NCBI GenBank assembly: GCA_965661985.1
Contig: CBFIFY010000003.1
Span: 29,207-93,206 of the forward strand
Origin: an uncultured Myxococcota bacterium
Lineage (GTDB): Bacteria; Myxococcota_A; UBA796
Length of the DNA: 64,000 nt
Direction of reading: 5' to 3'
Numbering within the stretch: position 1 is the stretch's first letter; each line of letters begins with the position of its first letter. A program made the translations under genes and the position numbers. This document shows positions 1-64,000 of this stretch, piece by piece. Below the pieces are notes generated by a model. That model worked only from the letters and a program-made list of their open reading frames with translations, was not told where the DNA came from and searched no databases.

Positions 1-130
1 ACCATACCAAAAAAGTAGGCTATCATCGAGTGGTTGGTTAAAAATAATTGGAATGATGTTTGCAATGTAAAACCTTGATAAGGTATATTTGACTAGTTCA
101 ATTTGGGTCCAGTAAACAGAGAGCACGATT

Positions 131-868
131 ATGGCGGTTACAATACAAAGTATCTTGGCTTCACTCAATGAGGCACACCTCCGCTATAAGTTGCACGAGT
201 TGACTGGCGAACCTTTGGTTGTGTTTCCAACAGACCAATACGTCAACAACAGTGGCACAAATCATTTAATGATCGTAATTCAACTGACTGAAGATGGGGA
301 GTATGTAAAGTTCTTCGTTCCTTCAGCATACCACATCCCTGAAGATGAAAGCGCGTATGCTGTATTGAAGAGTTTCTCGATCATTGCGTGGCAAGTAAAG
401 TTGTTGGATTTTGAAGTTGACCCATCCGATGGTGAAGTGCGCCCGACGATTGATTTTCCCATTGAAGATGGTACGCTTACCACCCTCCAAATCCAACGAT
501 GTTGTCGGACTCTTGCCAGACTAGTGGACATATTCCACCCATACATCAAAAGTGCGCTGGTCAACAACAAGGTTCCTTCTGAACTCTCTTGTGGCGATAT
601 CGGAACTGTATTGCGTGCCTATGATGATGATATGCAAGTTGAACCAGATGCCATTCCAGACTTAGACAGACGATTTAGAGAGATGCGGGAACGTCTAGCG
701 ACCCTAGAAGAAGTAGAAGAAGAAGAACATGAAGAGGATGAGACAACGAATACAGGCGACTCAGACTCTACCGCATCCGACTCCAGTGAAAACAAAGATG
801 CTCCTCAGGAAGATCAATCCCAAGTTGCATCAACAGAAGAAGATTCATCCGACGACGAATGGATCTAG
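131..868 (+). CDS. hypothetical protein; globular N-terminal domain (possibly YbjN/T3SS-chaperone-like) plus ~70-aa poly-acidic tail
   Basis: 245-aa ATG ORF with no competing ORF. The C-terminal tail ATLEEVEEEEHEEDETTNTGDSDS...EEDSSDDEWI is Glu/Asp/Ser low complexity. The fold assignment is by eye only. Confidence 0.6.
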   Translation: MAVTIQSILASLNEAHLRYKLHELTGEPLVVFPTDQYVNNSGTNHLMIVIQLTEDGEYVKFFVPSAYHIPEDESAYAVLKSFSIIAWQVKLLDFEVDPSDGEVRPTIDFPIEDGTLTTLQIQRCCRTLARLVDIFHPYIKSALVNNKVPSELSCGDIGTVLRAYDDDMQVEPDAIPDLDRRFREMRERLATLEEVEEEEHEEDETTNTGDSDSTASDSSENKDAPQEDQSQVASTEEDSSDDEWI

Positions 869-944
869 AAGAATTGCCTCACACCTTAAACAGCCACTTT
901 TACACGACCTTTACGAACATAAACCATTATTCTTGGATACGAAC

Positions 945-3158
945 ATGAGCTCAAAAAAGTTTGATGAAACAATGCAATCCACCATCGATTCTGCGAAGAA
1001 TGTTTTGCCTGAACGTGCTAGCCTAGACTTACACTGTCTACTCGCTGTCTTGTTGCAACAAGACAATTTTCAAGGCAGGTATCCCGCACTCGAAGATATG
1101 TTTCCAAACCCACCCAAATTGGATTCCAAAGCCGAAAAGTTAAAGTTGTCAGCCACCATTCGTTCCATCTTCAAAGCCAGTAAAATTGATGGGGTGATAT
1201 CGAGCGAAAGCGTATTTCGGAATGCTCTTTTCCACGACGAAATATTTGATGGTCTAGAAGCCAACCAGCGAATCCTGTTGCAGTCCATTCGCGCTCGACA
1301 CTCACTTGAAGAATACAAGCGTTCTCCAGTTAGGGCTCGTCTCGTGAAGAACTTGGCCCGTTTTGGCTCTTTTTTGACAGACGAAGACCTCAAAGAAAAA
1401 GACCTCTGTGGACGAGAAGACCTCTTGCCGAACATTGCACGTGCACTGATGAAGATGCGCACCAACGATGCACTGTTGGTCGGTCCATCGGGCGTTGGAA
1501 AAACAGCCATCGTACGTGAGTTTGCCAGACGAGTCAAAGAAGGACATGAGTGCATTCCACTGAGCCTGCACGGCGCAGAGGTTTTTCAAATTTCACCAGA
1601 GAACTTGACGGTTGGCGCGGTCTCTCGTCCGCAATTCATGACGCGCATTGAAACACTGAAAGGACATCTAGAAAAGCATCCCAAGATCATCTTGGTCATC
1701 AACCCAATGGATGCACTGGTCAGCAAAGACACCCGTAGACCAGACATCGTCATGCTCGAAGAGTTGGTGCGCCACCTCATCCAAAGCAACATTCCCATTT
1801 TGGCGACCATGTCTCCGGGTTCACACCTATTGTTGGATTCAAAGCCCGAGTGGGAAGGCATCTTCGAAGTATTCAGAATCCCAGAGCCTCCGACCGAACG
1901 CTTAATTGGAGTATTGAACGCACAGGTTCCCAACTTTCAAAAGCATTATGTTGGGATTGATTTCCAACAAAGTGGATTGGAGGCTGTCATCGAGTATGCC
2001 AAACGCTCCTATCCTACACAATGTGAACCAAGACGCTCTGTGCAGTTCTTGGATGAGTTGTGTGTCCGAGCCCAAACGGCAGACCCAATCATTACCGAAT
2101 TGTCCAGACAAAGTGTTGAGCAGATTCTCAGTGAACCGTTGCACGCCAACGCTGGTCGCGTGACCATCAACAGCGACGAATTGTTTGAGGCTCTTACAAG
2201 TCGAATTGTGGGTCAAGATCAAATCATGCAACAACTGTCCTCTACCATCACAACCCGCATGAGCAAATGGGCAAGTTCTGACCGACCACGTGGCGTGTTC
2301 TTGTTTGGTGGACCTACAGGTGTTGGAAAGACGGAAACAGCGGTGCAACTCGCACAAATGTTGAGTGGCTCTGCCAACAACCTCATTCGAGTAGACTGCA
2401 ACACCCTTCAACCAACTGGCCACCAAAAGACCTCTGTCATTTGGACTTTGTTGGGTGTCCCTCCTGGATACATGGGGCATGGAGAAGGTGGATTGCTGTC
2501 AAAAGTACGCGAAAAACCCAATGCTGTAATCTTGTTTGATGAGTTTGAAAAAGCAGACGCTGCCGTTGGAAAACTGTTGCTCCAGATTTTGGACACCGGT
2601 CTACAACAAGACAATATGGGCATGATGCTGGACTTCCGCCAAGCCTTCATCGTCTTCACATCAAATTTGGGATGCGACTATCAAGAAGCACCCGCTCAGT
2701 TGGGATTTGGCAGATCCGATACAAAGGCGAAAAAAGTCCCGACTGTCGACGAAGCAAAACTCAGAAGCGAACTGCGCATGATGGGGTATGGTCCAGAGTT
2801 CTTAGCCCGTATCCACCAAATCTTTTTGTTCAACGCCTTGGGACAAAACGACATCGCCAAAGTCATCGGAAAACTTATTGCATCGCTTCAACCGTTCATT
2901 CAAGATCAAGGCTACACGCTGGTCGCCAACGATCAGTTCGCTCAAGACGTCGCGGCAGTCTACGAGCCTCGTGACGGTGTTCGTGGCATCATTAACAAAG
3001 TCCGCTCTGAATTCACGCGGTCACTGAGTGAAAACGAGCGTCTTGGCAACCTTAATGGGATTCAAACGATTGCACTACACTTTGATGCTGAAGCAGAAAC
3101 CAATGCGTGCAAGAGAGACGATGACGCTCTGCACCTCTATCTATCGTTGAAACAATAA
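945..3158 (+). CDS. ClpA/ClpC-like two-ring AAA+ ATPase (Clp/Hsp100 family) with degenerate D1 Walker B
   Basis: ORF 729-3158 overlaps the previous gene; the first non-overlapping ATG is 945 (MSSKKFDE). D1 has Walker A GPSGVGKTA, but the Walker B position reads ILVINPMD with no Asp-Glu. D2 has Walker A GPTGVGKTE, Walker B AVILFDEFEKA and PPGYMGHGEGG. An LGF tripeptide lies at the position of the ClpA IGL / ClpC VGF loop. Confidence 0.85.
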   Translation: MSSKKFDETMQSTIDSAKNVLPERASLDLHCLLAVLLQQDNFQGRYPALEDMFPNPPKLDSKAEKLKLSATIRSIFKASKIDGVISSESVFRNALFHDEIFDGLEANQRILLQSIRARHSLEEYKRSPVRARLVKNLARFGSFLTDEDLKEKDLCGREDLLPNIARALMKMRTNDALLVGPSGVGKTAIVREFARRVKEGHECIPLSLHGAEVFQISPENLTVGAVSRPQFMTRIETLKGHLEKHPKIILVINPMDALVSKDTRRPDIVMLEELVRHLIQSNIPILATMSPGSHLLLDSKPEWEGIFEVFRIPEPPTERLIGVLNAQVPNFQKHYVGIDFQQSGLEAVIEYAKRSYPTQCEPRRSVQFLDELCVRAQTADPIITELSRQSVEQILSEPLHANAGRVTINSDELFEALTSRIVGQDQIMQQLSSTITTRMSKWASSDRPRGVFLFGGPTGVGKTETAVQLAQMLSGSANNLIRVDCNTLQPTGHQKTSVIWTLLGVPPGYMGHGEGGLLSKVREKPNAVILFDEFEKADAAVGKLLLQILDTGLQQDNMGMMLDFRQAFIVFTSNLGCDYQEAPAQLGFGRSDTKAKKVPTVDEAKLRSELRMMGYGPEFLARIHQIFLFNALGQNDIAKVIGKLIASLQPFIQDQGYTLVANDQFAQDVAAVYEPRDGVRGIINKVRSEFTRSLSENERLGNLNGIQTIALHFDAEAETNACKRDDDALHLYLSLKQ

Positions 3159-3179
3159 TCAGCATTGGCTTGATATTCA

Positions 3180-3398
3180 GTGGCTGTTCACTATTTGAGT
3201 ATTCACATTGAAGAAGACGAGTGGTTGCGTGTCTACGCTGGACGTGCAACCCACGTTCATTGCAAGAGTACGGATGGAGTGCGCATCGCCATTGCCGCTA
3301 AGCACTTTCGACGCTTTACAACCCACGACGGAGTGCGGGGCTTCTTTAGACTGACCCTCAAAGGAAACCAGTTTGTATCTCTAGAGCGCGTTCGGTAA
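3180..3398 (+). CDS. DUF2835 family small protein
   Basis: 72-aa GTG-start ORF lying 21 nt after the Clp-like gene. RIAIAAKHFRRFTTHDGVRGFFRLTLKGNQFVSLERV matches my recollection of the DUF2835 pattern (R.ql.a..lr.F.th.G..G.FrL......k...le). Confidence 0.55.
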   Translation: MAVHYLSIHIEEDEWLRVYAGRATHVHCKSTDGVRIAIAAKHFRRFTTHDGVRGFFRLTLKGNQFVSLERVR

Positions 3399-3471
3399 TG
3401 CTCCAAGCTTTCGAACCGTTCTAAGTTTGCTATCTATGTCTGCTATAGGGTTTACAGTCGAGCTGTCTGCC

Positions 3472-3927
3472 TCAACCGCCCAATACACCTGCGTCCCGAA
3501 TATCGGTGACAATCCCAGCAATGGATTGACGTCCTCGACGCGCCAATGCAAATGCACGTGCGTGTTCGGTCCTTAGACTATCGGAAGAAACCGCAGAGTC
3601 GATGTTCAACTTTTGAAATGGCACAAACAGTTCAGACGCTTCGTCGATGATGCACCCCAACTCCGCCAAGGCTTCTAAGAAAGCATTTCCTTCTTCCAAC
3701 GTTCCAGACAACAAAGAGTGAACCTGGTGGTCATAACGATTTCCCCATTCGTCTTCGAGTGTACCTTGCGCAAAATCAGCGAATACCCAACGAGTTAGAG
3801 CCTGTCGAGAGTCTAAGTTTTCTCCAAAAGCAACTTTTTTGGTTTCCGCAATGGATGCCAGTCTCCCATTGGCCGAGGGGGCAACAACCATAACAGAACC
3901 CATTGTATTGGTAAAGACATCTGACAT
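3472..3927 (-). CDS. hypothetical protein
   Basis: ORF 3472-3984. The internal ATG at 3927 is preceded by GGAGGTCCA, a strong SD, whereas the 3984 start is TTG. No recognisable motifs. Sits downstream of the polytopic membrane protein gene. Confidence 0.5.
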   Translation of the reverse strand: MSDVFTNTMGSVMVVAPSANGRLASIAETKKVAFGENLDSRQALTRWVFADFAQGTLEDEWGNRYDHQVHSLLSGTLEEGNAFLEALAELGCIIDEASELFVPFQKLNIDSAVSSDSLRTEHARAFALARRGRQSIAGIVTDIRDAGVLGG

Positions 3928-3991
3928 TGGACCTCCGAAAAATCGTAGTGGTGATGTATGGCAATATAGACAACTCCCCTTCAATCGTCAA

Positions 3992-5527
3992 CTACCTCAC
4001 CCAAACATTCAACCGAAATCGATTGTCCATCAGGACTTCGGTCGTCAAAGAAAACCCCTCTGATTTTAGTCGCTCGGTTTCCGTTTGGCTGTGTTTGGGG
4101 TCAATTACCCAAACTTGAACCGTGTCCAACACACGTTGCTCTCGATTCTGCAATTGCCGTTTGAATTGAACACAGGGATGTGAGGCTCCCAGTCTCAGTG
4201 CAACTTCTTCAATCATCGCATTGGCTTCCAACACGACCAAAACATCTTCTGTGCACCCATCGCTCTTTAACGTTTCAGCTATCGTAGATGCCAAGTCGTC
4301 TACCCCCCAAAAACGAGTGGGTTCCAAAGTGATGTTTCCATCGGAAGTTTGAAACAGTCCGCCATACTGTTCATCCCCTTGTAGAGTCTCTCCATTCAGT
4401 CGACCCGACAGGTTCCATCCAACCATCGACAACACAGCAAGCGTCAACAATCTCCGCCCCCAAGCGATAGACAGGACTTGTACTCCCTCACCGATAACCA
4501 AGGGCAATATCACCCATAAAATTGAAGGGTAATAAAAGTTTCGTTTGGATATCCAAGAGAGGGCAACATAGGGTACCAACACCGCCACAAACAACCCCAT
4601 CGGCAAACGCTTAAAAACACCGAGTACAACAAATGCAACCAACGCCATCCCTGCCAAAACAGGGCCCAATGCCCTCCAATACAGATGCCCCCAGTATCCA
4701 AACCATCGCAAAGAAGACGTCAATTCAATACGGCTTTCCATCATTGGGGAGTCGGCTTCTCGAAAATAATAGGCAATCCCTTCGGGGGACGAAAATTGAA
4801 AATAAGATGCAATGCCCCAAAGTAGAACACCACAGGTTGTGAGCGCCAACATACTCGACACTCCACGGTGTACAACCCTAGACTCAGCGTCGCGTCCATT
4901 CCATAAAGCCGAAATCCACACTCCAGCAGCCAAAGATGCTTGCAACAAAATTAGAATTAAATTGTCCGTTTCACGAAAACTCCAAAACGCGGAAACCCAA
5001 GAAACCCCTGCAAACGCGACAGTTGCCAAAAAACTACTGAACCCTCTGGACCAGTACACCAACCCCCACCCCAAGACAATTAAGGGTGCTTGCAATGAAT
5101 ACACATCCCATCGCAAAGAAGCATATACATTGGTTGGTGTACACAGGAACGCCGTCGCACCAACCAACCCCACCAAGGGCAAACGGCGACTGTAGCCAAT
5201 CAACAGTATGAGGGCCCCTGTGAGGATGTGCGACATTTGTGAAAGCCACAGCAAAGCCGCAGGATGTCGTTCCCAATAGCGCCACCATTCAGCAGCAATA
5301 TAAGACGCATAGCCTTTGGAAAAATCGACGGGTTCATTGCGTTCGATTTTCAACGTCGCATCAAACATCGCATCGGTAAAGCCACAACAAACCCCTTTGG
5401 CAAACTGTTGGTTGTCAACATTGAACGTTTGATAAAATTCCCACTGCCAAAAAATTACAGCCACCAGCACACAGACTGAGACCCACCAATCGAAACGGGT
5501 GGGTGTATAAGATGCTTGTTTCCACAT
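3992..5527 (-). CDS. polytopic membrane protein with C-terminal soluble domain; possible GT-C (ArnT/PMT-like) glycosyltransferase
   Basis: 511-aa ORF. About 12 hydrophobic segments are followed by a ~130-aa hydrophilic C-terminus. The architecture resembles GT-C enzymes, but no catalytic motif was verified. Confidence 0.6.
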   Translation of the reverse strand: MWKQASYTPTRFDWWVSVCVLVAVIFWQWEFYQTFNVDNQQFAKGVCCGFTDAMFDATLKIERNEPVDFSKGYASYIAAEWWRYWERHPAALLWLSQMSHILTGALILLIGYSRRLPLVGLVGATAFLCTPTNVYASLRWDVYSLQAPLIVLGWGLVYWSRGFSSFLATVAFAGVSWVSAFWSFRETDNLILILLQASLAAGVWISALWNGRDAESRVVHRGVSSMLALTTCGVLLWGIASYFQFSSPEGIAYYFREADSPMMESRIELTSSLRWFGYWGHLYWRALGPVLAGMALVAFVVLGVFKRLPMGLFVAVLVPYVALSWISKRNFYYPSILWVILPLVIGEGVQVLSIAWGRRLLTLAVLSMVGWNLSGRLNGETLQGDEQYGGLFQTSDGNITLEPTRFWGVDDLASTIAETLKSDGCTEDVLVVLEANAMIEEVALRLGASHPCVQFKRQLQNREQRVLDTVQVWVIDPKHSQTETERLKSEGFSLTTEVLMDNRFRLNVWVR

Positions 5528-5635
5528 AATCGAAACATATCGTGGAGAATGTTCCTACACGAATGAAAAAGAGTTGAAATCCACTCTAAAATCGATACAA
5601 GAAACTACACAATCAACCCATTACGGAGTCTTACC

Positions 5636-5956
5636 ATGAGCGATACCGCTACCATCTTCAGTACACTACAAAATCAATATCAAACTGGCAAAGTGGACAG
5701 TGAAACCATTTATTATTTCTCAATTGGCGCTGACAAATACACGCTGTTTGCTCGTCCAGACGGCTGCGAAGTGAAAGAAGGCAAAGCCGTAGACAAAGCG
5801 AACTGTGTCGTCAAAGCGGACCCAAAAATCTTCAGCGACATGGTGCTCAAAGGCAAAAAGCCAGGCATGATGGCCATCGCCAGTGGCAAGATCAAGTTCT
5901 CTGACATGAACTTGGTGATGAAGTTGCAAGATCTTTTCGGTTTGAACATTGCATAA
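5636..5956 (+). CDS. SCP2 sterol-carrier-like domain protein
   Basis: 106 aa. ANCVVKADPKIFSDMVLKGKKPGMMAIASGKIKFSDMNLVMKLQDLF matches the SCP2 C-terminal signature (G.l.p..a...Gk.k..Gdm..a.kl..l). Confidence 0.8.
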   Translation: MSDTATIFSTLQNQYQTGKVDSETIYYFSIGADKYTLFARPDGCEVKEGKAVDKANCVVKADPKIFSDMVLKGKKPGMMAIASGKIKFSDMNLVMKLQDLFGLNIA

Positions 5957-6014
5957 ATGCTGAACGCTTAATCTTTGCGATTCCAACGCAATTCCAACAT
6001 TCAAGGTGCGCACG

Positions 6015-7217
6015 ATGGCTTTGTACTCGACCAAAGACGTTCATTGGCTGCACACACACTCGGCACCCACATACCCAACGTTGTCAGACAACCTAGAAGT
6101 CGACGTTGTGGTGGTGGGTGCTGGTCTATGTGGTGTGTCTACAGCGTGGCACCTCAGTCAATCAGGTTTGCGTGTGGCCTTGGTTGAGGCTCGTGGAATT
6201 GCCCATGGCGCCACCGGTCGAAATGCTGGCTTTATTTTACAGGGAACCGCCGAGCGCTACAACCGTGCCATCGTTCAGATGGGTAGAGAGAAAGCGCGAA
6301 CGATACACGGGTTGTCTGTCGAAAACCATCGTCAAATGAAAGCTTGGCTCGCTCAACATCCCATTGACTGTGAATACCGACAGGGTGGCTCTCTTCAGTT
6401 GGCATCCAGTTTGGAGGAAGAAACAGAACTGATCGAGTCCGCAGACCTACTACTTGAAGATGGTTTTGAAGCAGAATTGCTCTATGGCGATGAACTTGGC
6501 GAGCCCTATGTAAGTGCGGGCTTTCAAACCGGCATTGTATTGCCTGAGGATGGGGAAATTCACCCAGCCAAATTTGTACACGGTGTGGCTCAAGTGGTCT
6601 CTGGGCAAGGGGTACAGATATATGAAAACACGCCTGTATTGAGTATGGACACTGGGGATGATGTCCTTTTACAAACACCACGAGGCAAAATTTCGGCACA
6701 CATGGCAGTACTCTGCACAAATGCCTATTTACCACAGGTTCTCCCGCAATACACCAATACCATCCACCCCGTTCGTGGACAAATGCTTTGTACAACGCCA
6801 CAACCTCATCTTTTTGAACGTCCAATTTATGCGGATCACGGATTTGATTATTGGCGTCAAAAACCCGATGGACGAATTGTCTTGGGTGGCTGGCGAAACC
6901 TCGACCCCGATGCCGAGGTTGGCTACGACGAAACATTGCACCCTGAAATACAGGCATCTATGACTGAGTTCCTCAGACGCTTCAAGGGCTTGGAAGCTGT
7001 CGAAATTGAGTCACGATGGTCAGGAATTATGGGGTTTTCACGGGATGGATTGCCCTTGATTGGTGGTGTTCCTGGCAAAGACAGTCTCTTGGTTGGCGCG
7101 GGGTTTACCGGACATGGCTTCGGCTTTGCGTGGCTGGCTGGACAAAGTTTGGCGAAAATGGTCGTCGATGCAGAAGACCAATTGGCAAGCATTTGTTCCC
7201 CCCATCGATTTGTATAA
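6015..7217 (+). CDS. FAD-dependent oxidoreductase (DAO / glycine-D-amino-acid oxidase family)
   Basis: Dinucleotide-binding motif VDVVVVGAGLCGVSTAWHL near the N-terminus, ~400 aa, C-terminal GFTGHGF. The ORF opens with GTG at 6006; the ATG at 6015 was chosen. Confidence 0.8.
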   Translation: MALYSTKDVHWLHTHSAPTYPTLSDNLEVDVVVVGAGLCGVSTAWHLSQSGLRVALVEARGIAHGATGRNAGFILQGTAERYNRAIVQMGREKARTIHGLSVENHRQMKAWLAQHPIDCEYRQGGSLQLASSLEEETELIESADLLLEDGFEAELLYGDELGEPYVSAGFQTGIVLPEDGEIHPAKFVHGVAQVVSGQGVQIYENTPVLSMDTGDDVLLQTPRGKISAHMAVLCTNAYLPQVLPQYTNTIHPVRGQMLCTTPQPHLFERPIYADHGFDYWRQKPDGRIVLGGWRNLDPDAEVGYDETLHPEIQASMTEFLRRFKGLEAVEIESRWSGIMGFSRDGLPLIGGVPGKDSLLVGAGFTGHGFGFAWLAGQSLAKMVVDAEDQLASICSPHRFV

Positions 7218-7270
7218 TGAACTCGACAAACAACCGTTGAATCCGATCAATCGCATCTGATCAATCAAAG

Positions 7271-7300
7271 ACAGACAAAAACAGATAAAAACGGATAAAA
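7271..7300 (+). repeat. three phased 10-bp A-tract repeats
   Basis: ACAGACAAAA ACAGATAAAA ACGGATAAAA, with exact 10-bp periodicity, ~70-100 nt upstream of the putative promoter of the 7406 gene. Confidence 0.85.
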
Positions 7301-7347
7301 ACTAGGATGAGACTGTAAAACCATCGAAGTCAGACGAACCTCCATCA

Positions 7348-7375
7348 TCGACAGACTGGAAATCTCCCATATAAT
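7348..7375 (+). promoter_or_regulatory. putative sigma70-type promoter for the DRE-TIM aldolase-like gene
   Basis: TCGACA (7348-7353), 16-nt spacer, TATAAT (7370-7375). GAGAGGG SD follows at ~7395, with ATG at 7406. Confidence 0.4.
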
Positions 7376-7405
7376 AGGCTATAGATCGATCATTGAGAGG
7401 GCGAT

Positions 7406-8413
7406 ATGGAACAAGACTATCGAGTGTCCTGCTGCCCAGCAGGGTTGGTATCTGAACAACGCAACCGCATTAAGGTACTGGACTGTACCATTCGTGATGG
7501 TGGCATCTGCAATGACTGGGACTTCGACATTCCCACCGTTCGGCGAGTGTATGAGACTCTATCAAATTCAGGTGTCGACTACATGGAGATTGGCTATCAA
7601 AGCAAGCCTGGCCTCTTTGATCCAAATGAAGTTGGGCTGTGGCGGTTTTGCGAAGAAAATGCCCTCAAAGAGGTGGTTCAAGGTTCCACATCCAAGATGA
7701 AACTCTGTACCATGATTGACGTTGGACGGATTCGTCCACAGGACATTCCACCAGCCGCCGATTCTTCTATTGATGTCCTTCGAATTGCGACCTATGCCCA
7801 CCAAATGGACGATGCCTTAGAATTGTTGAACGACGCCCTCAACAAAGGCTACGAAACCTTCATCAACGTCATGGCGGTATCCACATTGACGCCAGAGAAA
7901 GTCGATGTATTTTTGAAGCAATTGGCCGGGTCTGGTGTGCACAACGTTGCCATCGTAGACTCTTTTGGGGCAATGTACCCTTACCACATCCGTTATTTGG
8001 TCCAAAAGTACCGCGACATACTGGGAACGAACATCGGACTGGGTGTACACTGTCACAACAATCAGCAACAGGCTTTTGCCAACTCGATCGCTGCCGCCGA
8101 TGAAGGGGTGGACTTCATTGACGCAACCGTTTTTGGAATGGGTCGAGGCGCTGGAAACTGTCCCTTGGAATTGTTGCTGTTCTATCTCAACAACCCCAAG
8201 CACAGCATCGAACCCATCTTAGAACTGACCGAACACTTCGTCAAGTTGCGGTATGACTTGCTATGGGGCTACCACATGCCCTATGCAATTACGGGCTACC
8301 TCAACCTCCACCCACGCTCTGCGATTGAACAGATGGCGGGAGAAAACCGTGCCGAGGTTGTAGAATTGTACCAAAAACTGGCCTCTCGACTGACCCTGAA
8401 AAAATCTAGCTAA
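7406..8413 (+). CDS. DRE-TIM metallolyase (HMGL-like / pyruvate carboxyltransferase-type aldolase) family protein
   Basis: IKVLDCTIRDGG at the N-terminus. HCHNNQQQAFANSIAAADEGVDFIDATVFGMGRGAGNCPLE carries the metal-ligand H-x-H and the GxGxxAGN motif. Confidence 0.75.
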   Translation: MEQDYRVSCCPAGLVSEQRNRIKVLDCTIRDGGICNDWDFDIPTVRRVYETLSNSGVDYMEIGYQSKPGLFDPNEVGLWRFCEENALKEVVQGSTSKMKLCTMIDVGRIRPQDIPPAADSSIDVLRIATYAHQMDDALELLNDALNKGYETFINVMAVSTLTPEKVDVFLKQLAGSGVHNVAIVDSFGAMYPYHIRYLVQKYRDILGTNIGLGVHCHNNQQQAFANSIAAADEGVDFIDATVFGMGRGAGNCPLELLLFYLNNPKHSIEPILELTEHFVKLRYDLLWGYHMPYAITGYLNLHPRSAIEQMAGENRAEVVELYQKLASRLTLKKSS

Positions 8414-8469
8414 GCCCAACATGCCCAACCAGAGTTGGTTATGACTCTCAACAGAAGGTTGGGGGAAAT

Positions 8470-9540
8470 ATGAAACAGAAAATCAAAACAATGGTGGGGT
8501 TTGGCGTTGCGTTGCCAATCGTGTCCTTGGTGACCTTGTTGGGGTTGGAATTTCACCCAGACGACATTGAGAAAGTCCCTGTCCAAAATGTGCGTCCCAC
8601 AGAGCCGGCCCCAATGGGTAAAACACTGAAACTTCTGTCGTGGAATCTGCAATTTTCTGGTTCTCGAAAGCACCATTTTTTCTATGATGGTGGAGGTGCA
8701 GTTCACGTGCCACAGACTGATGTAAAAGAAACCCTTCAGCACATCAAAGCTTTTTTAACAGAGCGAGACCCTGATTTTGCCCTCTTGCAAGAAATTGATC
8801 GACACTCTGATCGCACGGGAAACATCGATCAATTGGAGCAATTAAAGTCCTATGCCCCAGGAATTGGTTGGGTCACCACCCCTTACCACAAGGTCCCCTA
8901 TGTACCTCACCCACCCCATGAACCCATGGGACGAGTCAATCTCAACTTGGGAACCCTATCGAAATATGAAATCAGCAGCGCTCGTCGACACCAGTTGGCT
9001 CTGCTCAACGAACCTCGTTGGAGACAGTTTTTCAACCTCAAACGCGCTGTTCTAGAAACCACCATACCCGTCGGAGTTGGCGCAAACCGTCCAACTCTCA
9101 TTTTGGGCAACACCCACCTCTCTGCATTTTCTGGAGGCGACGGCACTTTATCCAAACAAATCGCTCAACTCGATGCTTGGATTGAGTCCATTCCAAAGGG
9201 GCAGCCTTGGATACTGGCCGGTGACTTCAATCTCTTGCCAATCGGTGACACCCCTGAACGGCTAGGAGAAGATGGCAAACTCTATGCCGATGTCGAAAAT
9301 CCCCTACAAAGGCTGGCATCCAAATACAAGATGGCTTTTTCCGACCCACTCTCAGAAAGTGCAAGAACCTATTTGCCCTTTGAAGCAGAGGAACCCGATC
9401 GAAAAATCGATTACATCTTTTACGGTGGTCCAATAGAAATAGAATCCGCCAACGTATTGCGCCAGGCAAGCGCCATCAGTGATCACCTGCCATTGGAAAT
9501 CACGTTTCGACTGACAGCATCTCCACCAGAATCTCGGTGA
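8470..9540 (+). CDS. membrane-anchored endonuclease/exonuclease/phosphatase (EEP) family protein
   Basis: N-terminal TM segment (MVGFGVALPIVSLVTLLGL), LLSWNLQF, LLQEIDR, GNTHLSAF, AGDFNL and C-terminal SDHLPLEITF. These are the canonical EEP blocks. Confidence 0.85.
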   Translation: MKQKIKTMVGFGVALPIVSLVTLLGLEFHPDDIEKVPVQNVRPTEPAPMGKTLKLLSWNLQFSGSRKHHFFYDGGGAVHVPQTDVKETLQHIKAFLTERDPDFALLQEIDRHSDRTGNIDQLEQLKSYAPGIGWVTTPYHKVPYVPHPPHEPMGRVNLNLGTLSKYEISSARRHQLALLNEPRWRQFFNLKRAVLETTIPVGVGANRPTLILGNTHLSAFSGGDGTLSKQIAQLDAWIESIPKGQPWILAGDFNLLPIGDTPERLGEDGKLYADVENPLQRLASKYKMAFSDPLSESARTYLPFEAEEPDRKIDYIFYGGPIEIESANVLRQASAISDHLPLEITFRLTASPPESR

Positions 9541-10516
9541 ACTTTGGTTGACTGATCACTTGTTGGGCGATTGAAACCAAATACTCTTCGACTTCGCCAC
9601 GCCAGTCCTCACCCAAATCCGATTCCACCAAAAAGTCCTGTACAGACTGGTCACCTACAGTATCCAACGCCTGAGCCAGCACAACGCTCAACTGTTCTTG
9701 AAAAGACGGCAGTTCCAATATTGCTTGGGTCGTTTGAATGACGGTTTGCACGACAAATTGAGGTTCAAAGACGGTGAACTGGTTCATCAAACGTTGATTC
9801 TCTGTCGAAAGCAACACATCCAAAACGTGTAAACGATAGAGCGCTTGTTGTGCGCGGTTTTCTGGCTTGCCAATTTCTTGTGCAGAACGACGAATGATGC
9901 TCGCAATGGACTGGTCCAAAAATTGAAGAATCTTTTGCTGGGCTTGTTGCTCAATGATTTGTGTGATTTGACCCAGTGGGCTGTTCTGAACCATTTTTTC
10001 ACCAAAGGCCTTTAGCCGACCAAAACCACCGCCCATACCTTTGGGGCGCATATTTGACGTCGCCGATGTAGCCGCTTGGGTCCACGTTTTGATGGTATCG
10101 GTAAAGTCCAATAGAACACTGGATAGCACATCGTGAAAAAGTTGCTCCATCGCATCGTGATCCATCAATTGATGAACCAGTTCAGTATCGACGGGAATCT
10201 CCTGTTGTAAAGCCTTTCGAAGTGGTTCTTGAATGCTTGTGGGAACATAATCACCCGGTGTGCCAGTTGGTACCATCGACTGCGCTTGTTCGATTTGCGA
10301 CACCAACCAACTTTGGGTCTGTTCTGATTGTACAAGGGTCTGCAAAAACAGCGTCACTTGGTTCTGAACCAACGACAGAGGCACAATATCCTTGAGGGGC
10401 TGTTGCAACAAAAAGTCCATCGTTAACCGAACGAGTTTGTTGGTCGCAGAACCATTCAACCCCTGTACAATCAACGCCACCGTTTTCAGCGTTTCAGTTT
10501 GCTCATTTGACATCAC
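9500..10516 (-). CDS. hypothetical Gln-rich helical protein, translationally coupled to the HelD-like helicase
   Basis: 338-aa ORF with no motif recognised. Its start overlaps the helicase stop by 14 nt. Its 3' end overlaps the convergent EEP gene by 41 nt. Confidence 0.6.
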   Translation of the reverse strand: MMSNEQTETLKTVALIVQGLNGSATNKLVRLTMDFLLQQPLKDIVPLSLVQNQVTLFLQTLVQSEQTQSWLVSQIEQAQSMVPTGTPGDYVPTSIQEPLRKALQQEIPVDTELVHQLMDHDAMEQLFHDVLSSVLLDFTDTIKTWTQAATSATSNMRPKGMGGGFGRLKAFGEKMVQNSPLGQITQIIEQQAQQKILQFLDQSIASIIRRSAQEIGKPENRAQQALYRLHVLDVLLSTENQRLMNQFTVFEPQFVVQTVIQTTQAILELPSFQEQLSVVLAQALDTVGDQSVQDFLVESDLGEDWRGEVEEYLVSIAQQVISQPKFTEILVEMLSVET

Positions 10517-12578
10517 TCAATACCTCAGGCAATAAAGGAGATGGAGTCCCAACACAGGTCAGCCACAATTGATGCACAGCACGGGTTGCCGCAACGTGCA
10601 ATAGGCGTTGGTGGTGTGGGCTATCCGGATACGCAAAGGCATTGGCCTCTACGATGACGACATAATCAAATTCTAACCCCTTTACCTGGTCTACATCAAC
10701 CACATCGATTCCTGGTGCAAAGGCATAGTTCTGATCGACAACCAAACGAATGTAATCCAAGTCACATTTGGTTAGCCCATCGAAATAGGTTCTAGACAAT
10801 TCCAAAGACGGCGTGATCAGTGCAACATTGGCTCTGGGCTCGGCATCTTGAAGTCGACGCAACTCTTCTGCCAAGAAAGCGACGCACGCCCCGTGATCAC
10901 TGAACTGAAAGAACTCAACTGGTGGTCCCTCTTTGACTGTCAACGGTGCTGGTTCGTCTCGTTGTTCATCCTGCGTCAGCAATCGCATAGCAAAGTCGAC
11001 CACCTGCTTGGTTGAACGATAAGCCACTTGCAACGTGGACAACGCTGTTGATTGAACGCCAATCTGCGCCAGAAAGTCAGACCAAGAAGAGAAACCTGCC
11101 GACTTCGAAATGTGCTGGCGAGTGTCCCCCGCCAATGTCACACTTTGCTTGTCGTCACAGATGCCCAACAAAATCAAGATCTCCAACGGCGAGAAATCTT
11201 GAACCTCGTCGATGACCAAGTGCGCCAAAGCAATTTCGCGTCCACGTTCTCTGAGTTTCCCTACTCGAAGTTGATAGGCATACAGAAGCAAAGACACATC
11301 TTCCATATCCAAAAACGCTGGTTCATCATCTTCAAGCTGAGAGCCCTCATGCCAGATGGACATCAAGTCTGTTTGGCGGGCAATCCACCGCTCCGCTCGA
11401 TCGCGCATCGACATCGTCCAAACATCTTGCAGATCGTCTCGAATCTGAGAGAAATCTGTGAGAATGTGTGCCCAATCCTGATACACCTGATCAATATTTC
11501 TTGGCAAGTGTGGTGTGCTGGCGATGTGTTTACGCAGTCGACGCATGGTTGTGGGATGCAATTTGACACGTTGTACGGCGTCCGGAATCGGATCTACGGT
11601 AATGCTCGGCCAATGTGGAAAGTGTCTTTTGAACGTGGACTTCGCCCAAGATTTCCACGTTTGCACTGGCAACCCCACGACGCCCAACGGTGGCAACACG
11701 TGACCCACATAGTCTCGCATCGCCTTGCCCCACACCATGAACATCATATTTTGGGGTGCAAAATGCCGTGGGTTTTCAAAGGTCAAATAGGACAATCGAT
11801 GCAGTGCCACCGTCGTCTTTCCAGATCCCGCTGACCCTCGAATGACCATAATCCCCTCTTGTTCTGCAGAGATCAGTTCAAACTGGTCAGGATCAATCAA
11901 AGCAGCAATATCAGGCAAATGCTTACTCGACCGCAACTCTCCACCAGCACCCAACTGTGATGTGACTGGAGACCCCGCTCTCAAAGAAGCACCCTGTCCC
12001 CCTGCCAACTGCACTTGCTCTTTGGAAAGTTCTATCCAGTCATCTCCCCGTTTAACCCATGTCATAGAAGAATTGGACACCCTCACCAAACGGCTGTTGT
12101 TGATGTTGACAATGCGACGGGCGACGACCTCCCCTTCATGATTTTGTCCACCAAAGAACTCTTCGTACTCATCGCCTTCAGAATAGAGATAAAAAAGTTT
12201 GGAAATCGGTGCATTGCGCCAATCCACAATTTGCAGTCCATGCTTCAAATTGGTCGCCTTTCCCAAGTACACATCGCGTACACGCCCACGCTCTTTGAGT
12301 CGTAAATGAGCAAAGTACGGACAGGACGGATCCACTTCGGCTTGTCCCCGCAACGCTTTCATTGAATCCAATGAAGCGTTCAACTGATCCATTTGTGTAT
12401 ACAACACTGGCAAATCTTCTTCTTTGGCACCCAGCACATCTTCGCGTAAGACAATCAATTGATCAATGAGTTCTTGCTCTGCGTTGTCAAATCCGATTGG
12501 GTTCTCTTCTAAGATTCGTACAATTCGAGCCAACAAATCACTTTCTTCTTGTACGACGGGTGGAAGTTTACTTGTCAT
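10503..12578 (-). CDS. helD: HelD-like UvrD/Rep superfamily-1 helicase (RNA polymerase recycling ATPase type)
   Basis: N-terminal CPYFAHLRL...VYLGK...IVDWRNAPISKLFY is the HelD signature. Walker A is GSAGSGKTTVALHRLSYL, followed by LVIDEVQDFSP and C-terminal VKGLEFDYVVIV. Confidence 0.85.
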   Translation of the reverse strand: MTSKLPPVVQEESDLLARIVRILEENPIGFDNAEQELIDQLIVLREDVLGAKEEDLPVLYTQMDQLNASLDSMKALRGQAEVDPSCPYFAHLRLKERGRVRDVYLGKATNLKHGLQIVDWRNAPISKLFYLYSEGDEYEEFFGGQNHEGEVVARRIVNINNSRLVRVSNSSMTWVKRGDDWIELSKEQVQLAGGQGASLRAGSPVTSQLGAGGELRSSKHLPDIAALIDPDQFELISAEQEGIMVIRGSAGSGKTTVALHRLSYLTFENPRHFAPQNMMFMVWGKAMRDYVGHVLPPLGVVGLPVQTWKSWAKSTFKRHFPHWPSITVDPIPDAVQRVKLHPTTMRRLRKHIASTPHLPRNIDQVYQDWAHILTDFSQIRDDLQDVWTMSMRDRAERWIARQTDLMSIWHEGSQLEDDEPAFLDMEDVSLLLYAYQLRVGKLRERGREIALAHLVIDEVQDFSPLEILILLGICDDKQSVTLAGDTRQHISKSAGFSSWSDFLAQIGVQSTALSTLQVAYRSTKQVVDFAMRLLTQDEQRDEPAPLTVKEGPPVEFFQFSDHGACVAFLAEELRRLQDAEPRANVALITPSLELSRTYFDGLTKCDLDYIRLVVDQNYAFAPGIDVVDVDQVKGLEFDYVVIVEANAFAYPDSPHHQRLLHVAATRAVHQLWLTCVGTPSPLLPEVLSDVK

Positions 12579-12717
12579 GGATCACTCAGGTTCTAAAGTA
12601 AAATTAAGATGGATGTATGAGAATATGAAATAGAGACAACGAAAACACTTCAACAATTCGGATGCATTCTGGATTGTCTCAATGTACACAAAATGCAACT
12701 TTGAACAATCATTTGTA

Positions 12718-13281
12718 TTAACGAAGACGCTGTAGCAATGCAAATTCACGCTCACAGTACATCAAAATGGTCCACATTCCAAAAACCGCCGCAATCAAAC
12801 TACTTGCCAAACAGACATTGGAGAACCCAATCAAGCCTGCTACAAGAGTGGTATTGAGGGCAAAAGAGGCCACCTTACCAGCCCAAAAGGGTCTATTTTT
12901 GGGAATGACACCCTTCATGTATTGATGCACATAATAGGGAACCAATGGAATCTGAATCCATTCTCTGGCGAACAACAACCAGCCCATCCACCATTCTACC
13001 GCACCCATCAACACAATGGTCCACGCAACGTTGATGCCAAATATTTTGTCTACCCATCCGTCAATGAAGCCACCGGTATGTGAAGTTGTCCCTTGTCGTC
13101 TTGCAACCCAACCGTCCAAAATGTCTGAAATAGACCCAATCAACAACCAAAACAACGCCCACGATGCATCCACCGCCAAGAAGGGATACAATACTGCTAC
13201 CCCAAGTCGAAAAAAAGTGATCAACCCAGCGAGGTTGCACACTTCTTTCCAATACAATTTGGGTCTGGTAATTTGAGACAC
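12718..13281 (-). CDS. CDP-alcohol phosphatidyltransferase family protein
   Basis: DILDGWVARRQGTTSHTGGFIDGWVDK fits D-x2-DG-x2-AR-x8-G-x3-D-x3-D. Multi-TM, 187 aa, GTG start. Confidence 0.85.
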   Translation of the reverse strand: MSQITRPKLYWKEVCNLAGLITFFRLGVAVLYPFLAVDASWALFWLLIGSISDILDGWVARRQGTTSHTGGFIDGWVDKIFGINVAWTIVLMGAVEWWMGWLLFAREWIQIPLVPYYVHQYMKGVIPKNRPFWAGKVASFALNTTLVAGLIGFSNVCLASSLIAAVFGMWTILMYCEREFALLQRLR

Positions 13282-13311
13282 AGTTCATCCCGTCTACATG
13301 GTTCACTATCT

Positions 13312-14151
13312 ATGAATAACCCATTGGTCAGAATTCCACGCCTGGTTCCAGTAGCAGAAAAAATCAACCAACTTCGCCGTACAGTCGAAGGTGATTTGCG
13401 CGGCTTTGACATCATTCGGTGGAATGGAACACCCTATGGACTGCATCCCAATCAGTGCATGGACATTTCGGAGGTCAATGATCTCTGTCCAAGAGATGGC
13501 TGGCCAACCGTTTTGTGCATTCATGGTGGTGGATGGATTGAAGGCGATAAATCGCAATACGTTGCGATGCTCCCTCAATTTGCCAAAAAGAAGATCATGG
13601 CAGCCAGTATGAATTATCGTTTGGCTCCTGAGGTCACTTGGAAAGAACAGGTCGAAGATGTTCTCAAAGCACTGGATTTTTTGAAATCACAGCAGGTTGA
13701 TCACCAGCGAATCGCTTTGTGGGCGACTTCAGCAGGAGCACATTTGGCATTATTGGCAGCCGCACAAGTTCCAGAGCAAATTCGATGTGTGGTCACCATT
13801 GGTGCAGCTACCAACCCCTCACAACTGGATACTGACCTCACCAGAGAGGCGTTTCCAAATCCCCATGATCCACACTGCAACCCACATCAACAGTGCACCA
13901 ATCTTCCACCGACCCTCATGTTGCATGGAGAGATGGACCCTGTCATTCCACTCTCCCAACACAAGGAATTTAGTGATGCGCGGAGCGCTGTGACTTCTTG
14001 GGTTCTCAAAGATGGAGACCATCACCTACGATGGCCCATTGTCCAAGGCTGGAGAATGCGACAAAAAGCCATGCGGTGGCTGGTATCGACGATGGATTTA
14101 CCGACAGTTGGCTCAAAGTGGACACGACGAAAGAAGAACAATACCAAGTGA
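13312..14151 (+). CDS. alpha/beta hydrolase (esterase/lipase, HGGG type)
   Basis: IHGGGW oxyanion motif, nucleophile elbow WATSAGAH (G-x-S-x-G-like), and C-terminal HGEMD / GDHH. The ORF opens at TTG 13273; ATG 13312 was chosen because it clears the divergent neighbour. Confidence 0.75.
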   Translation: MNNPLVRIPRLVPVAEKINQLRRTVEGDLRGFDIIRWNGTPYGLHPNQCMDISEVNDLCPRDGWPTVLCIHGGGWIEGDKSQYVAMLPQFAKKKIMAASMNYRLAPEVTWKEQVEDVLKALDFLKSQQVDHQRIALWATSAGAHLALLAAAQVPEQIRCVVTIGAATNPSQLDTDLTREAFPNPHDPHCNPHQQCTNLPPTLMLHGEMDPVIPLSQHKEFSDARSAVTSWVLKDGDHHLRWPIVQGWRMRQKAMRWLVSTMDLPTVGSKWTRRKKNNTK

Positions 14152-14229
14152 GCGATTTGGGCACGATTCTTGCAGAACAACCCATGAAACCATCTCACTT
14201 GAACATCTGAACTGACTCGGAGACCCATC

Positions 14230-14754
14230 ATGAACACAAAACAATTTTCTTGGTTTGCGGCAACCACCCTTTGGCTGATCAACCCTGTGTTTTCAGGCTG
14301 TGACGCCAACAACGACCCTGAGTTTGAATTCGACGAATCGGACATGATTGCCCTACTCGACGATCTCAATGGGCAAGTTTGGGAAACAGAGTTCAACGGG
14401 GAGCCTTCCACCATCATTGTCGCCATTTCACAAGAGATTGAAGAACAAGCCCGTATGTGGAGTATTCTTCAACCAAATACCGCCACTGCCTGTAGCACTC
14501 GGAACTTTGTAGGCAGTGCCGAGGCCTGTATCGACATGAGTACATTGCCGATTGAGGGCACGATCACCATAGAGACTGAAACTGGAGAGATGGAACCTCT
14601 CGTGTATGACGTTTCGGGTAGCATTGACGTCTTTGGAACCACGCTCAACAACGCTGAAGTGTGGCTATCCAACGATGACGTACACGTTTCTTGGAGTGGC
14701 TACACTGAGGAAGATGGACAAGCGTTGGTCTTTGAACTCAATGCTGTTCAATAA
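14230..14754 (+). CDS. hypothetical lipoprotein
   Basis: Signal peptide with lipobox LINPVFSGC, acidic mature protein, no family recognised. Convergent with the 14.8-19.9 kb operon, with stops 6 nt apart. Confidence 0.6.
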   Translation: MNTKQFSWFAATTLWLINPVFSGCDANNDPEFEFDESDMIALLDDLNGQVWETEFNGEPSTIIVAISQEIEEQARMWSILQPNTATACSTRNFVGSAEACIDMSTLPIEGTITIETETGEMEPLVYDVSGSIDVFGTTLNNAEVWLSNDDVHVSWSGYTEEDGQALVFELNAVQ

Positions 14755-14759
14755 TTCCT

Positions 14760-15695
14760 TTAGTCAAATGGAGACGCTGTCCACGCCAACCAGTTTGAAA
14801 AGTCTGCGCACACTTGACCGATTGGTGCTCCATGTGCGTAAGCTTCACCACATCCGTCACAGCGTTCGGGTCTATCGAGTTGGTCTCCATGCCACTCAAC
14901 ATAGATCCATTGACCGTTCACCTGAACATGCTGGGTTCCATTTGGCTCCAATAGACAGTCCACATTGCTAAAGGTTTGCTCACCGAATTCCACTGCTCCG
15001 ATCACCCCATCAGCACCTTGGTCGCTTTGGTCACTTTGAAGGCCACTTTCTTCATTTTCTCGAACCAACTGAACACCATTGTAGAAAATGGCTTTGTACG
15101 TCGGTGCGTTTACAGCCCACATCTCCGCATCTGGAAAGTGCGACGTGGTGCCTGACTCAGTCAGAACATAGGGTCTAGAATAACTGTAAAACACATCGTG
15201 ACCGTTGGAGTCTACACCTGTGAGTTCGTTGATGCCACCCACACAAGACATCTGTGTATCGCCATCGCTCAGTGTCCCTTCACAGTGAATCTGGCGCCCC
15301 ACAAAAAGATTGCCATAGGGATCCGGTTCTGTATCATTTCGAGGAATACTGGTGGCAAAGCCTTCAAAGGACACCCCTTGCTCAGAGATGCAAGAATCTG
15401 CCCAATACAGTCCATCTGGATTGTTGAACCACCTTGGACAATCTGAGTCTGTTTGTGCCAACATCGCATCGTACACATCCAACAATCGACCTACGCGAAC
15501 AGTACGGATCTGCTCAATTCCCAGTTGCAAAATACTTTCAACCTCTTCAATGGACGGCGATTCCACAGCGTCCAACTCGGCAAGGTAAGCCGTATCTTCT
15601 TCAATTTGGTTCAGGTCTTCTTGAGTCACAGTCCGATAGTCACGAACAATTTCGGTTCGACACCCCACCATCAACCACAGCACACTCATACTCAT
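14760..15695 (-). CDS. hypothetical lipoprotein, paralog A of an unrecognised Cys-motif family
   Basis: Lipobox LWLMVGC. Shares DS.CP......G..W...C.S..G.S..G and C-terminal CDGCG-x8-IGQVC.D.S..L.W..SP with ORF 18925-19881. Its start forms an ATGA overlap with the upstream gene. Confidence 0.7.
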   Translation of the reverse strand: MSMSVLWLMVGCRTEIVRDYRTVTQEDLNQIEEDTAYLAELDAVESPSIEEVESILQLGIEQIRTVRVGRLLDVYDAMLAQTDSDCPRWFNNPDGLYWADSCISEQGVSFEGFATSIPRNDTEPDPYGNLFVGRQIHCEGTLSDGDTQMSCVGGINELTGVDSNGHDVFYSYSRPYVLTESGTTSHFPDAEMWAVNAPTYKAIFYNGVQLVRENEESGLQSDQSDQGADGVIGAVEFGEQTFSNVDCLLEPNGTQHVQVNGQWIYVEWHGDQLDRPERCDGCGEAYAHGAPIGQVCADFSNWLAWTASPFD

Positions 15696-16021
15696 CGGAG
15701 CGCCTCACAGTCCAACCAATCCAAGACCAATGCCAGTTGACCTTCTTCCACCCCTCCACTTGGAGGCATGGTTTGCGATTCGACTTCAATGCGTACTTGG
15801 TCGATGTGCAAACGAATATTTTCCAGAGAATCCAACGTTACGTCAACCGGTGCACCTTGTCGATTGGAACTGTAGCCCGCATGACATCCCAAACAGTACT
15901 GTACCATAAATGGCTCTCCCACATTGGCGTAGGACACCGCCGAGCAGTCAAGTTCTGCTGTGTCTCTGATGGAATAAAATTCTTCGGTCACACAGGCCAA
16001 TGCAAACACCCAAAGCATCAT
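15692..16021 (-). CDS. small mono-haem c-type cytochrome-like protein (PSCyt-like)
   Basis: 109 aa with an N-terminal hydrophobic signal and a single CLGCH haem-attachment motif in a context like planctomycete PSCyt domains. ATGA overlaps at both ends. Confidence 0.65.
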   Translation of the reverse strand: MMLWVFALACVTEEFYSIRDTAELDCSAVSYANVGEPFMVQYCLGCHAGYSSNRQGAPVDVTLDSLENIRLHIDQVRIEVESQTMPPSGGVEEGQLALVLDWLDCEALR

Positions 16022-17289
16022 GACAACATCCCCAACAACGGTTCGGCATCCAAAATGTGCTCGCTTGGGTCCAAACCAGCCAACGCAAGCAATCCAGCCC
16101 CCACCGACTCAATACTCAAAATTTGCCCTGCAGATTGTGGTTCTCCAGATTGCAAATCCAATCGAATGCCCTGATAGGACATGTCTACCCCACCCATGAT
16201 GCGATCCGTGGTTAGCCCCTCACCCAACAACATCACCGAGGTAAATGGCCAGTGATCTTTGCCGTTGGTTGAGTTGAGGTTTGCAGTGCGACCCATCTCT
16301 GAACACACGACCACAACCGTGTTCTCAGACAACAACTGTCCTTTTTCATCTCGTCGAACTTGCAACTGGTGCATGAGTTGATTGAGACTGCCAAACAGAC
16401 TTTCAAACAACTGGGATTGGGTTTCATCGTTGTTCGCATGGCTGTCCCACCCCAATCCATCGGAACCAGTGAAGACCACCGATGCACAACGAGAAATCCC
16501 CTTGGCCAACGCATCCACGGCACAAGAGAGTTGATTTGCCAACGAACCTGACGCAAAGGTCATGGTGTGCCGACGATCCTTGAGCATCATCGCGTTGTCT
16601 GTCGCTGTTTTGTAAGCGTCGGTCAAGCGTTGATCCGCACCATAATGAGCCTGCCCACTTCGAGCATGCACACGTTGCTGTATATATCGGTCGAGTACCG
16701 CTTGGCTGGGTGTAGAGATTTCTGGAACCTCGTCGTTGCTGAAATCCAAAATGCTTCGATCCAACACCGATTCCAACTGATTGTTGCTTCCAGTTCGCAC
16801 CACCATTGCCCCTAAGTCACCTGTAAAACTTGGACCATCCAACACCAAGTGGGGAATGGAAAGGTTGCGCTGAGTAGCAGAAGCAATCAACGTTGCCCAA
16901 TCGGGTGCTGTTCCAGATACGCCACCCGTAAACAACAGCGAAGTACAAATCTCGTGGGCGATCGAACGCACTTGCACACCGTTCAAAATCAGTGTTCTGG
17001 CGTGATGGGCATTGAAGAAGGCATCCACCGAAGGTCTATTTGCATGAGACACCCATTCGATGTTGGATGCTTGGGATACGCCTGCCGACGGTTCCATCGC
17101 CACCAATGGGTTGGCGAAGGCGGGCACAAAAACACGGGTGGGGTCCCATCCTCCTTGTGCAAACACAAAAAGAAAGTTCCGTTCTGACTGCGCCGACAGT
17201 GATGCCAATGCATCTGTTCCTGTAAACATTGAAGCACCCGTCACACCCAATAAGCCCAACGTGCCACGCATAAAGTTCCTTCTTTTCAC
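16018..17289 (-). CDS. DUF1501 family protein (sulfatase/alkaline-phosphatase-fold), TAT-exported
   Basis: Twin-arginine signal MKRRNFMRGTLGLLGV. Also QGGWDPT, GWDSHANN and SEMGRT...NGKDHW, as in DUF1501. Confidence 0.8.
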   Translation of the reverse strand: MKRRNFMRGTLGLLGVTGASMFTGTDALASLSAQSERNFLFVFAQGGWDPTRVFVPAFANPLVAMEPSAGVSQASNIEWVSHANRPSVDAFFNAHHARTLILNGVQVRSIAHEICTSLLFTGGVSGTAPDWATLIASATQRNLSIPHLVLDGPSFTGDLGAMVVRTGSNNQLESVLDRSILDFSNDEVPEISTPSQAVLDRYIQQRVHARSGQAHYGADQRLTDAYKTATDNAMMLKDRRHTMTFASGSLANQLSCAVDALAKGISRCASVVFTGSDGLGWDSHANNDETQSQLFESLFGSLNQLMHQLQVRRDEKGQLLSENTVVVVCSEMGRTANLNSTNGKDHWPFTSVMLLGEGLTTDRIMGGVDMSYQGIRLDLQSGEPQSAGQILSIESVGAGLLALAGLDPSEHILDAEPLLGMLS

Positions 17290-17299
17290 ACGCCCCCCC

Positions 17300-18934
17300 T
17301 CAGTACAACATGTAATCTGGGTCTCGAAACAGCGCGACCGTTACAACTGTCCACGCCTCGACAGTATCCCCCGTCAACGCATACACTTCTCGCCACAAGT
17401 CAAGACCCGACGACACGGCTGAACCATCCACCGAAACCTCTTTGGACAAAATCAACCGGTGCAAATACTGAAGTTGCTGTTGGGCACGTTCGAGTGTGTC
17501 TTCGTCTTGATCAATCGAGGCATTGAGGTTCACCATCGTAAAGAATCGACGTTCCTCAGAAGGCTGTCTCAGTTCTTGTTGTATTCTGTAGGCACTGGCT
17601 TGCTCTGCCAACAACCCTTGCACCAAGATCATCGTCGCATTCGGGACTTGGGCTTCTTGACCAGCAGCTCGACCGTCTATCCCCCCTGCCAGTGATCTCA
17701 ATCCAACGATATCATTGCCCAACATATCAAAATCGCCATAGGACCATCGAAAACCCGTCAAGTCTTCGATGCTGGAAACCAGTTGGGACACCGACATCAG
17801 TTTGCGGTTTTGAGCATCGCTGCGGTCATTCCATTTTCCTGCACGGTACTCTTCATCTTGAACAATTGAGGCAACCAAAGATTTGAGCCTCAGTCCACTC
17901 TCCAAAAAGGCTTCTCGGTGCGGCAACAATCGAACAGAATCCGCGGCGGTCAAAGGCTGTTGCAATAAGGCAGATGCCACTTGCTCTGTGGCACAATTGG
18001 GAAATCGACTGTCCGAGGCAATCAAAGTCCCCAAATCTGCAAAGCCAGCACTGGGTTGACCAAAATACTCTGGTGCAGTATCCAAATAGGTTTGCCACAA
18101 GCGCTCTCTGTCACTGTGGTAGACAGATGCCTCAAGCCAAGAGTCTACTTGATAGGTCCAAAAACCAAACAGGTGGGCAGCCAAGGGGTCCAAAGTCCGA
18201 TGGCAATTGACACAGGCAGGATCGTTGGAGATGGCATCGAGCATCGCTTCTTCATCCAACAGATTGCTGTCTCGTTCAAAGGAAATCGGTCGACTCAAAT
18301 AATTGTTGCACAGCAAAATTGAACTCACCACATTGGCCCGCATTCGATTGGCGTTGGTGTCCGTAGAGGTAAATCTCCACCATAGAGCATTGCTGCTCAA
18401 CACACCCGCCATCGGACGACCATCAATATAAGGAACGGGTTGCCACCCCTCACCACTTTGAGGATAGTCGACTGGGAAAACACCTCCCAACAGAGAATTC
18501 GCCATCGTATAGTCTGCGGTCACGATGGTGGTCCAAGACAGATCATTTTCAGCGACATAAGACAACAAACGCAAGGGTTCTTCTCCAATCGCACGACGAA
18601 AACCCACTTCGTCATCCAACTGAAAATCTGCCCCTGTCAGATTGTACCGATCGGTCACCGTTCGATAAATGGGCGCATACATTGCCCGAACCCGTACACC
18701 AAAGCCTTGGTGTTCCAAGAATTCATCAATTGTCGGTGCAGGCTCAGTGCCATCAAAGACATCCAACTCTTCAGGGGTTGGTAGAGTACCCCGAATGTCC
18801 AATGAGAGACGACGCAAGTATTGGGCATCGCTCATCCGATCTGTTTCCAGCGTCGTTGTCTGATAGACCACTCGCTCCGTACAGCCGATCCACAAGCCCA
18901 TCCAAAGCGGATACAATGCCAAGTTTATTCCCAT
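17300..18934 (-). CDS. DUF1549/DUF1588-like haem-binding lipoprotein
   Basis: YLRRLSLDIRGTLPTPEELDVF is DUF1549-like. TADYTMANS, TDTNANRMRAN and DPACVNCHRTLDPLAAHLFGFW form the CxxCH..DP motif of DUF1588-type domains. ATG 18934 gives a lipobox signal MGINLALYPLWMGLWIGC; the longer ORF to 19027 would overlap the upstream gene by 100 nt. Confidence 0.7.
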   Translation of the reverse strand: MGINLALYPLWMGLWIGCTERVVYQTTTLETDRMSDAQYLRRLSLDIRGTLPTPEELDVFDGTEPAPTIDEFLEHQGFGVRVRAMYAPIYRTVTDRYNLTGADFQLDDEVGFRRAIGEEPLRLLSYVAENDLSWTTIVTADYTMANSLLGGVFPVDYPQSGEGWQPVPYIDGRPMAGVLSSNALWWRFTSTDTNANRMRANVVSSILLCNNYLSRPISFERDSNLLDEEAMLDAISNDPACVNCHRTLDPLAAHLFGFWTYQVDSWLEASVYHSDRERLWQTYLDTAPEYFGQPSAGFADLGTLIASDSRFPNCATEQVASALLQQPLTAADSVRLLPHREAFLESGLRLKSLVASIVQDEEYRAGKWNDRSDAQNRKLMSVSQLVSSIEDLTGFRWSYGDFDMLGNDIVGLRSLAGGIDGRAAGQEAQVPNATMILVQGLLAEQASAYRIQQELRQPSEERRFFTMVNLNASIDQDEDTLERAQQQLQYLHRLILSKEVSVDGSAVSSGLDLWREVYALTGDTVEAWTVVTVALFRDPDYMLY

Positions 18935-19881
18935 GGAGAGTCTCCCCAGTCCAGCAGTGGTGAAATGTCCACACAGACTTGACCAATGACGTCTCCGTTG
19001 AAAGATGCCACACCACAACCATCGCACTCACCGGTCAATTGCCAATCCGACGACACGTCAAATTCAATATCCACCCAGCGTCCGTGCGCATCGCGTACTG
19101 CCAAAGTTCCGGAGGGTTCTGCTGGACATGGATACCCAATTTGGCTGGCATAGGTCACCGTGTCTCCAAACTCGATGGCGGTCACTGACCCTGACCCCGA
19201 CCCCGACTCTAACCCTGACCCTGACCATGCCATCCGACCACTGACCAGAAAGGCGTTGATGGGTAACACCTCCGAAAAAGAAGCCCCATACATCATCAGC
19301 GTGTGTGACTGCCCCTCTTGAAGCCATGGTTCTACAGCACCATCATCCATAAATGAACCTGTTACGCTCGAAAAGAACACTGGATATCCATCGACTGAAA
19401 TTCCGTCGGCCAAATAGGCTGAACCACCCCAGTGAATGAGTCTGCCGTCCCCATCGATCATTTGGGTAGAACCAGAGAGCAACTCAACGTTCCACGCTCC
19501 TCCATCACCAAAGAAATCATATTCTTCATAGGTGTTGTAGAACAAGTATCCATCGTAAGACATTCCTGTGGTCGAAGTGCACGCCCCATACCAAAACGAG
19601 TTTCCATCAACGGTGTAGGCTTGAGGACAGTAGGAATCGGCTTGAGCCATCACCATCGAGTATTGAGACAGTATTGGCGTTGTGTGACGGGTACGAAGGG
19701 TGGAAAAAATCTCATCCAAGGCCACCTCAATGCCTGTTAAGTCCCATTCTTCAGGTTCTTGAGTCACATCATCCGGCGGAATATATTCACTGGGTTCACT
19801 GGATTCGTTCATTCGCTCAGTGTCTGGTGCAGTTCCGGTGATCACCTCCGTCCTTTGACAGGCAAACAATAACCAAAACAT
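18925..19881 (-). CDS. hypothetical lipoprotein, paralog B of an unrecognised Cys-motif family
   Basis: Lipobox MFWLLFAC. Shares internal and C-terminal Cys motifs with ORF 14760-15695. Contains a SGSGLESGSGSGS linker encoded by a hexanucleotide repeat. Confidence 0.7.
   Translation of the reverse strand: MFWLLFACQRTEVITGTAPDTERMNESSEPSEYIPPDDVTQEPEEWDLTGIEVALDEIFSTLRTRHTTPILSQYSMVMAQADSYCPQAYTVDGNSFWYGACTSTTGMSYDGYLFYNTYEEYDFFGDGGAWNVELLSGSTQMIDGDGRLIHWGGSAYLADGISVDGYPVFFSSVTGSFMDDGAVEPWLQEGQSHTLMMYGASFSEVLPINAFLVSGRMAWSGSGLESGSGSGSVTAIEFGDTVTYASQIGYPCPAEPSGTLAVRDAHGRWVDIEFDVSSDWQLTGECDGCGVASFNGDVIGQVCVDISPLLDWGDSPWE
19186..19226. repeat. imperfect hexanucleotide microsatellite (TGACCC/CGACCC) inside CDS
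   Basis: The tgaccctgaccccgaccccgactctaaccctgaccctgacc stretch encodes the (Gly-Ser)n linker SGSGLESGSGSGS on the minus strand. Confidence 0.85.
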
Positions 19882-19976
19882 ACGTCCGTCCCCACTCGTT
19901 GATATCTTAACTCACTGTATGTTCAGTATATATGAATTGGCACCGTTCGCAAACTGAGCCATGCTTTTCGATTGCT

Positions 19977-20627
19977 CTACTGTGACGTACCCACAATTTG
20001 CTTCTGTACAGAAAACGCCCCGCGCACTTGACCAAGTTGGTATCCACGCGCCAAATCATCGGGGTAATGTTGCAGCAATGCTGTCTCTGTATCGGGACTC
20101 AAGGCTTCACCATGACACGACAAGCACAGTCCTTGTACCGGTTGTGCCTTCATGAATCGATAGGTCCCGTCTACCACCTCTGCTTTAACCATGGCTGATG
20201 CATCGACGCCGGCTTCGACTTGTGCATCGAACCATTCTAAGGTTTCACGCTCCCAGTCATCTGGGGTGCCGTTCGTTGAATTGCGGGTTTTGAGACTGAC
20301 GCGTTTGACGGACCATCCGGATTCCGTAGAAATGGATTGAGCAATCTGCGGCGCTTGCTGTGAACACACTTCGATGGCTTTCACAGTTCCACCAGACTGC
20401 ATCGCCGATTTCAGTTGTGGCTTTAGGGTACCACCAAACTGCTTTACCAACGCGACGGCTTCAAGTTCGAAGGCATCCAAGTCTGGTTCTGCAACGTTTT
20501 TTTCTACGTCTATCTCTGTTGGTTCTGACTCTGTCACAACAGAAGGAGTCGACTGTTCGACTCCAACCATTGCTGTTTGTGCAGTGGGTGTCGTAGATTT
20601 GACACAGGCCAACCATATCCACAGCAT
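19977..20627 (-). CDS. DUF3365 domain haem-binding lipoprotein
   Basis: Lipobox IWLAC. Also GGTVKAIEVCSQQAPQIA, GWSVKRVSLKTRN, YRFMKAQPVQGLCLSCHG and QLGQVRGAFSV, the pattern of DUF3365 c-type haem proteins. Confidence 0.75.
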   Translation of the reverse strand: MLWIWLACVKSTTPTAQTAMVGVEQSTPSVVTESEPTEIDVEKNVAEPDLDAFELEAVALVKQFGGTLKPQLKSAMQSGGTVKAIEVCSQQAPQIAQSISTESGWSVKRVSLKTRNSTNGTPDDWERETLEWFDAQVEAGVDASAMVKAEVVDGTYRFMKAQPVQGLCLSCHGEALSPDTETALLQHYPDDLARGYQLGQVRGAFSVQKQIVGTSQ

Positions 20628-20637
20628 AGGACGCTCC

Positions 20638-21495
20638 TTATTCTCCGAGTACAGGTAAACACATCATGCGAATACCGTTGTCCATCTTTGGTGGCAGCGC
20701 GCCTGCTCGAATGTTCAATTGAACACTTTGAAAGATCAACCTTGGAAGATTCAGTTTGGCATCCCGTTCTGTACGGAATTTCAAAAACTCTTCTTTGGGC
20801 GTGTCTACTTTGAGTTGCTTGTTGCCAGTTTTGCATTCGGCAATGGTGGTTTCAAAAGCCAACTCACGACCCCCGGGCTGATAATCATGCCCGACAAAGA
20901 CACGGGTTTCGTCTGGAAGTGTGTACAATTTTTGGATGGACTCATAGAGAGTCTCTGCTGAGCCTTTTGGAAAGTCACAACGTCCAGTACCGAAATCAGG
21001 CATAAACAAGGTATCTCCAGCAAAGATGGCGTCCCCAATTTGATAGGTTGTGCAAGCAGGTGTGTGCCCAGGCGTATGAATCGCCTTAATGTTTAGTGAA
21101 CCAGACTCCAAGACGTCGTTGTCATCCATCAACACATCAAAAATCTCAGCATTGATTTCGTTGCCGTCTAGGTTCAACAGTTCAACAAATGTTTCCTGAA
21201 TGGTCGGAAGCAATGAGCCCACAACCAATCTTGCGCCCAATTTCTCTCGCAGTCGTGATGCACCTGTAATGTGATCTGCATGAATGTGGGTTTCCAAAAT
21301 GTGCTGTACCTTTAAACCCTTTTCTGAAATGAAAGTCAACAGTTCTGTGATGGAATCTTCTGTAAATTTCAAGTTCACTGAGTCAAAGTCCAAAACTGGA
21401 TCGATGATGACAGCGTCGGATGTATCTGCATCCCACACGATATAACTTAAGGTTGAAGTGGACGTATCGAAAAAGTGTTGAATATTGAGATTCAT
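20638..21495 (-). CDS. MBL-fold metallo-hydrolase, persulfide dioxygenase (ETHE1/Blh)-like
   Basis: THIHADHITG (HxHxDH), HTPGHTP, GDTLF and VFVGHDY. The second ATG (MNLNIQ) was chosen because GGAGG lies 5 nt upstream of it. Adjacent to the ArsR-rhodanese regulator. Confidence 0.75.
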   Translation of the reverse strand: MNLNIQHFFDTSTSTLSYIVWDADTSDAVIIDPVLDFDSVNLKFTEDSITELLTFISEKGLKVQHILETHIHADHITGASRLREKLGARLVVGSLLPTIQETFVELLNLDGNEINAEIFDVLMDDNDVLESGSLNIKAIHTPGHTPACTTYQIGDAIFAGDTLFMPDFGTGRCDFPKGSAETLYESIQKLYTLPDETRVFVGHDYQPGGRELAFETTIAECKTGNKQLKVDTPKEEFLKFRTERDAKLNLPRLIFQSVQLNIRAGALPPKMDNGIRMMCLPVLGE

Positions 21496-21571
21496 GATGG
21501 CCTCCAAATCTCATGGGTGATTCTGTGCATACAGAAGTGAAAAAATTAAAACAGATACAAAAGAGTGTTCC

Positions 21572-22222
21572 TTACAAAGTGCGACATAATTTTCCACCTT
21601 GAACACACCACTCTCCAACACCGTCATCATACCGGGACACGTCAAAACCTTTTGATGTCAACAGTTCTGCCGCCTCATCAGACGACACGCAATACGGTCC
21701 TCGACAGGTCACGATGACTGGCTTGCTCGAGGTAAGTTCTGTAAATCGCGTGGACAAGTCTTCCAGTGGAATGTTGATTGCACCATCCATGTGGGCATTG
21801 AGGAACTCTTCATGGGTGCGGACGTCCAACAACGTTGCTCTCTGTTCAAGCAAGACGTGTTGAACATGTTCAAAAGAAACAGAAGGAAGAGTGCGATACT
21901 GGTGAAGTACTTGTAAATCTGGATTGATGGATTCAGCCAAACTGCGCAAAGCAACAAAGACTTCCAATGTTCCTTCCGCCAAACTATAAATGATGCTGGT
22001 CCCCTGTCGTTCGGTCACAACCGTTTTACTGCGTTTCAACACTTGCAAATGTTGAGATGTACTGGCAATCGATTGCCCGATCCGTTTGGCGATATCATCG
22101 ACAGAACGTGGACGCTGAATCAAGGCATCAATGATTTCAAGCCGTCTGGCACTGGCAAAAACCTTGCCAACATCGGCAAAACCAGTATAGCGCGCATTTT
22201 TGAGTTCTCGATTGGATGTCAT
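21572..22222 (-). CDS. ArsR/SmtB-family HTH regulator fused to a rhodanese domain
   Basis: The N-terminal winged HTH reads FASARRLEIIDALIQRPRSVDDIAKRIGQSIASTSQHLQVLK. The C-terminal rhodanese domain reads LLDVRTHEEF...VIVTCRGPYCVSS with an active-site Cys loop. ATG 22222 was chosen over TTG 22231. Confidence 0.85.
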   Translation of the reverse strand: MTSNRELKNARYTGFADVGKVFASARRLEIIDALIQRPRSVDDIAKRIGQSIASTSQHLQVLKRSKTVVTERQGTSIIYSLAEGTLEVFVALRSLAESINPDLQVLHQYRTLPSVSFEHVQHVLLEQRATLLDVRTHEEFLNAHMDGAINIPLEDLSTRFTELTSSKPVIVTCRGPYCVSSDEAAELLTSKGFDVSRYDDGVGEWCVQGGKLCRTL

Positions 22223-22315
22223 ATGGATCAACCTAGTAAAGCATTCTATATATTTATTGAATAGTATCGAAATGAAGCATTGTCAACACAAACAGGCAAT
22301 TATTTTTGGTAAAAC

Positions 22316-23665
22316 CTAACTTTTCAACAGTTCTGTCAGACGCTCTTGAAGCAATGGCAATTGATCTTTCGCCACCGTACGCATGTCCAGCCACAAAGTA
22401 CCCTGTTGAATTCTTCCCATGATGGCTGGATTGCCTGTGCGCAAATCCTTCGCCAGCCGTTCCACTTGGGGATCTTGCAATACAACAGCCCACGTATCCA
22501 GTCGACGGTCCGGCAAAGCACCGCCTCCAACCAGTGAGTGACTGCGCTCAACTTTTAACGATGGATGTACAGAAGCCACTTGTTCTGCATACTTTTTACA
22601 TTCTGCATCCGTTCTCTGTAAAAACGCCCACACGGGCAATTCATTGCTTCGCCCCTCAATGTGCATTTGCAATGTTGCTTCCAAGCCAGCCAATAGCATC
22701 TTGTCCAACCTCAATGCACGGTATAAAGGGTGTCGGCGACACTGTTCAATCCACTGTCTTCGACCCACAATCAAGCCTGCTTGCACTCCACCCAGCAGTT
22801 TGTCTCCACTGGCACACACCACATCCACACCCTCTGCGATTGCCCGTTCTATAGATTCTTCTCGCTCTAGCTCTTCCTTCCACGGTACGTTGGGAGCCAT
22901 TTTCAGCAAGCCAGATCCCAAATCTTCAACCACCGGTACTTGATGTCGTTGCGCCAACTGGCAAACGTCAGAACGGGATGGTTTGCTCGTAAACCCCACC
23001 ACGCGATAGTTTGACGTGTGAACGCGCAAAATGGCACCCGTTTGCTCCGTTAACACACCTTCAATGTCTTTGAGGTGCAGTCGATTGGTACATCCAACCT
23101 CTCTCAGTATTGCCCCACCCTGTTGGATGACATCAGGCACTCGAAAACTGCCACCAATCTCGACCAATTCGCCACGTGACACCACCACTTCCTTCTTTGC
23201 TGAGATTGCCGACAGTATCAACAATACTGCGGCGGCATTGTTGTTGACCACCAAAGCGTCTTCAGCCCCGGTCATTTGACAAAGTTTGTTGCGAATACCC
23301 GCCAATCGCCCACCGCGTTTGCCATCTTCCAGCCGCAACTCCAAATCTGTATACCCAGAAATCTCCTGCATGTAATCGAACACTTCTTGAGGTAGAGGCG
23401 CGCGACCAAGGTTGGTGTGGACAACGATTCCCGTTGCGTTGATGACCGAACGATAACGCTTTTGCGACCGTTTCTGTCGTTCGTCATGCACTTGTCGATT
23501 CCACTCTTCCATTGACCAACGTGCACTCAGTTGTTGATGCTGAATCTGATTCCGTACACGGTCCAACAAAGACTCAATAATCGACTTGGCCCAATTGTGC
23601 TCTACGTCTTGCAGTGCTCGAAGTGCCAAAAGCTGGTTCACATTGGGAATATCACTGTACTTCAT
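22316..23665 (-). CDS. selA: L-seryl-tRNA(Sec) selenium transferase
   Basis: VINATGIVVHTNLGRAPL, VVSRGELVEIGGSFRVPDV, VHTSNYRVVGFT and SGDKLLGGVQAG are collinear with E. coli SelA over the whole 449 aa. Confidence 0.92.
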   Translation of the reverse strand: MKYSDIPNVNQLLALRALQDVEHNWAKSIIESLLDRVRNQIQHQQLSARWSMEEWNRQVHDERQKRSQKRYRSVINATGIVVHTNLGRAPLPQEVFDYMQEISGYTDLELRLEDGKRGGRLAGIRNKLCQMTGAEDALVVNNNAAAVLLILSAISAKKEVVVSRGELVEIGGSFRVPDVIQQGGAILREVGCTNRLHLKDIEGVLTEQTGAILRVHTSNYRVVGFTSKPSRSDVCQLAQRHQVPVVEDLGSGLLKMAPNVPWKEELEREESIERAIAEGVDVVCASGDKLLGGVQAGLIVGRRQWIEQCRRHPLYRALRLDKMLLAGLEATLQMHIEGRSNELPVWAFLQRTDAECKKYAEQVASVHPSLKVERSHSLVGGGALPDRRLDTWAVVLQDPQVERLAKDLRTGNPAIMGRIQQGTLWLDMRTVAKDQLPLLQERLTELLKS

Positions 23666-23762
23666 CTATCTTCCATGGAAAGTATACACTCTATCCATAA
23701 CACATACACCCGTCAGAAAACCCAACCTCTCTCCTCCCATCTTCCATCTCTCTTCATCTCTC

Positions 23763-24302
23763 TCAATCGTCTTCGAAATCTCGAACCTTGGCACCGAAAA
23801 ATAACTGCATCAAAGTTCCCAACACGGTCAGTCCCACAAACCACTGAAGATTTTTGGGTTGATGCATGGACCAGTTGATGCACACAGCCCCAAACATAGA
23901 CATCCAAACAGGTATCAACCGTGGAAAGAGGGGAGTAAAGAAAATCCCACCGACCACAGAGCCCACAATGATCCAATACCATTCTGTTGGAACATCAAAA
24001 TAAAATGGCAAAGCATACTGCACCATTGCACCCCCAAACAATGCACACAAAATGGCGATTGCCAATTTCTCAACCAGCAACATGGTCACCACCCCAACGA
24101 CTGAGCAGAAACCAACCCCCAGCAATTGAATGCTGTCAGACTGAGCAACCGTCAACAAAACACCAATGTAGGCACCAATCACAGCGCCTGGAGCAATGAT
24201 GGAATAACGGTACAAACGGGTTCCCGAAACCAGCAAGAGCAAACCAAACAAGCCCACACAAACGCGCTGCAACACCGGCCATTCTAATATTACCAAATCC
24301 AT
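23763..24302 (-). CDS. small multi-TM membrane protein (DUF4203/TMEM198-like?)
   Basis: Five or six hydrophobic helices and an acidic C-terminus, DFEDD. ATG 24302 was chosen over GTG 24332. The family call is tentative. Confidence 0.55.
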   Translation of the reverse strand: MDLVILEWPVLQRVCVGLFGLLLLVSGTRLYRYSIIAPGAVIGAYIGVLLTVAQSDSIQLLGVGFCSVVGVVTMLLVEKLAIAILCALFGGAMVQYALPFYFDVPTEWYWIIVGSVVGGIFFTPLFPRLIPVWMSMFGAVCINWSMHQPKNLQWFVGLTVLGTLMQLFFGAKVRDFEDD

Positions 24303-24399
24303 CTTCTTTAAATATCGCGTCGCGCTTACCACGTCACGGTCAAGAACTGTCTACATTCGCAATCAAATTGACTATGATGTATGGGCATAAGGAGAACCC

Positions 24400-25284
24400 A
24401 TGATACCATTTCTTGTACTCTTGGCCTGCACAGAGAACACAACCGATACCTTTGCCAACATGGCCACAGAAGACAACGCCGACACAAACAGTGAAAACAG
24501 CGATGACACTGAATCTGGAGAGGAGATACCTGAACTCAATGCAACCCAGCAGTTTCGAGTGCCACAGAGACCTTGGGATCTGGCTGAAGGTCCAGATGGA
24601 ACCATCTATTGCTCTGCACAAGGGGGGAACAAAGTCTACTTGTGGAACCCTGTTTTGGAAGAGCGAAGCGAGTATCCCCACAGCGTACCCGATGTACAAA
24701 ACCTCTATGTTGACGATGACAGCACCTTGTACTTTACCCGTACTGAATATGGCGTCACCGGCAATCTTTCTCGAATGAACGGCTCTTTGAACGAATCTCG
24801 GGCAGAAGTCTTGTACAGTCAAGCAGACGATGGATTTATCATGCGCTGGCCAATGGACTTTGTGCGTCTGCCCAACGATGATGGCTGGGTGATCGCCGAC
24901 TTTGGATCAGGAGTACTCTTTGTCGTTCATGAACAAGTTGATCAGGCTGAGCAAAGTATTGTCACCACTCGCTCTGCAGGCTCCGCCAAACCTCAAGGTC
25001 TGTTGTTTGTAGACGACGTGCTCTATGTCTCTGGCGAAGACGGCATATACAGCATTGAATGGCCAAATGGAGAACCGGAACTGATCGATGAACGCGTTGG
25101 TTTGGCGTTGCTCAATGTGGATGGATCTCTTTGGTCCTCCAATGCTAATTTGGGTGTTTTTGAAGTTGCTGAAGATTCCGTTGGCCTCAATCAAGCGGCG
25201 AGACCAGGAAGTCTCCTTCAAACTTCAGATGGGATTTATTTTGCCGATCATGTAGGTGAAGGGGTATGGTTATACCAGCCATAA
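24400..25284 (+). CDS. hypothetical lipoprotein with beta-propeller-like repeats
   Basis: Lipobox LVLLAC and an acidic linker. Five or six repeats of the type DG.iY......g.v (GPDGTIYCSAQ, DDSTLYFTRT, DDGWVIADF, VDDVLYVSGEDGIYSI, TSDGIYFADH), as in NHL/SMP-30-type blades. Confidence 0.6.
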   Translation: MIPFLVLLACTENTTDTFANMATEDNADTNSENSDDTESGEEIPELNATQQFRVPQRPWDLAEGPDGTIYCSAQGGNKVYLWNPVLEERSEYPHSVPDVQNLYVDDDSTLYFTRTEYGVTGNLSRMNGSLNESRAEVLYSQADDGFIMRWPMDFVRLPNDDGWVIADFGSGVLFVVHEQVDQAEQSIVTTRSAGSAKPQGLLFVDDVLYVSGEDGIYSIEWPNGEPELIDERVGLALLNVDGSLWSSNANLGVFEVAEDSVGLNQAARPGSLLQTSDGIYFADHVGEGVWLYQP

Positions 25285-25309
25285 TGGTCGTTTGTAACAT
25301 GGAGACTGC

Positions 25310-25807
25310 GTGACCTTTAGCATTGTTCATATCTGTGTGGCCTTTATTGTGGGCTATGTATTTGGCGCTTTGGGCATGTGGTTGGTCCAACGACTTCGAT
25401 CGTCCACGACGCGCCAAGACAATGAGGTGCCGTTGCCAACAGTGGACCCAACAGAGCAAACATACTTGGGATTGATAGACGATGATCGCACCCGCATCCA
25501 AACGCGCCCCAACCTTGCTATCGACAAAGCCCCCACATTGAATCAGCCTTTGGACTCCGCTGAACTCTCAATTGAACGGGTTGAAGCGTTGTCGGCGCCG
25601 TTGACAAGCACTGGTAGTCAGCCTTTCGAAGAAATTGAAGATAGTGAAGATACTGAGGACTTGGATTTGAGTGAATTTGGGGAGCGTCCCATAGAAACGG
25701 CAGAGTTGCTCGCGGATCTCACCGATGATGTTGACGTTGAAGACATACTGGACAACGACGACACTTTGCCCTTTGTTCGCCCCAAATGGAAGCGCCCCCC
25801 AAACTGA
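25310..25807 (+). CDS. hypothetical single-TM protein with acidic low-complexity tail
   Basis: GTG start 25 nt after the previous gene. N-terminal TM segment HICVAFIVGYVFGALGMWLV. The rest is Asp/Glu-rich. Confidence 0.5.
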   Translation: MTFSIVHICVAFIVGYVFGALGMWLVQRLRSSTTRQDNEVPLPTVDPTEQTYLGLIDDDRTRIQTRPNLAIDKAPTLNQPLDSAELSIERVEALSAPLTSTGSQPFEEIEDSEDTEDLDLSEFGERPIETAELLADLTDDVDVEDILDNDDTLPFVRPKWKRPPN

Positions 25808-25858
25808 GATATATGTTTTGGAACAGTACTCTGTTTGACTGGTTGACTGGAGAACCAC

Positions 25859-26749
25859 ATGAATCCTTCTTTTGGACACACCCTTCTAGACGCATCCACT
25901 TTCACACTGTCGGGAGACGACACCAAACGCTGGTGCAACGGCATGTTCAGCAACAATTTTCGTTCTATGCGGCCCAATCAACACCACCGCTCTGCCATTT
26001 GTGACGATCGGGGACGGGTTCAAGGCTTTCTGGACGCCATTTGTGTGTCCGACACAGAATTTCTCTGTACCTTGGATGGAAACTCGATCGAGGATTTCAA
26101 CGGTCGGTTCAAGATGTACATGATGCTCGATGAGATTGAACTCGAAGAGCATGGCGCTCAAATCTTACACCTATTCGGAGAGGAACTGGATTCTGTCTTT
26201 GAAGAACTGTCTCTGCCCATTCCTGAGCCAGCACAGGCCATCTTACACGGCAGTGTCTGGATTCGACACCGTTCTAGATTGAGAGGTACTACTGGGATTG
26301 ATATCATCTCAGCGTCCGATGATACCGCTGATTGGAAATCCATTGTAGACAGGCTGAACAACCGTACACCATCTACAACACAAGCACAATTTGAAGACTT
26401 CCGAATTCAGACTGGAACCCCAAGATACCCCCAAGATTTCACCGACAAGTCTTTCATTCACGACTACGATTTACAAGACGATGTTTGTTCTTTCAACAAG
26501 GGATGCTACATCGGTCAGGAAATCATCAACCGAATGGACATCAAGAAACTCGCCACCAAGAAATTGATGCGCGTCCGACTCTCTGGAAGTTGGACTGTGG
26601 GAGATGACCTATTGCTCGAAGACAAAAAATCTGGCACTTTGACATCCATCGCATCCGATGGAACAATTGGACTGGCTCTGCTTCGAAAGACTGCTTGGGA
26701 ACAAGGCACGAGCTTGCACAATGGGGACAACACAGCCATCGTCGGTTGA
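25859..26749 (+). CDS. ygfZ: YgfZ/GcvT-like folate-binding protein
   Basis: FNKGCYIGQEIINRM is the K-G-C-Y-x-G-Q-E motif diagnostic of YgfZ. ~296 aa with GcvT-like N-terminal blocks. Confidence 0.8.
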   Translation: MNPSFGHTLLDASTFTLSGDDTKRWCNGMFSNNFRSMRPNQHHRSAICDDRGRVQGFLDAICVSDTEFLCTLDGNSIEDFNGRFKMYMMLDEIELEEHGAQILHLFGEELDSVFEELSLPIPEPAQAILHGSVWIRHRSRLRGTTGIDIISASDDTADWKSIVDRLNNRTPSTTQAQFEDFRIQTGTPRYPQDFTDKSFIHDYDLQDDVCSFNKGCYIGQEIINRMDIKKLATKKLMRVRLSGSWTVGDDLLLEDKKSGTLTSIASDGTIGLALLRKTAWEQGTSLHNGDNTAIVG

Positions 26750-26756
26750 CAATCCC

Positions 26757-27407
26757 TTACAGCCTGAGGATTTTCCAGCCCCGCTGTGTGGCTTCACGGT
26801 CCAGTCTTGGGTCTGGTGATACGACAATGGGATGCTTTACCGCTTCCAAGACCGGTAAGTCACTGTAGGAGTCCGTGTAGAAGTAGCCTTGTGTCCAATC
26901 CATACCAAGTTCTGTACCGAGTTTCTGTGCATGGCGCATTTTATCTGCACCAAAGCAGAGTGGCTCGAGCATGCGTCCTGTCAAAATACCGTCTCGAGAC
27001 TCCATACGGTTGGACAACACATATGGAATATTCAGTTCTGCCGCCACCAAATCCGACAGATAGTTTGATGATGCTGTCAGTAATGCCAGTATGTGCCCTT
27101 GTTCTCGATGTTGTTCAATAATTTCAACCATCTCGGAGCGGATTTCTTGGCGGATGCTCTCTTCCCAAAAATCTTCAGTGCGCTTCATCAAATCACACTC
27201 TCGATCATTGGTGACCCAGCTTGCCGCCGACCGCAAAAAAGCTGTGACATCAGCTTTACCCCAATGATACAGCGTCAGCCATCCGATGGTTTGGACCAGC
27301 TGCCAAGTAGAGATGTGTCCTAGTTTCCACTCTCTGGAAATCCACAACTTGGCAGAATTACAAGCAATCACGGTTTTGTCCAAATCCAGCAGTACCAAAG
27401 TACTCAT
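26757..27407 (-). CDS. HAD-IB family hydrolase (SerB-like phosphatase)
   Basis: LVLLDLDKTVI is the DxDxT motif, followed by LLTASSN and C-terminal YTDSYSDLPVLE. ATG 27407 was chosen because GGAGA lies 5 nt upstream. Confidence 0.8.
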   Translation of the reverse strand: MSTLVLLDLDKTVIACNSAKLWISREWKLGHISTWQLVQTIGWLTLYHWGKADVTAFLRSAASWVTNDRECDLMKRTEDFWEESIRQEIRSEMVEIIEQHREQGHILALLTASSNYLSDLVAAELNIPYVLSNRMESRDGILTGRMLEPLCFGADKMRHAQKLGTELGMDWTQGYFYTDSYSDLPVLEAVKHPIVVSPDPRLDREATQRGWKILRL

Positions 27408-27515
27408 CACATTCTCCATCAAACTCTATTTGAGTTAACGCATAAAAAAGCATTGGACATCCATAATCGGTGATACACTCAACACAGTTTATAAATCTAT
27501 ATTTTGGAGGTTGAT

Positions 27516-28661
27516 GTGAGTGAAAACTTTTATCACCAATTGAAATCGTTCACATATTTTGAAGCATTCTCCGACGCTGAATTCTATTCTCCAGCCCCAT
27601 CAGATTGGTATGTGGTCATTACAGATGTACAGGGCAGCACAAAAGCCATTGAGGCAGGACGATACCAAGATGTCAACACCATTGGGGTCGCAGCGATTAC
27701 AGCACTCCAAAATATTCTCCCTTCATCAGACTTCCCATTTGTCTTTGGTGGAGATGGGATGTCCGCCTTACTACCTCCAGAGGTGCTGGAACAAGCAAAA
27801 GAAGAGTTGTCTGCATTGAGACTACTCTCAGAAAGTAAATACAATCTGAACCTACGAGTGGGCCTTGTGCAGCACTCCATCCTAGAAGCTGAAGGATCTC
27901 CAGTACTGGTTGCCAAGCATCAAATGCAGAACGGCCAACACTTGGCAATGTTCTCCGGTGGTGGATTGAGTTTGGCAGAAGACCTAATCAAGGGAGATAT
28001 TCAAAAGTATGGTGTTCCCGTTATGAACAAAACGTCAGTCAACCTTGAACGACTGTCCTGTCGATGGCAGCCAATTCCATCCACAAATGGGGTTATGCTG
28101 TCCATACTGGTTCAGGCTTTGGACAATACAGATTTACCCCCCGTTCAACGATATGAAGCCTTCAGTTCAGAACTCAACACCATTTTGGGGTCAATCCAAA
28201 AGCACAACCCCGTCAACTATGCGAACATGCGTCAGAAAAGTACACTGACCAATCTCAAAAACACCATCATACTCCATGCGGGCGATTGGAAGTCATTGCT
28301 AATATCCTTGTACTTTTCCATCATGTATCTGCTTCCGTGGAAAAGAAATAGTGACCGGTTGAAAGATTATGGTGAATCCATGCATCAACATTCTGATTAC
28401 TGGAAGTTTGATGACATGCTGCGAATGGTTTTGGACTGTACGCCAGAACAACATCTAGCGATTGAACAGCTCTGTATCGATTGGCAAGAGAAAGGCTGGA
28501 TTGTCTATGGAATACACACCTCCGACTCCGCATTGATGACTTGTCAGTTTGATGCATTTGCCGATGGAAAGCACATGCACTTCATCGATGGTGGGGACGG
28601 TGGATACGCCATGGCTGCAAAGGGACTCAAACTTCAACTCAAGTCTCTAAATGCAGTATAG
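27516..28661 (+). CDS. DUF3095 family protein with nucleotide-cyclase-like N-terminal motifs
   Basis: The length and N-terminus (FYHQLKSFTYFEAFSDAEFYSPAPSDWYVVITDVQGSTKAIEAGRYQDVNTIGVAAI...FVFGGDGMSALL) match my recollection of DUF3095. GTG 27516 sits 5 nt after GGAGG. Confidence 0.65.
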   Translation: MSENFYHQLKSFTYFEAFSDAEFYSPAPSDWYVVITDVQGSTKAIEAGRYQDVNTIGVAAITALQNILPSSDFPFVFGGDGMSALLPPEVLEQAKEELSALRLLSESKYNLNLRVGLVQHSILEAEGSPVLVAKHQMQNGQHLAMFSGGGLSLAEDLIKGDIQKYGVPVMNKTSVNLERLSCRWQPIPSTNGVMLSILVQALDNTDLPPVQRYEAFSSELNTILGSIQKHNPVNYANMRQKSTLTNLKNTIILHAGDWKSLLISLYFSIMYLLPWKRNSDRLKDYGESMHQHSDYWKFDDMLRMVLDCTPEQHLAIEQLCIDWQEKGWIVYGIHTSDSALMTCQFDAFADGKHMHFIDGGDGGYAMAAKGLKLQLKSLNAV

Positions 28662-28700
28662 TTTCGGTATCAAATCACTCGGTATATAGAAGAAGAGTGG

Positions 28701-29321
28701 ATGAATCAATCGAATTCACAATCCGCCACTGTCACAAATCAGCCGAATCGGTTAAAAGTAAATATACCACTGGAAGCACCGATGAAGCAAGAGTTTTACA
28801 ACCAAGATGATAAAGATGCCCACCCTTCAGAGAAAATGCCTGGTTTTGGTTTGGCTGCGTACGGATGTTTGCTCATCGCTTTCTTCATTGTCGGAATCAT
28901 TGGGATGATTTCAAGTACATCCTCGATGCTACAAGCAACGTATACTCGTCCGCCATTTTCGCTGTCGCCGGGAAACCAAGTGGAAGTCTGGCGCACTCAG
29001 CCTATGCGTGATGCCAAGTTGCTCAAACTAACGGAAATTCCGTTGTGGTATCACGACGAAGGCAGTACAGGTACGGAAGCCTGTGCCCTCTCCGAGAGCG
29101 CATTGTTGCGGATTGATGGCAGTGACGCTTGGAAAGTGCCCTACACGGCCATGGAATCGGTGAAAAGTTTCCGACAAGATGAAACGATGGTCGCCGTTGT
29201 CTCCACCACCGATGGTGAGAAAATCCACTGTCTATTCCTACCGGGAGAAGGCGTAGAACGGTTCACCCGCATCGTCAAAAAACTGATGGCGGAAGCGTCT
29301 GTGACCAATCCAACCCCATAA
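28701..29321 (+). CDS. hypothetical membrane-anchored protein
   Basis: 206 aa with one strong TM segment (FGLAAYGCLLIAFFIVGIIGMI) and a C-terminal ~120-aa globular domain. No family recognised. Confidence 0.55.
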   Translation: MNQSNSQSATVTNQPNRLKVNIPLEAPMKQEFYNQDDKDAHPSEKMPGFGLAAYGCLLIAFFIVGIIGMISSTSSMLQATYTRPPFSLSPGNQVEVWRTQPMRDAKLLKLTEIPLWYHDEGSTGTEACALSESALLRIDGSDAWKVPYTAMESVKSFRQDETMVAVVSTTDGEKIHCLFLPGEGVERFTRIVKKLMAEASVTNPTP

Positions 29322-29361
29322 ATCCAAAACAATCAATGGGTTTTATCTCGGGTCTAGCCCC

Positions 29362-30279
29362 TCACAATCGACGCAATTCCTGTTCAAGCACCTCAATCTT
29401 TCTTTGCATTCGAGGGTGACATTCTCCTGTCCATGCCAATCCACTGCCAAATCGAACCGCCAGTTTGTAATATCCAATGGCTTTGTCAGCCAAAATGCTC
29501 GCTTGCTGTCCTACCTCTGACGCAAATATATCACCTTGGGCTGGTGTAAAGTCACTGGGGGGTGGCAACATTCTCAATTCATCAAAGAACAGCACCATGG
29601 AATCGGCAAACGTTTCCAACCCAGTCAATACATACTCTGGCTCTTGCAATTGAATGATGACCTGAAGTTGGCGTTCCGCCTCAAGTATCCATTGAGCCCT
29701 CCGATCCATTTGGACTTTCAAATCATCGGTTGGCTCCAACGTTGTTTGACTGGCTTGGGACAAAAGATGGTTCACCAACGCCATCCGTGCACGTGCTTGC
29801 AACCAAGACCATTCTGTGGGTTGCTCCAATCTCTCCAAGGTTCGGTGAATGCGCTGGGTGCCACGGCGCACATCTCCAGATTCTATTTCAGCGGCACCCA
29901 AAGCGAGGTGGATGCCCCGCCTGTCCTGTCCACTGAGTTTGCGCCAGCGCAGTCGCTTTAAAGTTCGAATGGCTCGACGATGGTCACCCAAATTAGACTG
30001 CACGAGTGCACGTCGATAGGCGACATTCAAACCAAAATCTCCCGCCAATCTTCGGATGTACAATTCATTGTACACATCCAGTGCAGTTTCATATTGTCCT
30101 TGCAATTCAAGATTTCTTGCCCACTCAAAGCGCACTCTCGGATCGTCGTACTCTAATATCAATCGATCCAACTCGGTTTGCGCCTCTTCATATTGTCCTC
30201 GCCTCTGCAATGCGTAGACGGTCTCCATATTCATCTCTTGTGACCATGCAACCTGACACACCAACCACATCCAAACCAT
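29362..30279 (-). CDS. hypothetical exported TPR-like helical repeat protein
   Basis: ATG 30279 is preceded by GGGGA and gives the signal-like N-terminus MVWMWLVCQVAWS. TPR-like pairs are present (RRGQYEEAQTELDRLI, LQGQYETALDVYNEL). Confidence 0.55.
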   Translation of the reverse strand: MVWMWLVCQVAWSQEMNMETVYALQRRGQYEEAQTELDRLILEYDDPRVRFEWARNLELQGQYETALDVYNELYIRRLAGDFGLNVAYRRALVQSNLGDHRRAIRTLKRLRWRKLSGQDRRGIHLALGAAEIESGDVRRGTQRIHRTLERLEQPTEWSWLQARARMALVNHLLSQASQTTLEPTDDLKVQMDRRAQWILEAERQLQVIIQLQEPEYVLTGLETFADSMVLFFDELRMLPPPSDFTPAQGDIFASEVGQQASILADKAIGYYKLAVRFGSGLAWTGECHPRMQRKIEVLEQELRRL

Positions 30280-30591
30280 ATTGTCCCCTATACGTACTGT
30301 GTTGCACCCCATCTAAAGTAGACATGGTATCTGAACTTTGGTTCCATCTGCATTGTAATTCACAAAATTGACTGTGAAAACAATCCACGATGCTCTATAC
30401 TAAAAATGCTGCTGGGTGGGTGATTGTGTAAGTGGTGACCCCCGTGCGTCTATTCATAGGCTGATGGTACGACAGTTGGAGTCTGGCCCCGTTTGGAGAG
30501 CGACCAACACTGTTGTCCGATGACCCCATTGCTTTCAGTGGGGTTCAACATGAGACACACACCGCCACAGCGGCTTGTTTTCGGTCAACCG

Positions 30592-30675
30592 TTGACTCTA
30601 TCGAAGCATCTGCTAACCAATGAAATCCATAGAGTTGTCCATAGAGTTGACATAGAGTAGACCCGATAGAGTCAA
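30592..30675. repeat. iteron-like array: 12-bp perfect inverted repeat enclosing direct ATAGAGT repeats
   Basis: TTGACTCTATCG (30592-30603) and CGATAGAGTCAA (30664-30675) are exact reverse complements. TCCATAGAGTTG is duplicated in tandem (30626-30649), followed by ATAGAGTAG (30652) and ATAGAGTCA (30666). Confidence 0.85.
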
Positions 30676-30696
30676 GGAAATGATTGCGCTGGAGTC

Positions 30697-31698
30697 TTAG
30701 CGTTCAGCAACAACCTTCGAATCCAAGGCATTGATGATGGGACCAATGTCCGACAGAAATCCAACAACATCGCCAGATTGGATCTTGCGTCGATAGGTTC
30801 CGTGATATTGAACAGGGTCCAAGACACGATTGCCTTTGTTCAATTGATAATGCAAGTGGGGTGCCGTTGAGCGACCAGTGTTTCCAACCAGCCCAACAGG
30901 GTCACCAACCTTCACAGTCTGCCCTTCCTTGACGTTCACCTTTTCCAAATGTAAGTACTTCGCCAGTGTTCCATCGGAGAATTTCAGTTCAACACAATTT
31001 CCATTGTACCGAAAGTTTCCGAAATTCACTCGAGTAACTTTGGCACTTTTTGGGGCATAGGTTGGTGTTCCCACAGGGGCTTTCCAGTCCATGCCTTTGT
31101 GACCACGGCCATCTTTGAGCAATGACGTCACCTGCTCGTATTCACGAATGGGAGAATTTTTGAGTTGGTGATTGATTTCTGTACCGTCAATCATCCAATA
31201 ACTCGCGTAGGTATCCTTGGGTGCTTTCCAACGAAAGGCAGTAAAGGTTTTGTTGTATTTTTTGGAATGCAAACGAGCTCCTGCAATCTCAGGGTGTCCA
31301 TCCTCTCCGATTCGATATGCCAGTTCGATTTTGTCCCCTTTGCGCAAGTCCTTGGTGAGATCAAAATCCCAAACAAACAATCGAGTAAACACCATACTCA
31401 GCGCATCTGCATTTGGAATCCCAGCATTGGAGAACGTACGGGTCAACGAATGCGTGACACTGACGTGTACGATTGTCCAATCATCTGACAACACTTCTGG
31501 CATTTCTTGTTGTGGAACATCTTCTTGCGTGTTCTCCACAATCGCTTCTACTGTTTCTTCTGGAACAAGTTCTTCAACTTCATCACCAGCCAAGGTTGCC
31601 GTTTCGCTAGATGGACCATCCACAATGTGCAAAAGATTGAAGGCCAAAGAGCCACCCAAAATACCGTATACAATCCACTGTTGTTTTTCTGTCATCAC
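30697..31698 (-). CDS. M23 family metallopeptidase (LytM-like)
   Basis: HKGMDWKAPVGTPTYAP is the HxxxD motif, and GNTGRSTAPHLHYQL is the HxH motif. N-terminal TM anchor. Confidence 0.88.
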   Translation of the reverse strand: MMTEKQQWIVYGILGGSLAFNLLHIVDGPSSETATLAGDEVEELVPEETVEAIVENTQEDVPQQEMPEVLSDDWTIVHVSVTHSLTRTFSNAGIPNADALSMVFTRLFVWDFDLTKDLRKGDKIELAYRIGEDGHPEIAGARLHSKKYNKTFTAFRWKAPKDTYASYWMIDGTEINHQLKNSPIREYEQVTSLLKDGRGHKGMDWKAPVGTPTYAPKSAKVTRVNFGNFRYNGNCVELKFSDGTLAKYLHLEKVNVKEGQTVKVGDPVGLVGNTGRSTAPHLHYQLNKGNRVLDPVQYHGTYRRKIQSGDVVGFLSDIGPIINALDSKVVAER

Positions 31699-31809
31699 AA
31701 ATGCCTCAGATTAGAATAGAAAGATTCTCCTACTCAATGCTGATACCATTATGACATTTTTTATTGACGTGTCAAGAGTTTTGTTGAAAATTTACAGATG
31801 TTTGCCACC

Positions 31810-33075
31810 TTATTTAGCATGGGTATCCAGCGCGTCGGCAATGATGTTGATCATCTCTGGAATGCTTTCAATTGACACTGTGGAATAACTCACCCGAATT
31901 GCCTGCTCAGAAGGTACAGACACAACCCCAACCCCTTTTCCAAGCAAGTATTGACGCATTTCTTCAGCATCATTTGGGGTGCGAATCAATACGAAAAATG
32001 CTGAATTGAATGGGAAATATGGAACTTTCCGAGCATCCATAGAGCGTTTCAAAGTTTCATAGCGTCGACGCAACAATCCACGGATGTCCAACACTTCTTG
32101 GTCTAGACTGTCAGACTGCAATGCGCGTAGAACCATCGCTTGAGATGGGGAAGGAAGCGCTGAAACAGTCGAACGAATACTGGCGATGACTTTCTCTTCC
32201 AACACCGGTGCGACTTTGGAGCTGCACAAAAATGTTACAAATCCGATTCGTCCACCAAAGAAAAACAACTCTTTGGTTGCCCCATCGACTTTCACCACCA
32301 AAAACTGTTCTCGATTCAATCCAGCGAAGGCTTTTGCCACGCTACCCTGTACGGATTCTTCGTCCCATTCCATCCCTTTGTAGGCCTCATCCAATACGAT
32401 GACCAGTGGCTTGTCTGACGCTTCAATCACAGATACCAATTCAGAGATTTCTGCGGGTGTCGGTGTGTAGCCTACTGGGTTGCTTGGGATATTGAGAACC
32501 AAAACGCCCTTTTGCTGAACCTTTTGCAACTGCGCACGAATGCCATCGACATTGAACACCGAAGCACGAACGTCTTCAGCCTCTTTCATGACTGAATAAT
32601 TGTGGATTCTTCCCTGTGGACGCATACCGAAAATGACATCGTAATTGCCCCATCTTGGAGATGGAAGCAATACATCTGTGTTTGAGTCCACGAACAAGTC
32701 TGCACAAATGCTCAACCCGTGCGTCAATCCCATACAAGCTACGGGTAAAGACACTCCATCGACAGGCACTTCATCGGCAATGTGCTGTGCCCACGCTTGT
32801 CTCAGGTCTACGCGTCCACCTTGGGCTTGATAGAGAAAAGCTTCCTCTTCCGACAAACCAACAATGGTTTTCGACATCGACGGTAGAGGCAAAGCTTTGC
32901 CATCTTCACCTTTGAGTTCACCAATGGTTGCATTGAACGGACATCCTGCTTTCTTTGCTTGACCGGCTTGAACTGGAACGCCCTTTGGAAAGTACAAGCG
33001 TTTCCCCAAGTCAGTCATCACCTCAAACGCCGCTGGATGTTCTGCTTTAAGTATTGAATTCAGTTTTTCTTCCAT
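31810..33075 (-). CDS. PLP-dependent aminotransferase, class I/II fold
   Basis: 421 aa. Blocks LNIPSNPVGYTP, VIVLDEAYKGM and KVDGATKELFFFGGRIGF (Lys for the Schiff base) appear in the canonical order. Confidence 0.75.
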   Translation of the reverse strand: MEEKLNSILKAEHPAAFEVMTDLGKRLYFPKGVPVQAGQAKKAGCPFNATIGELKGEDGKALPLPSMSKTIVGLSEEEAFLYQAQGGRVDLRQAWAQHIADEVPVDGVSLPVACMGLTHGLSICADLFVDSNTDVLLPSPRWGNYDVIFGMRPQGRIHNYSVMKEAEDVRASVFNVDGIRAQLQKVQQKGVLVLNIPSNPVGYTPTPAEISELVSVIEASDKPLVIVLDEAYKGMEWDEESVQGSVAKAFAGLNREQFLVVKVDGATKELFFFGGRIGFVTFLCSSKVAPVLEEKVIASIRSTVSALPSPSQAMVLRALQSDSLDQEVLDIRGLLRRRYETLKRSMDARKVPYFPFNSAFFVLIRTPNDAEEMRQYLLGKGVGVVSVPSEQAIRVSYSTVSIESIPEMINIIADALDTHAK

Positions 33076-33124
33076 GCCTACCCTCTATCTCAAACACACT
33101 GTTCTTTCCAATTCCACAATGGGA

Positions 33125-33961
33125 TTACCAATATTTCACCATGACCCCTGGCAACCATACTGAAACGATGCTTTGAGCGTGAAACAACCAAATCAGCGTT
33201 GCCAATGCAAGAAAGGGACCAAAAGGCAATGCCATTTTCCAACCTTTGCCTTGTAACAACCCAATCGGAACACCTACACAGACTGCCAACACCGCGGATG
33301 CTAGAAATATGAATGGCAATGCCGGCCAAGGTCCCACCATCGCACCAATCAACAAGAGCAATTTTACATCGCCCCAACCCATCCCTTCATAGCGACGTAT
33401 CCACAACCACAACAGTGCGATTCCACCCAACGTACCACCACCAAAGAATGCACCCAACACCGAGTTTTGCCAACCGATTCCCAAGCTTGGGTTCATTTGC
33501 TCAAGCCCCCACATCCCCACAATCGCAACTGGGGCAGCATAAATGCTGAGCGAATCTGGGATGATGTAATATTTCAAATCGATGAAGGCTTCTGCGACCA
33601 GTGCTGAGATGAACGCAAAATACAACAAAAATGCAACCAAGTTTGCCCCTGTAAAATCCCACGTAGACACAAAGATGTGATCAAAGAGCAACAGCGCAAA
33701 CAACCCCATCATTAGTTCAATGGTGGGATACAAAGACGAAATCGATGTTTTGCAATCACGACACTTACCCAACAACCAAAACCACGCCAATATTGGCACA
33801 TTGTCATACGGGCGTACGGGATTGCCACAATGAGGACAGTGACTTCCCGGATGGACAATGCTGCGACCTTCAGGCAATCGACCGATGACTACGTTCAAAA
33901 ATGATCCAACCATCGCCCCAAAAACAAAAGCAAAAATGGCAAAAACAACAAAGGGGTTCAT
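33125..33961 (-). CDS. pilD: prepilin peptidase / N-methyltransferase (peptidase A24)
   Basis: GSFLNVVIGRLPEGRSIVHPGSHCPHCGNPVRPYDNVPILAWFWLLGKCRDCK is the Zn-Cys motif, followed by GMGWGDVKLL and multiple TM segments. Confidence 0.9.
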   Translation of the reverse strand: MNPFVVFAIFAFVFGAMVGSFLNVVIGRLPEGRSIVHPGSHCPHCGNPVRPYDNVPILAWFWLLGKCRDCKTSISSLYPTIELMMGLFALLLFDHIFVSTWDFTGANLVAFLLYFAFISALVAEAFIDLKYYIIPDSLSIYAAPVAIVGMWGLEQMNPSLGIGWQNSVLGAFFGGGTLGGIALLWLWIRRYEGMGWGDVKLLLLIGAMVGPWPALPFIFLASAVLAVCVGVPIGLLQGKGWKMALPFGPFLALATLIWLFHAQSIVSVWLPGVMVKYW

Positions 33962-33977
33962 GGCTTCCTATCGGGGG

Positions 33978-34745
33978 CTATCGGATATCTTTTCGATTGA
34001 ACAACATGACTGCCAACAACAGTACCACAACCGAATAGACAATGCCATAGCCAGCTGCAGAACCGACTTGCCCCCACGGTACTGCTTGCTCATGAACCGA
34101 CAAATCTCGTAGGCTGAGAAGTTCAAAATTGGGCACCACCCAATAAATGAAATGTACAATTTGCTCAAGCAACATCGAATCCGATTTTGAACCAAGCAAC
34201 CACAAATCGTCTGCCAAATGCCCAATGGCGAAAATGGATATGGTGAATGCAGATGCTGTGGTGGGTGCGGAATAGGTTGAAAACAGTGTTGCCCACGCCG
34301 TCAACAGCATCAACTCTACAACCAACAATCCCATGGATACAAAAAATATGGGGTGCGGAAAGTCTTGCTGAAAGACCATCAACAACACATACATCGAAGA
34401 CAGCAACGCAATCTCTATCCAAATGGTCAAGTTCAACCCCACATACTTGCCCAATACAAACTGCCATCGTGGCATCGGCTTGGACAAGATCGTGTAGACC
34501 GTTTTCTTTTCCAACTCTTTCCAAATGATGGAAATACCCAAAAACATGGCGATCAGCGATGCAAAAAGGTCTATTCCACCTTCCGCAATCGAACGCACAA
34601 CCTTCTCTTGATCACCCAGTGTAACGTCCTTCAATACCAAAGATGCACAGACCGTCACCACTGCAAAAAAGAAAATGGAGTGCAACACGCGATCTCGTAC
34701 AGCCTCACGAAAGGTGTTGAGGGCAAGTGTCCAAATGACCATCAT
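33978..34745 (-). CDS. ABC-2 type transporter permease
   Basis: 255 aa with six hydrophobic segments. ATGA overlap with the upstream ABC ATPase gene. Confidence 0.7.
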   Translation of the reverse strand: MMVIWTLALNTFREAVRDRVLHSIFFFAVVTVCASLVLKDVTLGDQEKVVRSIAEGGIDLFASLIAMFLGISIIWKELEKKTVYTILSKPMPRWQFVLGKYVGLNLTIWIEIALLSSMYVLLMVFQQDFPHPIFFVSMGLLVVELMLLTAWATLFSTYSAPTTASAFTISIFAIGHLADDLWLLGSKSDSMLLEQIVHFIYWVVPNFELLSLRDLSVHEQAVPWGQVGSAAGYGIVYSVVVLLLAVMLFNRKDIR

Positions 34746-35761
34746 GCAAACACCCCCGTTTCTCCGTTTGGTCCTTCTCCTTCTCCTGGTCTTTGTCCTT
34801 GTGTTTGTCCTGTCCTGTGATCATCAGAGCCTTCATTGCCTTCTGCTTTGGACACAGCATCGACCAACAAATCTTCTAGCGACTTTCTAACGACGTGCAC
34901 ATCAACGATGGACACCTGATTCAGATTGTCTTTGAGGAAATGGGCAAAATCATCCTCCGCCAGCACCACTTCATACAATCCTCCTTTGGACTGTATTTCT
35001 ACCATCGACGGTACAGTCAAAGATTCCGTGGACGCACCATCCGACAACGTAAAGACACAGGTCATTTGTTTCTCGTTGGACACCACCAAATCTTCGATGC
35101 GACCTTGAACCTGAATCTGTCCACGCACCAAAATCGCCACCCGTTCACATATGCTTTCCACATCCGACAACACATGTGAACAAAAGAACACCGTTCTACC
35201 CGCTGCACGTTCCTCCAAGATAATGTCCCGCACCATTGCTCGACCAACTGGGTCCAACCCACTCATCGGCTCGTCCAACAAAATGACTTCTGGGTCGTGC
35301 AACAACGTCTGACACAGCCCTATTCTTTGCAACATACCTTTTGAATATTTCCCCAATGACACATCGGCAAAACGCGTCATATCGGTTCTCTTCAACAACT
35401 CTTGAATCCGACTGCGCAACACCGTTCCCTTCATTCCAAACAACGACCCACTCAAGGAAAGCACTTCATTGGCAGTGAGGTGGGTATAGAAATAGGGTCT
35501 CTCTGGCAAAAAACCCAAATGCTGACGAGATTGATGGTTTGTGCAGGGAACGCCATTGATAAAGGCCTCTCCGGACGTCGCATCCTGTAAACCCGCCAAA
35601 ATTTTGATGGTACTTGTTTTCCCTGCACCATTGGGTCCGACAAACCCAAAAGCCTCACCTTGAGAGACTTCTAAACTAATGCCTCGAACCGCTTCAAAAG
35701 AGGGTTTCCAAAAATCTGTGGTGTAGGTTTTTCGAAGGTCATGTAGACGAATGGCTGCCAT
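34742..35761 (-). CDS. ABC transporter ATP-binding protein
   Basis: Start set at MAAIRLHDL (ATG 35761). Walker A GPNGAGKTS, signature YSKGMLQR, Walker B ILLDEPMSGLD, H-loop FFCSH. Confidence 0.88.
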   Translation of the reverse strand: MAAIRLHDLRKTYTTDFWKPSFEAVRGISLEVSQGEAFGFVGPNGAGKTSTIKILAGLQDATSGEAFINGVPCTNHQSRQHLGFLPERPYFYTHLTANEVLSLSGSLFGMKGTVLRSRIQELLKRTDMTRFADVSLGKYSKGMLQRIGLCQTLLHDPEVILLDEPMSGLDPVGRAMVRDIILEERAAGRTVFFCSHVLSDVESICERVAILVRGQIQVQGRIEDLVVSNEKQMTCVFTLSDGASTESLTVPSMVEIQSKGGLYEVVLAEDDFAHFLKDNLNQVSIVDVHVVRKSLEDLLVDAVSKAEGNEGSDDHRTGQTQGQRPGEGEGPNGETGVFA

Positions 35762-36062
35762 TTTTCCGCTCCCACTCTGCTTTCCATTTGCGTGCTTCTG
35801 TTGCTGGTAAAGTCCCAGCCGAACGCCAATTACATCGTGTACACAAAGGACCACTGTCTTCAAAGCGCCCTTCAATCTGCGCAATTCGCCAAGCATTCAT
35901 CTCTTTCGAATTCCAAATTTCATGCAACGATTGCTCGGTTAGATTTCCAACTTTGTTGACCAAGTGCTCATCCAAGCAACATGTGGTCACGTCCCCATTG
36001 ACCTGTACCATTGGGGTCGACCACAAGCCTGCACACGGTGGACGTTTTTCAGACGGTGACAT
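35739..36062 (-). CDS. stand-alone SPASM/twitch-like Cys-rich domain protein (no radical-SAM core)
   Basis: PPCAGLWSTPMVQVNGDVTTCCLDEHLVNKVGNLTEQSLHEIWNS...GPLCTRCNW resembles the auxiliary-cluster C-terminus of rSAM/SPASM maturases. An alternative TTG start lies at 36113. In-frame stops at 36120 and 36132 exclude a longer N-terminus. Confidence 0.55.
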   Translation of the reverse strand: MSPSEKRPPCAGLWSTPMVQVNGDVTTCCLDEHLVNKVGNLTEQSLHEIWNSKEMNAWRIAQIEGRFEDSGPLCTRCNWRSAGTLPATEARKWKAEWERKNGSHSST

Positions 36063-36274
36063 TTTGACTCCAGATGTTGTTCCATCACAGCATAACCCTA
36101 GCAGAGAATTCAAGCACCTTCAACACCAAGTCTATGCTGTCCAACCCCTATTGTATACACTCTCCACTTTCAAAGAAGCCAAAGGTTGCAATGATCCCAG
36201 TCCGTTCAACAGTTTCAATGGATTCTTCGTACAAACACAGCCTTGAGACATTCGCAAAGCATTCGTGCCTTCAC

Positions 36275-37045
36275 TCAGGACTCTGTATCGTCCACATCTA
36301 CGGCAGTCTCTCGGGTCGTTTTGCGGTCTGCAAACTCGAACCACCGTCCTTGAATCAAACGGTGATGAGGGTAATAACGAGATTTGTAATTTAACCGTGA
36401 ACACTCTTCTACATACAGTCCCAAATAATAATGCCTCATCCCTTTTGAACGCATCCACTGAATCTCAAACAAGGCAGAAAAGGTACCCAGTGAACGGTCG
36501 GCATAGTCAGGATCAAAATAAAAGTAGACACTTGAGATGTCTTGTTTGCCAAAATCCAAAATGCTCACCCCAATCAACTTGTCGCCAAGCATATATCGAA
36601 ACTCTCTTGTATCAACGCAGGTTTGGGTCAACCAACGTTCGTAACCACTTCGCGAATAGGCATTGCCACTCGTACTCAAATCGCGTTCCAACTTGTGACG
36701 GTTGAACAGTTTGAGTTTTTCGACAGAGAAACTGGCTGGTGACATCAGAACGCGTAGGTCTTCATTTTTTCGCAAGATTCTTCGCTGTGATTTGGACGCT
36801 CGAAATGATTGCACTGGCACACGAATCGGCTCACAGGCTGTGCAAGACGGACAATCCGTCCGATAAACCATACGACCCACTCGACGATCTCCTCCGTCCA
36901 AAGATTTGTCCAACGCATCTGGGGTCATGTCCACAAATTGGTACCGCAATGGGGTCCGTTGGCGTCGATTTTCGAGGTAAGAGCAAGAATCGATTCCATC
37001 ATACACAATCTGCTCTTGGGAATGAGGGGTATACGGCTTTGACAT
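36275..37045 (-). CDS. bpt: arginyl/leucyl-tRNA--protein transferase (bacterial Ate/Bpt family)
   Basis: CSYLENRRQR, DRRVGRMVYRTDCPSCTAC, FNRHKLERD and HYYLGLYVEECSRLNYKSRYYPHHRL are ATE_N/ATE_C blocks. ATG 37045 has GAGG 6 nt upstream. Confidence 0.85.
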   Translation of the reverse strand: MSKPYTPHSQEQIVYDGIDSCSYLENRRQRTPLRYQFVDMTPDALDKSLDGGDRRVGRMVYRTDCPSCTACEPIRVPVQSFRASKSQRRILRKNEDLRVLMSPASFSVEKLKLFNRHKLERDLSTSGNAYSRSGYERWLTQTCVDTREFRYMLGDKLIGVSILDFGKQDISSVYFYFDPDYADRSLGTFSALFEIQWMRSKGMRHYYLGLYVEECSRLNYKSRYYPHHRLIQGRWFEFADRKTTRETAVDVDDTES

Positions 37046-37201
37046 GATGAACCTCACAAAATGCACTACATTGTTTGTATGTAACAGCGTTTTGTTGGAC
37101 CCTTAAAACCAAATTGTTCAATCCAACGACGCAAATCTATCCGACTTGATAATCCAACGCACTGGGAGTCAAATTCGGACAGATTCTATGGAAGGTATAC
37201 C

Positions 37202-37882
37202 ATGTCATTTGTTGAATGCCACATTGAGAATCAAATAGCCACGTTGCAACTGAATAGGCCTCAGAAGTCTCACGCGTACACCAACACCATGCTTGTGGAC
37301 ATCGACAATTTCTGGAGTGAGATAGAGTCGACCGCAAGGATGGCAATCATCCAGTCTACCGGTTCAAAGGCATTTTGTGGTGGAGCAGACCTAACGGAGA
37401 TGACCAACGCCACTGCTGAAACGGCTTTGGACTTGCTCTCCCAACGTGTTTTCAATCGCATCGCCACGTCAAAAGTTGTCAGCATCGCCGCCATACATGG
37501 TCCCGCCGTTGCTGGTGGTTTTGAACTGACCTTAGCCTGTGATCTACGGGTAGCGTCTTCAGAAGCTTGGTTTGCATTGCCGGAAGTATCGAAGGGACTC
37601 ATCCCCGCAGCAGGGGGATGTACTCGATTGACGCGATTGCTCGGCGCATCAATTGCCAAAGGGGTCATTCTTGGTAGTCAAAGAATATCCTGCGATCAGG
37701 CACTTCAATGGGGTTTGGTCCACCGTGAACACAACAGCCCTCGCGAAGAAGCCATGCGGTGGGCCACAGAACTCATCCAGCGCAATCCATTGGCACTTCA
37801 ACTGGCCAAACAAGTGTTGAACAACCCGACACTCGAAGCAGAGAGACTGGCCGAAGCCATCCTGTACGAACAAAAATTATAA
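37202..37882 (+). CDS. enoyl-CoA hydratase/isomerase (crotonase) family protein
   Basis: KAFCGGADL and AIHGPAVAGGFELTLACDLRV are the oxyanion-hole blocks. Confidence 0.85.
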   Translation: MSFVECHIENQIATLQLNRPQKSHAYTNTMLVDIDNFWSEIESTARMAIIQSTGSKAFCGGADLTEMTNATAETALDLLSQRVFNRIATSKVVSIAAIHGPAVAGGFELTLACDLRVASSEAWFALPEVSKGLIPAAGGCTRLTRLLGASIAKGVILGSQRISCDQALQWGLVHREHNSPREEAMRWATELIQRNPLALQLAKQVLNNPTLEAERLAEAILYEQKL

Positions 37883-37933
37883 GGTCTCGATACACACAAG
37901 TCCAACTTCCAAACATGACTGAGTAATCACCCA

Positions 37934-38986
37934 TCAATGATCACAGCACTGATCATCCTGTTTGTGAGAATGACGCTGTTGATTCAATGACTTGTCCGCT
38001 GGATTCAAGATCTCTACAGTACAATGTGCCAACGCAACGGACTGACACAACGATTTTTTGTACTCAAGTGGAGACTGTGGGTCTTGCGCAAGAATAGACA
38101 CCACACAGCAGTGTCTGTCCAGTCCCATATCCCACAGATGTAGGTCAACGATTTCCACACCCTCGATGTGTGCGAAATGGTGACGAACCTTCTCCTCCAA
38201 CTCTCGATTTGGGAGTGCACTGAGAAGTACCCAACCAGTATCTTTGATAAGTTGAACCGACCATCGAACAATGATGATTCCCCCGACAACACCCATCAGT
38301 GGGTCCAATACCCACCAACCGAATTGCTGACCCAAAAACAAAGCAACGATGGCCAAAACAGATGTCAACGCATCGGCAACCACGTGTAGATAAGCCCCTC
38401 TCAGATTGTGGTCGTGACCAGCCTGCTCCACATCACCCTGCCCGTGACTGTGACCATGCCCGTGGCTGTGACCATGACCGTGATGCCCTGCCGAATCATC
38501 CTGACTGAGCAACCAAGCAGACAGTAAATTTACCACCAAACCAATGATCGCTACCCACATCGCCGTACCAAATTCGACCGATTCAGGCTCCAACATGTGG
38601 TGTACCGACTCTACGGCAACGAGCACACCTGCCACAAACAACGCAATAGCAGAAGCAAATCCTGTTAAAGCAAAGACTTTTCCAGTACCAAATGAAAAGC
38701 GGGGATCAGAATCATACTTTCGTGCAAAGGCATAGCCCAACAACGTGAGTCCCAATGCGCCAGCGTGAGAGGCCATATGCCACCCGTCAGCCGTCAGTGC
38801 CATAGACTTGGTCCACCACCCAACCAAAAGTTCGGCGACCATCGTCACCAGTGTCAACCACACCACCCAACGGGTTCGTGTCTCATTCCCCTCTAGGATT
38901 GGGGTGTCGTGTTGATGGCGCACTTGCAATATCTCAGGATTCGACTCCCGCTGAGAGTTGCCGTGAAAGTGGTGGTCATGGGGCAT
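37934..38986 (-). CDS. cation diffusion facilitator (CDF) divalent-metal exporter with His-rich loop
   Basis: Six TM segments, SMALTADGWHMASH, HVVADALTS and a cytoplasmic loop GHHGHGHSHGHGHSHGQGD. Its start overlaps the upstream gene stop by 11 nt. Confidence 0.88.
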   Translation of the reverse strand: MPHDHHFHGNSQRESNPEILQVRHQHDTPILEGNETRTRWVVWLTLVTMVAELLVGWWTKSMALTADGWHMASHAGALGLTLLGYAFARKYDSDPRFSFGTGKVFALTGFASAIALFVAGVLVAVESVHHMLEPESVEFGTAMWVAIIGLVVNLLSAWLLSQDDSAGHHGHGHSHGHGHSHGQGDVEQAGHDHNLRGAYLHVVADALTSVLAIVALFLGQQFGWWVLDPLMGVVGGIIIVRWSVQLIKDTGWVLLSALPNRELEEKVRHHFAHIEGVEIVDLHLWDMGLDRHCCVVSILAQDPQSPLEYKKSLCQSVALAHCTVEILNPADKSLNQQRHSHKQDDQCCDH

Positions 38987-40823
38987 CTGGCTCTTCTCCT
39001 TGCACGATGGTGTACCGTTGATTGCCAGTAAGTGTGTACTCTGTTTCTGTCAAATCAGCGTCTGGCCAACGAATGCGAACGATGGCCTCACAGGTCTCTC
39101 CCATTCCAAAGTGCAGGCGCAAATCATTTTGAGCACCGTAATGACCGAATCCACCACCCACTTCTTGAACCTGGATTCCATCGTCTGTTTCTACTTCAAC
39201 ACGGGCACCAATGGCCGAGTGGTTGCTGCCATTTTGTCCAACCAAATCCAGTTGTAAAAAGCCTCCCCCAAGTTGATTCTCATACAATCTGGCGTGAAAA
39301 GACTCTGGACAATCGTCATCGCATCGACCCGACGAGTGTCCAATCACCATGTCCAAATCCCCATCATTGTCAAAATCAGCCACCGCCGCTCCGTGTGAAC
39401 GATTGTGGTCAATGCCGATGTCCAAAGGCACTGCCTCAAACACTCGGGGAGCCGTTTGACGATAGAGCAAACCTCGTGTACCTGGATAGTCTGTAGAACC
39501 GATGTATACATCTTTCCAACCGTCGTTGTCGATGTCCAGCACAGCCGCGGTAATGTCTCCATCGTTCCAGTCTACAATGTCATATGTTCGAGTCAAACCT
39601 GTCGAGGCATTTCCCGGTCTATCCAATTCTACTGAACTCGATTGGGTATTGAACAGCAACTCACTTGCGTCGGAAGAACCACCCACATCCCAGTGTACAA
39701 TCTCGGTCGTCAGCAAGTCCAACCACCCATCATTGTCAATGTCTGAACAAACTGTGGTTCCTGAGTTTCCACCCAAACGAAAGGCATTTCTATCTTGACC
39801 GTGGTTCCATCGAAAAGCATCGTCATCGCTGTTGCAGCGAATCAACGATGGCTCTGGCACACCTGCACATTCATCGTCCGTTGGATGCAACATACACCAA
39901 CACCGTGCCGATTCGTTGTCGGTCCAATCTTGATTTTCATCAAAGGCATAGCCCGAAGCAATACTTTGGTTGCTGTATTGACTGCCTTCTGATTGCCACA
40001 AATGATTGGGGGCACGACCGTAGGACGCCGACAACAATTCCATATCCCCGTCGTTGTTTAGGTCACAGGAATGAACAGACCAACTGACGGAGTGTCCCTG
40101 TGCTCGGTTCAAAGGCGCAATACTGGTCCAATTTTGCGTTTTCAGCCCCACGTCTTCTGTCACATCGGTAAACACCCCCGTTCCATCACCTAGAAGAAGA
40201 CGATCTTGCTCAGCATTGGCCTGACCCAACCACAAGTCTACGACACCATCACGATTCACGTCTACGAAACTTGCCCCAGCAGTTTGAGCGACTGTGGTTG
40301 AACGAACCCCTGAGTCTTCACTCCCCAAAGAAAATGTTCCATCCCCATTGTTGAGAACAATCTCAGAAGTTTCCACGCTGTCACCGGAAAAGTTGTGCCC
40401 CGTGTACAAATCCAAGTCTCCATCGTTGTCAATGTCTGCGAATGCAACGACTTGCCCAGGCCTACCAGTGTCCAAGGTTCGCGCTTGTCGAATCCCCGAT
40501 GCTTCTGTGACATCTTCAAAAGCACCAGCCCCTGTATTTCGAAGCAACCACGAGTTGCGATTGCCCTCTGCAAAATTGTCTCCATTGTCATTTTTTCGAA
40601 TGAACAAATCGGTCCAGCCATCCCCATCATAATCCACTGCAGAAATCCGTGTTCCGGTCGCATTGATTGATTCAAGCCCCCACTCTACGGTCCGATCAAC
40701 ATATACCGTCGCCTCTCCATCATAGGATGTGGTCACCCCTTCACAATCTGGTGACTTTTCTTTACAGCCAGTGCCCATCCCAACGAACAAACCCATAACG
40801 CCTAGCAAATTGCCTTGTCTCAT
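38976..40823 (-). CDS. CRTAC1-family lipoprotein (FG-GAP/VCBS repeats + ASPIC/UnbV C-terminal domain)
   Basis: Lipobox GMGTGC. Repeated D.DnDGd.D. motifs (DYDGDGWTDL, DIDNDGDLDL, DLNNDGDMEL, DIDNDGWLDL, DIDNDGWKDV, DFDNDGDLDM). C-terminal NHSAIGARVEV...HFGMGE...IRWPD. ATG 40823 was chosen over GTG 40838. Confidence 0.85.
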   Translation of the reverse strand: MRQGNLLGVMGLFVGMGTGCKEKSPDCEGVTTSYDGEATVYVDRTVEWGLESINATGTRISAVDYDGDGWTDLFIRKNDNGDNFAEGNRNSWLLRNTGAGAFEDVTEASGIRQARTLDTGRPGQVVAFADIDNDGDLDLYTGHNFSGDSVETSEIVLNNGDGTFSLGSEDSGVRSTTVAQTAGASFVDVNRDGVVDLWLGQANAEQDRLLLGDGTGVFTDVTEDVGLKTQNWTSIAPLNRAQGHSVSWSVHSCDLNNDGDMELLSASYGRAPNHLWQSEGSQYSNQSIASGYAFDENQDWTDNESARCWCMLHPTDDECAGVPEPSLIRCNSDDDAFRWNHGQDRNAFRLGGNSGTTVCSDIDNDGWLDLLTTEIVHWDVGGSSDASELLFNTQSSSVELDRPGNASTGLTRTYDIVDWNDGDITAAVLDIDNDGWKDVYIGSTDYPGTRGLLYRQTAPRVFEAVPLDIGIDHNRSHGAAVADFDNDGDLDMVIGHSSGRCDDDCPESFHARLYENQLGGGFLQLDLVGQNGSNHSAIGARVEVETDDGIQVQEVGGGFGHYGAQNDLRLHFGMGETCEAIVRIRWPDADLTETEYTLTGNQRYTIVQGEEPDAP

Positions 40824-40911
40824 CTGTACAACTCCCACAAATTGGTTATGAGCAGTCTATATCTCCCAATTCCCTTTCTGTAAATCTTCCCAAACCCTCT
40901 CCCTCTTTTCA

Positions 40912-43335
40912 ATGTTGTTTGGCTTTCTACTCTTTGCATCCTGCCCAAAACCCACTTGGTCAGAGCCCTATACACCTGTAATTTCGACACCGTCTTGGAC
41001 CGCCCATTTTACCAAACAAGGGTCCATTGACGTACCGGAAGCCGCACTGCAAAATCAACAGAGATTAACCATTTCAAATACAAAGGACGCCAAATCTTTT
41101 TCATGGCTTCCAACACACGAAGACATTTGGACCAGCAACAAGCCCCCATTTATTAATTCGATGCTCGCTGAAAAACAGTATGCAACTTGGAGCGATGATT
41201 CCGTACGGCTACTGCTAAGACACAATTGTTCAGACAACGACCTGCTTCACTGGAAATCTACGAGCAGTGAAGGGTCTATTCTCGCCACAGAATTCACAAT
41301 CTTAACAATTTCTCGGGCGCCGTACTCCAAATCTATTCCGATCCAATGGTCCTGTGGTACATCACAACAGACCACACACACCAAAATATCACTCGACAAC
41401 AGCCTACCCCTACCACATATTCAGTGGCGATGGCTCAATGCTCAAACCCTTCGGGTCATCAGCCTAGATGCAACTGAAAGTACGCTGTCCATTCTTCATG
41501 GAAACACCAACGTTGGCTGGACCGTTGGAGACACGGCTTTTATTGCCCATCCGTTAAGCGTATGGGATGTGGATACCCAAAGCATTCCAAGCACGCACCT
41601 AAAGTTCGAACTGAGCGCCAAACAAACAGTTTTATACACTTCCACACCCATTTCAATGCTCAATCCAGCGCTGTCTGTCACTCGGTCGAATGACCAAACC
41701 TATCTCATTGACACTCCGACTGACTCAACCCACATTGTCTACAGTCGTTTGATTGGACAGGCTACATCGGAAATGCCCAACCTCCATCCTGTCCTGACCC
41801 AGAAACCAATATCGGATGATCGACTGTTCAAAGGACTCTATTGGTTGAGTGTGCAAGATCCAAGCCGACAGAGTCATACGGTTGAACCCTTGTGGATGTA
41901 CGACGGAACTTGGCAATGGTACTCAAATACACAGTGGACCACCACCACCACCCCACAAAGCGAAGCGATACGTTCATCCAAACCACCCTATGTACGGTGG
42001 GGCGATGCCCTACTGGTTTCCGAACGTCATCTGGATACATCTCATCTTGTAGAGCGCACACGGTGGATCGTTGGAGACCCACTTCAACAGAATCTCATAA
42101 TTAGCCCTGAAGATGGTCTGTTCTACAATCATGACGTTCTATCTGTTCTTCAACAGCAACGCTCCGAAAAGCTGACAGCCCCTGCCGATGAGTCCATTCC
42201 TTTTCTTTTCCGAACGGACTCTCAAGCATCGGAGGAACGGCTCTTAACACTTCTTCCTTTGCTAAAAGCAGACTCTTTGTTGTCCACTGCCACACTGCTT
42301 CATCACGGCAGTCTATTGTGGGACGCTCTACACACTCGAAATCTCAGTTGGTATAATGGAGTGTTGCATGCTGTTCAAAAAGGACTGCGACAGTTGGAAC
42401 AAGTGTCTGAAGATCGGTGGGAGGCATTGGATTTTGAAGTGCAACTGTACATCCTATGGACCACGCTGATCGCCGACCAAGAAGGGCTTTCCCCCAACTC
42501 AACCTCAATGCGCCGTCAACTCTCTTGGTTGTGTGGCCTATCGGACACCGACATTGAACTGGATCGAGCACTCATTTCTCACGTTCGATGGATGGTCACC
42601 CAATCTTATTGGAAACACCGTTCCTGTACTGGCACCGCACAATCGTTGTCAGAACACGCGTTTACTGCCGACACTGTAAGCAACATCGATGATGAATTAC
42701 AGTCCGCTCTTAAAGAACATCGCACATACACATTGAAACCCGATGCTCCACTGTGGCAACAGTTTCTGTTGTTTGAAAGAGAAAAAGAACTCCGTGATCG
42801 CTATGTCAATCTACACCTTTCTTTGGAGAACAACAGTGAAAGTACACGGGGGCTGTTTCATGAGTGGCAAATCAGACCTGTACAAGCCACGTTGAAAGAC
42901 AGTGAATCACAATTTCACGTTTCAGGGGTGGGCAGACTCTATTCATCGACTTGGCAACCTTGGATTCAAACGCTGTCTGCTCAATCAGGAGACACCATAA
43001 ACGTCGTCCGCACAATTGTAGACAAATACAACACACCCATCCACCCCTTTGAACTTCAAGTTGGAATGCCCATTCAGCTCCACACCACCGTTCAAGGGTT
43101 GCCATCCACCCCCTTTTGCATTCGTCAATGGGGCAGTGCAGGCTTGGCCAACCAACCACAAGAACATCACAGTTGCCACACCCTTGATGAACAAGGATAC
43201 TGGTCGACCATTGAGTCCACCCATGTTGTCTACGATGGTCAATACAGACTTCCAGCCACTTGGGTCGCCACTGAGACCGACATTGCACACACAGCGACAA
43301 CGTGGTTGCGAACCAAACGCTTGACGTATCCTTAG
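40912..43335 (+). CDS. large hypothetical lipoprotein (807 aa)
   Basis: Lipobox FLLFASC and an uninterrupted 807-codon ORF. I recognise no family or catalytic motif. Confidence 0.6.
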   Translation: MLFGFLLFASCPKPTWSEPYTPVISTPSWTAHFTKQGSIDVPEAALQNQQRLTISNTKDAKSFSWLPTHEDIWTSNKPPFINSMLAEKQYATWSDDSVRLLLRHNCSDNDLLHWKSTSSEGSILATEFTILTISRAPYSKSIPIQWSCGTSQQTTHTKISLDNSLPLPHIQWRWLNAQTLRVISLDATESTLSILHGNTNVGWTVGDTAFIAHPLSVWDVDTQSIPSTHLKFELSAKQTVLYTSTPISMLNPALSVTRSNDQTYLIDTPTDSTHIVYSRLIGQATSEMPNLHPVLTQKPISDDRLFKGLYWLSVQDPSRQSHTVEPLWMYDGTWQWYSNTQWTTTTTPQSEAIRSSKPPYVRWGDALLVSERHLDTSHLVERTRWIVGDPLQQNLIISPEDGLFYNHDVLSVLQQQRSEKLTAPADESIPFLFRTDSQASEERLLTLLPLLKADSLLSTATLLHHGSLLWDALHTRNLSWYNGVLHAVQKGLRQLEQVSEDRWEALDFEVQLYILWTTLIADQEGLSPNSTSMRRQLSWLCGLSDTDIELDRALISHVRWMVTQSYWKHRSCTGTAQSLSEHAFTADTVSNIDDELQSALKEHRTYTLKPDAPLWQQFLLFEREKELRDRYVNLHLSLENNSESTRGLFHEWQIRPVQATLKDSESQFHVSGVGRLYSSTWQPWIQTLSAQSGDTINVVRTIVDKYNTPIHPFELQVGMPIQLHTTVQGLPSTPFCIRQWGSAGLANQPQEHHSCHTLDEQGYWSTIESTHVVYDGQYRLPATWVATETDIAHTATTWLRTKRLTYP

Positions 43336-43412
43336 ATTGACATTCCACTGTTTTGTCGAGTGTGTTATTATGGGATGTTGTATCGTCCAGTTCTGACTTT
43401 GGAGAAGACACC

Positions 43413-44141
43413 ATGGATCGCCCACACAATGTGCCAAAATTACTCATCAAACTCATGCACCAGCAAAATCAGCTCTGCCCACTCACGACCGACGTTGTTC
43501 GAGTCGGCCGAAGTGAAGAGTGCGAAGTCATCTTGCCCAACGCTTCTGTGTCTCGCATTCACGCCACCATCACCAAAGAAGGTGACCGCTTCGTCATCCG
43601 AGACAACGATTCTCAAAACGGTTTTCGCATCAACGGCGAGGCATCCAAAGAACACACATTGAGTTCCGGTGATGAAATCCACTTGGGGGTATTCTCACTG
43701 GTCTTTTTAAGTGATCGATTGGAAGACAACTATTACCGTGGTCGTTCGGTCACCTATTTGCCCATCTACAATCCAAAAATCATTGAAAGCAGTGATGACT
43801 CAACCTTCGCCATGTCCACGCGGGACAAAAACTTGTTGGCTCGCAAGTCCAGTCTGCTCTATCACGGATGCATCATGAGCAAGGATGGGCGCTACTTCTA
43901 TCCCGAAGAAAATCCGCTGACCTTTGGAAAGAATGCCGTCATTTCCATCGATCACTGGTGGGTATTTGGTGTGGTCGCAGAGATCGTATGGGCCGACAAA
44001 GCTCACGTCATCAACAAACTGTCTTGGTTCTGCCCCGTCAAAGTCAACGGCAACAACGTCGATCGTGCTTTGTTGAAAGCGGGAGACAAAATTCAAATTG
44101 GCAACAATCATTTTGGGTATACCATACGCCAAGATTACTAA
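43413..44141 (+). CDS. FHA domain-containing protein
   Basis: ATG 43413 has GGAGA 7 nt upstream. VVRVGRSEECEVILPNASVSRIHATITKEGDRFVIRDNDSQNGFRINGE is a canonical FHA core. The C-terminal VKVNGNNVDRALLKAGDKIQIGNNHFGY suggests a second, degenerate FHA-like module. Confidence 0.8.
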   Translation: MDRPHNVPKLLIKLMHQQNQLCPLTTDVVRVGRSEECEVILPNASVSRIHATITKEGDRFVIRDNDSQNGFRINGEASKEHTLSSGDEIHLGVFSLVFLSDRLEDNYYRGRSVTYLPIYNPKIIESSDDSTFAMSTRDKNLLARKSSLLYHGCIMSKDGRYFYPEENPLTFGKNAVISIDHWWVFGVVAEIVWADKAHVINKLSWFCPVKVNGNNVDRALLKAGDKIQIGNNHFGYTIRQDY

Positions 44142-44202
44142 AAGTTGATTTGCGGTGCTGTCTTCTTTGGCTTCCCTTGTCTAGAAACGCTCGGATACTA
44201 GA

Positions 44203-44588
44203 GTATACCTCGCGTTTATATCCTTCGGGCATCCTTTGAATCCATCATCCACTCTCAACTTTGAAAATACGAAATTGTTGTGGGTTGCTGGGTGACTTGG
44301 GTGTTTGTTAGGCTGTTGGAAGTTGACTGGCGTTGAGGGTGACTTTGATGTTTGCGAGTGTGTCGGTATTTGGTTGGATATAGCAGTTTGTGTTTGTATA
44401 CCTCGCGTTTATATCCTTCGGGTATCCTTTGAATCCATCATCCACTCTCATCATTGAAACTACGAGATTGTTGTGGTGTGCTGGGTGACTTGGGTGCTTG
44501 TTTGTATCGGGGCTTGGGTCGAGGCAGGCGTTTTTGGTGACTTGGTTGTTGTCTAGTGTGTTGGCAGAGGGGTAGATGTAGCAGTTTG
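44203..44588 (+). repeat. two tandem ~193-bp non-coding repeat units (44203-44395, 44396-44588)
   Basis: The first ~106 nt of each unit differ at 8 positions by my count. The distal ~87 nt are more diverged but still alignable. Lies in the convergent intergenic region between the FHA and Rpn genes. Confidence 0.85.
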
Positions 44589-44791
44589 TTGTATCGATTG
44601 TTTGTCAATCAAAAGCATTGTAGAAGGCTATCAGGTTTATTGGATGGGCTTTGGTATCCAAGTGAAGTGTACAATCGTACACGAATCTGGAGAACGAAGG
44701 TCAGTCGATGAAACGGATAGCCCTTCGGCTGTGAGATTGGTATACACAGGATGGTCTCTCAATGGTTTGGAGAGGTCGGCGAGGTGTCTAT

Positions 44792-45835
44792 TTATTTTTG
44801 AACGGGGGCGGATCGAAGTTTGCCGACTTCATCTACACTCAAGCCTGTTGCTTGTGCGGTTTGTTCGTCAGAGAGTCCCATTTTGATGAGATTTTGCGCA
44901 GTTTTGATGTTGGCTTGTATCGTGCCTTCTTCTCTTCCTCTTTCGATACCCTGCTGGATACCTTCTTCTTGCCACTGTTTGATTAAATCGATCATGTTGT
45001 TCTCCGTTCTTAATTTATTGTCTAGCATTTTTGAAATGGGTTCGTTTCCTTTGTAGGTTTGGATGATGTAGAGATACATCGAGAGTAGGGTATCTCCGGA
45101 TTCTTGTCTCAACAGTATGAACTGTTCGTCAACCAGCAATCGGTCATAGAAGGACGAATGTCTGGAATATTTGAAATACTCGGCAAACTTGGCTAGCAGA
45201 AACGACTGTTGGTACTGTCTTTGAATCTCGGCATCATCGGTTTGTGAGAGGTCTCGCAAGTGGAAAGACAGTTGGGGAGAATATTGGGAACATCCCACAG
45301 GCACGTTAATCAAAGCCTGTAGGGACGTTGGGGATTTCCAAGCTTCGATGCCATTGAAGAGCACCAATGGAAACACAAAGGGCAGTTTGTCGGGAAATTT
45401 TCCGTTGTGGATGGTTTTGATGTAGTTTGAATACCATAAGTATAGATACTCGTAGAACCTCCATGCCATCGAGTGAACATCTGTCGATTGATGCTCGAAC
45501 ATAAAGTAGACATACATTTTCTCTGAGGATTTGAGTTTCAGTGACAGAAGAATGTCGGCGCGTTTCTCGTTGACCATTGGAGAGCCGAGATTGGTGGGTT
45601 CGTAGGTCAGAGAGTCCCATTTGATATTTTCGACCAGTGCTTGGGGTATTTCAGCCTGTAGATAGGCGGTGATGACCTTGGGCTTCTCCATCATGTACTT
45701 GAAAATCACATCGTGAGAGGTTTTGCCTTTGGACATTTCATCGAGAAACATTTTGTGTAGGCGTTCAAAGGTGCGTTTTTGCTCTTGTAGTCGTTTGGTC
45801 TTGTCTGGTCCTAAATTGTCTGATTCATCGCTCAT
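44792..45835 (-). CDS. Rpn-family recombination-promoting nuclease / putative transposase (PD-(D/E)XK, YhgA-like)
   Basis: The N-terminal block HDVIFKYMM...RADILLSLKL...VYFMFEHQS fits the D...E.Q nuclease core pattern. The C-terminal EEGIQQGIERGREEGTIQANIKTAQNLIKMGLSDEQTAQATGLSVDEV repeat is typical of this family. Confidence 0.8.
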   Translation of the reverse strand: MSDESDNLGPDKTKRLQEQKRTFERLHKMFLDEMSKGKTSHDVIFKYMMEKPKVITAYLQAEIPQALVENIKWDSLTYEPTNLGSPMVNEKRADILLSLKLKSSEKMYVYFMFEHQSTDVHSMAWRFYEYLYLWYSNYIKTIHNGKFPDKLPFVFPLVLFNGIEAWKSPTSLQALINVPVGCSQYSPQLSFHLRDLSQTDDAEIQRQYQQSFLLAKFAEYFKYSRHSSFYDRLLVDEQFILLRQESGDTLLSMYLYIIQTYKGNEPISKMLDNKLRTENNMIDLIKQWQEEGIQQGIERGREEGTIQANIKTAQNLIKMGLSDEQTAQATGLSVDEVGKLRSAPVQK

Positions 45836-46190
45836 GATTGCTCCATTGTGTGTTGTGAGCGAGTATGAGCAAAAAGTGTGCCAATGATAGGGTGTCGGTA
45901 GGTTCGATACTGTACGATGTTAGTTGAAAAGTTAGTCAATTGTTGGTCAATGCTTCGTCAGTAGATGGGCTACATCGTCGATAGAATCGAAAATGGATTG
46001 GTCAATTTGACTGACCAAATTGGTGAATTTTCGTCAGTTTGTTTGGTTGTGTGTAAAATACCTCAATCATTTCAAGTATTTGTGTATTTCAAAAATTGAC
46101 GAAAACACCAAGTATTGAATATTCGTCGGTTTTGGCATAGGAAAGATAAAAGATCTATCAAACATTCATCCAACGACGGAGAACAGCATC

Positions 46191-47657
46191 ATGTTGTCGA
46201 TTTTACTCACACTCACCGGTTGCATCAGTATAGACCCACCTGAGAACCCATTGGCCATCGACGATGACCGAGACGGTTACACCGAGTTTGAAGGGGACTG
46301 TAATGATCAAGACCCAAACACCTTCCCAGGTTCGGTGACGGAGGCGACATCGAATGAGTGTATGAAAGACGATGACGGTGATGGGTTTGGTGATGTGGAT
46401 GTGTCTGGGTACTTCGATGTGGGTACGGATTGCGATGACTCGAATCGGTTTATCTTTCCGGGTGCTGCAGAGAATGAGTCGGACAGTGAATGTTTGACCG
46501 ATGAAGATGAAGATGGTTGGATTGCAGAGTTAGGTGATTGTGACGATGGTGATGCTAGTACTGTTGATGACATGGATTGTGATGGTGTGTTGAGTGTGGA
46601 TGATTGTGACGATGGTGATTCGAGTATGCCGAACAATGATAATGATTGTGATGGTGTGTTGAGCGTAGATGATTGTGACGATGGTGATGCGAGTACGATT
46701 GATGACATGGATTGTGATGGTGTGTTGAGTGTAGATGATTGTGATGATGATGATTCAAGTTTATTGGAACAATCAAATGACTTGGATTGTGATGGTGTGT
46801 TGAGTGTGGATGATTGTGACGATGGTGATGCTAGTACTGTTTATGACATGGACTGTGATGGAGTATTGAGTGTAGATGATTGTGATGATGGTGATCCTCT
46901 TGTCATGGATCTTTGTATTGATATTGGAAGTCTGTCTTTTGAGGCGATGTTAATTTCAGCTGGTACCTTTACGATGGGTTGTACAAGTGAGCAGGGAACC
47001 AATTGCTACTCAAATGAGAGTCCGACACATCAAGTTACCTTGACTCAAAATTTTTATATGATGCAGACTGAAGTTACACAAGGGGTTTATGCACAAGTGA
47101 TGGGTAGTAATCCAAGTTCATTTTCTGGTTCGAACCGACCGGTTGAAAGTGTTTCTTGGTTGGATGCTATTCAATTTGCAAATGAATTGAGTGTTCAGCA
47201 AGGACTGTCTGAATGTTATGTTTTGAATGGAACCAACGTAAGTTGGTCGCAAACTGGTTGTACAGGCTGGAGGTTGCCAACAGAGGCAGAGTGGGAGTAT
47301 GCTGCAAGAGGTGGAGAAGTGTTTCAATACCCAGGAAGTAACAATCCCAGTGACGTTGCGTGGTACAACTCCAATAGTGGTTCTCAAACACACAATGTGT
47401 GTGTTTTACAGACCAACGGCTATGGTCTTTGCGATATGAGTGGTAATGTTTCGGAGTGGGTTTGGGATATTGCTGGATTGTATAGTGGTGCATCACTTGT
47501 AGATCCGAGAGGTGCATCGAGTGGTTGTTGCCGAGTATTAAGAGGTGCTGGTTATAATCGACCTGTAGATCATATGAGAGTTTCAAAGCGTGGAAACACT
47601 AGTGGATCGAATATTGCTTCTTATAGAGGTTTTCGTCTTTGTCGTAATCCCAACTAA
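46191..47657 (+). CDS. lipoprotein with tandem Asp/Cys-rich (MopE-like metal-binding) repeats and C-terminal FGE/SUMF1-fold domain
   Basis: Lipobox LTLTGC. Five units of DCDGVLSVDDCDDGDAST.DDM. The C-terminal blocks FTMGCT, PTHQVTL, SWLDAIQFAN, RLPTEAEWEYAARGG, GNVSEWVWD and RVLRGAGY, and the terminal FRLCRN, are FGE-sulfatase family blocks. Confidence 0.85.
   Translation: MLSILLTLTGCISIDPPENPLAIDDDRDGYTEFEGDCNDQDPNTFPGSVTEATSNECMKDDDGDGFGDVDVSGYFDVGTDCDDSNRFIFPGAAENESDSECLTDEDEDGWIAELGDCDDGDASTVDDMDCDGVLSVDDCDDGDSSMPNNDNDCDGVLSVDDCDDGDASTIDDMDCDGVLSVDDCDDDDSSLLEQSNDLDCDGVLSVDDCDDGDASTVYDMDCDGVLSVDDCDDGDPLVMDLCIDIGSLSFEAMLISAGTFTMGCTSEQGTNCYSNESPTHQVTLTQNFYMMQTEVTQGVYAQVMGSNPSSFSGSNRPVESVSWLDAIQFANELSVQQGLSECYVLNGTNVSWSQTGCTGWRLPTEAEWEYAARGGEVFQYPGSNNPSDVAWYNSNSGSQTHNVCVLQTNGYGLCDMSGNVSEWVWDIAGLYSGASLVDPRGASSGCCRVLRGAGYNRPVDHMRVSKRGNTSGSNIASYRGFRLCRNPN
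46536..46895 (+). repeat. in-frame tandem coding repeats (~66-75 bp units, about 5 copies)
   Basis: The protein reads DCDDGDASTVDDM-DCDGVLSVD-DCDDGDSSMPNNDN-DCDGVLSVD-DCDDGDASTIDDM-DCDGVLSVD-DCDDDDSSLLEQSNDL-DCDGVLSVD-DCDDGDASTVYDM-DCDGVLSVD-DCDDGD. The nucleotide units are near-identical. Confidence 0.9.
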
Positions 47658-47802
47658 GTATTTTGTATATCTACGACATTTGGGGTTTGATTTGGTTTGT
47701 GCTTTTATGAGATTCTACATTTGCTCGACTAAAGTAATGTGAGTCGATTTAGAGAGTACTGGAACTTCAAATCAAAAAAATGTACTTCTGTACTCAAATT
47801 CA

Positions 47803-47884
47803 GTATAGGTCTCTTTCATATCATCCACTCTCATCATTGAAACTACGAGGTTGTTGGATGTTGCTGGGTGACTTGGGTGTGTTC
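47803..47884 (+). repeat. third, truncated copy of the 44.2-kb repeat core
   Basis: ATCATCCACTCTCATCATTGAAACTACGAG.TTGTTG......TGCTGGGTGACTTGGGTG is shared with 44444-44500. Same orientation, again in a convergent intergenic region. Confidence 0.8.
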
Positions 47885-47904
47885 AAGTGTATCTAGGACT
47901 GGTG

Positions 47905-49431
47905 TTAGTCGCCCGCCAGTTCACATCGATCGCCAACATCATCTCCATCGGCGTCGCTCTGGTAATCTTCAAAGATGCCAGTGTGGACAGGAGACAAAAT
48001 GAGGTCGGTGATCGGCTCCCCATTTTCTGTGAGGCGAAAGAACATGCCCCATCCACCACCGTTGTCGTGTACTTGGGTGAGGATGTAATTCCAACCGGCG
48101 TCGAGATTGGATGGGAAAGTGTATTTGTCTACACTGGCGCCTTGACAGGTTTGAGATTCTCCCACAAATGTGCCGTTGACCCAGACTCGACCTGCGTCGT
48201 CCGGACCAAACTTTACATCGACGCTTCGAGCATTGTCGCTGTAAACCCAGATGCCGGCAAACACGTTGCGCGCAGGAGAGAGGTCTTTGATTCCGATAAT
48301 TGTGTTGTAATCAATTCGACTGCCACCACTTTCATAGAGAGACCAATAAACGGTGTCTTCATTGTAATTGAGCAAGGTGTTGTACAGGGATGGAATGATG
48401 CTGGTTTCTGTGATTTCGTAGATGTTGTCGACGGTTTGACAGTTGCCTGTTTGTAGAGCGTTGACATTGTGGCCATCGGTCAGCACCCACGTTCGAAAGA
48501 AGCCGTCTTCATCGGGAGCGAATTCGATAGGACCGTTGTTGCTGTGCAACGGACAGTTGTCTTCTTCATCAATCAGTCCATCGTCATCATCGTCTTCGTC
48601 GCAGTTGTTGGCAAATGTGTCGCCGTCAACATCTTCGGTTTCGGTTAAGATTGGGTCTATCAAACTGCAACTGTCTGGCTGAATTTCCCATTCAAGGGTG
48701 TACTCTTCTACGGCTGTGCCGAATAGTCCCTGAAGGCAAAAGGTGGTTTCTGTCTCTGTGCTACTGGTCAAATATCGGGCACTGCTGTCGTTGATGGGTT
48801 CAATTGTGGGGCAACTGTCGTCGATGGGTAGATCGGACGCGACTTCAACTCCGTCTTCCAAAATGCTGATTCGCATGAGGTGAGAGCAAATTTCTTGGTC
48901 TGGGTTGACGGTGAATTCAATGTATTCATTCTCTTCAAAATCAAAGGTGTAGCAGTCTGTGTCTTGCTCCCACAACATCCCTCGAAGTGACCCACTGTCA
49001 GCCAACACCGTTGCCGTCAGATTGCTGTCGTTTGGTTCCATTTCAAACGTGCCATCTTCAACAGCGCAATCTTCGTCGCAACCATCAACGTTCCAGAGAT
49101 TGCTGTCGTCGCATTCCTCTGTGGAATCGAGTATGCCATCCCCACATTTGGGCAACAAACAGTCTGTGCGACAGGCATCTGCGACATTGGCGTTGTTCTC
49201 ACCGTCATCGCACTCTTCAAAGGGAGCGTTGACGATACCGTCTCCACATTCACCGACGATGTCCTCTGTGGGCTCAGCAGTATCTTCGCTTCCAGTATCC
49301 TCAGTGGCATCTGAAGTATCCGTGGTCACCGTGTCATTTTCTACATTGTCTTCTTTGGTATCACCACATGCACTGCTGAGTGAGAGCAGTAGGCTGAGTG
49401 CTGTCAAATTCATCCAAACAGGGGAAGCCAT
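47905..49431 (-). CDS. mosaic exported protein: two myxobacterial Cys-rich repeats, PPC-like domain, TSP3-like Asp repeats, C-terminal beta-sandwich
   Basis: Lipobox LSLSSAC. CGDGIVNAPFEECDDG and CGDGILDSTEECDD, then EMEPNDSNLTA (PPC-type), then DVDGDTFANNCDEDDDDDGLIDEEDNCP and DADGDDVGDRC. An alternative ATG at 49413 would form an ATGA overlap with the DUF1501 stop. Confidence 0.7.
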   Translation of the reverse strand: MASPVWMNLTALSLLLSLSSACGDTKEDNVENDTVTTDTSDATEDTGSEDTAEPTEDIVGECGDGIVNAPFEECDDGENNANVADACRTDCLLPKCGDGILDSTEECDDSNLWNVDGCDEDCAVEDGTFEMEPNDSNLTATVLADSGSLRGMLWEQDTDCYTFDFEENEYIEFTVNPDQEICSHLMRISILEDGVEVASDLPIDDSCPTIEPINDSSARYLTSSTETETTFCLQGLFGTAVEEYTLEWEIQPDSCSLIDPILTETEDVDGDTFANNCDEDDDDDGLIDEEDNCPLHSNNGPIEFAPDEDGFFRTWVLTDGHNVNALQTGNCQTVDNIYEITETSIIPSLYNTLLNYNEDTVYWSLYESGGSRIDYNTIIGIKDLSPARNVFAGIWVYSDNARSVDVKFGPDDAGRVWVNGTFVGESQTCQGASVDKYTFPSNLDAGWNYILTQVHDNGGGWGMFFRLTENGEPITDLILSPVHTGIFEDYQSDADGDDVGDRCELAGD

Positions 49432-50678
49432 TCGTCTACCTCAAATCCAGTGACAATCGGATGGTTGCTCAGACCGGCAATGTCTCTAAGGGCAGCGTGC
49501 ACATGCCCTGCAGTCAAAAATGTACCGTTGGGGTCAATTTCCAAGGTCTCTGGATTGACCGCCAGTGGCAGTTGATCCATGTCTGTGCCACCGATGACTC
49601 GACCACCTTGAATGTCAGAGCCCATGAACATCATTGAGCCAATGGACCAGTGATCTTTTCCATTGCCATCGTTGTAATACGGGGTGCGCGCAAAGTCAGA
49701 CCCAGCAATGACGTTGAATCGGTCTGCAATGCCCAATCGTTCGGCTTCTTGTCTGGCGAATGCCATGGCTTGTGCAACACGCAACAATCTAGGCGTGTGA
49801 TTGTTGTCGTGGTTGTTGTGGGTGTCAAACCCACCTATAGAGACGTTTGCGCTGACCGATACGCCTGCAGCAAAGCACGCCAAGGCAACTTGAATCTGAC
49901 GTTCCAGATCATCTTCGCGAAGTTCTGTCGGCATCGCCGCAACCAAGGATTGGAGTTCAGAATTGTCAGACTGCACCAATTCCAATACCTGTATGGAGTT
50001 GAGGGTTCGGGGCAAGTGGCTTTGACTTTGCACACGTCCCAGTCGGGCTGCGCGAGCCGCGTGAACCTTTTCTTGGACAGTGTTCGGCAAAAACAAGGAC
50101 TCGGGGTTGCTACTGTCTCGTCGATCTGGGTAGGCAAGGTCTTGCAACGTGTTGGTGCTGGGCAGACGGGTCACTGGCACAAGTCCATTGGTGCTGTCGT
50201 AGCCTCCGTTGCTGATGAAGGCCAGTGATGGCGCACTTTCTACTGCACCTGCAACCAACGCTGAAAATGCCGGTCTATTAGGATCTGTGTGTCCACTCCA
50301 CGTCGCACGCACACCTTGTTCGTGGCCATTGGTGCCAACGTCAATTCCGTTGATCACCAACAGTTCATTTTGAAACTCTGTGTAAAAATTTTCCAGTCCG
50401 TCGATTGGGGGAACCAAAAAGTTGCCCACTTCCAAAATTTCATCGGTGAAGTAGGTATTGATCGGTGCCACTTCAGTTTCGTTGGCTCGACCTTTGGGGT
50501 CACAAATCATGGTGGGGTCCCAGCCACCAGAGGCGTGGATGGTCAACCAAAAGGTACCGTTGTATCGGACTTGTTCTTGAGCATGGGCTTTTCGAATGGG
50601 AGACCATCCTGTGAGTGCCGACGGTACCAACAGTCCAGTTCCAGCAATGCGAAGGAAGCTTCTTCTTGAAAGGGTCAT
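49410..50678 (-). CDS. DUF1501 family protein, TAT-exported (second copy)
   Basis: Twin-arginine signal MTLSRRSFLRIAGTGLLV. Also SGGWDPT, GGFDTHNNHDNNH and SDFARTPYYNDGNGKDHW. Paralog of 16018-17289. Confidence 0.8.
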   Translation of the reverse strand: MTLSRRSFLRIAGTGLLVPSALTGWSPIRKAHAQEQVRYNGTFWLTIHASGGWDPTMICDPKGRANETEVAPINTYFTDEILEVGNFLVPPIDGLENFYTEFQNELLVINGIDVGTNGHEQGVRATWSGHTDPNRPAFSALVAGAVESAPSLAFISNGGYDSTNGLVPVTRLPSTNTLQDLAYPDRRDSSNPESLFLPNTVQEKVHAARAARLGRVQSQSHLPRTLNSIQVLELVQSDNSELQSLVAAMPTELREDDLERQIQVALACFAAGVSVSANVSIGGFDTHNNHDNNHTPRLLRVAQAMAFARQEAERLGIADRFNVIAGSDFARTPYYNDGNGKDHWSIGSMMFMGSDIQGGRVIGGTDMDQLPLAVNPETLEIDPNGTFLTAGHVHAALRDIAGLSNHPIVTGFEVDEWLPLFG

Positions 50679-50698
50679 ATCAATTCTCAGTCGGAGGG

Positions 50699-53014
50699 TT
50701 ATTCAAACAAAAAGTTGTAATCGGAGAGCAAGTAGACCATCACCCCACGCCATGCGCGAATGGTGAAGTCAGGATCGATGGCCAGTTGAAGTTCGGAAGG
50801 GAGATCGGTTCCTGTAATTGGATCTTGGACTCCCCGACAGCTGTACGTCATATAGGTACTCACTTCATCGGCTTCAATGAGTGCCTTTCCTTCAGTGTGC
50901 AGTTCCAACCAGAGATCGTACACTGCCAATACCTCAGGATCGTTGAGGCGTAATTCTTGTCCCAGTACTCGATAGAATAGATACTGAATGTTTTGCTTCA
51001 TGCGCTCTTGAACTTCTGGAATGGCAAATCCATCTTCGGTGTACGGTTCGTAGGAACTTTCTACGTATGGAAAGAGTCGGCGTTGATTGATGGGCAGAAC
51101 AAAGTCGGCACTGGTGGCTTTGCAGGCTACAGTGTTTGCCATTCTGAGTGCCACAGCACCGATGACACCGTTTGGTTCTTTGAGGCGCTGAACCACATCG
51201 TCACTGTCAATACCACCGTAGAGCAGTTTGTAATCGTCCAACAAAAAGTCACTGTTGCGGTCACCCCATCGATAACCCGTGACGGCAATAATTTGCTGGT
51301 TCAGTTCTTCTGGGGTCAACAAGCGCGCCGTTCCAGCCATCATCAGTTCGGCTTCAGATGCATTTTCATGATCGACTGCGCGATAGAACTTGGACAGCAA
51401 CACCTCACGAATTGGGATTTTTACATCCCAGCCACTTTCCATAAATTCATTGCTGACACGGTTGAAGAAGGCGTCTTGTTGTCTCCACGCTTCGTATTCT
51501 ACAGAATCTGTAGACCACTCGTATCCACGGAGGACGTCCAGTCCAGTGAACGCGTGGAACACTTGCTCAACTGTGGAACGTGCAAATCTTGGATCTTCAT
51601 AGGTTCTTTCTGCCAGCCAGCGCAGTGCATTGCCACTTTCGGTGATGGAGATGGTTTCTCCAGCGAAACCAGGTTCGTACATTTCTGCAAACCAACCCGT
51701 CTCAGGTGGATTGTAATGCCCACTGTTGTCCCAGTTTTGAAACGCGCCAGCGACGGGTTCCATCACAGAGTGACAGACGTTGCACTGAGGATCGTTCATC
51801 GTGGGGTTGTGGATGGCTGAATTGTCTGCATCGATGGGTCGATCTGCCAAAGACAAAATGTTGGTGTTCAAAAAGTATTCATAGAATACTTTCGATCGAT
51901 GTCGATTTCGGTTGGTATCGGTGGTTGGATAGCGATTCATGAAGGCCACGGAACTCAACAGACCCACCTGTGGTTGTGCGTCAAAGTCAACTGGATAGAA
52001 AATGTCGCTCTGTGGGTCGTCTATGTCTGGCGTGACAAAACGGTCGTCGCTCACACCGTAGGACATGGCAGACCAAGAGTTCATCATCGTATAATCGGCA
52101 GTCAGAATCGTGCCCCAGTGTAGGTCTTCCATGAAGACGTGGCGCATCAGTTCCAACGGTTCTCTAGCGATGGAACTGTTGACTTTGGTACGGCGATTGT
52201 TGCCCGGGTCGTTGTTGATGCTGTACCAATAGAGATTGGGGAACTTGTCATAGTCCATGCTTTGGATGGCCGTTTGACCTTGCATGTACTTATCGGTCAG
52301 CAATAGGTCATTCCACAGTGTGACCAATCGATCGGAAATCAAGGATTTGGTGTTGTCTGGATAGCCAATCTCTGTTCCATCGAGCAATTCTGTGAGCACA
52401 CGTTTGAGACCTGGCTCTCCTTCTTGCTCAACTTTGGCAAGGTGAGAGGGGGATGGCAAGGTACCCAACAAGTTGAGGGTAACTTTTCTCAGCGTTTCTT
52501 TGGGCGTGGCCAGTACCAAATCACTGCTTTCCACGCGAACATTTTCATCCCCAGGACACTCTTCGACTGGGTTCTCCAAGCGATCCACAAAGCCAACCAG
52601 TGCACTGTATGCAGGGGAATCTTCGGTGATGACTCTGCCGCCACCGTGCCCATCGAGTCCCAAGGGTTTGCGCAGAACCAGTGGGATGTCGTCGATTTCC
52701 AGTCTGGCGACATAGTGCAGTTCAGCGCTGTTGGTCTCCAAATAGCCTGGAAGGACGTTGGATTGCAATACAAGGTCGCTGTGTTGAGCTGCCCCAGTAG
52801 AGTTGTGACAGGAATAGCACACTGGACTCAGTGCTTCTCCCCAGACTTTCTGTTCAAAATAATCGGCGTCATTGACACATCCGTCGATTTCTTCTTCTGT
52901 CAAGTCCCCGGTGTCTTCAGTCTCTTCAGAGACGTCAACAACCGTATCTTCATTGGAATCCGGTGTTTTGGGTTCGCCTTGGCAGGCCACTAACCAGAGT
53001 GCGATGGGCATCAT
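50699..53014 (-). CDS. multi-domain DUF1587/1592/1588-type di-haem lipoprotein (planctomycete PSCyt/PSD-like)
   Basis: ATG 53014 gives MMPIALWLVAC, which contains a lipobox. The N-terminal CYSCHNSTGA motif and the central DPQCNVCHSVMEPVAGAFQNW motif are both present. LTADYTMMNS and TDTNRNRHRS are collinear with ORF 17300-18934. Confidence 0.75.
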   Translation of the reverse strand: MMPIALWLVACQGEPKTPDSNEDTVVDVSEETEDTGDLTEEEIDGCVNDADYFEQKVWGEALSPVCYSCHNSTGAAQHSDLVLQSNVLPGYLETNSAELHYVARLEIDDIPLVLRKPLGLDGHGGGRVITEDSPAYSALVGFVDRLENPVEECPGDENVRVESSDLVLATPKETLRKVTLNLLGTLPSPSHLAKVEQEGEPGLKRVLTELLDGTEIGYPDNTKSLISDRLVTLWNDLLLTDKYMQGQTAIQSMDYDKFPNLYWYSINNDPGNNRRTKVNSSIAREPLELMRHVFMEDLHWGTILTADYTMMNSWSAMSYGVSDDRFVTPDIDDPQSDIFYPVDFDAQPQVGLLSSVAFMNRYPTTDTNRNRHRSKVFYEYFLNTNILSLADRPIDADNSAIHNPTMNDPQCNVCHSVMEPVAGAFQNWDNSGHYNPPETGWFAEMYEPGFAGETISITESGNALRWLAERTYEDPRFARSTVEQVFHAFTGLDVLRGYEWSTDSVEYEAWRQQDAFFNRVSNEFMESGWDVKIPIREVLLSKFYRAVDHENASEAELMMAGTARLLTPEELNQQIIAVTGYRWGDRNSDFLLDDYKLLYGGIDSDDVVQRLKEPNGVIGAVALRMANTVACKATSADFVLPINQRRLFPYVESSYEPYTEDGFAIPEVQERMKQNIQYLFYRVLGQELRLNDPEVLAVYDLWLELHTEGKALIEADEVSTYMTYSCRGVQDPITGTDLPSELQLAIDPDFTIRAWRGVMVYLLSDYNFLFE

Positions 53015-53163
53015 GTTTGTACCTTGGAAAAATGATCGTAACTCACAATTAGTATAACGTATGTCACATTGCTTTGTGGACAGGATCGACCATTTGAGAC
53101 AAATGTTGAATCCCACAATCAATAGTCTATGTAGAAGGCTATTTTTCAGTTGTCGCGTCTACG

Positions 53164-54210
53164 TCACTGTGGAATGGATTGATGTTGCGTCATGGCGTAT
53201 ACAACGTCGAAAGTTTGCTCTTTCAAGTCGAGGTGTGACAAAGTCGTGTAAGACTTTTCTCCCGTTTGTTCAGGGATTCTTGCTGTGTTTTGTCCCCATA
53301 CAATACAACCAAACCCCAAGACTTCATCGCTGTGACTCCAAATGCTGTATCGATGCAGTCCTTCATATTCAGACACCCTGTTGAGTTGTTGAAGAATGTT
53401 GGCTTGGCCTGTGATCCCAAATCCGATGGATGTACCGGGATAAAGACCATCCACCGCTGAGCAAGCTGGCGTCAAGGCACCATAGCAGGAACTCAGTCCT
53501 TGGTTTGCCCCCGCAATTCCCACAAACACATCCACAAATTCGGTCAAGGGTGGCCCCAACTGAACACTTTGATTGTTGGCATCTGTAAATGCACCGCCCA
53601 AGATGGCTTTTCGTGTCAGTGTGACACCCAAAGAGTACGATACAACATCTATTTTGGGTGCCTGTGTATAGTTCAAAACGGCTTCGATGAACTGTCGGAT
53701 GTGTTTGAGGGTATCTACATCGTGCCGGTACGTAGACATGAACAGAGGGTCCGCAGGTCCATAGGTTGTCGCATAGAGTTCTGCGTTGGAGAATCCGACC
53801 TCTATAAATCGTTGCCGTTGCTTTTCCCAGCCACCGAATGTCCCTCCGATGGCACGATCCCCATTTCCATGAACAAAAACGATGGGTTTGTGGGACAGTG
53901 AGTGTCGGTCTTCTAGAAAACCACCAAAACTTCCACCGCTCAAATCCAGTCGGGTGAGATCGGCATCGTACTCAGGGTGCTGCGATAGCCACTCTTGAAA
54001 GTGGACAGAGAGATGGTCATCGGTGTTGTTCACGATTTCACTCCCTGTATCTTCATGGATGTCCACATCTCCTGAGTCATCAATCGAAGTGGAGTCTTCG
54101 GTTTCTGTCGCTGAGTCACGTGGTGTGGATGCATCCCAAGTGGCATCGGTGTTGTTGGATTTCTCAGAGCATCCCAACCAAAACATTGATGTCAAAAACC
54201 ACAGTGTCAT
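53164..54210 (-). CDS. secreted lipase/esterase, class-2 (LipA/PGAP1-like) alpha/beta hydrolase
   Basis: Lipobox MFWLGC and an acidic linker. PIVFVHGNGD and IDVVSYSLGV align with Bacillus LipA PVVMVHGIGG and VDIVAHSMGG. Confidence 0.7.
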   Translation of the reverse strand: MTLWFLTSMFWLGCSEKSNNTDATWDASTPRDSATETEDSTSIDDSGDVDIHEDTGSEIVNNTDDHLSVHFQEWLSQHPEYDADLTRLDLSGGSFGGFLEDRHSLSHKPIVFVHGNGDRAIGGTFGGWEKQRQRFIEVGFSNAELYATTYGPADPLFMSTYRHDVDTLKHIRQFIEAVLNYTQAPKIDVVSYSLGVTLTRKAILGGAFTDANNQSVQLGPPLTEFVDVFVGIAGANQGLSSCYGALTPACSAVDGLYPGTSIGFGITGQANILQQLNRVSEYEGLHRYSIWSHSDEVLGFGCIVWGQNTARIPEQTGEKSYTTLSHLDLKEQTFDVVYAMTQHQSIPQ

Positions 54211-54331
54211 TCAACTCACTTCGTGCATGGTGTACCCATAGCATAGGGCGAATGTTGTGCAGACGCAATGCATCAAAGTGAGAAAGGTACTCAGATCAAA
54301 CGCTTTGCAACTGTTTGGAAATGTTGAAGCC

Positions 54332-55267
54332 TTATGGACTGTTCTTTGTTTTTTTCGTTTCCGTTGTTTTCGTCATTTCCTTCGTTTGCTTTCCCTTTTT
54401 CTGTTGGCTGTGCTTGACGTCCACTCTGTAATTGGGAGAATCTTTGACATCGTATTGAGAGAGGCTGCGTCCGGTTGCTTCGCTGAGCAAGAGTCGCACA
54501 TTTTCAGCAAACAGTTTTGGGTTCTCTACCTCATCCTTGGAGGGTGTATAGGTGGGTAAAAAACGGATTGTCACCGGTGTATAGAGTCGACCCAGGATTC
54601 GGTAAATTTGGACACCAAAAGTCGATTCTTCACGGTTCCAAAACGGGGTGTACTCAGGAAAAGTAAAGGCGATGGGCGTGACGGGATGACCAGGGACAAA
54701 AGCCCCAGATTTGAACTGCAGAACATGTTTGCCGTTGGAATACGTCCCTTCTGGAAAGATGACGTGTTTGTAGACACCTTCATCCAAACTTTGCTTCAAT
54801 TGTTCGATCAGGCTCGGCCCTTTGCCCTTGTCTTTGCCTCGTGTGACATAGAGTGGATTGAGCGAGTGGGTGAACTTGTTGAAAATCGGCATGCGCTTTG
54901 TAAACTCAGCCGCCATCGGACGAAAGTGCCCCAGTTTGTAGAGTAGAACAAGGCTTTCAAACAGACAGGTGTGGGTGGACACAAAGAGTTTAGCATCGAG
55001 AGACTTGGGGTCGTCGATGATTGTGGTGACGGGCATTCGAATGCTGATCAGCAGACACTTGTTGCAAAAACTCGAAGACCAGTCTTTCCACTTTAATGAA
55101 ATGTAGGGAAAGAGCGGAATGAACACCAACCCTGTGAGCAAACCAAGTGCCAAAAAGACAATTGTCACGGGCAGGAAAATGATAAAAATGGGCAGTGTTT
55201 TCCACAATGGTTCCGGTGGCTCAACACTGAAGGGATCATCGATGGTATGGTTTGCAGTATCAGACAC
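54332..55267 (-). CDS. lysophospholipid acyltransferase (PlsC/LPLAT superfamily, LPCAT-like) with Lys-rich tail
   Basis: TM segment at the N-terminus. Motif I is the variant HTCLFE (H-x4-E), motif III is IFPEGTYSNG, and motif IV is SGAFVPGHPVTPIAF (compare LPCAT1 GAFIPGAPVQPV). The C-terminus is KHSQQKKGKQTKEMTKTTETKKTKNSP. Confidence 0.78.
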   Translation of the reverse strand: MSDTANHTIDDPFSVEPPEPLWKTLPIFIIFLPVTIVFLALGLLTGLVFIPLFPYISLKWKDWSSSFCNKCLLISIRMPVTTIIDDPKSLDAKLFVSTHTCLFESLVLLYKLGHFRPMAAEFTKRMPIFNKFTHSLNPLYVTRGKDKGKGPSLIEQLKQSLDEGVYKHVIFPEGTYSNGKHVLQFKSGAFVPGHPVTPIAFTFPEYTPFWNREESTFGVQIYRILGRLYTPVTIRFLPTYTPSKDEVENPKLFAENVRLLLSEATGRSLSQYDVKDSPNYRVDVKHSQQKKGKQTKEMTKTTETKKTKNSP

Positions 55268-55351
55268 GTAAGACTCTCTATCAATGGTGTTTTGATCAAT
55301 ATATTGAATGCGGTGACTGGTGAACAGTGTACTTTGCTACACGTTGTGGGA

Positions 55352-55984
55352 TTATTGCCACCCTTGTACATATGTGTCCAAAGGGACATCGCCTTTGGAT
55401 GCGCGGTTGATTAGGCTGGTGATGCTTTTGTGTGGCCAGTCGGCTTGGATGCTGTTTACAGCCCAGTCTGGCAAGGCACCTTCTGGATCGGTTTTGACTT
55501 CGACAACAATTTTGGTTTGACCATTGTCGGCAACAGAAAACTGCCAAAAAGTTCGCTCTCCTTTCGCCCGTACAAAGTCTGGACTGATGGGGACCTTTGG
55601 ACTGGTGACCGAAGACAAGTGTACCGTTGCCGTTTTGGACGCGTCATCGTAGACAATTTTCTTGTCAAAGACGTAATCTCTGTCAGAAACTGGCCAAGGC
55701 AGATCATAGCCTTGATGCAACAATGAATGGTTTTCGGAATACTGCTCAACCACTTTACCAAACATCATCATGTCAACCCATTCTGGACCAATGGACTCAT
55801 CTCGCAATACACCCATGAACTGAGCAATCGAGATCGAAGATGTCGCTTCTCCTTTGAAGGCGTAGAGACCGGTTCCCGATTCTTGTTTTCGATATACGGC
55901 AACATCGTTTGTGACACCCAAACTCGTCCACTCTTCTGCCATCACGCTGTTGATACACAGCAACCACGCTCCAATCCATCCCAT
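55352..55984 (-). CDS. START (StAR-related lipid-transfer) domain protein, exported
   Basis: Signal-like N-terminus. Also VAVYRK...YAFKGEA, SIGPEWVDMM, LPWPVSDRDYVF, VRAKGERTFWQF and DPEGALPDWAVN, the START blocks in order. Confidence 0.78.
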   Translation of the reverse strand: MGWIGAWLLCINSVMAEEWTSLGVTNDVAVYRKQESGTGLYAFKGEATSSISIAQFMGVLRDESIGPEWVDMMMFGKVVEQYSENHSLLHQGYDLPWPVSDRDYVFDKKIVYDDASKTATVHLSSVTSPKVPISPDFVRAKGERTFWQFSVADNGQTKIVVEVKTDPEGALPDWAVNSIQADWPHKSITSLINRASKGDVPLDTYVQGWQ

Positions 55985-56060
55985 AATACACTCCTTTTGA
56001 TTGTGAACAGTGTATCACACAGAACAAATGGATGTGCAGAACCGTTCCTTCATACGCAAG

Positions 56061-57266
56061 TCACCGTTGGTCGGGTGCATCTTTCCAATTGATCGCATTG
56101 AGCCGCTTCGCTTGATGCCGCAGAAGTTCATTGTCAGACGACAGCGCCTCTTGTACAAAGATGGCATTGCGAGGACGTAGGCGCGCAGAGGCTTCCAACA
56201 GGGCCAAGTTCCAGTTGAGTTCGCTTTGGTTTTCACAATACAAGCGATGGCTGTTGCCCAAAAAAGAAATCTTATGACACTTTGGCGGTATAGACACAGA
56301 GACCCACAAATCACTCTCCAAGTCCATGCCACGAGGATGCTCGCGTTTTGTACACGGTTTCGAAGACCACTGTTTTGCCCTGTTTGACCAATTGCTCAAA
56401 TATTGAACAGGGTTTTCACACCATCGAAGCGTTTCTACGGCATATTGGTTTTGCCAGTGTCCAATTAAGAAATGTGGTGTGTCATCGGTGAATTGTTGCC
56501 CCTGTTCGTACAAGGTTTGTACACTTTTGGCATAGAAGTGCTCTAGGAGATCTTGCTCAAACCCTTCGGTCAGTCTGTCACTTTGTAAGAGTGCTGTGGA
56601 AACTTTCGCATACCAGTCTGCATCGGATGTGTGTGGTGCGCTGTCTTTGGCGAGGGTGGTCACGAGGTGCATCCAACAAGATTTTTGAAATTGGTCGCTG
56701 AACTTGCAGACGGTCAGTCCTTGTTCAAGTGTGTCGATGGATGAAGGCAAGGACTCGGCAAGGGTGAAAAAGCACTCTGCTTGCCAAGTACGGTTCTCGA
56801 TGTGTCGACACGCGTCGATGGCCAACGCCACATCTTCCTGTCCATCGGCGACTGCCTGTGCGGTCCAACAGGTGTTGGGGTGTGGGTCCAAGGTGCAATC
56901 ACGCTCTGTGATGGGTTCGCTATTTTGGATTTGGTCGAAGTGGTTGATTTGGTCTTTCCACAAATGGGGGCGTTCGGTCAATCGGTGACAACGGTCTCGT
57001 CCAAGTGAAGTAGACAGGAATGCACAAAGGTCTTTACTGCGCCTTGGGTATTGTTCTACCGTTTCCAAGATGAGGACATCCCTTTGAACTTGCTCTAAAT
57101 TTTGCACATAACGCTTGGCTTGTACTGGACTGTTCTGTGCCAGATTGATCAACGCTTCACTCGAGTGTTTGGTTTCTGTTTCAAGAGTCGACGGTGTTGA
57201 AAGTGGATCGCAACCACCAAATAGAAACAGTGTGTACAGAACTGTTTGAAAGAACGATTGACGCAT
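56061..57266 (-). CDS. hypothetical Cys-rich helical lipoprotein
   Basis: Lipobox LFLFGGC, 401 aa, many conserved-looking Cys/Trp residues. No family recognised. Confidence 0.6.
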   Translation of the reverse strand: MRQSFFQTVLYTLFLFGGCDPLSTPSTLETETKHSSEALINLAQNSPVQAKRYVQNLEQVQRDVLILETVEQYPRRSKDLCAFLSTSLGRDRCHRLTERPHLWKDQINHFDQIQNSEPITERDCTLDPHPNTCWTAQAVADGQEDVALAIDACRHIENRTWQAECFFTLAESLPSSIDTLEQGLTVCKFSDQFQKSCWMHLVTTLAKDSAPHTSDADWYAKVSTALLQSDRLTEGFEQDLLEHFYAKSVQTLYEQGQQFTDDTPHFLIGHWQNQYAVETLRWCENPVQYLSNWSNRAKQWSSKPCTKREHPRGMDLESDLWVSVSIPPKCHKISFLGNSHRLYCENQSELNWNLALLEASARLRPRNAIFVQEALSSDNELLRHQAKRLNAINWKDAPDQR

Positions 57267-57287
57267 ATGGACTCAATGGGGTAGAAT
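57258..57287 (+). promoter_or_regulatory. putative sigma70-type promoter giving a leaderless mRNA for the CRTAC1-like gene
   Basis: TTGACG (57258-57263), 18-nt spacer, TAGAAT (57282-57287), then 6 nt and the ATG at 57294. No SD is possible in this space. Confidence 0.4.
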
Positions 57288-57293
57288 TACAGT

Positions 57294-57323
57294 ATGATAG
57301 CGTTCCTCCTCATGGCTTGTCAA
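57294..57323 (-). promoter_or_regulatory. putative divergent sigma70-type promoter for gene 56061-57266
   Basis: The minus strand reads TTGACA (57323-57318), 18-nt spacer, TATCAT (57299-57294). The -10 element is the reverse complement of the ATG-containing hexamer of the plus-strand gene. Confidence 0.35.
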
Positions 57324-59090
57324 CAAGAGTTTACCGACGTATCCTACACGGAAGCAGAGTTGATTCCCGCTTTTGAGCACGGGAACTCAGGGTGGGCTGG
57401 GGTCGCGCTGCTGGACTATGATGGTGATGGTTGGTTGGACATTTTCTTCACCAACGGCCTAAGTCAAGCGGATGCACTTTATCAAAACCAAGGGAATGGA
57501 CAATTCTTGAATGTTGCAGCCGAGGTTGGGTTGGATTCTACGGCTCAACACGGTGGAGTGGCCTCAGCAGATTTGGACAATGATGGAGACCCCGATTTGG
57601 TGATCGTGCGAGACTGTACCTTGGGCACCTTACAAGAAGATGGGACGGCTTTGCGCGACGGTGGTGTTGAGGTTGCGTGGAATGAAGATGGCACATTCGT
57701 TTTTGAAATGCTGACTTTTAAAGAGCAAGCGGCCGAACTTGGCATTTGTCCAGTGAGTGTGGAATTGGTTGATACCAACGGGGATGGGTGGCTCGACATT
57801 TCAGTGTCCAATGGATTGGATTTGGATCAGGTGTACCCTTGGATCTATCGAAAGGAGACCCGAGAAGGGGTGGATGTGATTTTGCTTTCGGATCAAGAAG
57901 GTGGGTTTGAACAAAGGGTGCTGTTGGAACCTACACCTGTGGGCGATGTGCTCAATCCCGATGAGTATGAATTTCAGTTTGCGACGTTTACATCAGCGTT
58001 TATGGATATCAATTTTGATGGTCTGTTGGACAAAATATCTGGCTATGGTGGTGGACCACTTGGCATTCACTTACAAGTAGAAGAGAACGTGTTTCAACCG
58101 GTACCAGAATGGACGACCAGTGTCCAAGGACTGTGGATGGGGCTTGCGCTGGCAGACTTTGATGGGGATGGAGACATCGACATATACAGTACCAACCAAG
58201 GATTGTCTCCACTTTTGACGGGATATGACAACATTCCAGAACCTTTTGAAGGAGAGACCTTCTCCGAAGCATGGATCGATCGAAATGTTAGACCCTTTCA
58301 CACAATATTTGAAAATGATCGTGGGTTCTTCAGCGAACGAAATGCCGATGTTCAAGCAGAGCATTTGTTGTCAGGCGATTTGTTTGATGGTGTCCCAACA
58401 GCAGATGGATACAAGTATCAAGGCTGGTTGAATCCAGAAGGACTGGATCGATACGGTTGGGCTTGGGGGGCGACGACCATTGATATCGATGCCGACGGTT
58501 GGATGGACGTTGTATTCAATGCCAACAATTGTGCTGCACCAATGACAATCGTTGGAGACGAGAGTGCAGGGGCTGGTCCAGGTTCGGTGTTGCGAAACAA
58601 TGTGGGCAACGGTTTTCAAGATGTGACTTGGAAATGGGGTTTGGCAAACGTCATGAACGATGGAACCTATCCAGATGGCAGAGGGGTGGCAGTTGGAGAT
58701 TTGAATAACGACGGCTATTCTGACATCGTCTATGCAAATCGAACCTTCAATCCCTCTCAGTCGTCGCCCTTGGATCAGCAACCCGGCATTCCCAAAATTT
58801 TGCTGTCTGAAGGTCAACCGGGGAATTGGTTGCAAATTGATTTGGTGGGTTCACAGAGCAACCGTGACGGGATTGGTTCATACATCCGAATTCAAAATGG
58901 CGATCGTACCCAGTTCTATCTTTTTGAACCTGGGGGTACGACCAACTCAAGCAATGAACGGTTGTTTACTGTGGGGGTTGGAAGTGCTAGAAAAGTTGAT
59001 GTCGCGGTTTTGTTTCCGTCTGGAAAACAGATACGATTAAACAGTGTAGACAGCAATCAGCGCATTGTGATTGAGGAGAATAGAGAATGA
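57294..59090 (+). CDS. CRTAC1-family lipoprotein (FG-GAP/VCBS repeats + ASPIC/UnbV domain), second copy
   Basis: Lipobox FLLMAC. DYDGDGWLDI, DLDNDGDPDL, DTNGDGWLDI, DFDGDGDIDI, DIDADGWMDV and DLNNDGYSDI. C-terminal NRDGIGSYIRI...VGVGS...VLFPSG. Confidence 0.85.
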   Translation: MIAFLLMACQQEFTDVSYTEAELIPAFEHGNSGWAGVALLDYDGDGWLDIFFTNGLSQADALYQNQGNGQFLNVAAEVGLDSTAQHGGVASADLDNDGDPDLVIVRDCTLGTLQEDGTALRDGGVEVAWNEDGTFVFEMLTFKEQAAELGICPVSVELVDTNGDGWLDISVSNGLDLDQVYPWIYRKETREGVDVILLSDQEGGFEQRVLLEPTPVGDVLNPDEYEFQFATFTSAFMDINFDGLLDKISGYGGGPLGIHLQVEENVFQPVPEWTTSVQGLWMGLALADFDGDGDIDIYSTNQGLSPLLTGYDNIPEPFEGETFSEAWIDRNVRPFHTIFENDRGFFSERNADVQAEHLLSGDLFDGVPTADGYKYQGWLNPEGLDRYGWAWGATTIDIDADGWMDVVFNANNCAAPMTIVGDESAGAGPGSVLRNNVGNGFQDVTWKWGLANVMNDGTYPDGRGVAVGDLNNDGYSDIVYANRTFNPSQSSPLDQQPGIPKILLSEGQPGNWLQIDLVGSQSNRDGIGSYIRIQNGDRTQFYLFEPGGTTNSSNERLFTVGVGSARKVDVAVLFPSGKQIRLNSVDSNQRIVIEENRE

Positions 59091-60505
59091 AATCCTATGT
59101 TCAAATGATTGGTGTGCTCACTTTAATGGCTTGTGAAACCGTAGAGACTGAAACGGCCCAACCACTTGAAAACTCCGAATGGAAAGATACGATCACCACG
59201 AAAGATGTGGGTGCAGACGTTGTTTTTTCGACAGCCAAAGAGTGTGGTGAGTGTCACCCTTCGCATCTCCAAGATTGGGAACAGTCGATGCATGCCTACG
59301 CTGCCCATTCGCCTGTATTTGATGCGATGGCACAAAAAGCCTTTCGAGATTCAGCTGGAGAAGTCGGTACATTTTGTACGAGTTGTCACTCTCCCATTGG
59401 TGCGATTCAAGGGGAAGATGGTACGGTGACGGCAAAGGACCGTTCAGAAATCTCACGGGATTCGGTTTCTTGTGAAGTGTGTCATTCGGCGGTCGATCAT
59501 TCTACGCCAGTTGGAAATTTATCACTGGAACTGACAGCAACCGGTGAGATTATGGGACCGTATGAGAGTGACTTTACCGAAGGTCATGAAAGTGTGCAGA
59601 GTGATTTCGTTCAATCTGCTGAATTGTGTGGTTCTTGTCACGATGTATTCAATTATCCCGGACTGCGAATTGAAGAGGCTTTTACAGAGTACTCAACTTC
59701 TCCCGCCAAAAATATGGGGCTGACCTGTCAGGATTGTCATATGGGAACCGTTCCTGGAGCAGTGTCTCAACGTGATGTTGGTCCGATAGCCGTTGTTGAA
59801 GGTCGTACCTATCCAGACAGAGCGCGCTCTTCGCATCGATTTATTGGTCCCGATTATTCTTTGCTGGATACATTTCCATACCCAGACGACATCGAGAAAT
59901 CTCGTCAAGCACAAGAAGAGATGTTTGCTCAAATTGAGGTGCTGTTGAAAAATGCGGTTGAAGTATCGGAGGTGCAAATAGATCGCTCTGGTGTCGAAAC
60001 GACCGTGCAGGTCACATTGCAATCCTTGACATCTGGCCACAATGTTCCGACAGGCTTTACATCCGAGCGTCAGTTGTGGTTGGATGTGATCGTCAAGAAT
60101 GCTGTCGGCACAGTCTTGTTTTCCAGTGGTCAGTTGGATGGGAATGGAGACCTTTACGATGAACATTCTTGGGAAGTGGCTGCAGATTCGACCAAACTGG
60201 ATACACAGTTGGTCAATCTTCAGTCCAAAAATAAGATGCGCTATGGTGAGTTGGAGTTGCCAAATGCAACAGAGACCGTCTTTCCATTTGATGCCGATTA
60301 CATTGAAAAGCATTCGTTGAGACCTTTGGAAACAAGAACGGTATCCTATACCTTGCCTGCATCTATTGGTCAGCAAACCATTCACGTTGAAGTTGCTTTG
60401 CGCTATCGAAACCTGCCGCCCTACATTCTACGGGCTTTACAACTGGACGATTTGGTAGATCGACTGCAAGTGTTTACCATTGATGAAACTGCGATAGAAG
60501 GATGA
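59087..60505 (+). CDS. penta-haem c-type cytochrome lipoprotein
   Basis: Lipobox LTLMAC. Five CxxCH motifs: CGECH, CTSCH, CEVCH, CGSCH, CQDCH. ATGA start/stop overlap with the CRTAC1-like gene. Confidence 0.85.
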   Translation: MKSYVQMIGVLTLMACETVETETAQPLENSEWKDTITTKDVGADVVFSTAKECGECHPSHLQDWEQSMHAYAAHSPVFDAMAQKAFRDSAGEVGTFCTSCHSPIGAIQGEDGTVTAKDRSEISRDSVSCEVCHSAVDHSTPVGNLSLELTATGEIMGPYESDFTEGHESVQSDFVQSAELCGSCHDVFNYPGLRIEEAFTEYSTSPAKNMGLTCQDCHMGTVPGAVSQRDVGPIAVVEGRTYPDRARSSHRFIGPDYSLLDTFPYPDDIEKSRQAQEEMFAQIEVLLKNAVEVSEVQIDRSGVETTVQVTLQSLTSGHNVPTGFTSERQLWLDVIVKNAVGTVLFSSGQLDGNGDLYDEHSWEVAADSTKLDTQLVNLQSKNKMRYGELELPNATETVFPFDADYIEKHSLRPLETRTVSYTLPASIGQQTIHVEVALRYRNLPPYILRALQLDDLVDRLQVFTIDETAIEG

Positions 60506-60606
60506 CCCTGCATTGCCTTCGAACTTTCTGATAAGTAGGGTATATTGATGGTATCAGTGTTCGTCCATAGTTACAATAGTTGCAGCATTGATGTGGTGGA
60601 GGCAAC

Positions 60607-61473
60607 ATGATGTGGTGGATTTGGGCGTGTGCAACGGAGCCTGCAGACACCAGCGTTGAATCGTATGCCGTTCCAGAACTTCAAGAAAATGGGTGCGGTA
60701 CAGGTCAAGGTTCGGGCTTGCCAATTGGTGACATAGAATGCAACAATGGACGATGTACCATTGCCCCTGGAGAGTTTTGGATGGGATCGTCAGACGTTGA
60801 TGCAGAGTGTCCCGTGCGAAAAGTTGAACTGTCAGAGTTTCAAATTGATCAATATGAGGTCACTTTGTCCGAATGGCAACGGTGTGTCGATCAAGGACGG
60901 TGTGCTTCTTTGCCGGCACATTGTCTCAATACGTTGTACAGCAGACCTGATTACAGCGTTGATTTTCCAGCCATTTGCGTCACTTGGTCTCAAGCCAACA
61001 ATTATTGTCGTGGCATAGGTGGTCGTTTACCGACAGAGGCAGAGTGGGAAAAAGCCGCTTCTGGAACGGAAGGTGCCAAGTGGGCGTGGGGAGCTTCTGC
61101 GCCTGACTGTGACGATGCCAACTTTCGCTTGGCCAGCATCTATTGCTCTCCAGGGGTTCGATCTGTTGGGTGGTATACTCAAAGTGTCTCTCCCTTTGGG
61201 TTGTATGATGTCAATGGCAATGTTTTTGAGTGGACAGCCGATTGGTATGATGCCACCTTTTATGAAGCGGCTACAAATATCAATCCCATCAAAGAATCTG
61301 GTTTGTGCGTTTCTAGTGTGGGTGCTGAACCTCAGGACTGTGGAGAGCGAGTCTTGCGCGGTGGAGCTTACAACGCGACAGAATCGACAATTCGAAATGC
61401 AGCTCGAAGTTTCGCGGACCCAACGTTGGTGGATGTGAACATTGGTTTTCGCTGTGCCTACGATGGCAATTGA
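60607..61473 (+). CDS. FGE/SUMF1-fold (formylglycine-generating enzyme family) lipoprotein
   Basis: Lipobox WIWAC. FWMGSS, PVRKVELSEFQIDQYEVT, RLPTEAEWEKAASG, GNVFEWTADWY, RVLRGGAY and FRCAY. No C-x4-C catalytic pair near the C-terminus. Confidence 0.85.
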   Translation: MMWWIWACATEPADTSVESYAVPELQENGCGTGQGSGLPIGDIECNNGRCTIAPGEFWMGSSDVDAECPVRKVELSEFQIDQYEVTLSEWQRCVDQGRCASLPAHCLNTLYSRPDYSVDFPAICVTWSQANNYCRGIGGRLPTEAEWEKAASGTEGAKWAWGASAPDCDDANFRLASIYCSPGVRSVGWYTQSVSPFGLYDVNGNVFEWTADWYDATFYEAATNINPIKESGLCVSSVGAEPQDCGERVLRGGAYNATESTIRNAARSFADPTLVDVNIGFRCAYDGN

Positions 61474-61527
61474 GCAATCCAACAAGAGCAAAAGTCTCGT
61501 CTACAACAATTGCGTCAACAATCGGAA

Positions 61528-62643
61528 TCAATTCAACATTCGTTTCTGTTGAAGCGTTTGAAAAATATGGGTGGCTTTCATCTTTTCGCCCGTTTGATCA
61601 ACGTGGACTTCATCGACGAAGTGCACTTCATCCATCGAAGACATCAATTGATGCAGAGGCACACTGTTCCATTTTTCTGCTCTCGCCAGTTCCATTACAC
61701 GCTGGTTTTGTATTGCGATCATTGGGCCCCATTGGTTTGCACTATTGGTGTCGCCTTGTGAGTCGTTCCCTTTTCGATAGGGCAATGTTGCAAACAGCAC
61801 TTTGCTACCAATACTTGTTGCAACCGTACCAATCGTTCGAAGGTTGCGAGTAAAGGTTTTGGAATGTTGATCCGTTTCTGCTCTGCGCACCAAGCCTTCT
61901 TTGGGAGGGTGGATGCTCAAGTTGTGCAACGTGTACATAGAAGGTGTGGGACCGGAGACTTGAATCTTGATCCAAGTATACAATTGACTGGTGTACACGC
62001 CCCAAGAGTCTAGGAAAAATGTCAAATTTGTTTGCACCACCATCCTTCCCAGTTCATCTTTGGTCAAGGCGATGGGTTTTCGAAAGTGTGCATAGTCCGG
62101 TCTAAAGTCTTTGCGCATTAGGGGGTCGAGATCATTGACGGCATGGTGAACAATGACGATGTCGGGTTGAAAAGACTGTCCCAACGTGGTGAATGCCACC
62201 ATACTTTCGGCACTGGTCCATCCACCCGTACCAAAGTTTAAGATTTCAATGGTTTTGTTTGAGTTGTGCTCTTGGAGCAGTTCTCCCAGATGAAAGGGCC
62301 AAGCCTCAGGTCCTGCCGTGGTCGAGCCTCCCAGCGTCAGGATGCGCAGGGTTTGTGGGCTTCTTGACAGAGAGATGTCGTCAGAAAATGTAAAGCCCCA
62401 TTCGTTGATTTCAGGTAAATCAGGAGAAAATGTGTAGACCATATACGGGTGCGGCGCCATTTCAATGGTGGGGTCCAATTCAGGACTGTTCAATTCTTGA
62501 TAGTCTATGATTTGGGTTCGGGTGTCTGGTGCGGCAAGTATGACAAGGCGAAAGAGGAGTTCGAACGATGTCAGTCCCAATAGTAATAGACCCAATGTGA
62601 ACAGATACTTTTTCCAACGTGGTGACAGGTTTCGTGTAGACAT
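61528..62643 (-). CDS. membrane-anchored SGNH/GDSL-like hydrolase
   Basis: N-terminal TM segment. Block I-like ILTLGGSTTAG, NFGTGGW, VIVHHAVNDL, and block V DEVH near the C-terminus. Confidence 0.65.
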   Translation of the reverse strand: MSTRNLSPRWKKYLFTLGLLLLGLTSFELLFRLVILAAPDTRTQIIDYQELNSPELDPTIEMAPHPYMVYTFSPDLPEINEWGFTFSDDISLSRSPQTLRILTLGGSTTAGPEAWPFHLGELLQEHNSNKTIEILNFGTGGWTSAESMVAFTTLGQSFQPDIVIVHHAVNDLDPLMRKDFRPDYAHFRKPIALTKDELGRMVVQTNLTFFLDSWGVYTSQLYTWIKIQVSGPTPSMYTLHNLSIHPPKEGLVRRAETDQHSKTFTRNLRTIGTVATSIGSKVLFATLPYRKGNDSQGDTNSANQWGPMIAIQNQRVMELARAEKWNSVPLHQLMSSMDEVHFVDEVHVDQTGEKMKATHIFQTLQQKRMLN

Positions 62644-62856
62644 AAGTTGGATATTACCTTGAATGATGTTGATCGTAAAGCATTTTTGGACATCGATACT
62701 GAAACTAGAAGGAAAAGGGATGCTTTGTGTACATTCGTTTGGTCATTGATGATATGTATTGTGTCGTCAATAATTGGTTCTGTAACTGACTTTTTACAGT
62801 ACAATCCCATTTTTTCCTTTATAATTTAAGTGGAATAAACAAACGAGGCTGTACAG

Positions 62857-63915
62857 ATGAAAAATCAATCTGCTGTAGAACATTCACTGGTCGAAAATTC
62901 AAATGACCAACAGTCATCTGCTGGTGGCTCTTCTTTCGGTAGCAATGCGGCACAAGACCAATCCTTACAACAATGTGGGACGTCACTTGCAGACATCTTT
63001 GACTGCATCGCCAATGGACACATTCAAGAAGCCAAGTATTCCGCACATTATTTAGCGGAACAGGCGCGACGGCATCAGGACAACCAAACGACTCAATGGG
63101 CTGGAAAAATTTGGACCGTTGCCAATGCATTTTCAGATATTCAGTCGGCAATTTCTCAAGAAGTCATGGATGGTGTCAAAGAAAAGGCTTCGTTGATTGG
63201 CCAATTGACTCGAGAACTGATGGGCAGTGGTCACATCGCCAAAGAAACTGGTGATCGCATATTGAATAGTGCAGGTGGATATTGGAATGTGGCTGATAAA
63301 GAATCCAAATCCAACAAAGGTCAAAAAGAGAACACTGGCAACGCGAACGGTGCTGCAGCGGTCGCCATGAACAGTGAAACCGTTGAACAATATAAAATGC
63401 CCACAGGAAAGACAGGCGCGCACTGTGGGATTGCCACGACGCTGATGTTGCTTCAAGCCAATGGACAAGGGGACATGGGCGATGCCAATCAGTTGGTTTC
63501 AGAAATGTACATTTCGGGTGCTGGCACCGATGTAGATTTGATGGCGCGTTCTTTGCGAAAGCGCGGATTGGAAACAGCACAAGCGACGCGAACGGGTACC
63601 TTCGGACAGTTGATGGATACGCTTTCTACAGGTCAGCCCGTTCCTTTTGGAATTGCATTTTCAACAGGTGAAGTGGTCAAGATGAACAAAACCTTCTCTT
63701 CGTACTATGCCCATTATCAACCAGGAGACAGGCATTATCGAAAGTTTGGTCCTGCAGGTCATTGGGTCTTGGTGGTTGGCTTTGAAGGAAATGTGGACAA
63801 TCCCACTCATTTCATCTTCAATGATCCAGATGTTGGTGGACAGCTTCGAGCCACAAGAGCCGAATTAGAGCAAATGGGTGTGGGAAATGGTCAGTTCTAT
63901 CAGGTGACGCAATAG
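62857..63915 (+). CDS. hypothetical protein with C-terminal papain-fold (C39-like) cysteine peptidase-like domain; no signal peptide
   Basis: The N-terminal half is polar/low-complexity and helical. The C-terminal ~190 aa carries GAHCGIATTLMLL (Cys nucleophile context) and GHWVLVVGFEG...FIFNDP (His/Asp context). Confidence 0.6.
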   Translation: MKNQSAVEHSLVENSNDQQSSAGGSSFGSNAAQDQSLQQCGTSLADIFDCIANGHIQEAKYSAHYLAEQARRHQDNQTTQWAGKIWTVANAFSDIQSAISQEVMDGVKEKASLIGQLTRELMGSGHIAKETGDRILNSAGGYWNVADKESKSNKGQKENTGNANGAAAVAMNSETVEQYKMPTGKTGAHCGIATTLMLLQANGQGDMGDANQLVSEMYISGAGTDVDLMARSLRKRGLETAQATRTGTFGQLMDTLSTGQPVPFGIAFSTGEVVKMNKTFSSYYAHYQPGDRHYRKFGPAGHWVLVVGFEGNVDNPTHFIFNDPDVGGQLRATRAELEQMGVGNGQFYQVTQ

Positions 63916-64000
63916 AAATACAGGTGGGTCTTTATGACTGTAAACATGTATGAATTGCCTCGCTGAGCAACATGGGACATTCCAAATGTGGAGAGTGCCC

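Follow-up and report, generated by a model that had tools for sequence, protein, structure and literature searches.

We describe a three-gene cassette, in a 64,000-nt window of genomic DNA from an uncultured Myxococcota bacterium, that encodes a CRTAC1-like beta-propeller protein, a predicted pentahaem cytochrome and an FGE-fold protein. Because the propeller gene lies directly upstream of the cytochrome gene, with the FGE-fold gene adjacent, in all 15 testable genome loci, because the trio recurs on three further contigs, and because its members occur in independent fusions, a functional link among the three products is well supported and a physical one is probable. We favour, with no more than middling confidence, a model in which three exported, lipid-anchored proteins form one extracytoplasmic complex, the cytochrome being its sole redox subunit and the other two binding a substrate or partner. 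No published description of a propeller-cytochrome-FGE cassette was found in the literature searched.

Structure of the cassette

All three genes are on the plus strand. The first (57294-59090) encodes a predicted 598-aa lipoprotein with an FG-GAP/VCBS beta-propeller and a C-terminal UnbV_ASPIC domain, belonging to a cytochrome-linked orthogroup; the second (59087-60505), a predicted 472-aa lipoprotein, a c-type cytochrome with the PHC fold in which an N-terminal haem cap precedes an Ig-like domain at the C terminus; and the third (60607-61473), a predicted 288-aa single-domain, Cys-rich FGE-fold lipoprotein. The open reading frames, the five CxxCH motifs and the ATGA overlap between the first two genes, in which the cytochrome ATG (59087-59089) overlaps the propeller TGA (59088-59090), were confirmed as originally predicted. 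The cytochrome gene has its GAGGAG ribosome-binding site (59073-59078) 8 nt upstream of the ATG, within the 3'-terminal part of the propeller gene. Coordinates also agree with the prediction that the FGE-fold gene starts 101 nt downstream on the same strand; this spacer (60506-60606), containing GGAGG at 60598-60602, contrasts with the 4-nt overlap found at this junction in most orthologous cassettes.

A promoter-like site, TTGACG-18-TAGAAT (57258-57287, plus strand; 10/12 matches), identified by consensus match only, would have transcription begin approximately at the first ATG of the cassette, which suggests that the mRNA is possibly leaderless. The divergent gene has a putative mirror site at 57323-57294 on the minus strand. 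The propeller and FGE-fold reading frames each begin directly after an in-frame stop, and their lipoprotein signals in this genome (MIAFLLMAC and MMWWIWAC, respectively) are atypically short; their orthologues have canonical lipoboxes with an invariant lipobox Cys. One relative of the propeller, 97% identical, was given Met7 as its start by a gene caller, which would delete the signal.

Co-conservation and fusions

To define genome loci, we used a cytochrome identity of at least 45% and considered as testable those in which the contig permits a neighbour check. The 15 testable loci all contained both neighbours, and a propeller-first search recovered the trio, with the same order and 4-nt overlaps, on three further contigs (41-45% identity) with unrelated flanks. 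The adjacency is thus neither unique to this genome nor devoid of co-conservation. Overall, the trio persists at identities down to 41-57%, in most cases with 4-nt overlaps and again with unrelated flanks. The original prediction presented the FGE-fold gene only as a follower of the other two; its downstream position holds here, but its constant adjacency makes it part of a linked trio. Additionally, a longest contig of identical length was shared by 31 cytochrome/propeller pairs, 33 cytochrome/FGE pairs and 14 triples among the highest-ranking homologue clusters, and pairwise distances were correlated between the matrices of the three proteins (r 0.83-0.86).

Two proteins from distant lineages are independent fusions: P0461 joins six FG-GAP repeats to this cytochrome fold, and P0444 joins FGE, the same cytochrome fold and dockerin. 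In one locus (L027), an FGE gene is followed by a cytochrome gene with a 4-nt overlap. Another (L028) brings together HZS_alpha, FGE, PHC and CRTAC-like genes, and in it a PHC-like gene comes after a second, distant CRTAC-like gene. Neither an electron donor nor a porin, nor any other partner, was conserved near the cassette.

A second FG-GAP_3 and UnbV_ASPIC gene in the window (38976-40838, minus strand), overlapping a Cation_efflux gene by 11 nt, and a second FGE-sulfatase gene (46191-47657) bear out, at the Pfam level, the prediction of a CRTAC1-like gene joined to a CDF exporter and of another FGE-fold gene. The further proposal that, within 25 kb, these families reappear in varying combinations holds only for domains; by sequence comparison, however, the copies are distant paralogues of the cassette genes, with repeat-level similarity of 45 bits and 31% identity over 158 aa, respectively.

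The pentahaem cytochrome

The 472-aa protein matches Pfam Cytochrome_C554 (E 3.6e-10) and belongs, with Thermochromatium tepidum c552 and Geobacter MccSep, to the PHC fold. It contains exactly five CxxCH motifs (residues 53, 97, 129, 181 and 214; 59243-59257, 59375-59389, 59471-59485, 59627-59641 and 59726-59740), which are invariant in 17 homologues and across 58 loci, and its Cys residues are confined to these motifs and the lipobox. Neither the propeller nor the FGE-fold protein contains CxxCH. The best full-length structural and profile match was the low-potential c552 (5ze8; profile E 2.8e-10, Foldseek E 4e-12), including its pHAMPTG loop, although at only 17% identity and, unlike the cassette cytochrome, without a reported propeller or FGE partner. 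A role in sulfur metabolism has been suggested for cytochrome c552, which itself has no established function (PMC11976967).

MccSep/ExtKL (GSU2936-37; PDB 9wt8) is a pentahaem selenoprotein polysulfide reductase of Geobacter sulfurreducens in which Cys239 and Sec325 were shown to be essential (bioRxiv 10.1101/2025.11.18.688581). It resembles the cassette cytochrome in size (about 450 aa), in several distal His and in layout: a helical cap at the N terminus holds the five CxxCH haems, and from the Ig-like domain at the C terminus a G-H-x-x-P-x-G loop reaches the haem-2 pocket. Within the cassette cytochrome, conservation is highest in the segment of the Ig-like domain that corresponds to the enzyme active-site loop (GHSIPDGU in MccSep); it reads GHNVPTGFTSERQLW (60035-60079, plus strand), and the loop PTGF..ER is kept from Myxococcota to Planctomycetota. 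Conversely, the haem-ligating Cys239 is replaced by Ala198, its segment being absent, the loop Sec325 is replaced by Phe324, with neither Sec nor Cys in the loop, and a family-specific insertion bears an invariant His250; c552, unlike the cassette protein, keeps a Cys in the Cys239-equivalent segment. The cassette cytochrome also differs from MccSep in being a predicted lipoprotein, in its obligatory tie to propeller and FGE-fold genes, and in its hosts, which are Myxococcota-type MAGs instead of anaerobic Desulfobacterota and Nitrospirota. Several source MAGs derive from marine water-column and activated-sludge samples, names that suggest an oxic habitat.

Besides the CxxCH motifs, His residues 69, 167, 250 and 318 are universal and His138 is clade-specific. 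Because the distal ligand of haem 2 is not assignable from sequence among these, the cytochrome could be either a pure wire, with bis-His ligation at every haem, or an enzyme in which one haem is special. Dockerin, beta-helix, PKD and RCC1 modules occur in fusions with relatives of the cytochrome, and a SelD-type fusion gene adjoins some of the planctomycete homologues.

The propeller and FGE-fold proteins

The propeller contains four FG-GAP_3 repeats (E 5e-35) and a UnbV_ASPIC domain (27.4 bits, cut-off 23.4), and its AF2 model has a pLDDT of 88.6. The top Foldseek match was murine CRTAC1 (9etn; E 1e-23, TM 0.61-0.66, 15% identity), with which it shares Ca2+-binding FG-GAP repeats and a C-terminal UnbV_ASPIC domain. 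In vertebrate CRTAC1, an EGF-like domain follows UnbV_ASPIC; the cassette protein, in contrast, lacks this C-terminal domain and has a bacterial lipobox. Foldseek neighbours are binding scaffolds (CRTAC1, integrin alpha and ITFG2). Within CRTAC1/ASPIC/UnbV, the cassette propellers form a separate orthogroup, defined by the cytochrome partner and set off by a sharp gap in score (326 bits or more for members, 202 bits or fewer for all others); no cytochrome neighbour was found beside outgroup CRTAC1 genes, including the nearest outgroup.

Members of this subfamily have DxDxDG Ca2+ sites, a conserved and likely disulfide-bonded C108/C152 pair and a single near-invariant His, together with the invariant residues WMG, Y298/T300/N301/S305, W389/W391, R463 and R483. 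The subfamily showed no conserved ligands for a redox metal or redox cofactor, no cluster of His or Cys, and no motif of a known cofactor. Of the electron-transfer role originally proposed for the propeller, the link to the cytochrome is supported, but electron transfer by the propeller itself is not.

A CRTAC1-family gene flanked by homologues of hydrazine-synthase alpha and beta-gamma occurs in non-anammox Planctomycetota, Syntrophobacter and Paludibaculum, in a report that gives gene order and not function (PMC12758564). As in our cassette, those FG-GAP genes lie amid genes whose products are periplasmic haem proteins of the c type, in some cases with cytochrome c554-type domains, whereas the partner here is a PHC cytochrome instead of a hydrazine-synthase homologue; no HZS_alpha-type gene was found in or beside the cassette in the window.

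The third protein matches FGE-sulfatase (E 3.6e-45) and, as predicted, lacks the FGE Cys pair (RGGAYNATES---TIRNAARS, versus RGGSYLCHDSYCNRYRVAARS of Streptomyces FGE). Its subfamily has 12 invariant Cys, zero invariant His and no conserved redox-metal ligands. PvdO (5hha), PorK/GldK (9ots) and CalU17 (7ml6) are likewise exported FGE folds without the Cys pair, and PorK/GldK is also a lipoprotein. Nevertheless, the scores are far below curated NCBIfam cut-offs for GldK/PorK, the best match (90.8 versus 350), and PvdO (40.6 versus 500), and the 12-Cys pattern and cytochrome partner set this subfamily apart from PvdO, PorK and CalU17.

A proposed complex and its alternatives

In our model, one operon-type cassette would encode three exported, lipid-anchored proteins acting jointly, most likely as a single membrane-anchored extracytoplasmic complex. 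Of the three subunits, the pentahaem cytochrome alone would carry a redox cofactor; it keeps the c552/MccSep architecture of five-haem cap and Ig-like stem around a rebuilt haem-2 pocket (Ala198, Phe324 and the His250 insertion). Binding or scaffolding would fall to the propeller, with its Ca2+ sites, and to the FGE-fold protein, rich in disulfides; they would hold a partner or a substrate in place at the cytochrome, and electrons would pass via the cytochrome between periplasmic carriers and the substrate.

The reading nearest to the original prediction, that the propeller is a catalytic dehydrogenase or oxidase to which a dedicated cytochrome supplies electrons or from which it takes them, much as in quinoprotein dehydrogenase-cytochrome pairs, cytochrome cd1 or hydrazine-synthase-like propellers, fits the conserved gene order and translational coupling, the FG-GAP-cytochrome fusion, the block of subfamily-invariant residues and the CRTAC1-family genes between haem-containing hydrazine-synthase homologues of other phyla (PMC12758564). 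The five extra cytochrome His, near-invariant in the trio clade, would also suit an all-bis-His wire. We consider it unlikely because the propeller offers only C108/C152 and Ca2+ motifs, its closest folds are non-enzymatic scaffolds (galactose oxidase gave a TM of only 0.3) and the most conserved cytochrome segment matches an enzyme active-site loop, although the propeller may contain a post-translationally made cofactor. That same loop, with its conservation across phyla, the homology to MccSep/ExtKL and c552 (bioRxiv 10.1101/2025.11.18.688581; PMC11976967), the SelD-type neighbour and the four universal extra His for five haems in the wider family, a usual pattern in catalytic multihaem proteins, argue for a MccSep-type cytochrome whose haem 2 would reduce polysulfide, selenite or a different small oxyanion, or peroxide, with substrate delivered or bound by its partners. 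Loss of both essential MccSep residues, an NCBIfam ExtKL score of 48.7 against a cut-off of 250, and the seemingly oxic sources of several MAGs make this similarly improbable.

Somewhat less probable still is a cell-surface adhesion or extracellular electron-transfer structure, with a conducting cytochrome and the propeller and PorK/GldK-like lipoprotein anchoring it or binding a surface. The PHC fold has been connected to the AvECN subunit of archaeal cytochrome nanowires (PMC11976967), the FGE-fold protein matches PorK structures, and the modules fused to cytochrome relatives are typical of surfaces; yet genes for a porin, for secretion or for polymerisation are not conserved beside the cassette, the cytochrome lipobox argues for a membrane anchor and against a filament, and the GldK score is low. 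FGE family members are protein-modifying and thiol-chemistry enzymes, and the gene always adjoins the other two, but it is very unlikely that the FGE-fold protein matures the propeller or cytochrome as FGE modifies sulfatases, because the copper-binding Cys pair is deleted, no His is conserved, and the FGE-cytochrome fusion and similar divergence of the trio better fit a structural subunit. Finally, ATGA overlaps are frequent in bacterial operons, and this one is by itself unremarkable; its conservation exceeds chance, and an incidental association of unrelated genes in this genome only is scarcely credible given the persistence of the trio amid unrelated flanks and the independent fusions.

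The cassette is kept in many uncultured Myxococcota, and now and then fused elsewhere. The bacterial CRTAC1/ASPIC family thereby gains its first solid functional partner.

Organization of the cassette

The three genes of the cassette were found exactly where the original prediction had placed them: an FG-GAP/UnbV_ASPIC propeller gene of 598 aa (57294-59090, forward strand), a gene for a cytochrome of 472 aa (59087-60505, forward) and an FGE-fold gene of 288 aa (60607-61473, forward). The ATGA in which the propeller stop codon and the cytochrome start codon share nucleotides 59087-90 was also correctly read, as were the number of CxxCH motifs in the cytochrome, which is exactly five, the location of the FGE-fold gene 101 nt downstream on the same strand and, after comparison with true FGEs, the lack of their copper-binding Cys pair in the FGE-fold protein. 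A GAGGAG sequence sits 8 nt before the cytochrome start codon, and the FGE-fold gene is preceded, after its spacer, by a GGAGG of its own.

Upstream, the propeller gene faces a divergent gene, with start codons at 57294 and 57266, respectively, separated by 27 nt, and promoter-like sites lie back to back around this gap. Both sites, at 57258-57287 (forward) and, for the divergent gene, at 57323-57294 (reverse), are pairs of hexamers recognized only by their match to the consensus. The forward site would put the start of the transcript approximately at the propeller ATG, which suggests a leaderless mRNA. Additionally, the arrangement of the sites, facing each other across 57267-57323, suggests overlapping divergent promoters. 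A sequence scan of the cassette revealed neither a convincing terminator after it nor a convincing internal promoter; the next gene is in convergent orientation, with its end at a distance of 54 nt.

All three cassette families share an invariant lipobox Cys, and the orthologues carry canonical lipoprotein signals. The signals in the window are very short, of 8-9 residues and with no basic residue (MIAFLLMAC in the propeller and MMWWIWAC in the FGE-fold protein), and an in-frame stop immediately precedes both ORFs. A propeller relative with 97% identity (P0121) is called as 592 aa, the length expected from a start at Met7; in the window (57294-57314), this start would leave the protein without its signal peptide. 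No entry identical to the 598-aa product occurred in the protein collection searched.

Conservation of the cassette as a unit

To examine conservation, we scanned one genome per species with a profile of the cytochrome, obtaining 56 loci whose ORFs were then searched with the window proteins. The closest match was an uncultured Myxococcota MAG (locus L004), with a cytochrome 90% identical and the whole block syntenic. Among loci with a cytochrome at least 45% identical, all of them from Myxococcota-type MAGs, some under placeholder NCBI names, the propeller gene was directly upstream of the cytochrome gene in all 15 whose contig reached far enough, usually with an overlap of 4 nt. The FGE-fold gene likewise adjoined the pair in 15 of 15 testable loci, mostly downstream; L001/L011 and L013 have it upstream, and L014 has one at each side. 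The trio is kept together in all of these testable loci. The genes flanking the cassette differ and are unrelated between loci, and among the further neighbours sought, including genes for a porin, for an electron donor or for maturation, none was common to the cassette loci. Among the variants, L014 carries its FGE-fold genes at either side of the pair, L061 contains an additional upstream FG-GAP/UnbV gene of 512 aa, and MAG SRP216583_co1_147 (L010 with L020 and L047) appears to hold the cassette twice, with one copy split or chimeric in the assembly.

The reverse comparison, starting from the propeller, defined a sharply delimited group of around 98 clusters with 37-97% identity and at least 326 bits, beyond which scores fall to 202 bits or less. 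Three members of this group on independent long contigs all showed the order propeller, cytochrome and FGE-fold gene, with 4-nt overlaps, and no cytochrome neighbour occurred beside the three outgroup CRTAC1-family genes examined. Two of these outgroup loci, L062 (Pseudoalteromonas sp. JBTF-M23) and L063, have Aminotran_3 and PRAI genes on the upstream and downstream sides, respectively; a VCPO_2nd-like gene is found near the CRTAC1-family gene in L062 and L064, the latter also with a radical SAM gene, and this shared context may be biosynthetic.

The lists of homologues of the three proteins contained 31, 33 and 23 cluster pairs, plus 14 triples, with an identical size of the longest contig. 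Moreover, the pairwise distance matrices of the three proteins were correlated (r 0.83-0.86; none of 2000 permutations was as high) and their mean divergence was alike (0.49-0.53), indicating that the cassette is inherited as a unit.

A predicted pentahaem cytochrome with a remodelled haem-2 site

The cytochrome matched Cytochrome_C554 and other multihaem models in Pfam, and its five CxxCH motifs, the putative sites of covalent haem attachment, are all invariant among homologues. A profile of 17 homologues matched T. tepidum c552 (PDB 5ze8) over its whole length, in four collinear stretches (E 2.8e-10), and also Geobacter MccSep (PDB 9wt8). In the AF2 model (pLDDT 69 for the whole chain and above 85 for the C-terminal beta domain), an N-terminal domain with helices over residues 50-288 is followed by strands covering residues 291-471, and its only strong Foldseek match was again 5ze8 (E 4.4e-12). 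The C-terminal Ig-like beta-sandwich displays a G-H-x-x-P-x-G loop, as in the pentahaem cytochrome (PHC) fold. By sequence and model, the cassette cytochrome belongs to the PHC superfamily of c552, MccSep and ExtKL.

MccSep is a polysulfide reductase whose active site is haem 2, with His and Cys239 as ligands, and into which Sec325 enters from the loop GHSIPDGU of the Ig-like domain (bioRxiv 10.1101/2025.11.18.688581). The window counterpart of this loop is GHNVPTGFTSERQLW, where Phe324 aligns with Sec325; this Phe is invariant in the cassette clade and conserved in all but a few of 58 loci. The segment of Cys239 either falls in an insertion missing from the window cytochrome or aligns with Ala198, and the Cys residues of the cytochrome are confined to the haem motifs and the lipobox. 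These features indicate that the cytochrome has the PHC fold but lies outside the MccSep family, whose NCBIfam model (NF040886) gave a score of 48.7 bits versus a cut-off of 250. We discarded an assignment as MccSep-type polysulfide reductase because both catalytic residues are absent.

The five CxxCH, His69, His167, His250, His318, Glu196, Met219, the PTG of the loop and Arg328 were universal across the 58 loci; His138 was restricted to the cassette clade. Unlike c552 and MccSep, the cassette cytochrome has an insertion carrying His250. Its haem 2 could be either His/His-ligated or open, both being compatible with the sequence.

The propeller and FGE-fold partners

The propeller showed the CRTAC1/ASPIC-UnbV architecture, with four stretches of FG-GAP_3 (120 bits) and UnbV_ASPIC at 27.4 bits versus a cut-off of 23.4. 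Its AF2 model (pLDDT 88.6, pTM 0.92) had murine CRTAC1 (9etn) as best Foldseek match (E 1e-23, TM 0.61/0.66), followed by the propellers of integrin alpha and ITFG2, all of them binding scaffolds. Conserved throughout the orthogroup are the lipobox Cys, numerous DxDxDG calcium motifs and a number of Trp, Tyr, Asn and Arg residues, as are C108 and C152, which probably form a disulfide.

The FGE-fold protein is a single 288-aa domain matching PF03781 (FGE-sulfatase) over residues 51-284 (E 3.6e-45). The catalytic pair C-x4-C that precedes RxAARS is deleted or replaced (YNATES---TIRNAARS), and no Cys occurs at this site in 17 orthologues. The orthogroup contains 12 conserved Cys, plus three nearly invariant, and no conserved His. 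The sulfoxide or selenoxide synthases EgtB, OvoA and SenA have an N-terminal DinB-type domain with an iron site, which this single-domain protein lacks. Scores were 68.5 of 360 for EgtB, 72.8 of 420 for SenA and 90.8 versus 350 bits for the T9SS ring lipoprotein GldK/PorK (TIGR03525), the last matching only the C-terminal 150 residues. Identification as a true FGE, EgtB, PvdO or GldK was accordingly rejected, with scores far under the cut-offs and both the Cys pair and the His ligands missing. We found no CxxCH in either partner in a motif scan and, since neither has a recognizable redox-metal site, no redox carrier other than the cytochrome is evident in the cassette.

The FGE-fold protein also matches CalU17 from the calicheamicin (enediyne) cluster (PDB 7ml6/6vqp, E ~1e-12). 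The name UnbV in UnbV_ASPIC comes from a gene of an enediyne cluster, and the UnbV and FGE folds may thus meet in enediyne clusters as well.

The original prediction also held that these families recur in the window. This is correct at the domain level: an FG-GAP_3/UnbV_ASPIC lipoprotein gene overlaps a downstream Cation_efflux (CDF) exporter gene by 11 nt (37934-40838, reverse strand), and a second FGE-fold gene (46191-47657) encodes a Cys-rich product of 488 aa with repeated DCDD segments. These second copies are related only distantly to their cassette counterparts, and we rejected them as close paralogues after comparison. The region 44000-48000 may be an acquired island, with a change in the sign of the GC skew near 44 kb, a GC content down to 0.42-0.44 and a YhgA-like transposase gene (44792-45835) alongside the second FGE-fold gene. 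At 49410-53122 (reverse), a DUF1501 gene adjoins a PSCyt3/PSD1/PSD4 gene, a pairing typical of Planctomycetota and thus notable in a Myxococcota-type contig.

Fusions and distant relatives of the cytochrome

An exhaustive profile search retrieved 5683 representative proteins with the PHC fold, of which 645 reached E 1e-30 or better, and the long ones were surveyed for fusions by domain scans. Protein P0461 contains six FG-GAP repeats fused N-terminally to a five-haem PHC, and its gene is followed by another FG-GAP gene; its FG-GAP part shows only repeat-level similarity to the window propeller, indicating that this fusion arose independently. Protein P0444 combines FGE-sulfatase, PHC, beta-helix and dockerin in a single chain, and further PHC fusions involved beta-helix (6 of 55), dockerin and PKD/RCC1 propeller modules. 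In locus L027, a separate FGE gene overlaps a PHC-beta-helix-dockerin gene by 4 nt, and in locus L028, from a planctomycete, an HZS_alpha-FGE fusion and a PHC occur together with a distant CRTAC-like gene that shares an overlap with a PHC-like gene. Such 'Rosetta stone' cases of fusion and distant pairing support a direct functional link of the propeller and FGE folds with the cytochrome.

Locus L028 (Planctomycetota bacterium ARS1434, NZBC01000254.1, 1-17162) also encodes an 1805-aa cytochrome protein with PD40, two HZS_alpha and F5_F8 domains and a haem-less PHC paralogue, and its PHC-like gene overlapped by the CRTAC-like gene has four CxxCH; this cluster connects the three folds of the cassette with hydrazine-synthase-like haem proteins. 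In some Planctomycetota, Syntrophobacter and Paludibaculum, an FG-GAP gene of the 'CRTAC1 family' is flanked by genes for alpha and beta-gamma homologues of hydrazine synthase that contain haem (PMC12758564). Unlike in such clusters, there is no HZS_alpha domain in the cassette or its scanned neighbours, this domain being found only in the distant L028.

Planctomycete relatives of the cytochrome (L019, L021-L023, L026, L030, L032-L033, L035-L043, L048-L050, L052, L055, L058 and L059) show 29-36% identity and are unlinked to the propeller orthogroup, being followed instead by a haem-less paralogue. This paralogue, of around 550 aa and with no CxxCH, comes after the five-haem PHC in most of these loci (at about 7500-11500 in most). 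Other neighbours were multihaem, Fe-S and signalling genes, with a SelD-type fusion nearby in three loci, which hints at selenium or sulfur chemistry. In L037, L048 and L058, a conserved gene of 739-740 aa is the divergently oriented neighbour, identified in L058 as a Pyr_redox_2-AIRS (SelD-type) fusion.

Discussion

Together, our results make co-function of the three cassette genes well supported. We infer that the proteins form a physical complex, anchored by lipids outside the cytoplasm and kept in fixed proportion through translational coupling, in which the pentahaem cytochrome would move electrons and may carry out chemistry at its rebuilt haem-2 pocket, and the propeller and the FGE-fold subunit would bind a substrate or partner; how the tasks are divided and which way electrons flow are likewise part of this proposal. 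The original prediction had assigned an electron-transfer role to the ASPIC/UnbV protein itself. This interpretation is partly supported: the functional link with a cytochrome is strong, but electron transfer by the propeller itself is at most a possibility.

Several readings of the complex deserve consideration, none of them probable on its own. The cassette could represent a new class of extracytoplasmic heterotrimeric oxidoreductase, with a substrate site provided by the propeller and the FGE-fold protein and electrons supplied or removed by the remodelled cytochrome, a proposal that we advance tentatively and regard as rather unlikely as it stands. It is unlikely that the propeller is the catalytic subunit; its conserved coupling to the cytochrome would favour this reading, but its structural neighbours are scaffolds and no His or Cys cluster is conserved in its orthogroup. 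Equally doubtful is a small-molecule reductase in the manner of MccSep, with two accessory binders, which would fit the shared fold and has to account for the loss of Cys239 and Sec325.

The PHC family, with its tie to ExtKL and c552, is possibly related to archaeal cytochrome nanowires (PMC11976967), and a surface or nanowire-type structure is a quite improbable reading of the cassette. That the FGE-fold protein acts as a maturation enzyme, as its domain family might suggest, seems very improbable for a protein devoid of the catalytic Cys pair. Finally, a chance adjacency of the three genes is scarcely credible given their correlated divergence and constant association amid unrelated flanking genes.

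Bacterial CRTAC1/ASPIC/UnbV proteins are widespread and, to our knowledge, lack an established function, and our literature searches found none. Searches for the propeller, cytochrome and FGE combination retrieved only an anammox-evolution paper with a passing mention of the CRTAC1 family, and neither the cassette nor its distribution and fusions seem to have been described in the literature searched. In the cassette, a PHC cytochrome with no Cys/Sec site has two obligatory partners. So far known from a purple sulfur bacterium and anaerobic sulfur respirers, the PHC family now extends, in a form without Cys/Sec chemistry, to Myxococcota-type MAGs, several of which derive from samples of marine water columns and activated sludge.

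The cassette proteins are small, predicted to be secreted and devoid of transmembrane segments, which makes them realistic targets for co-expression and structure determination. A multihaem cytochrome partner that is strictly conserved, translationally coupled and sometimes fused offers a testable lead on the uncharacterized CRTAC1/ASPIC/UnbV family, and the PHC fold emerges as a module combined time and again with propeller, FGE-fold, beta-helix and dockerin partners. If the heterotrimeric oxidoreductase were real, bacterial CRTAC1/ASPIC/UnbV proteins would for the first time have a biochemical function, and FG-GAP and FGE-fold modules would be recurrent partners of PHC cytochromes across phyla.
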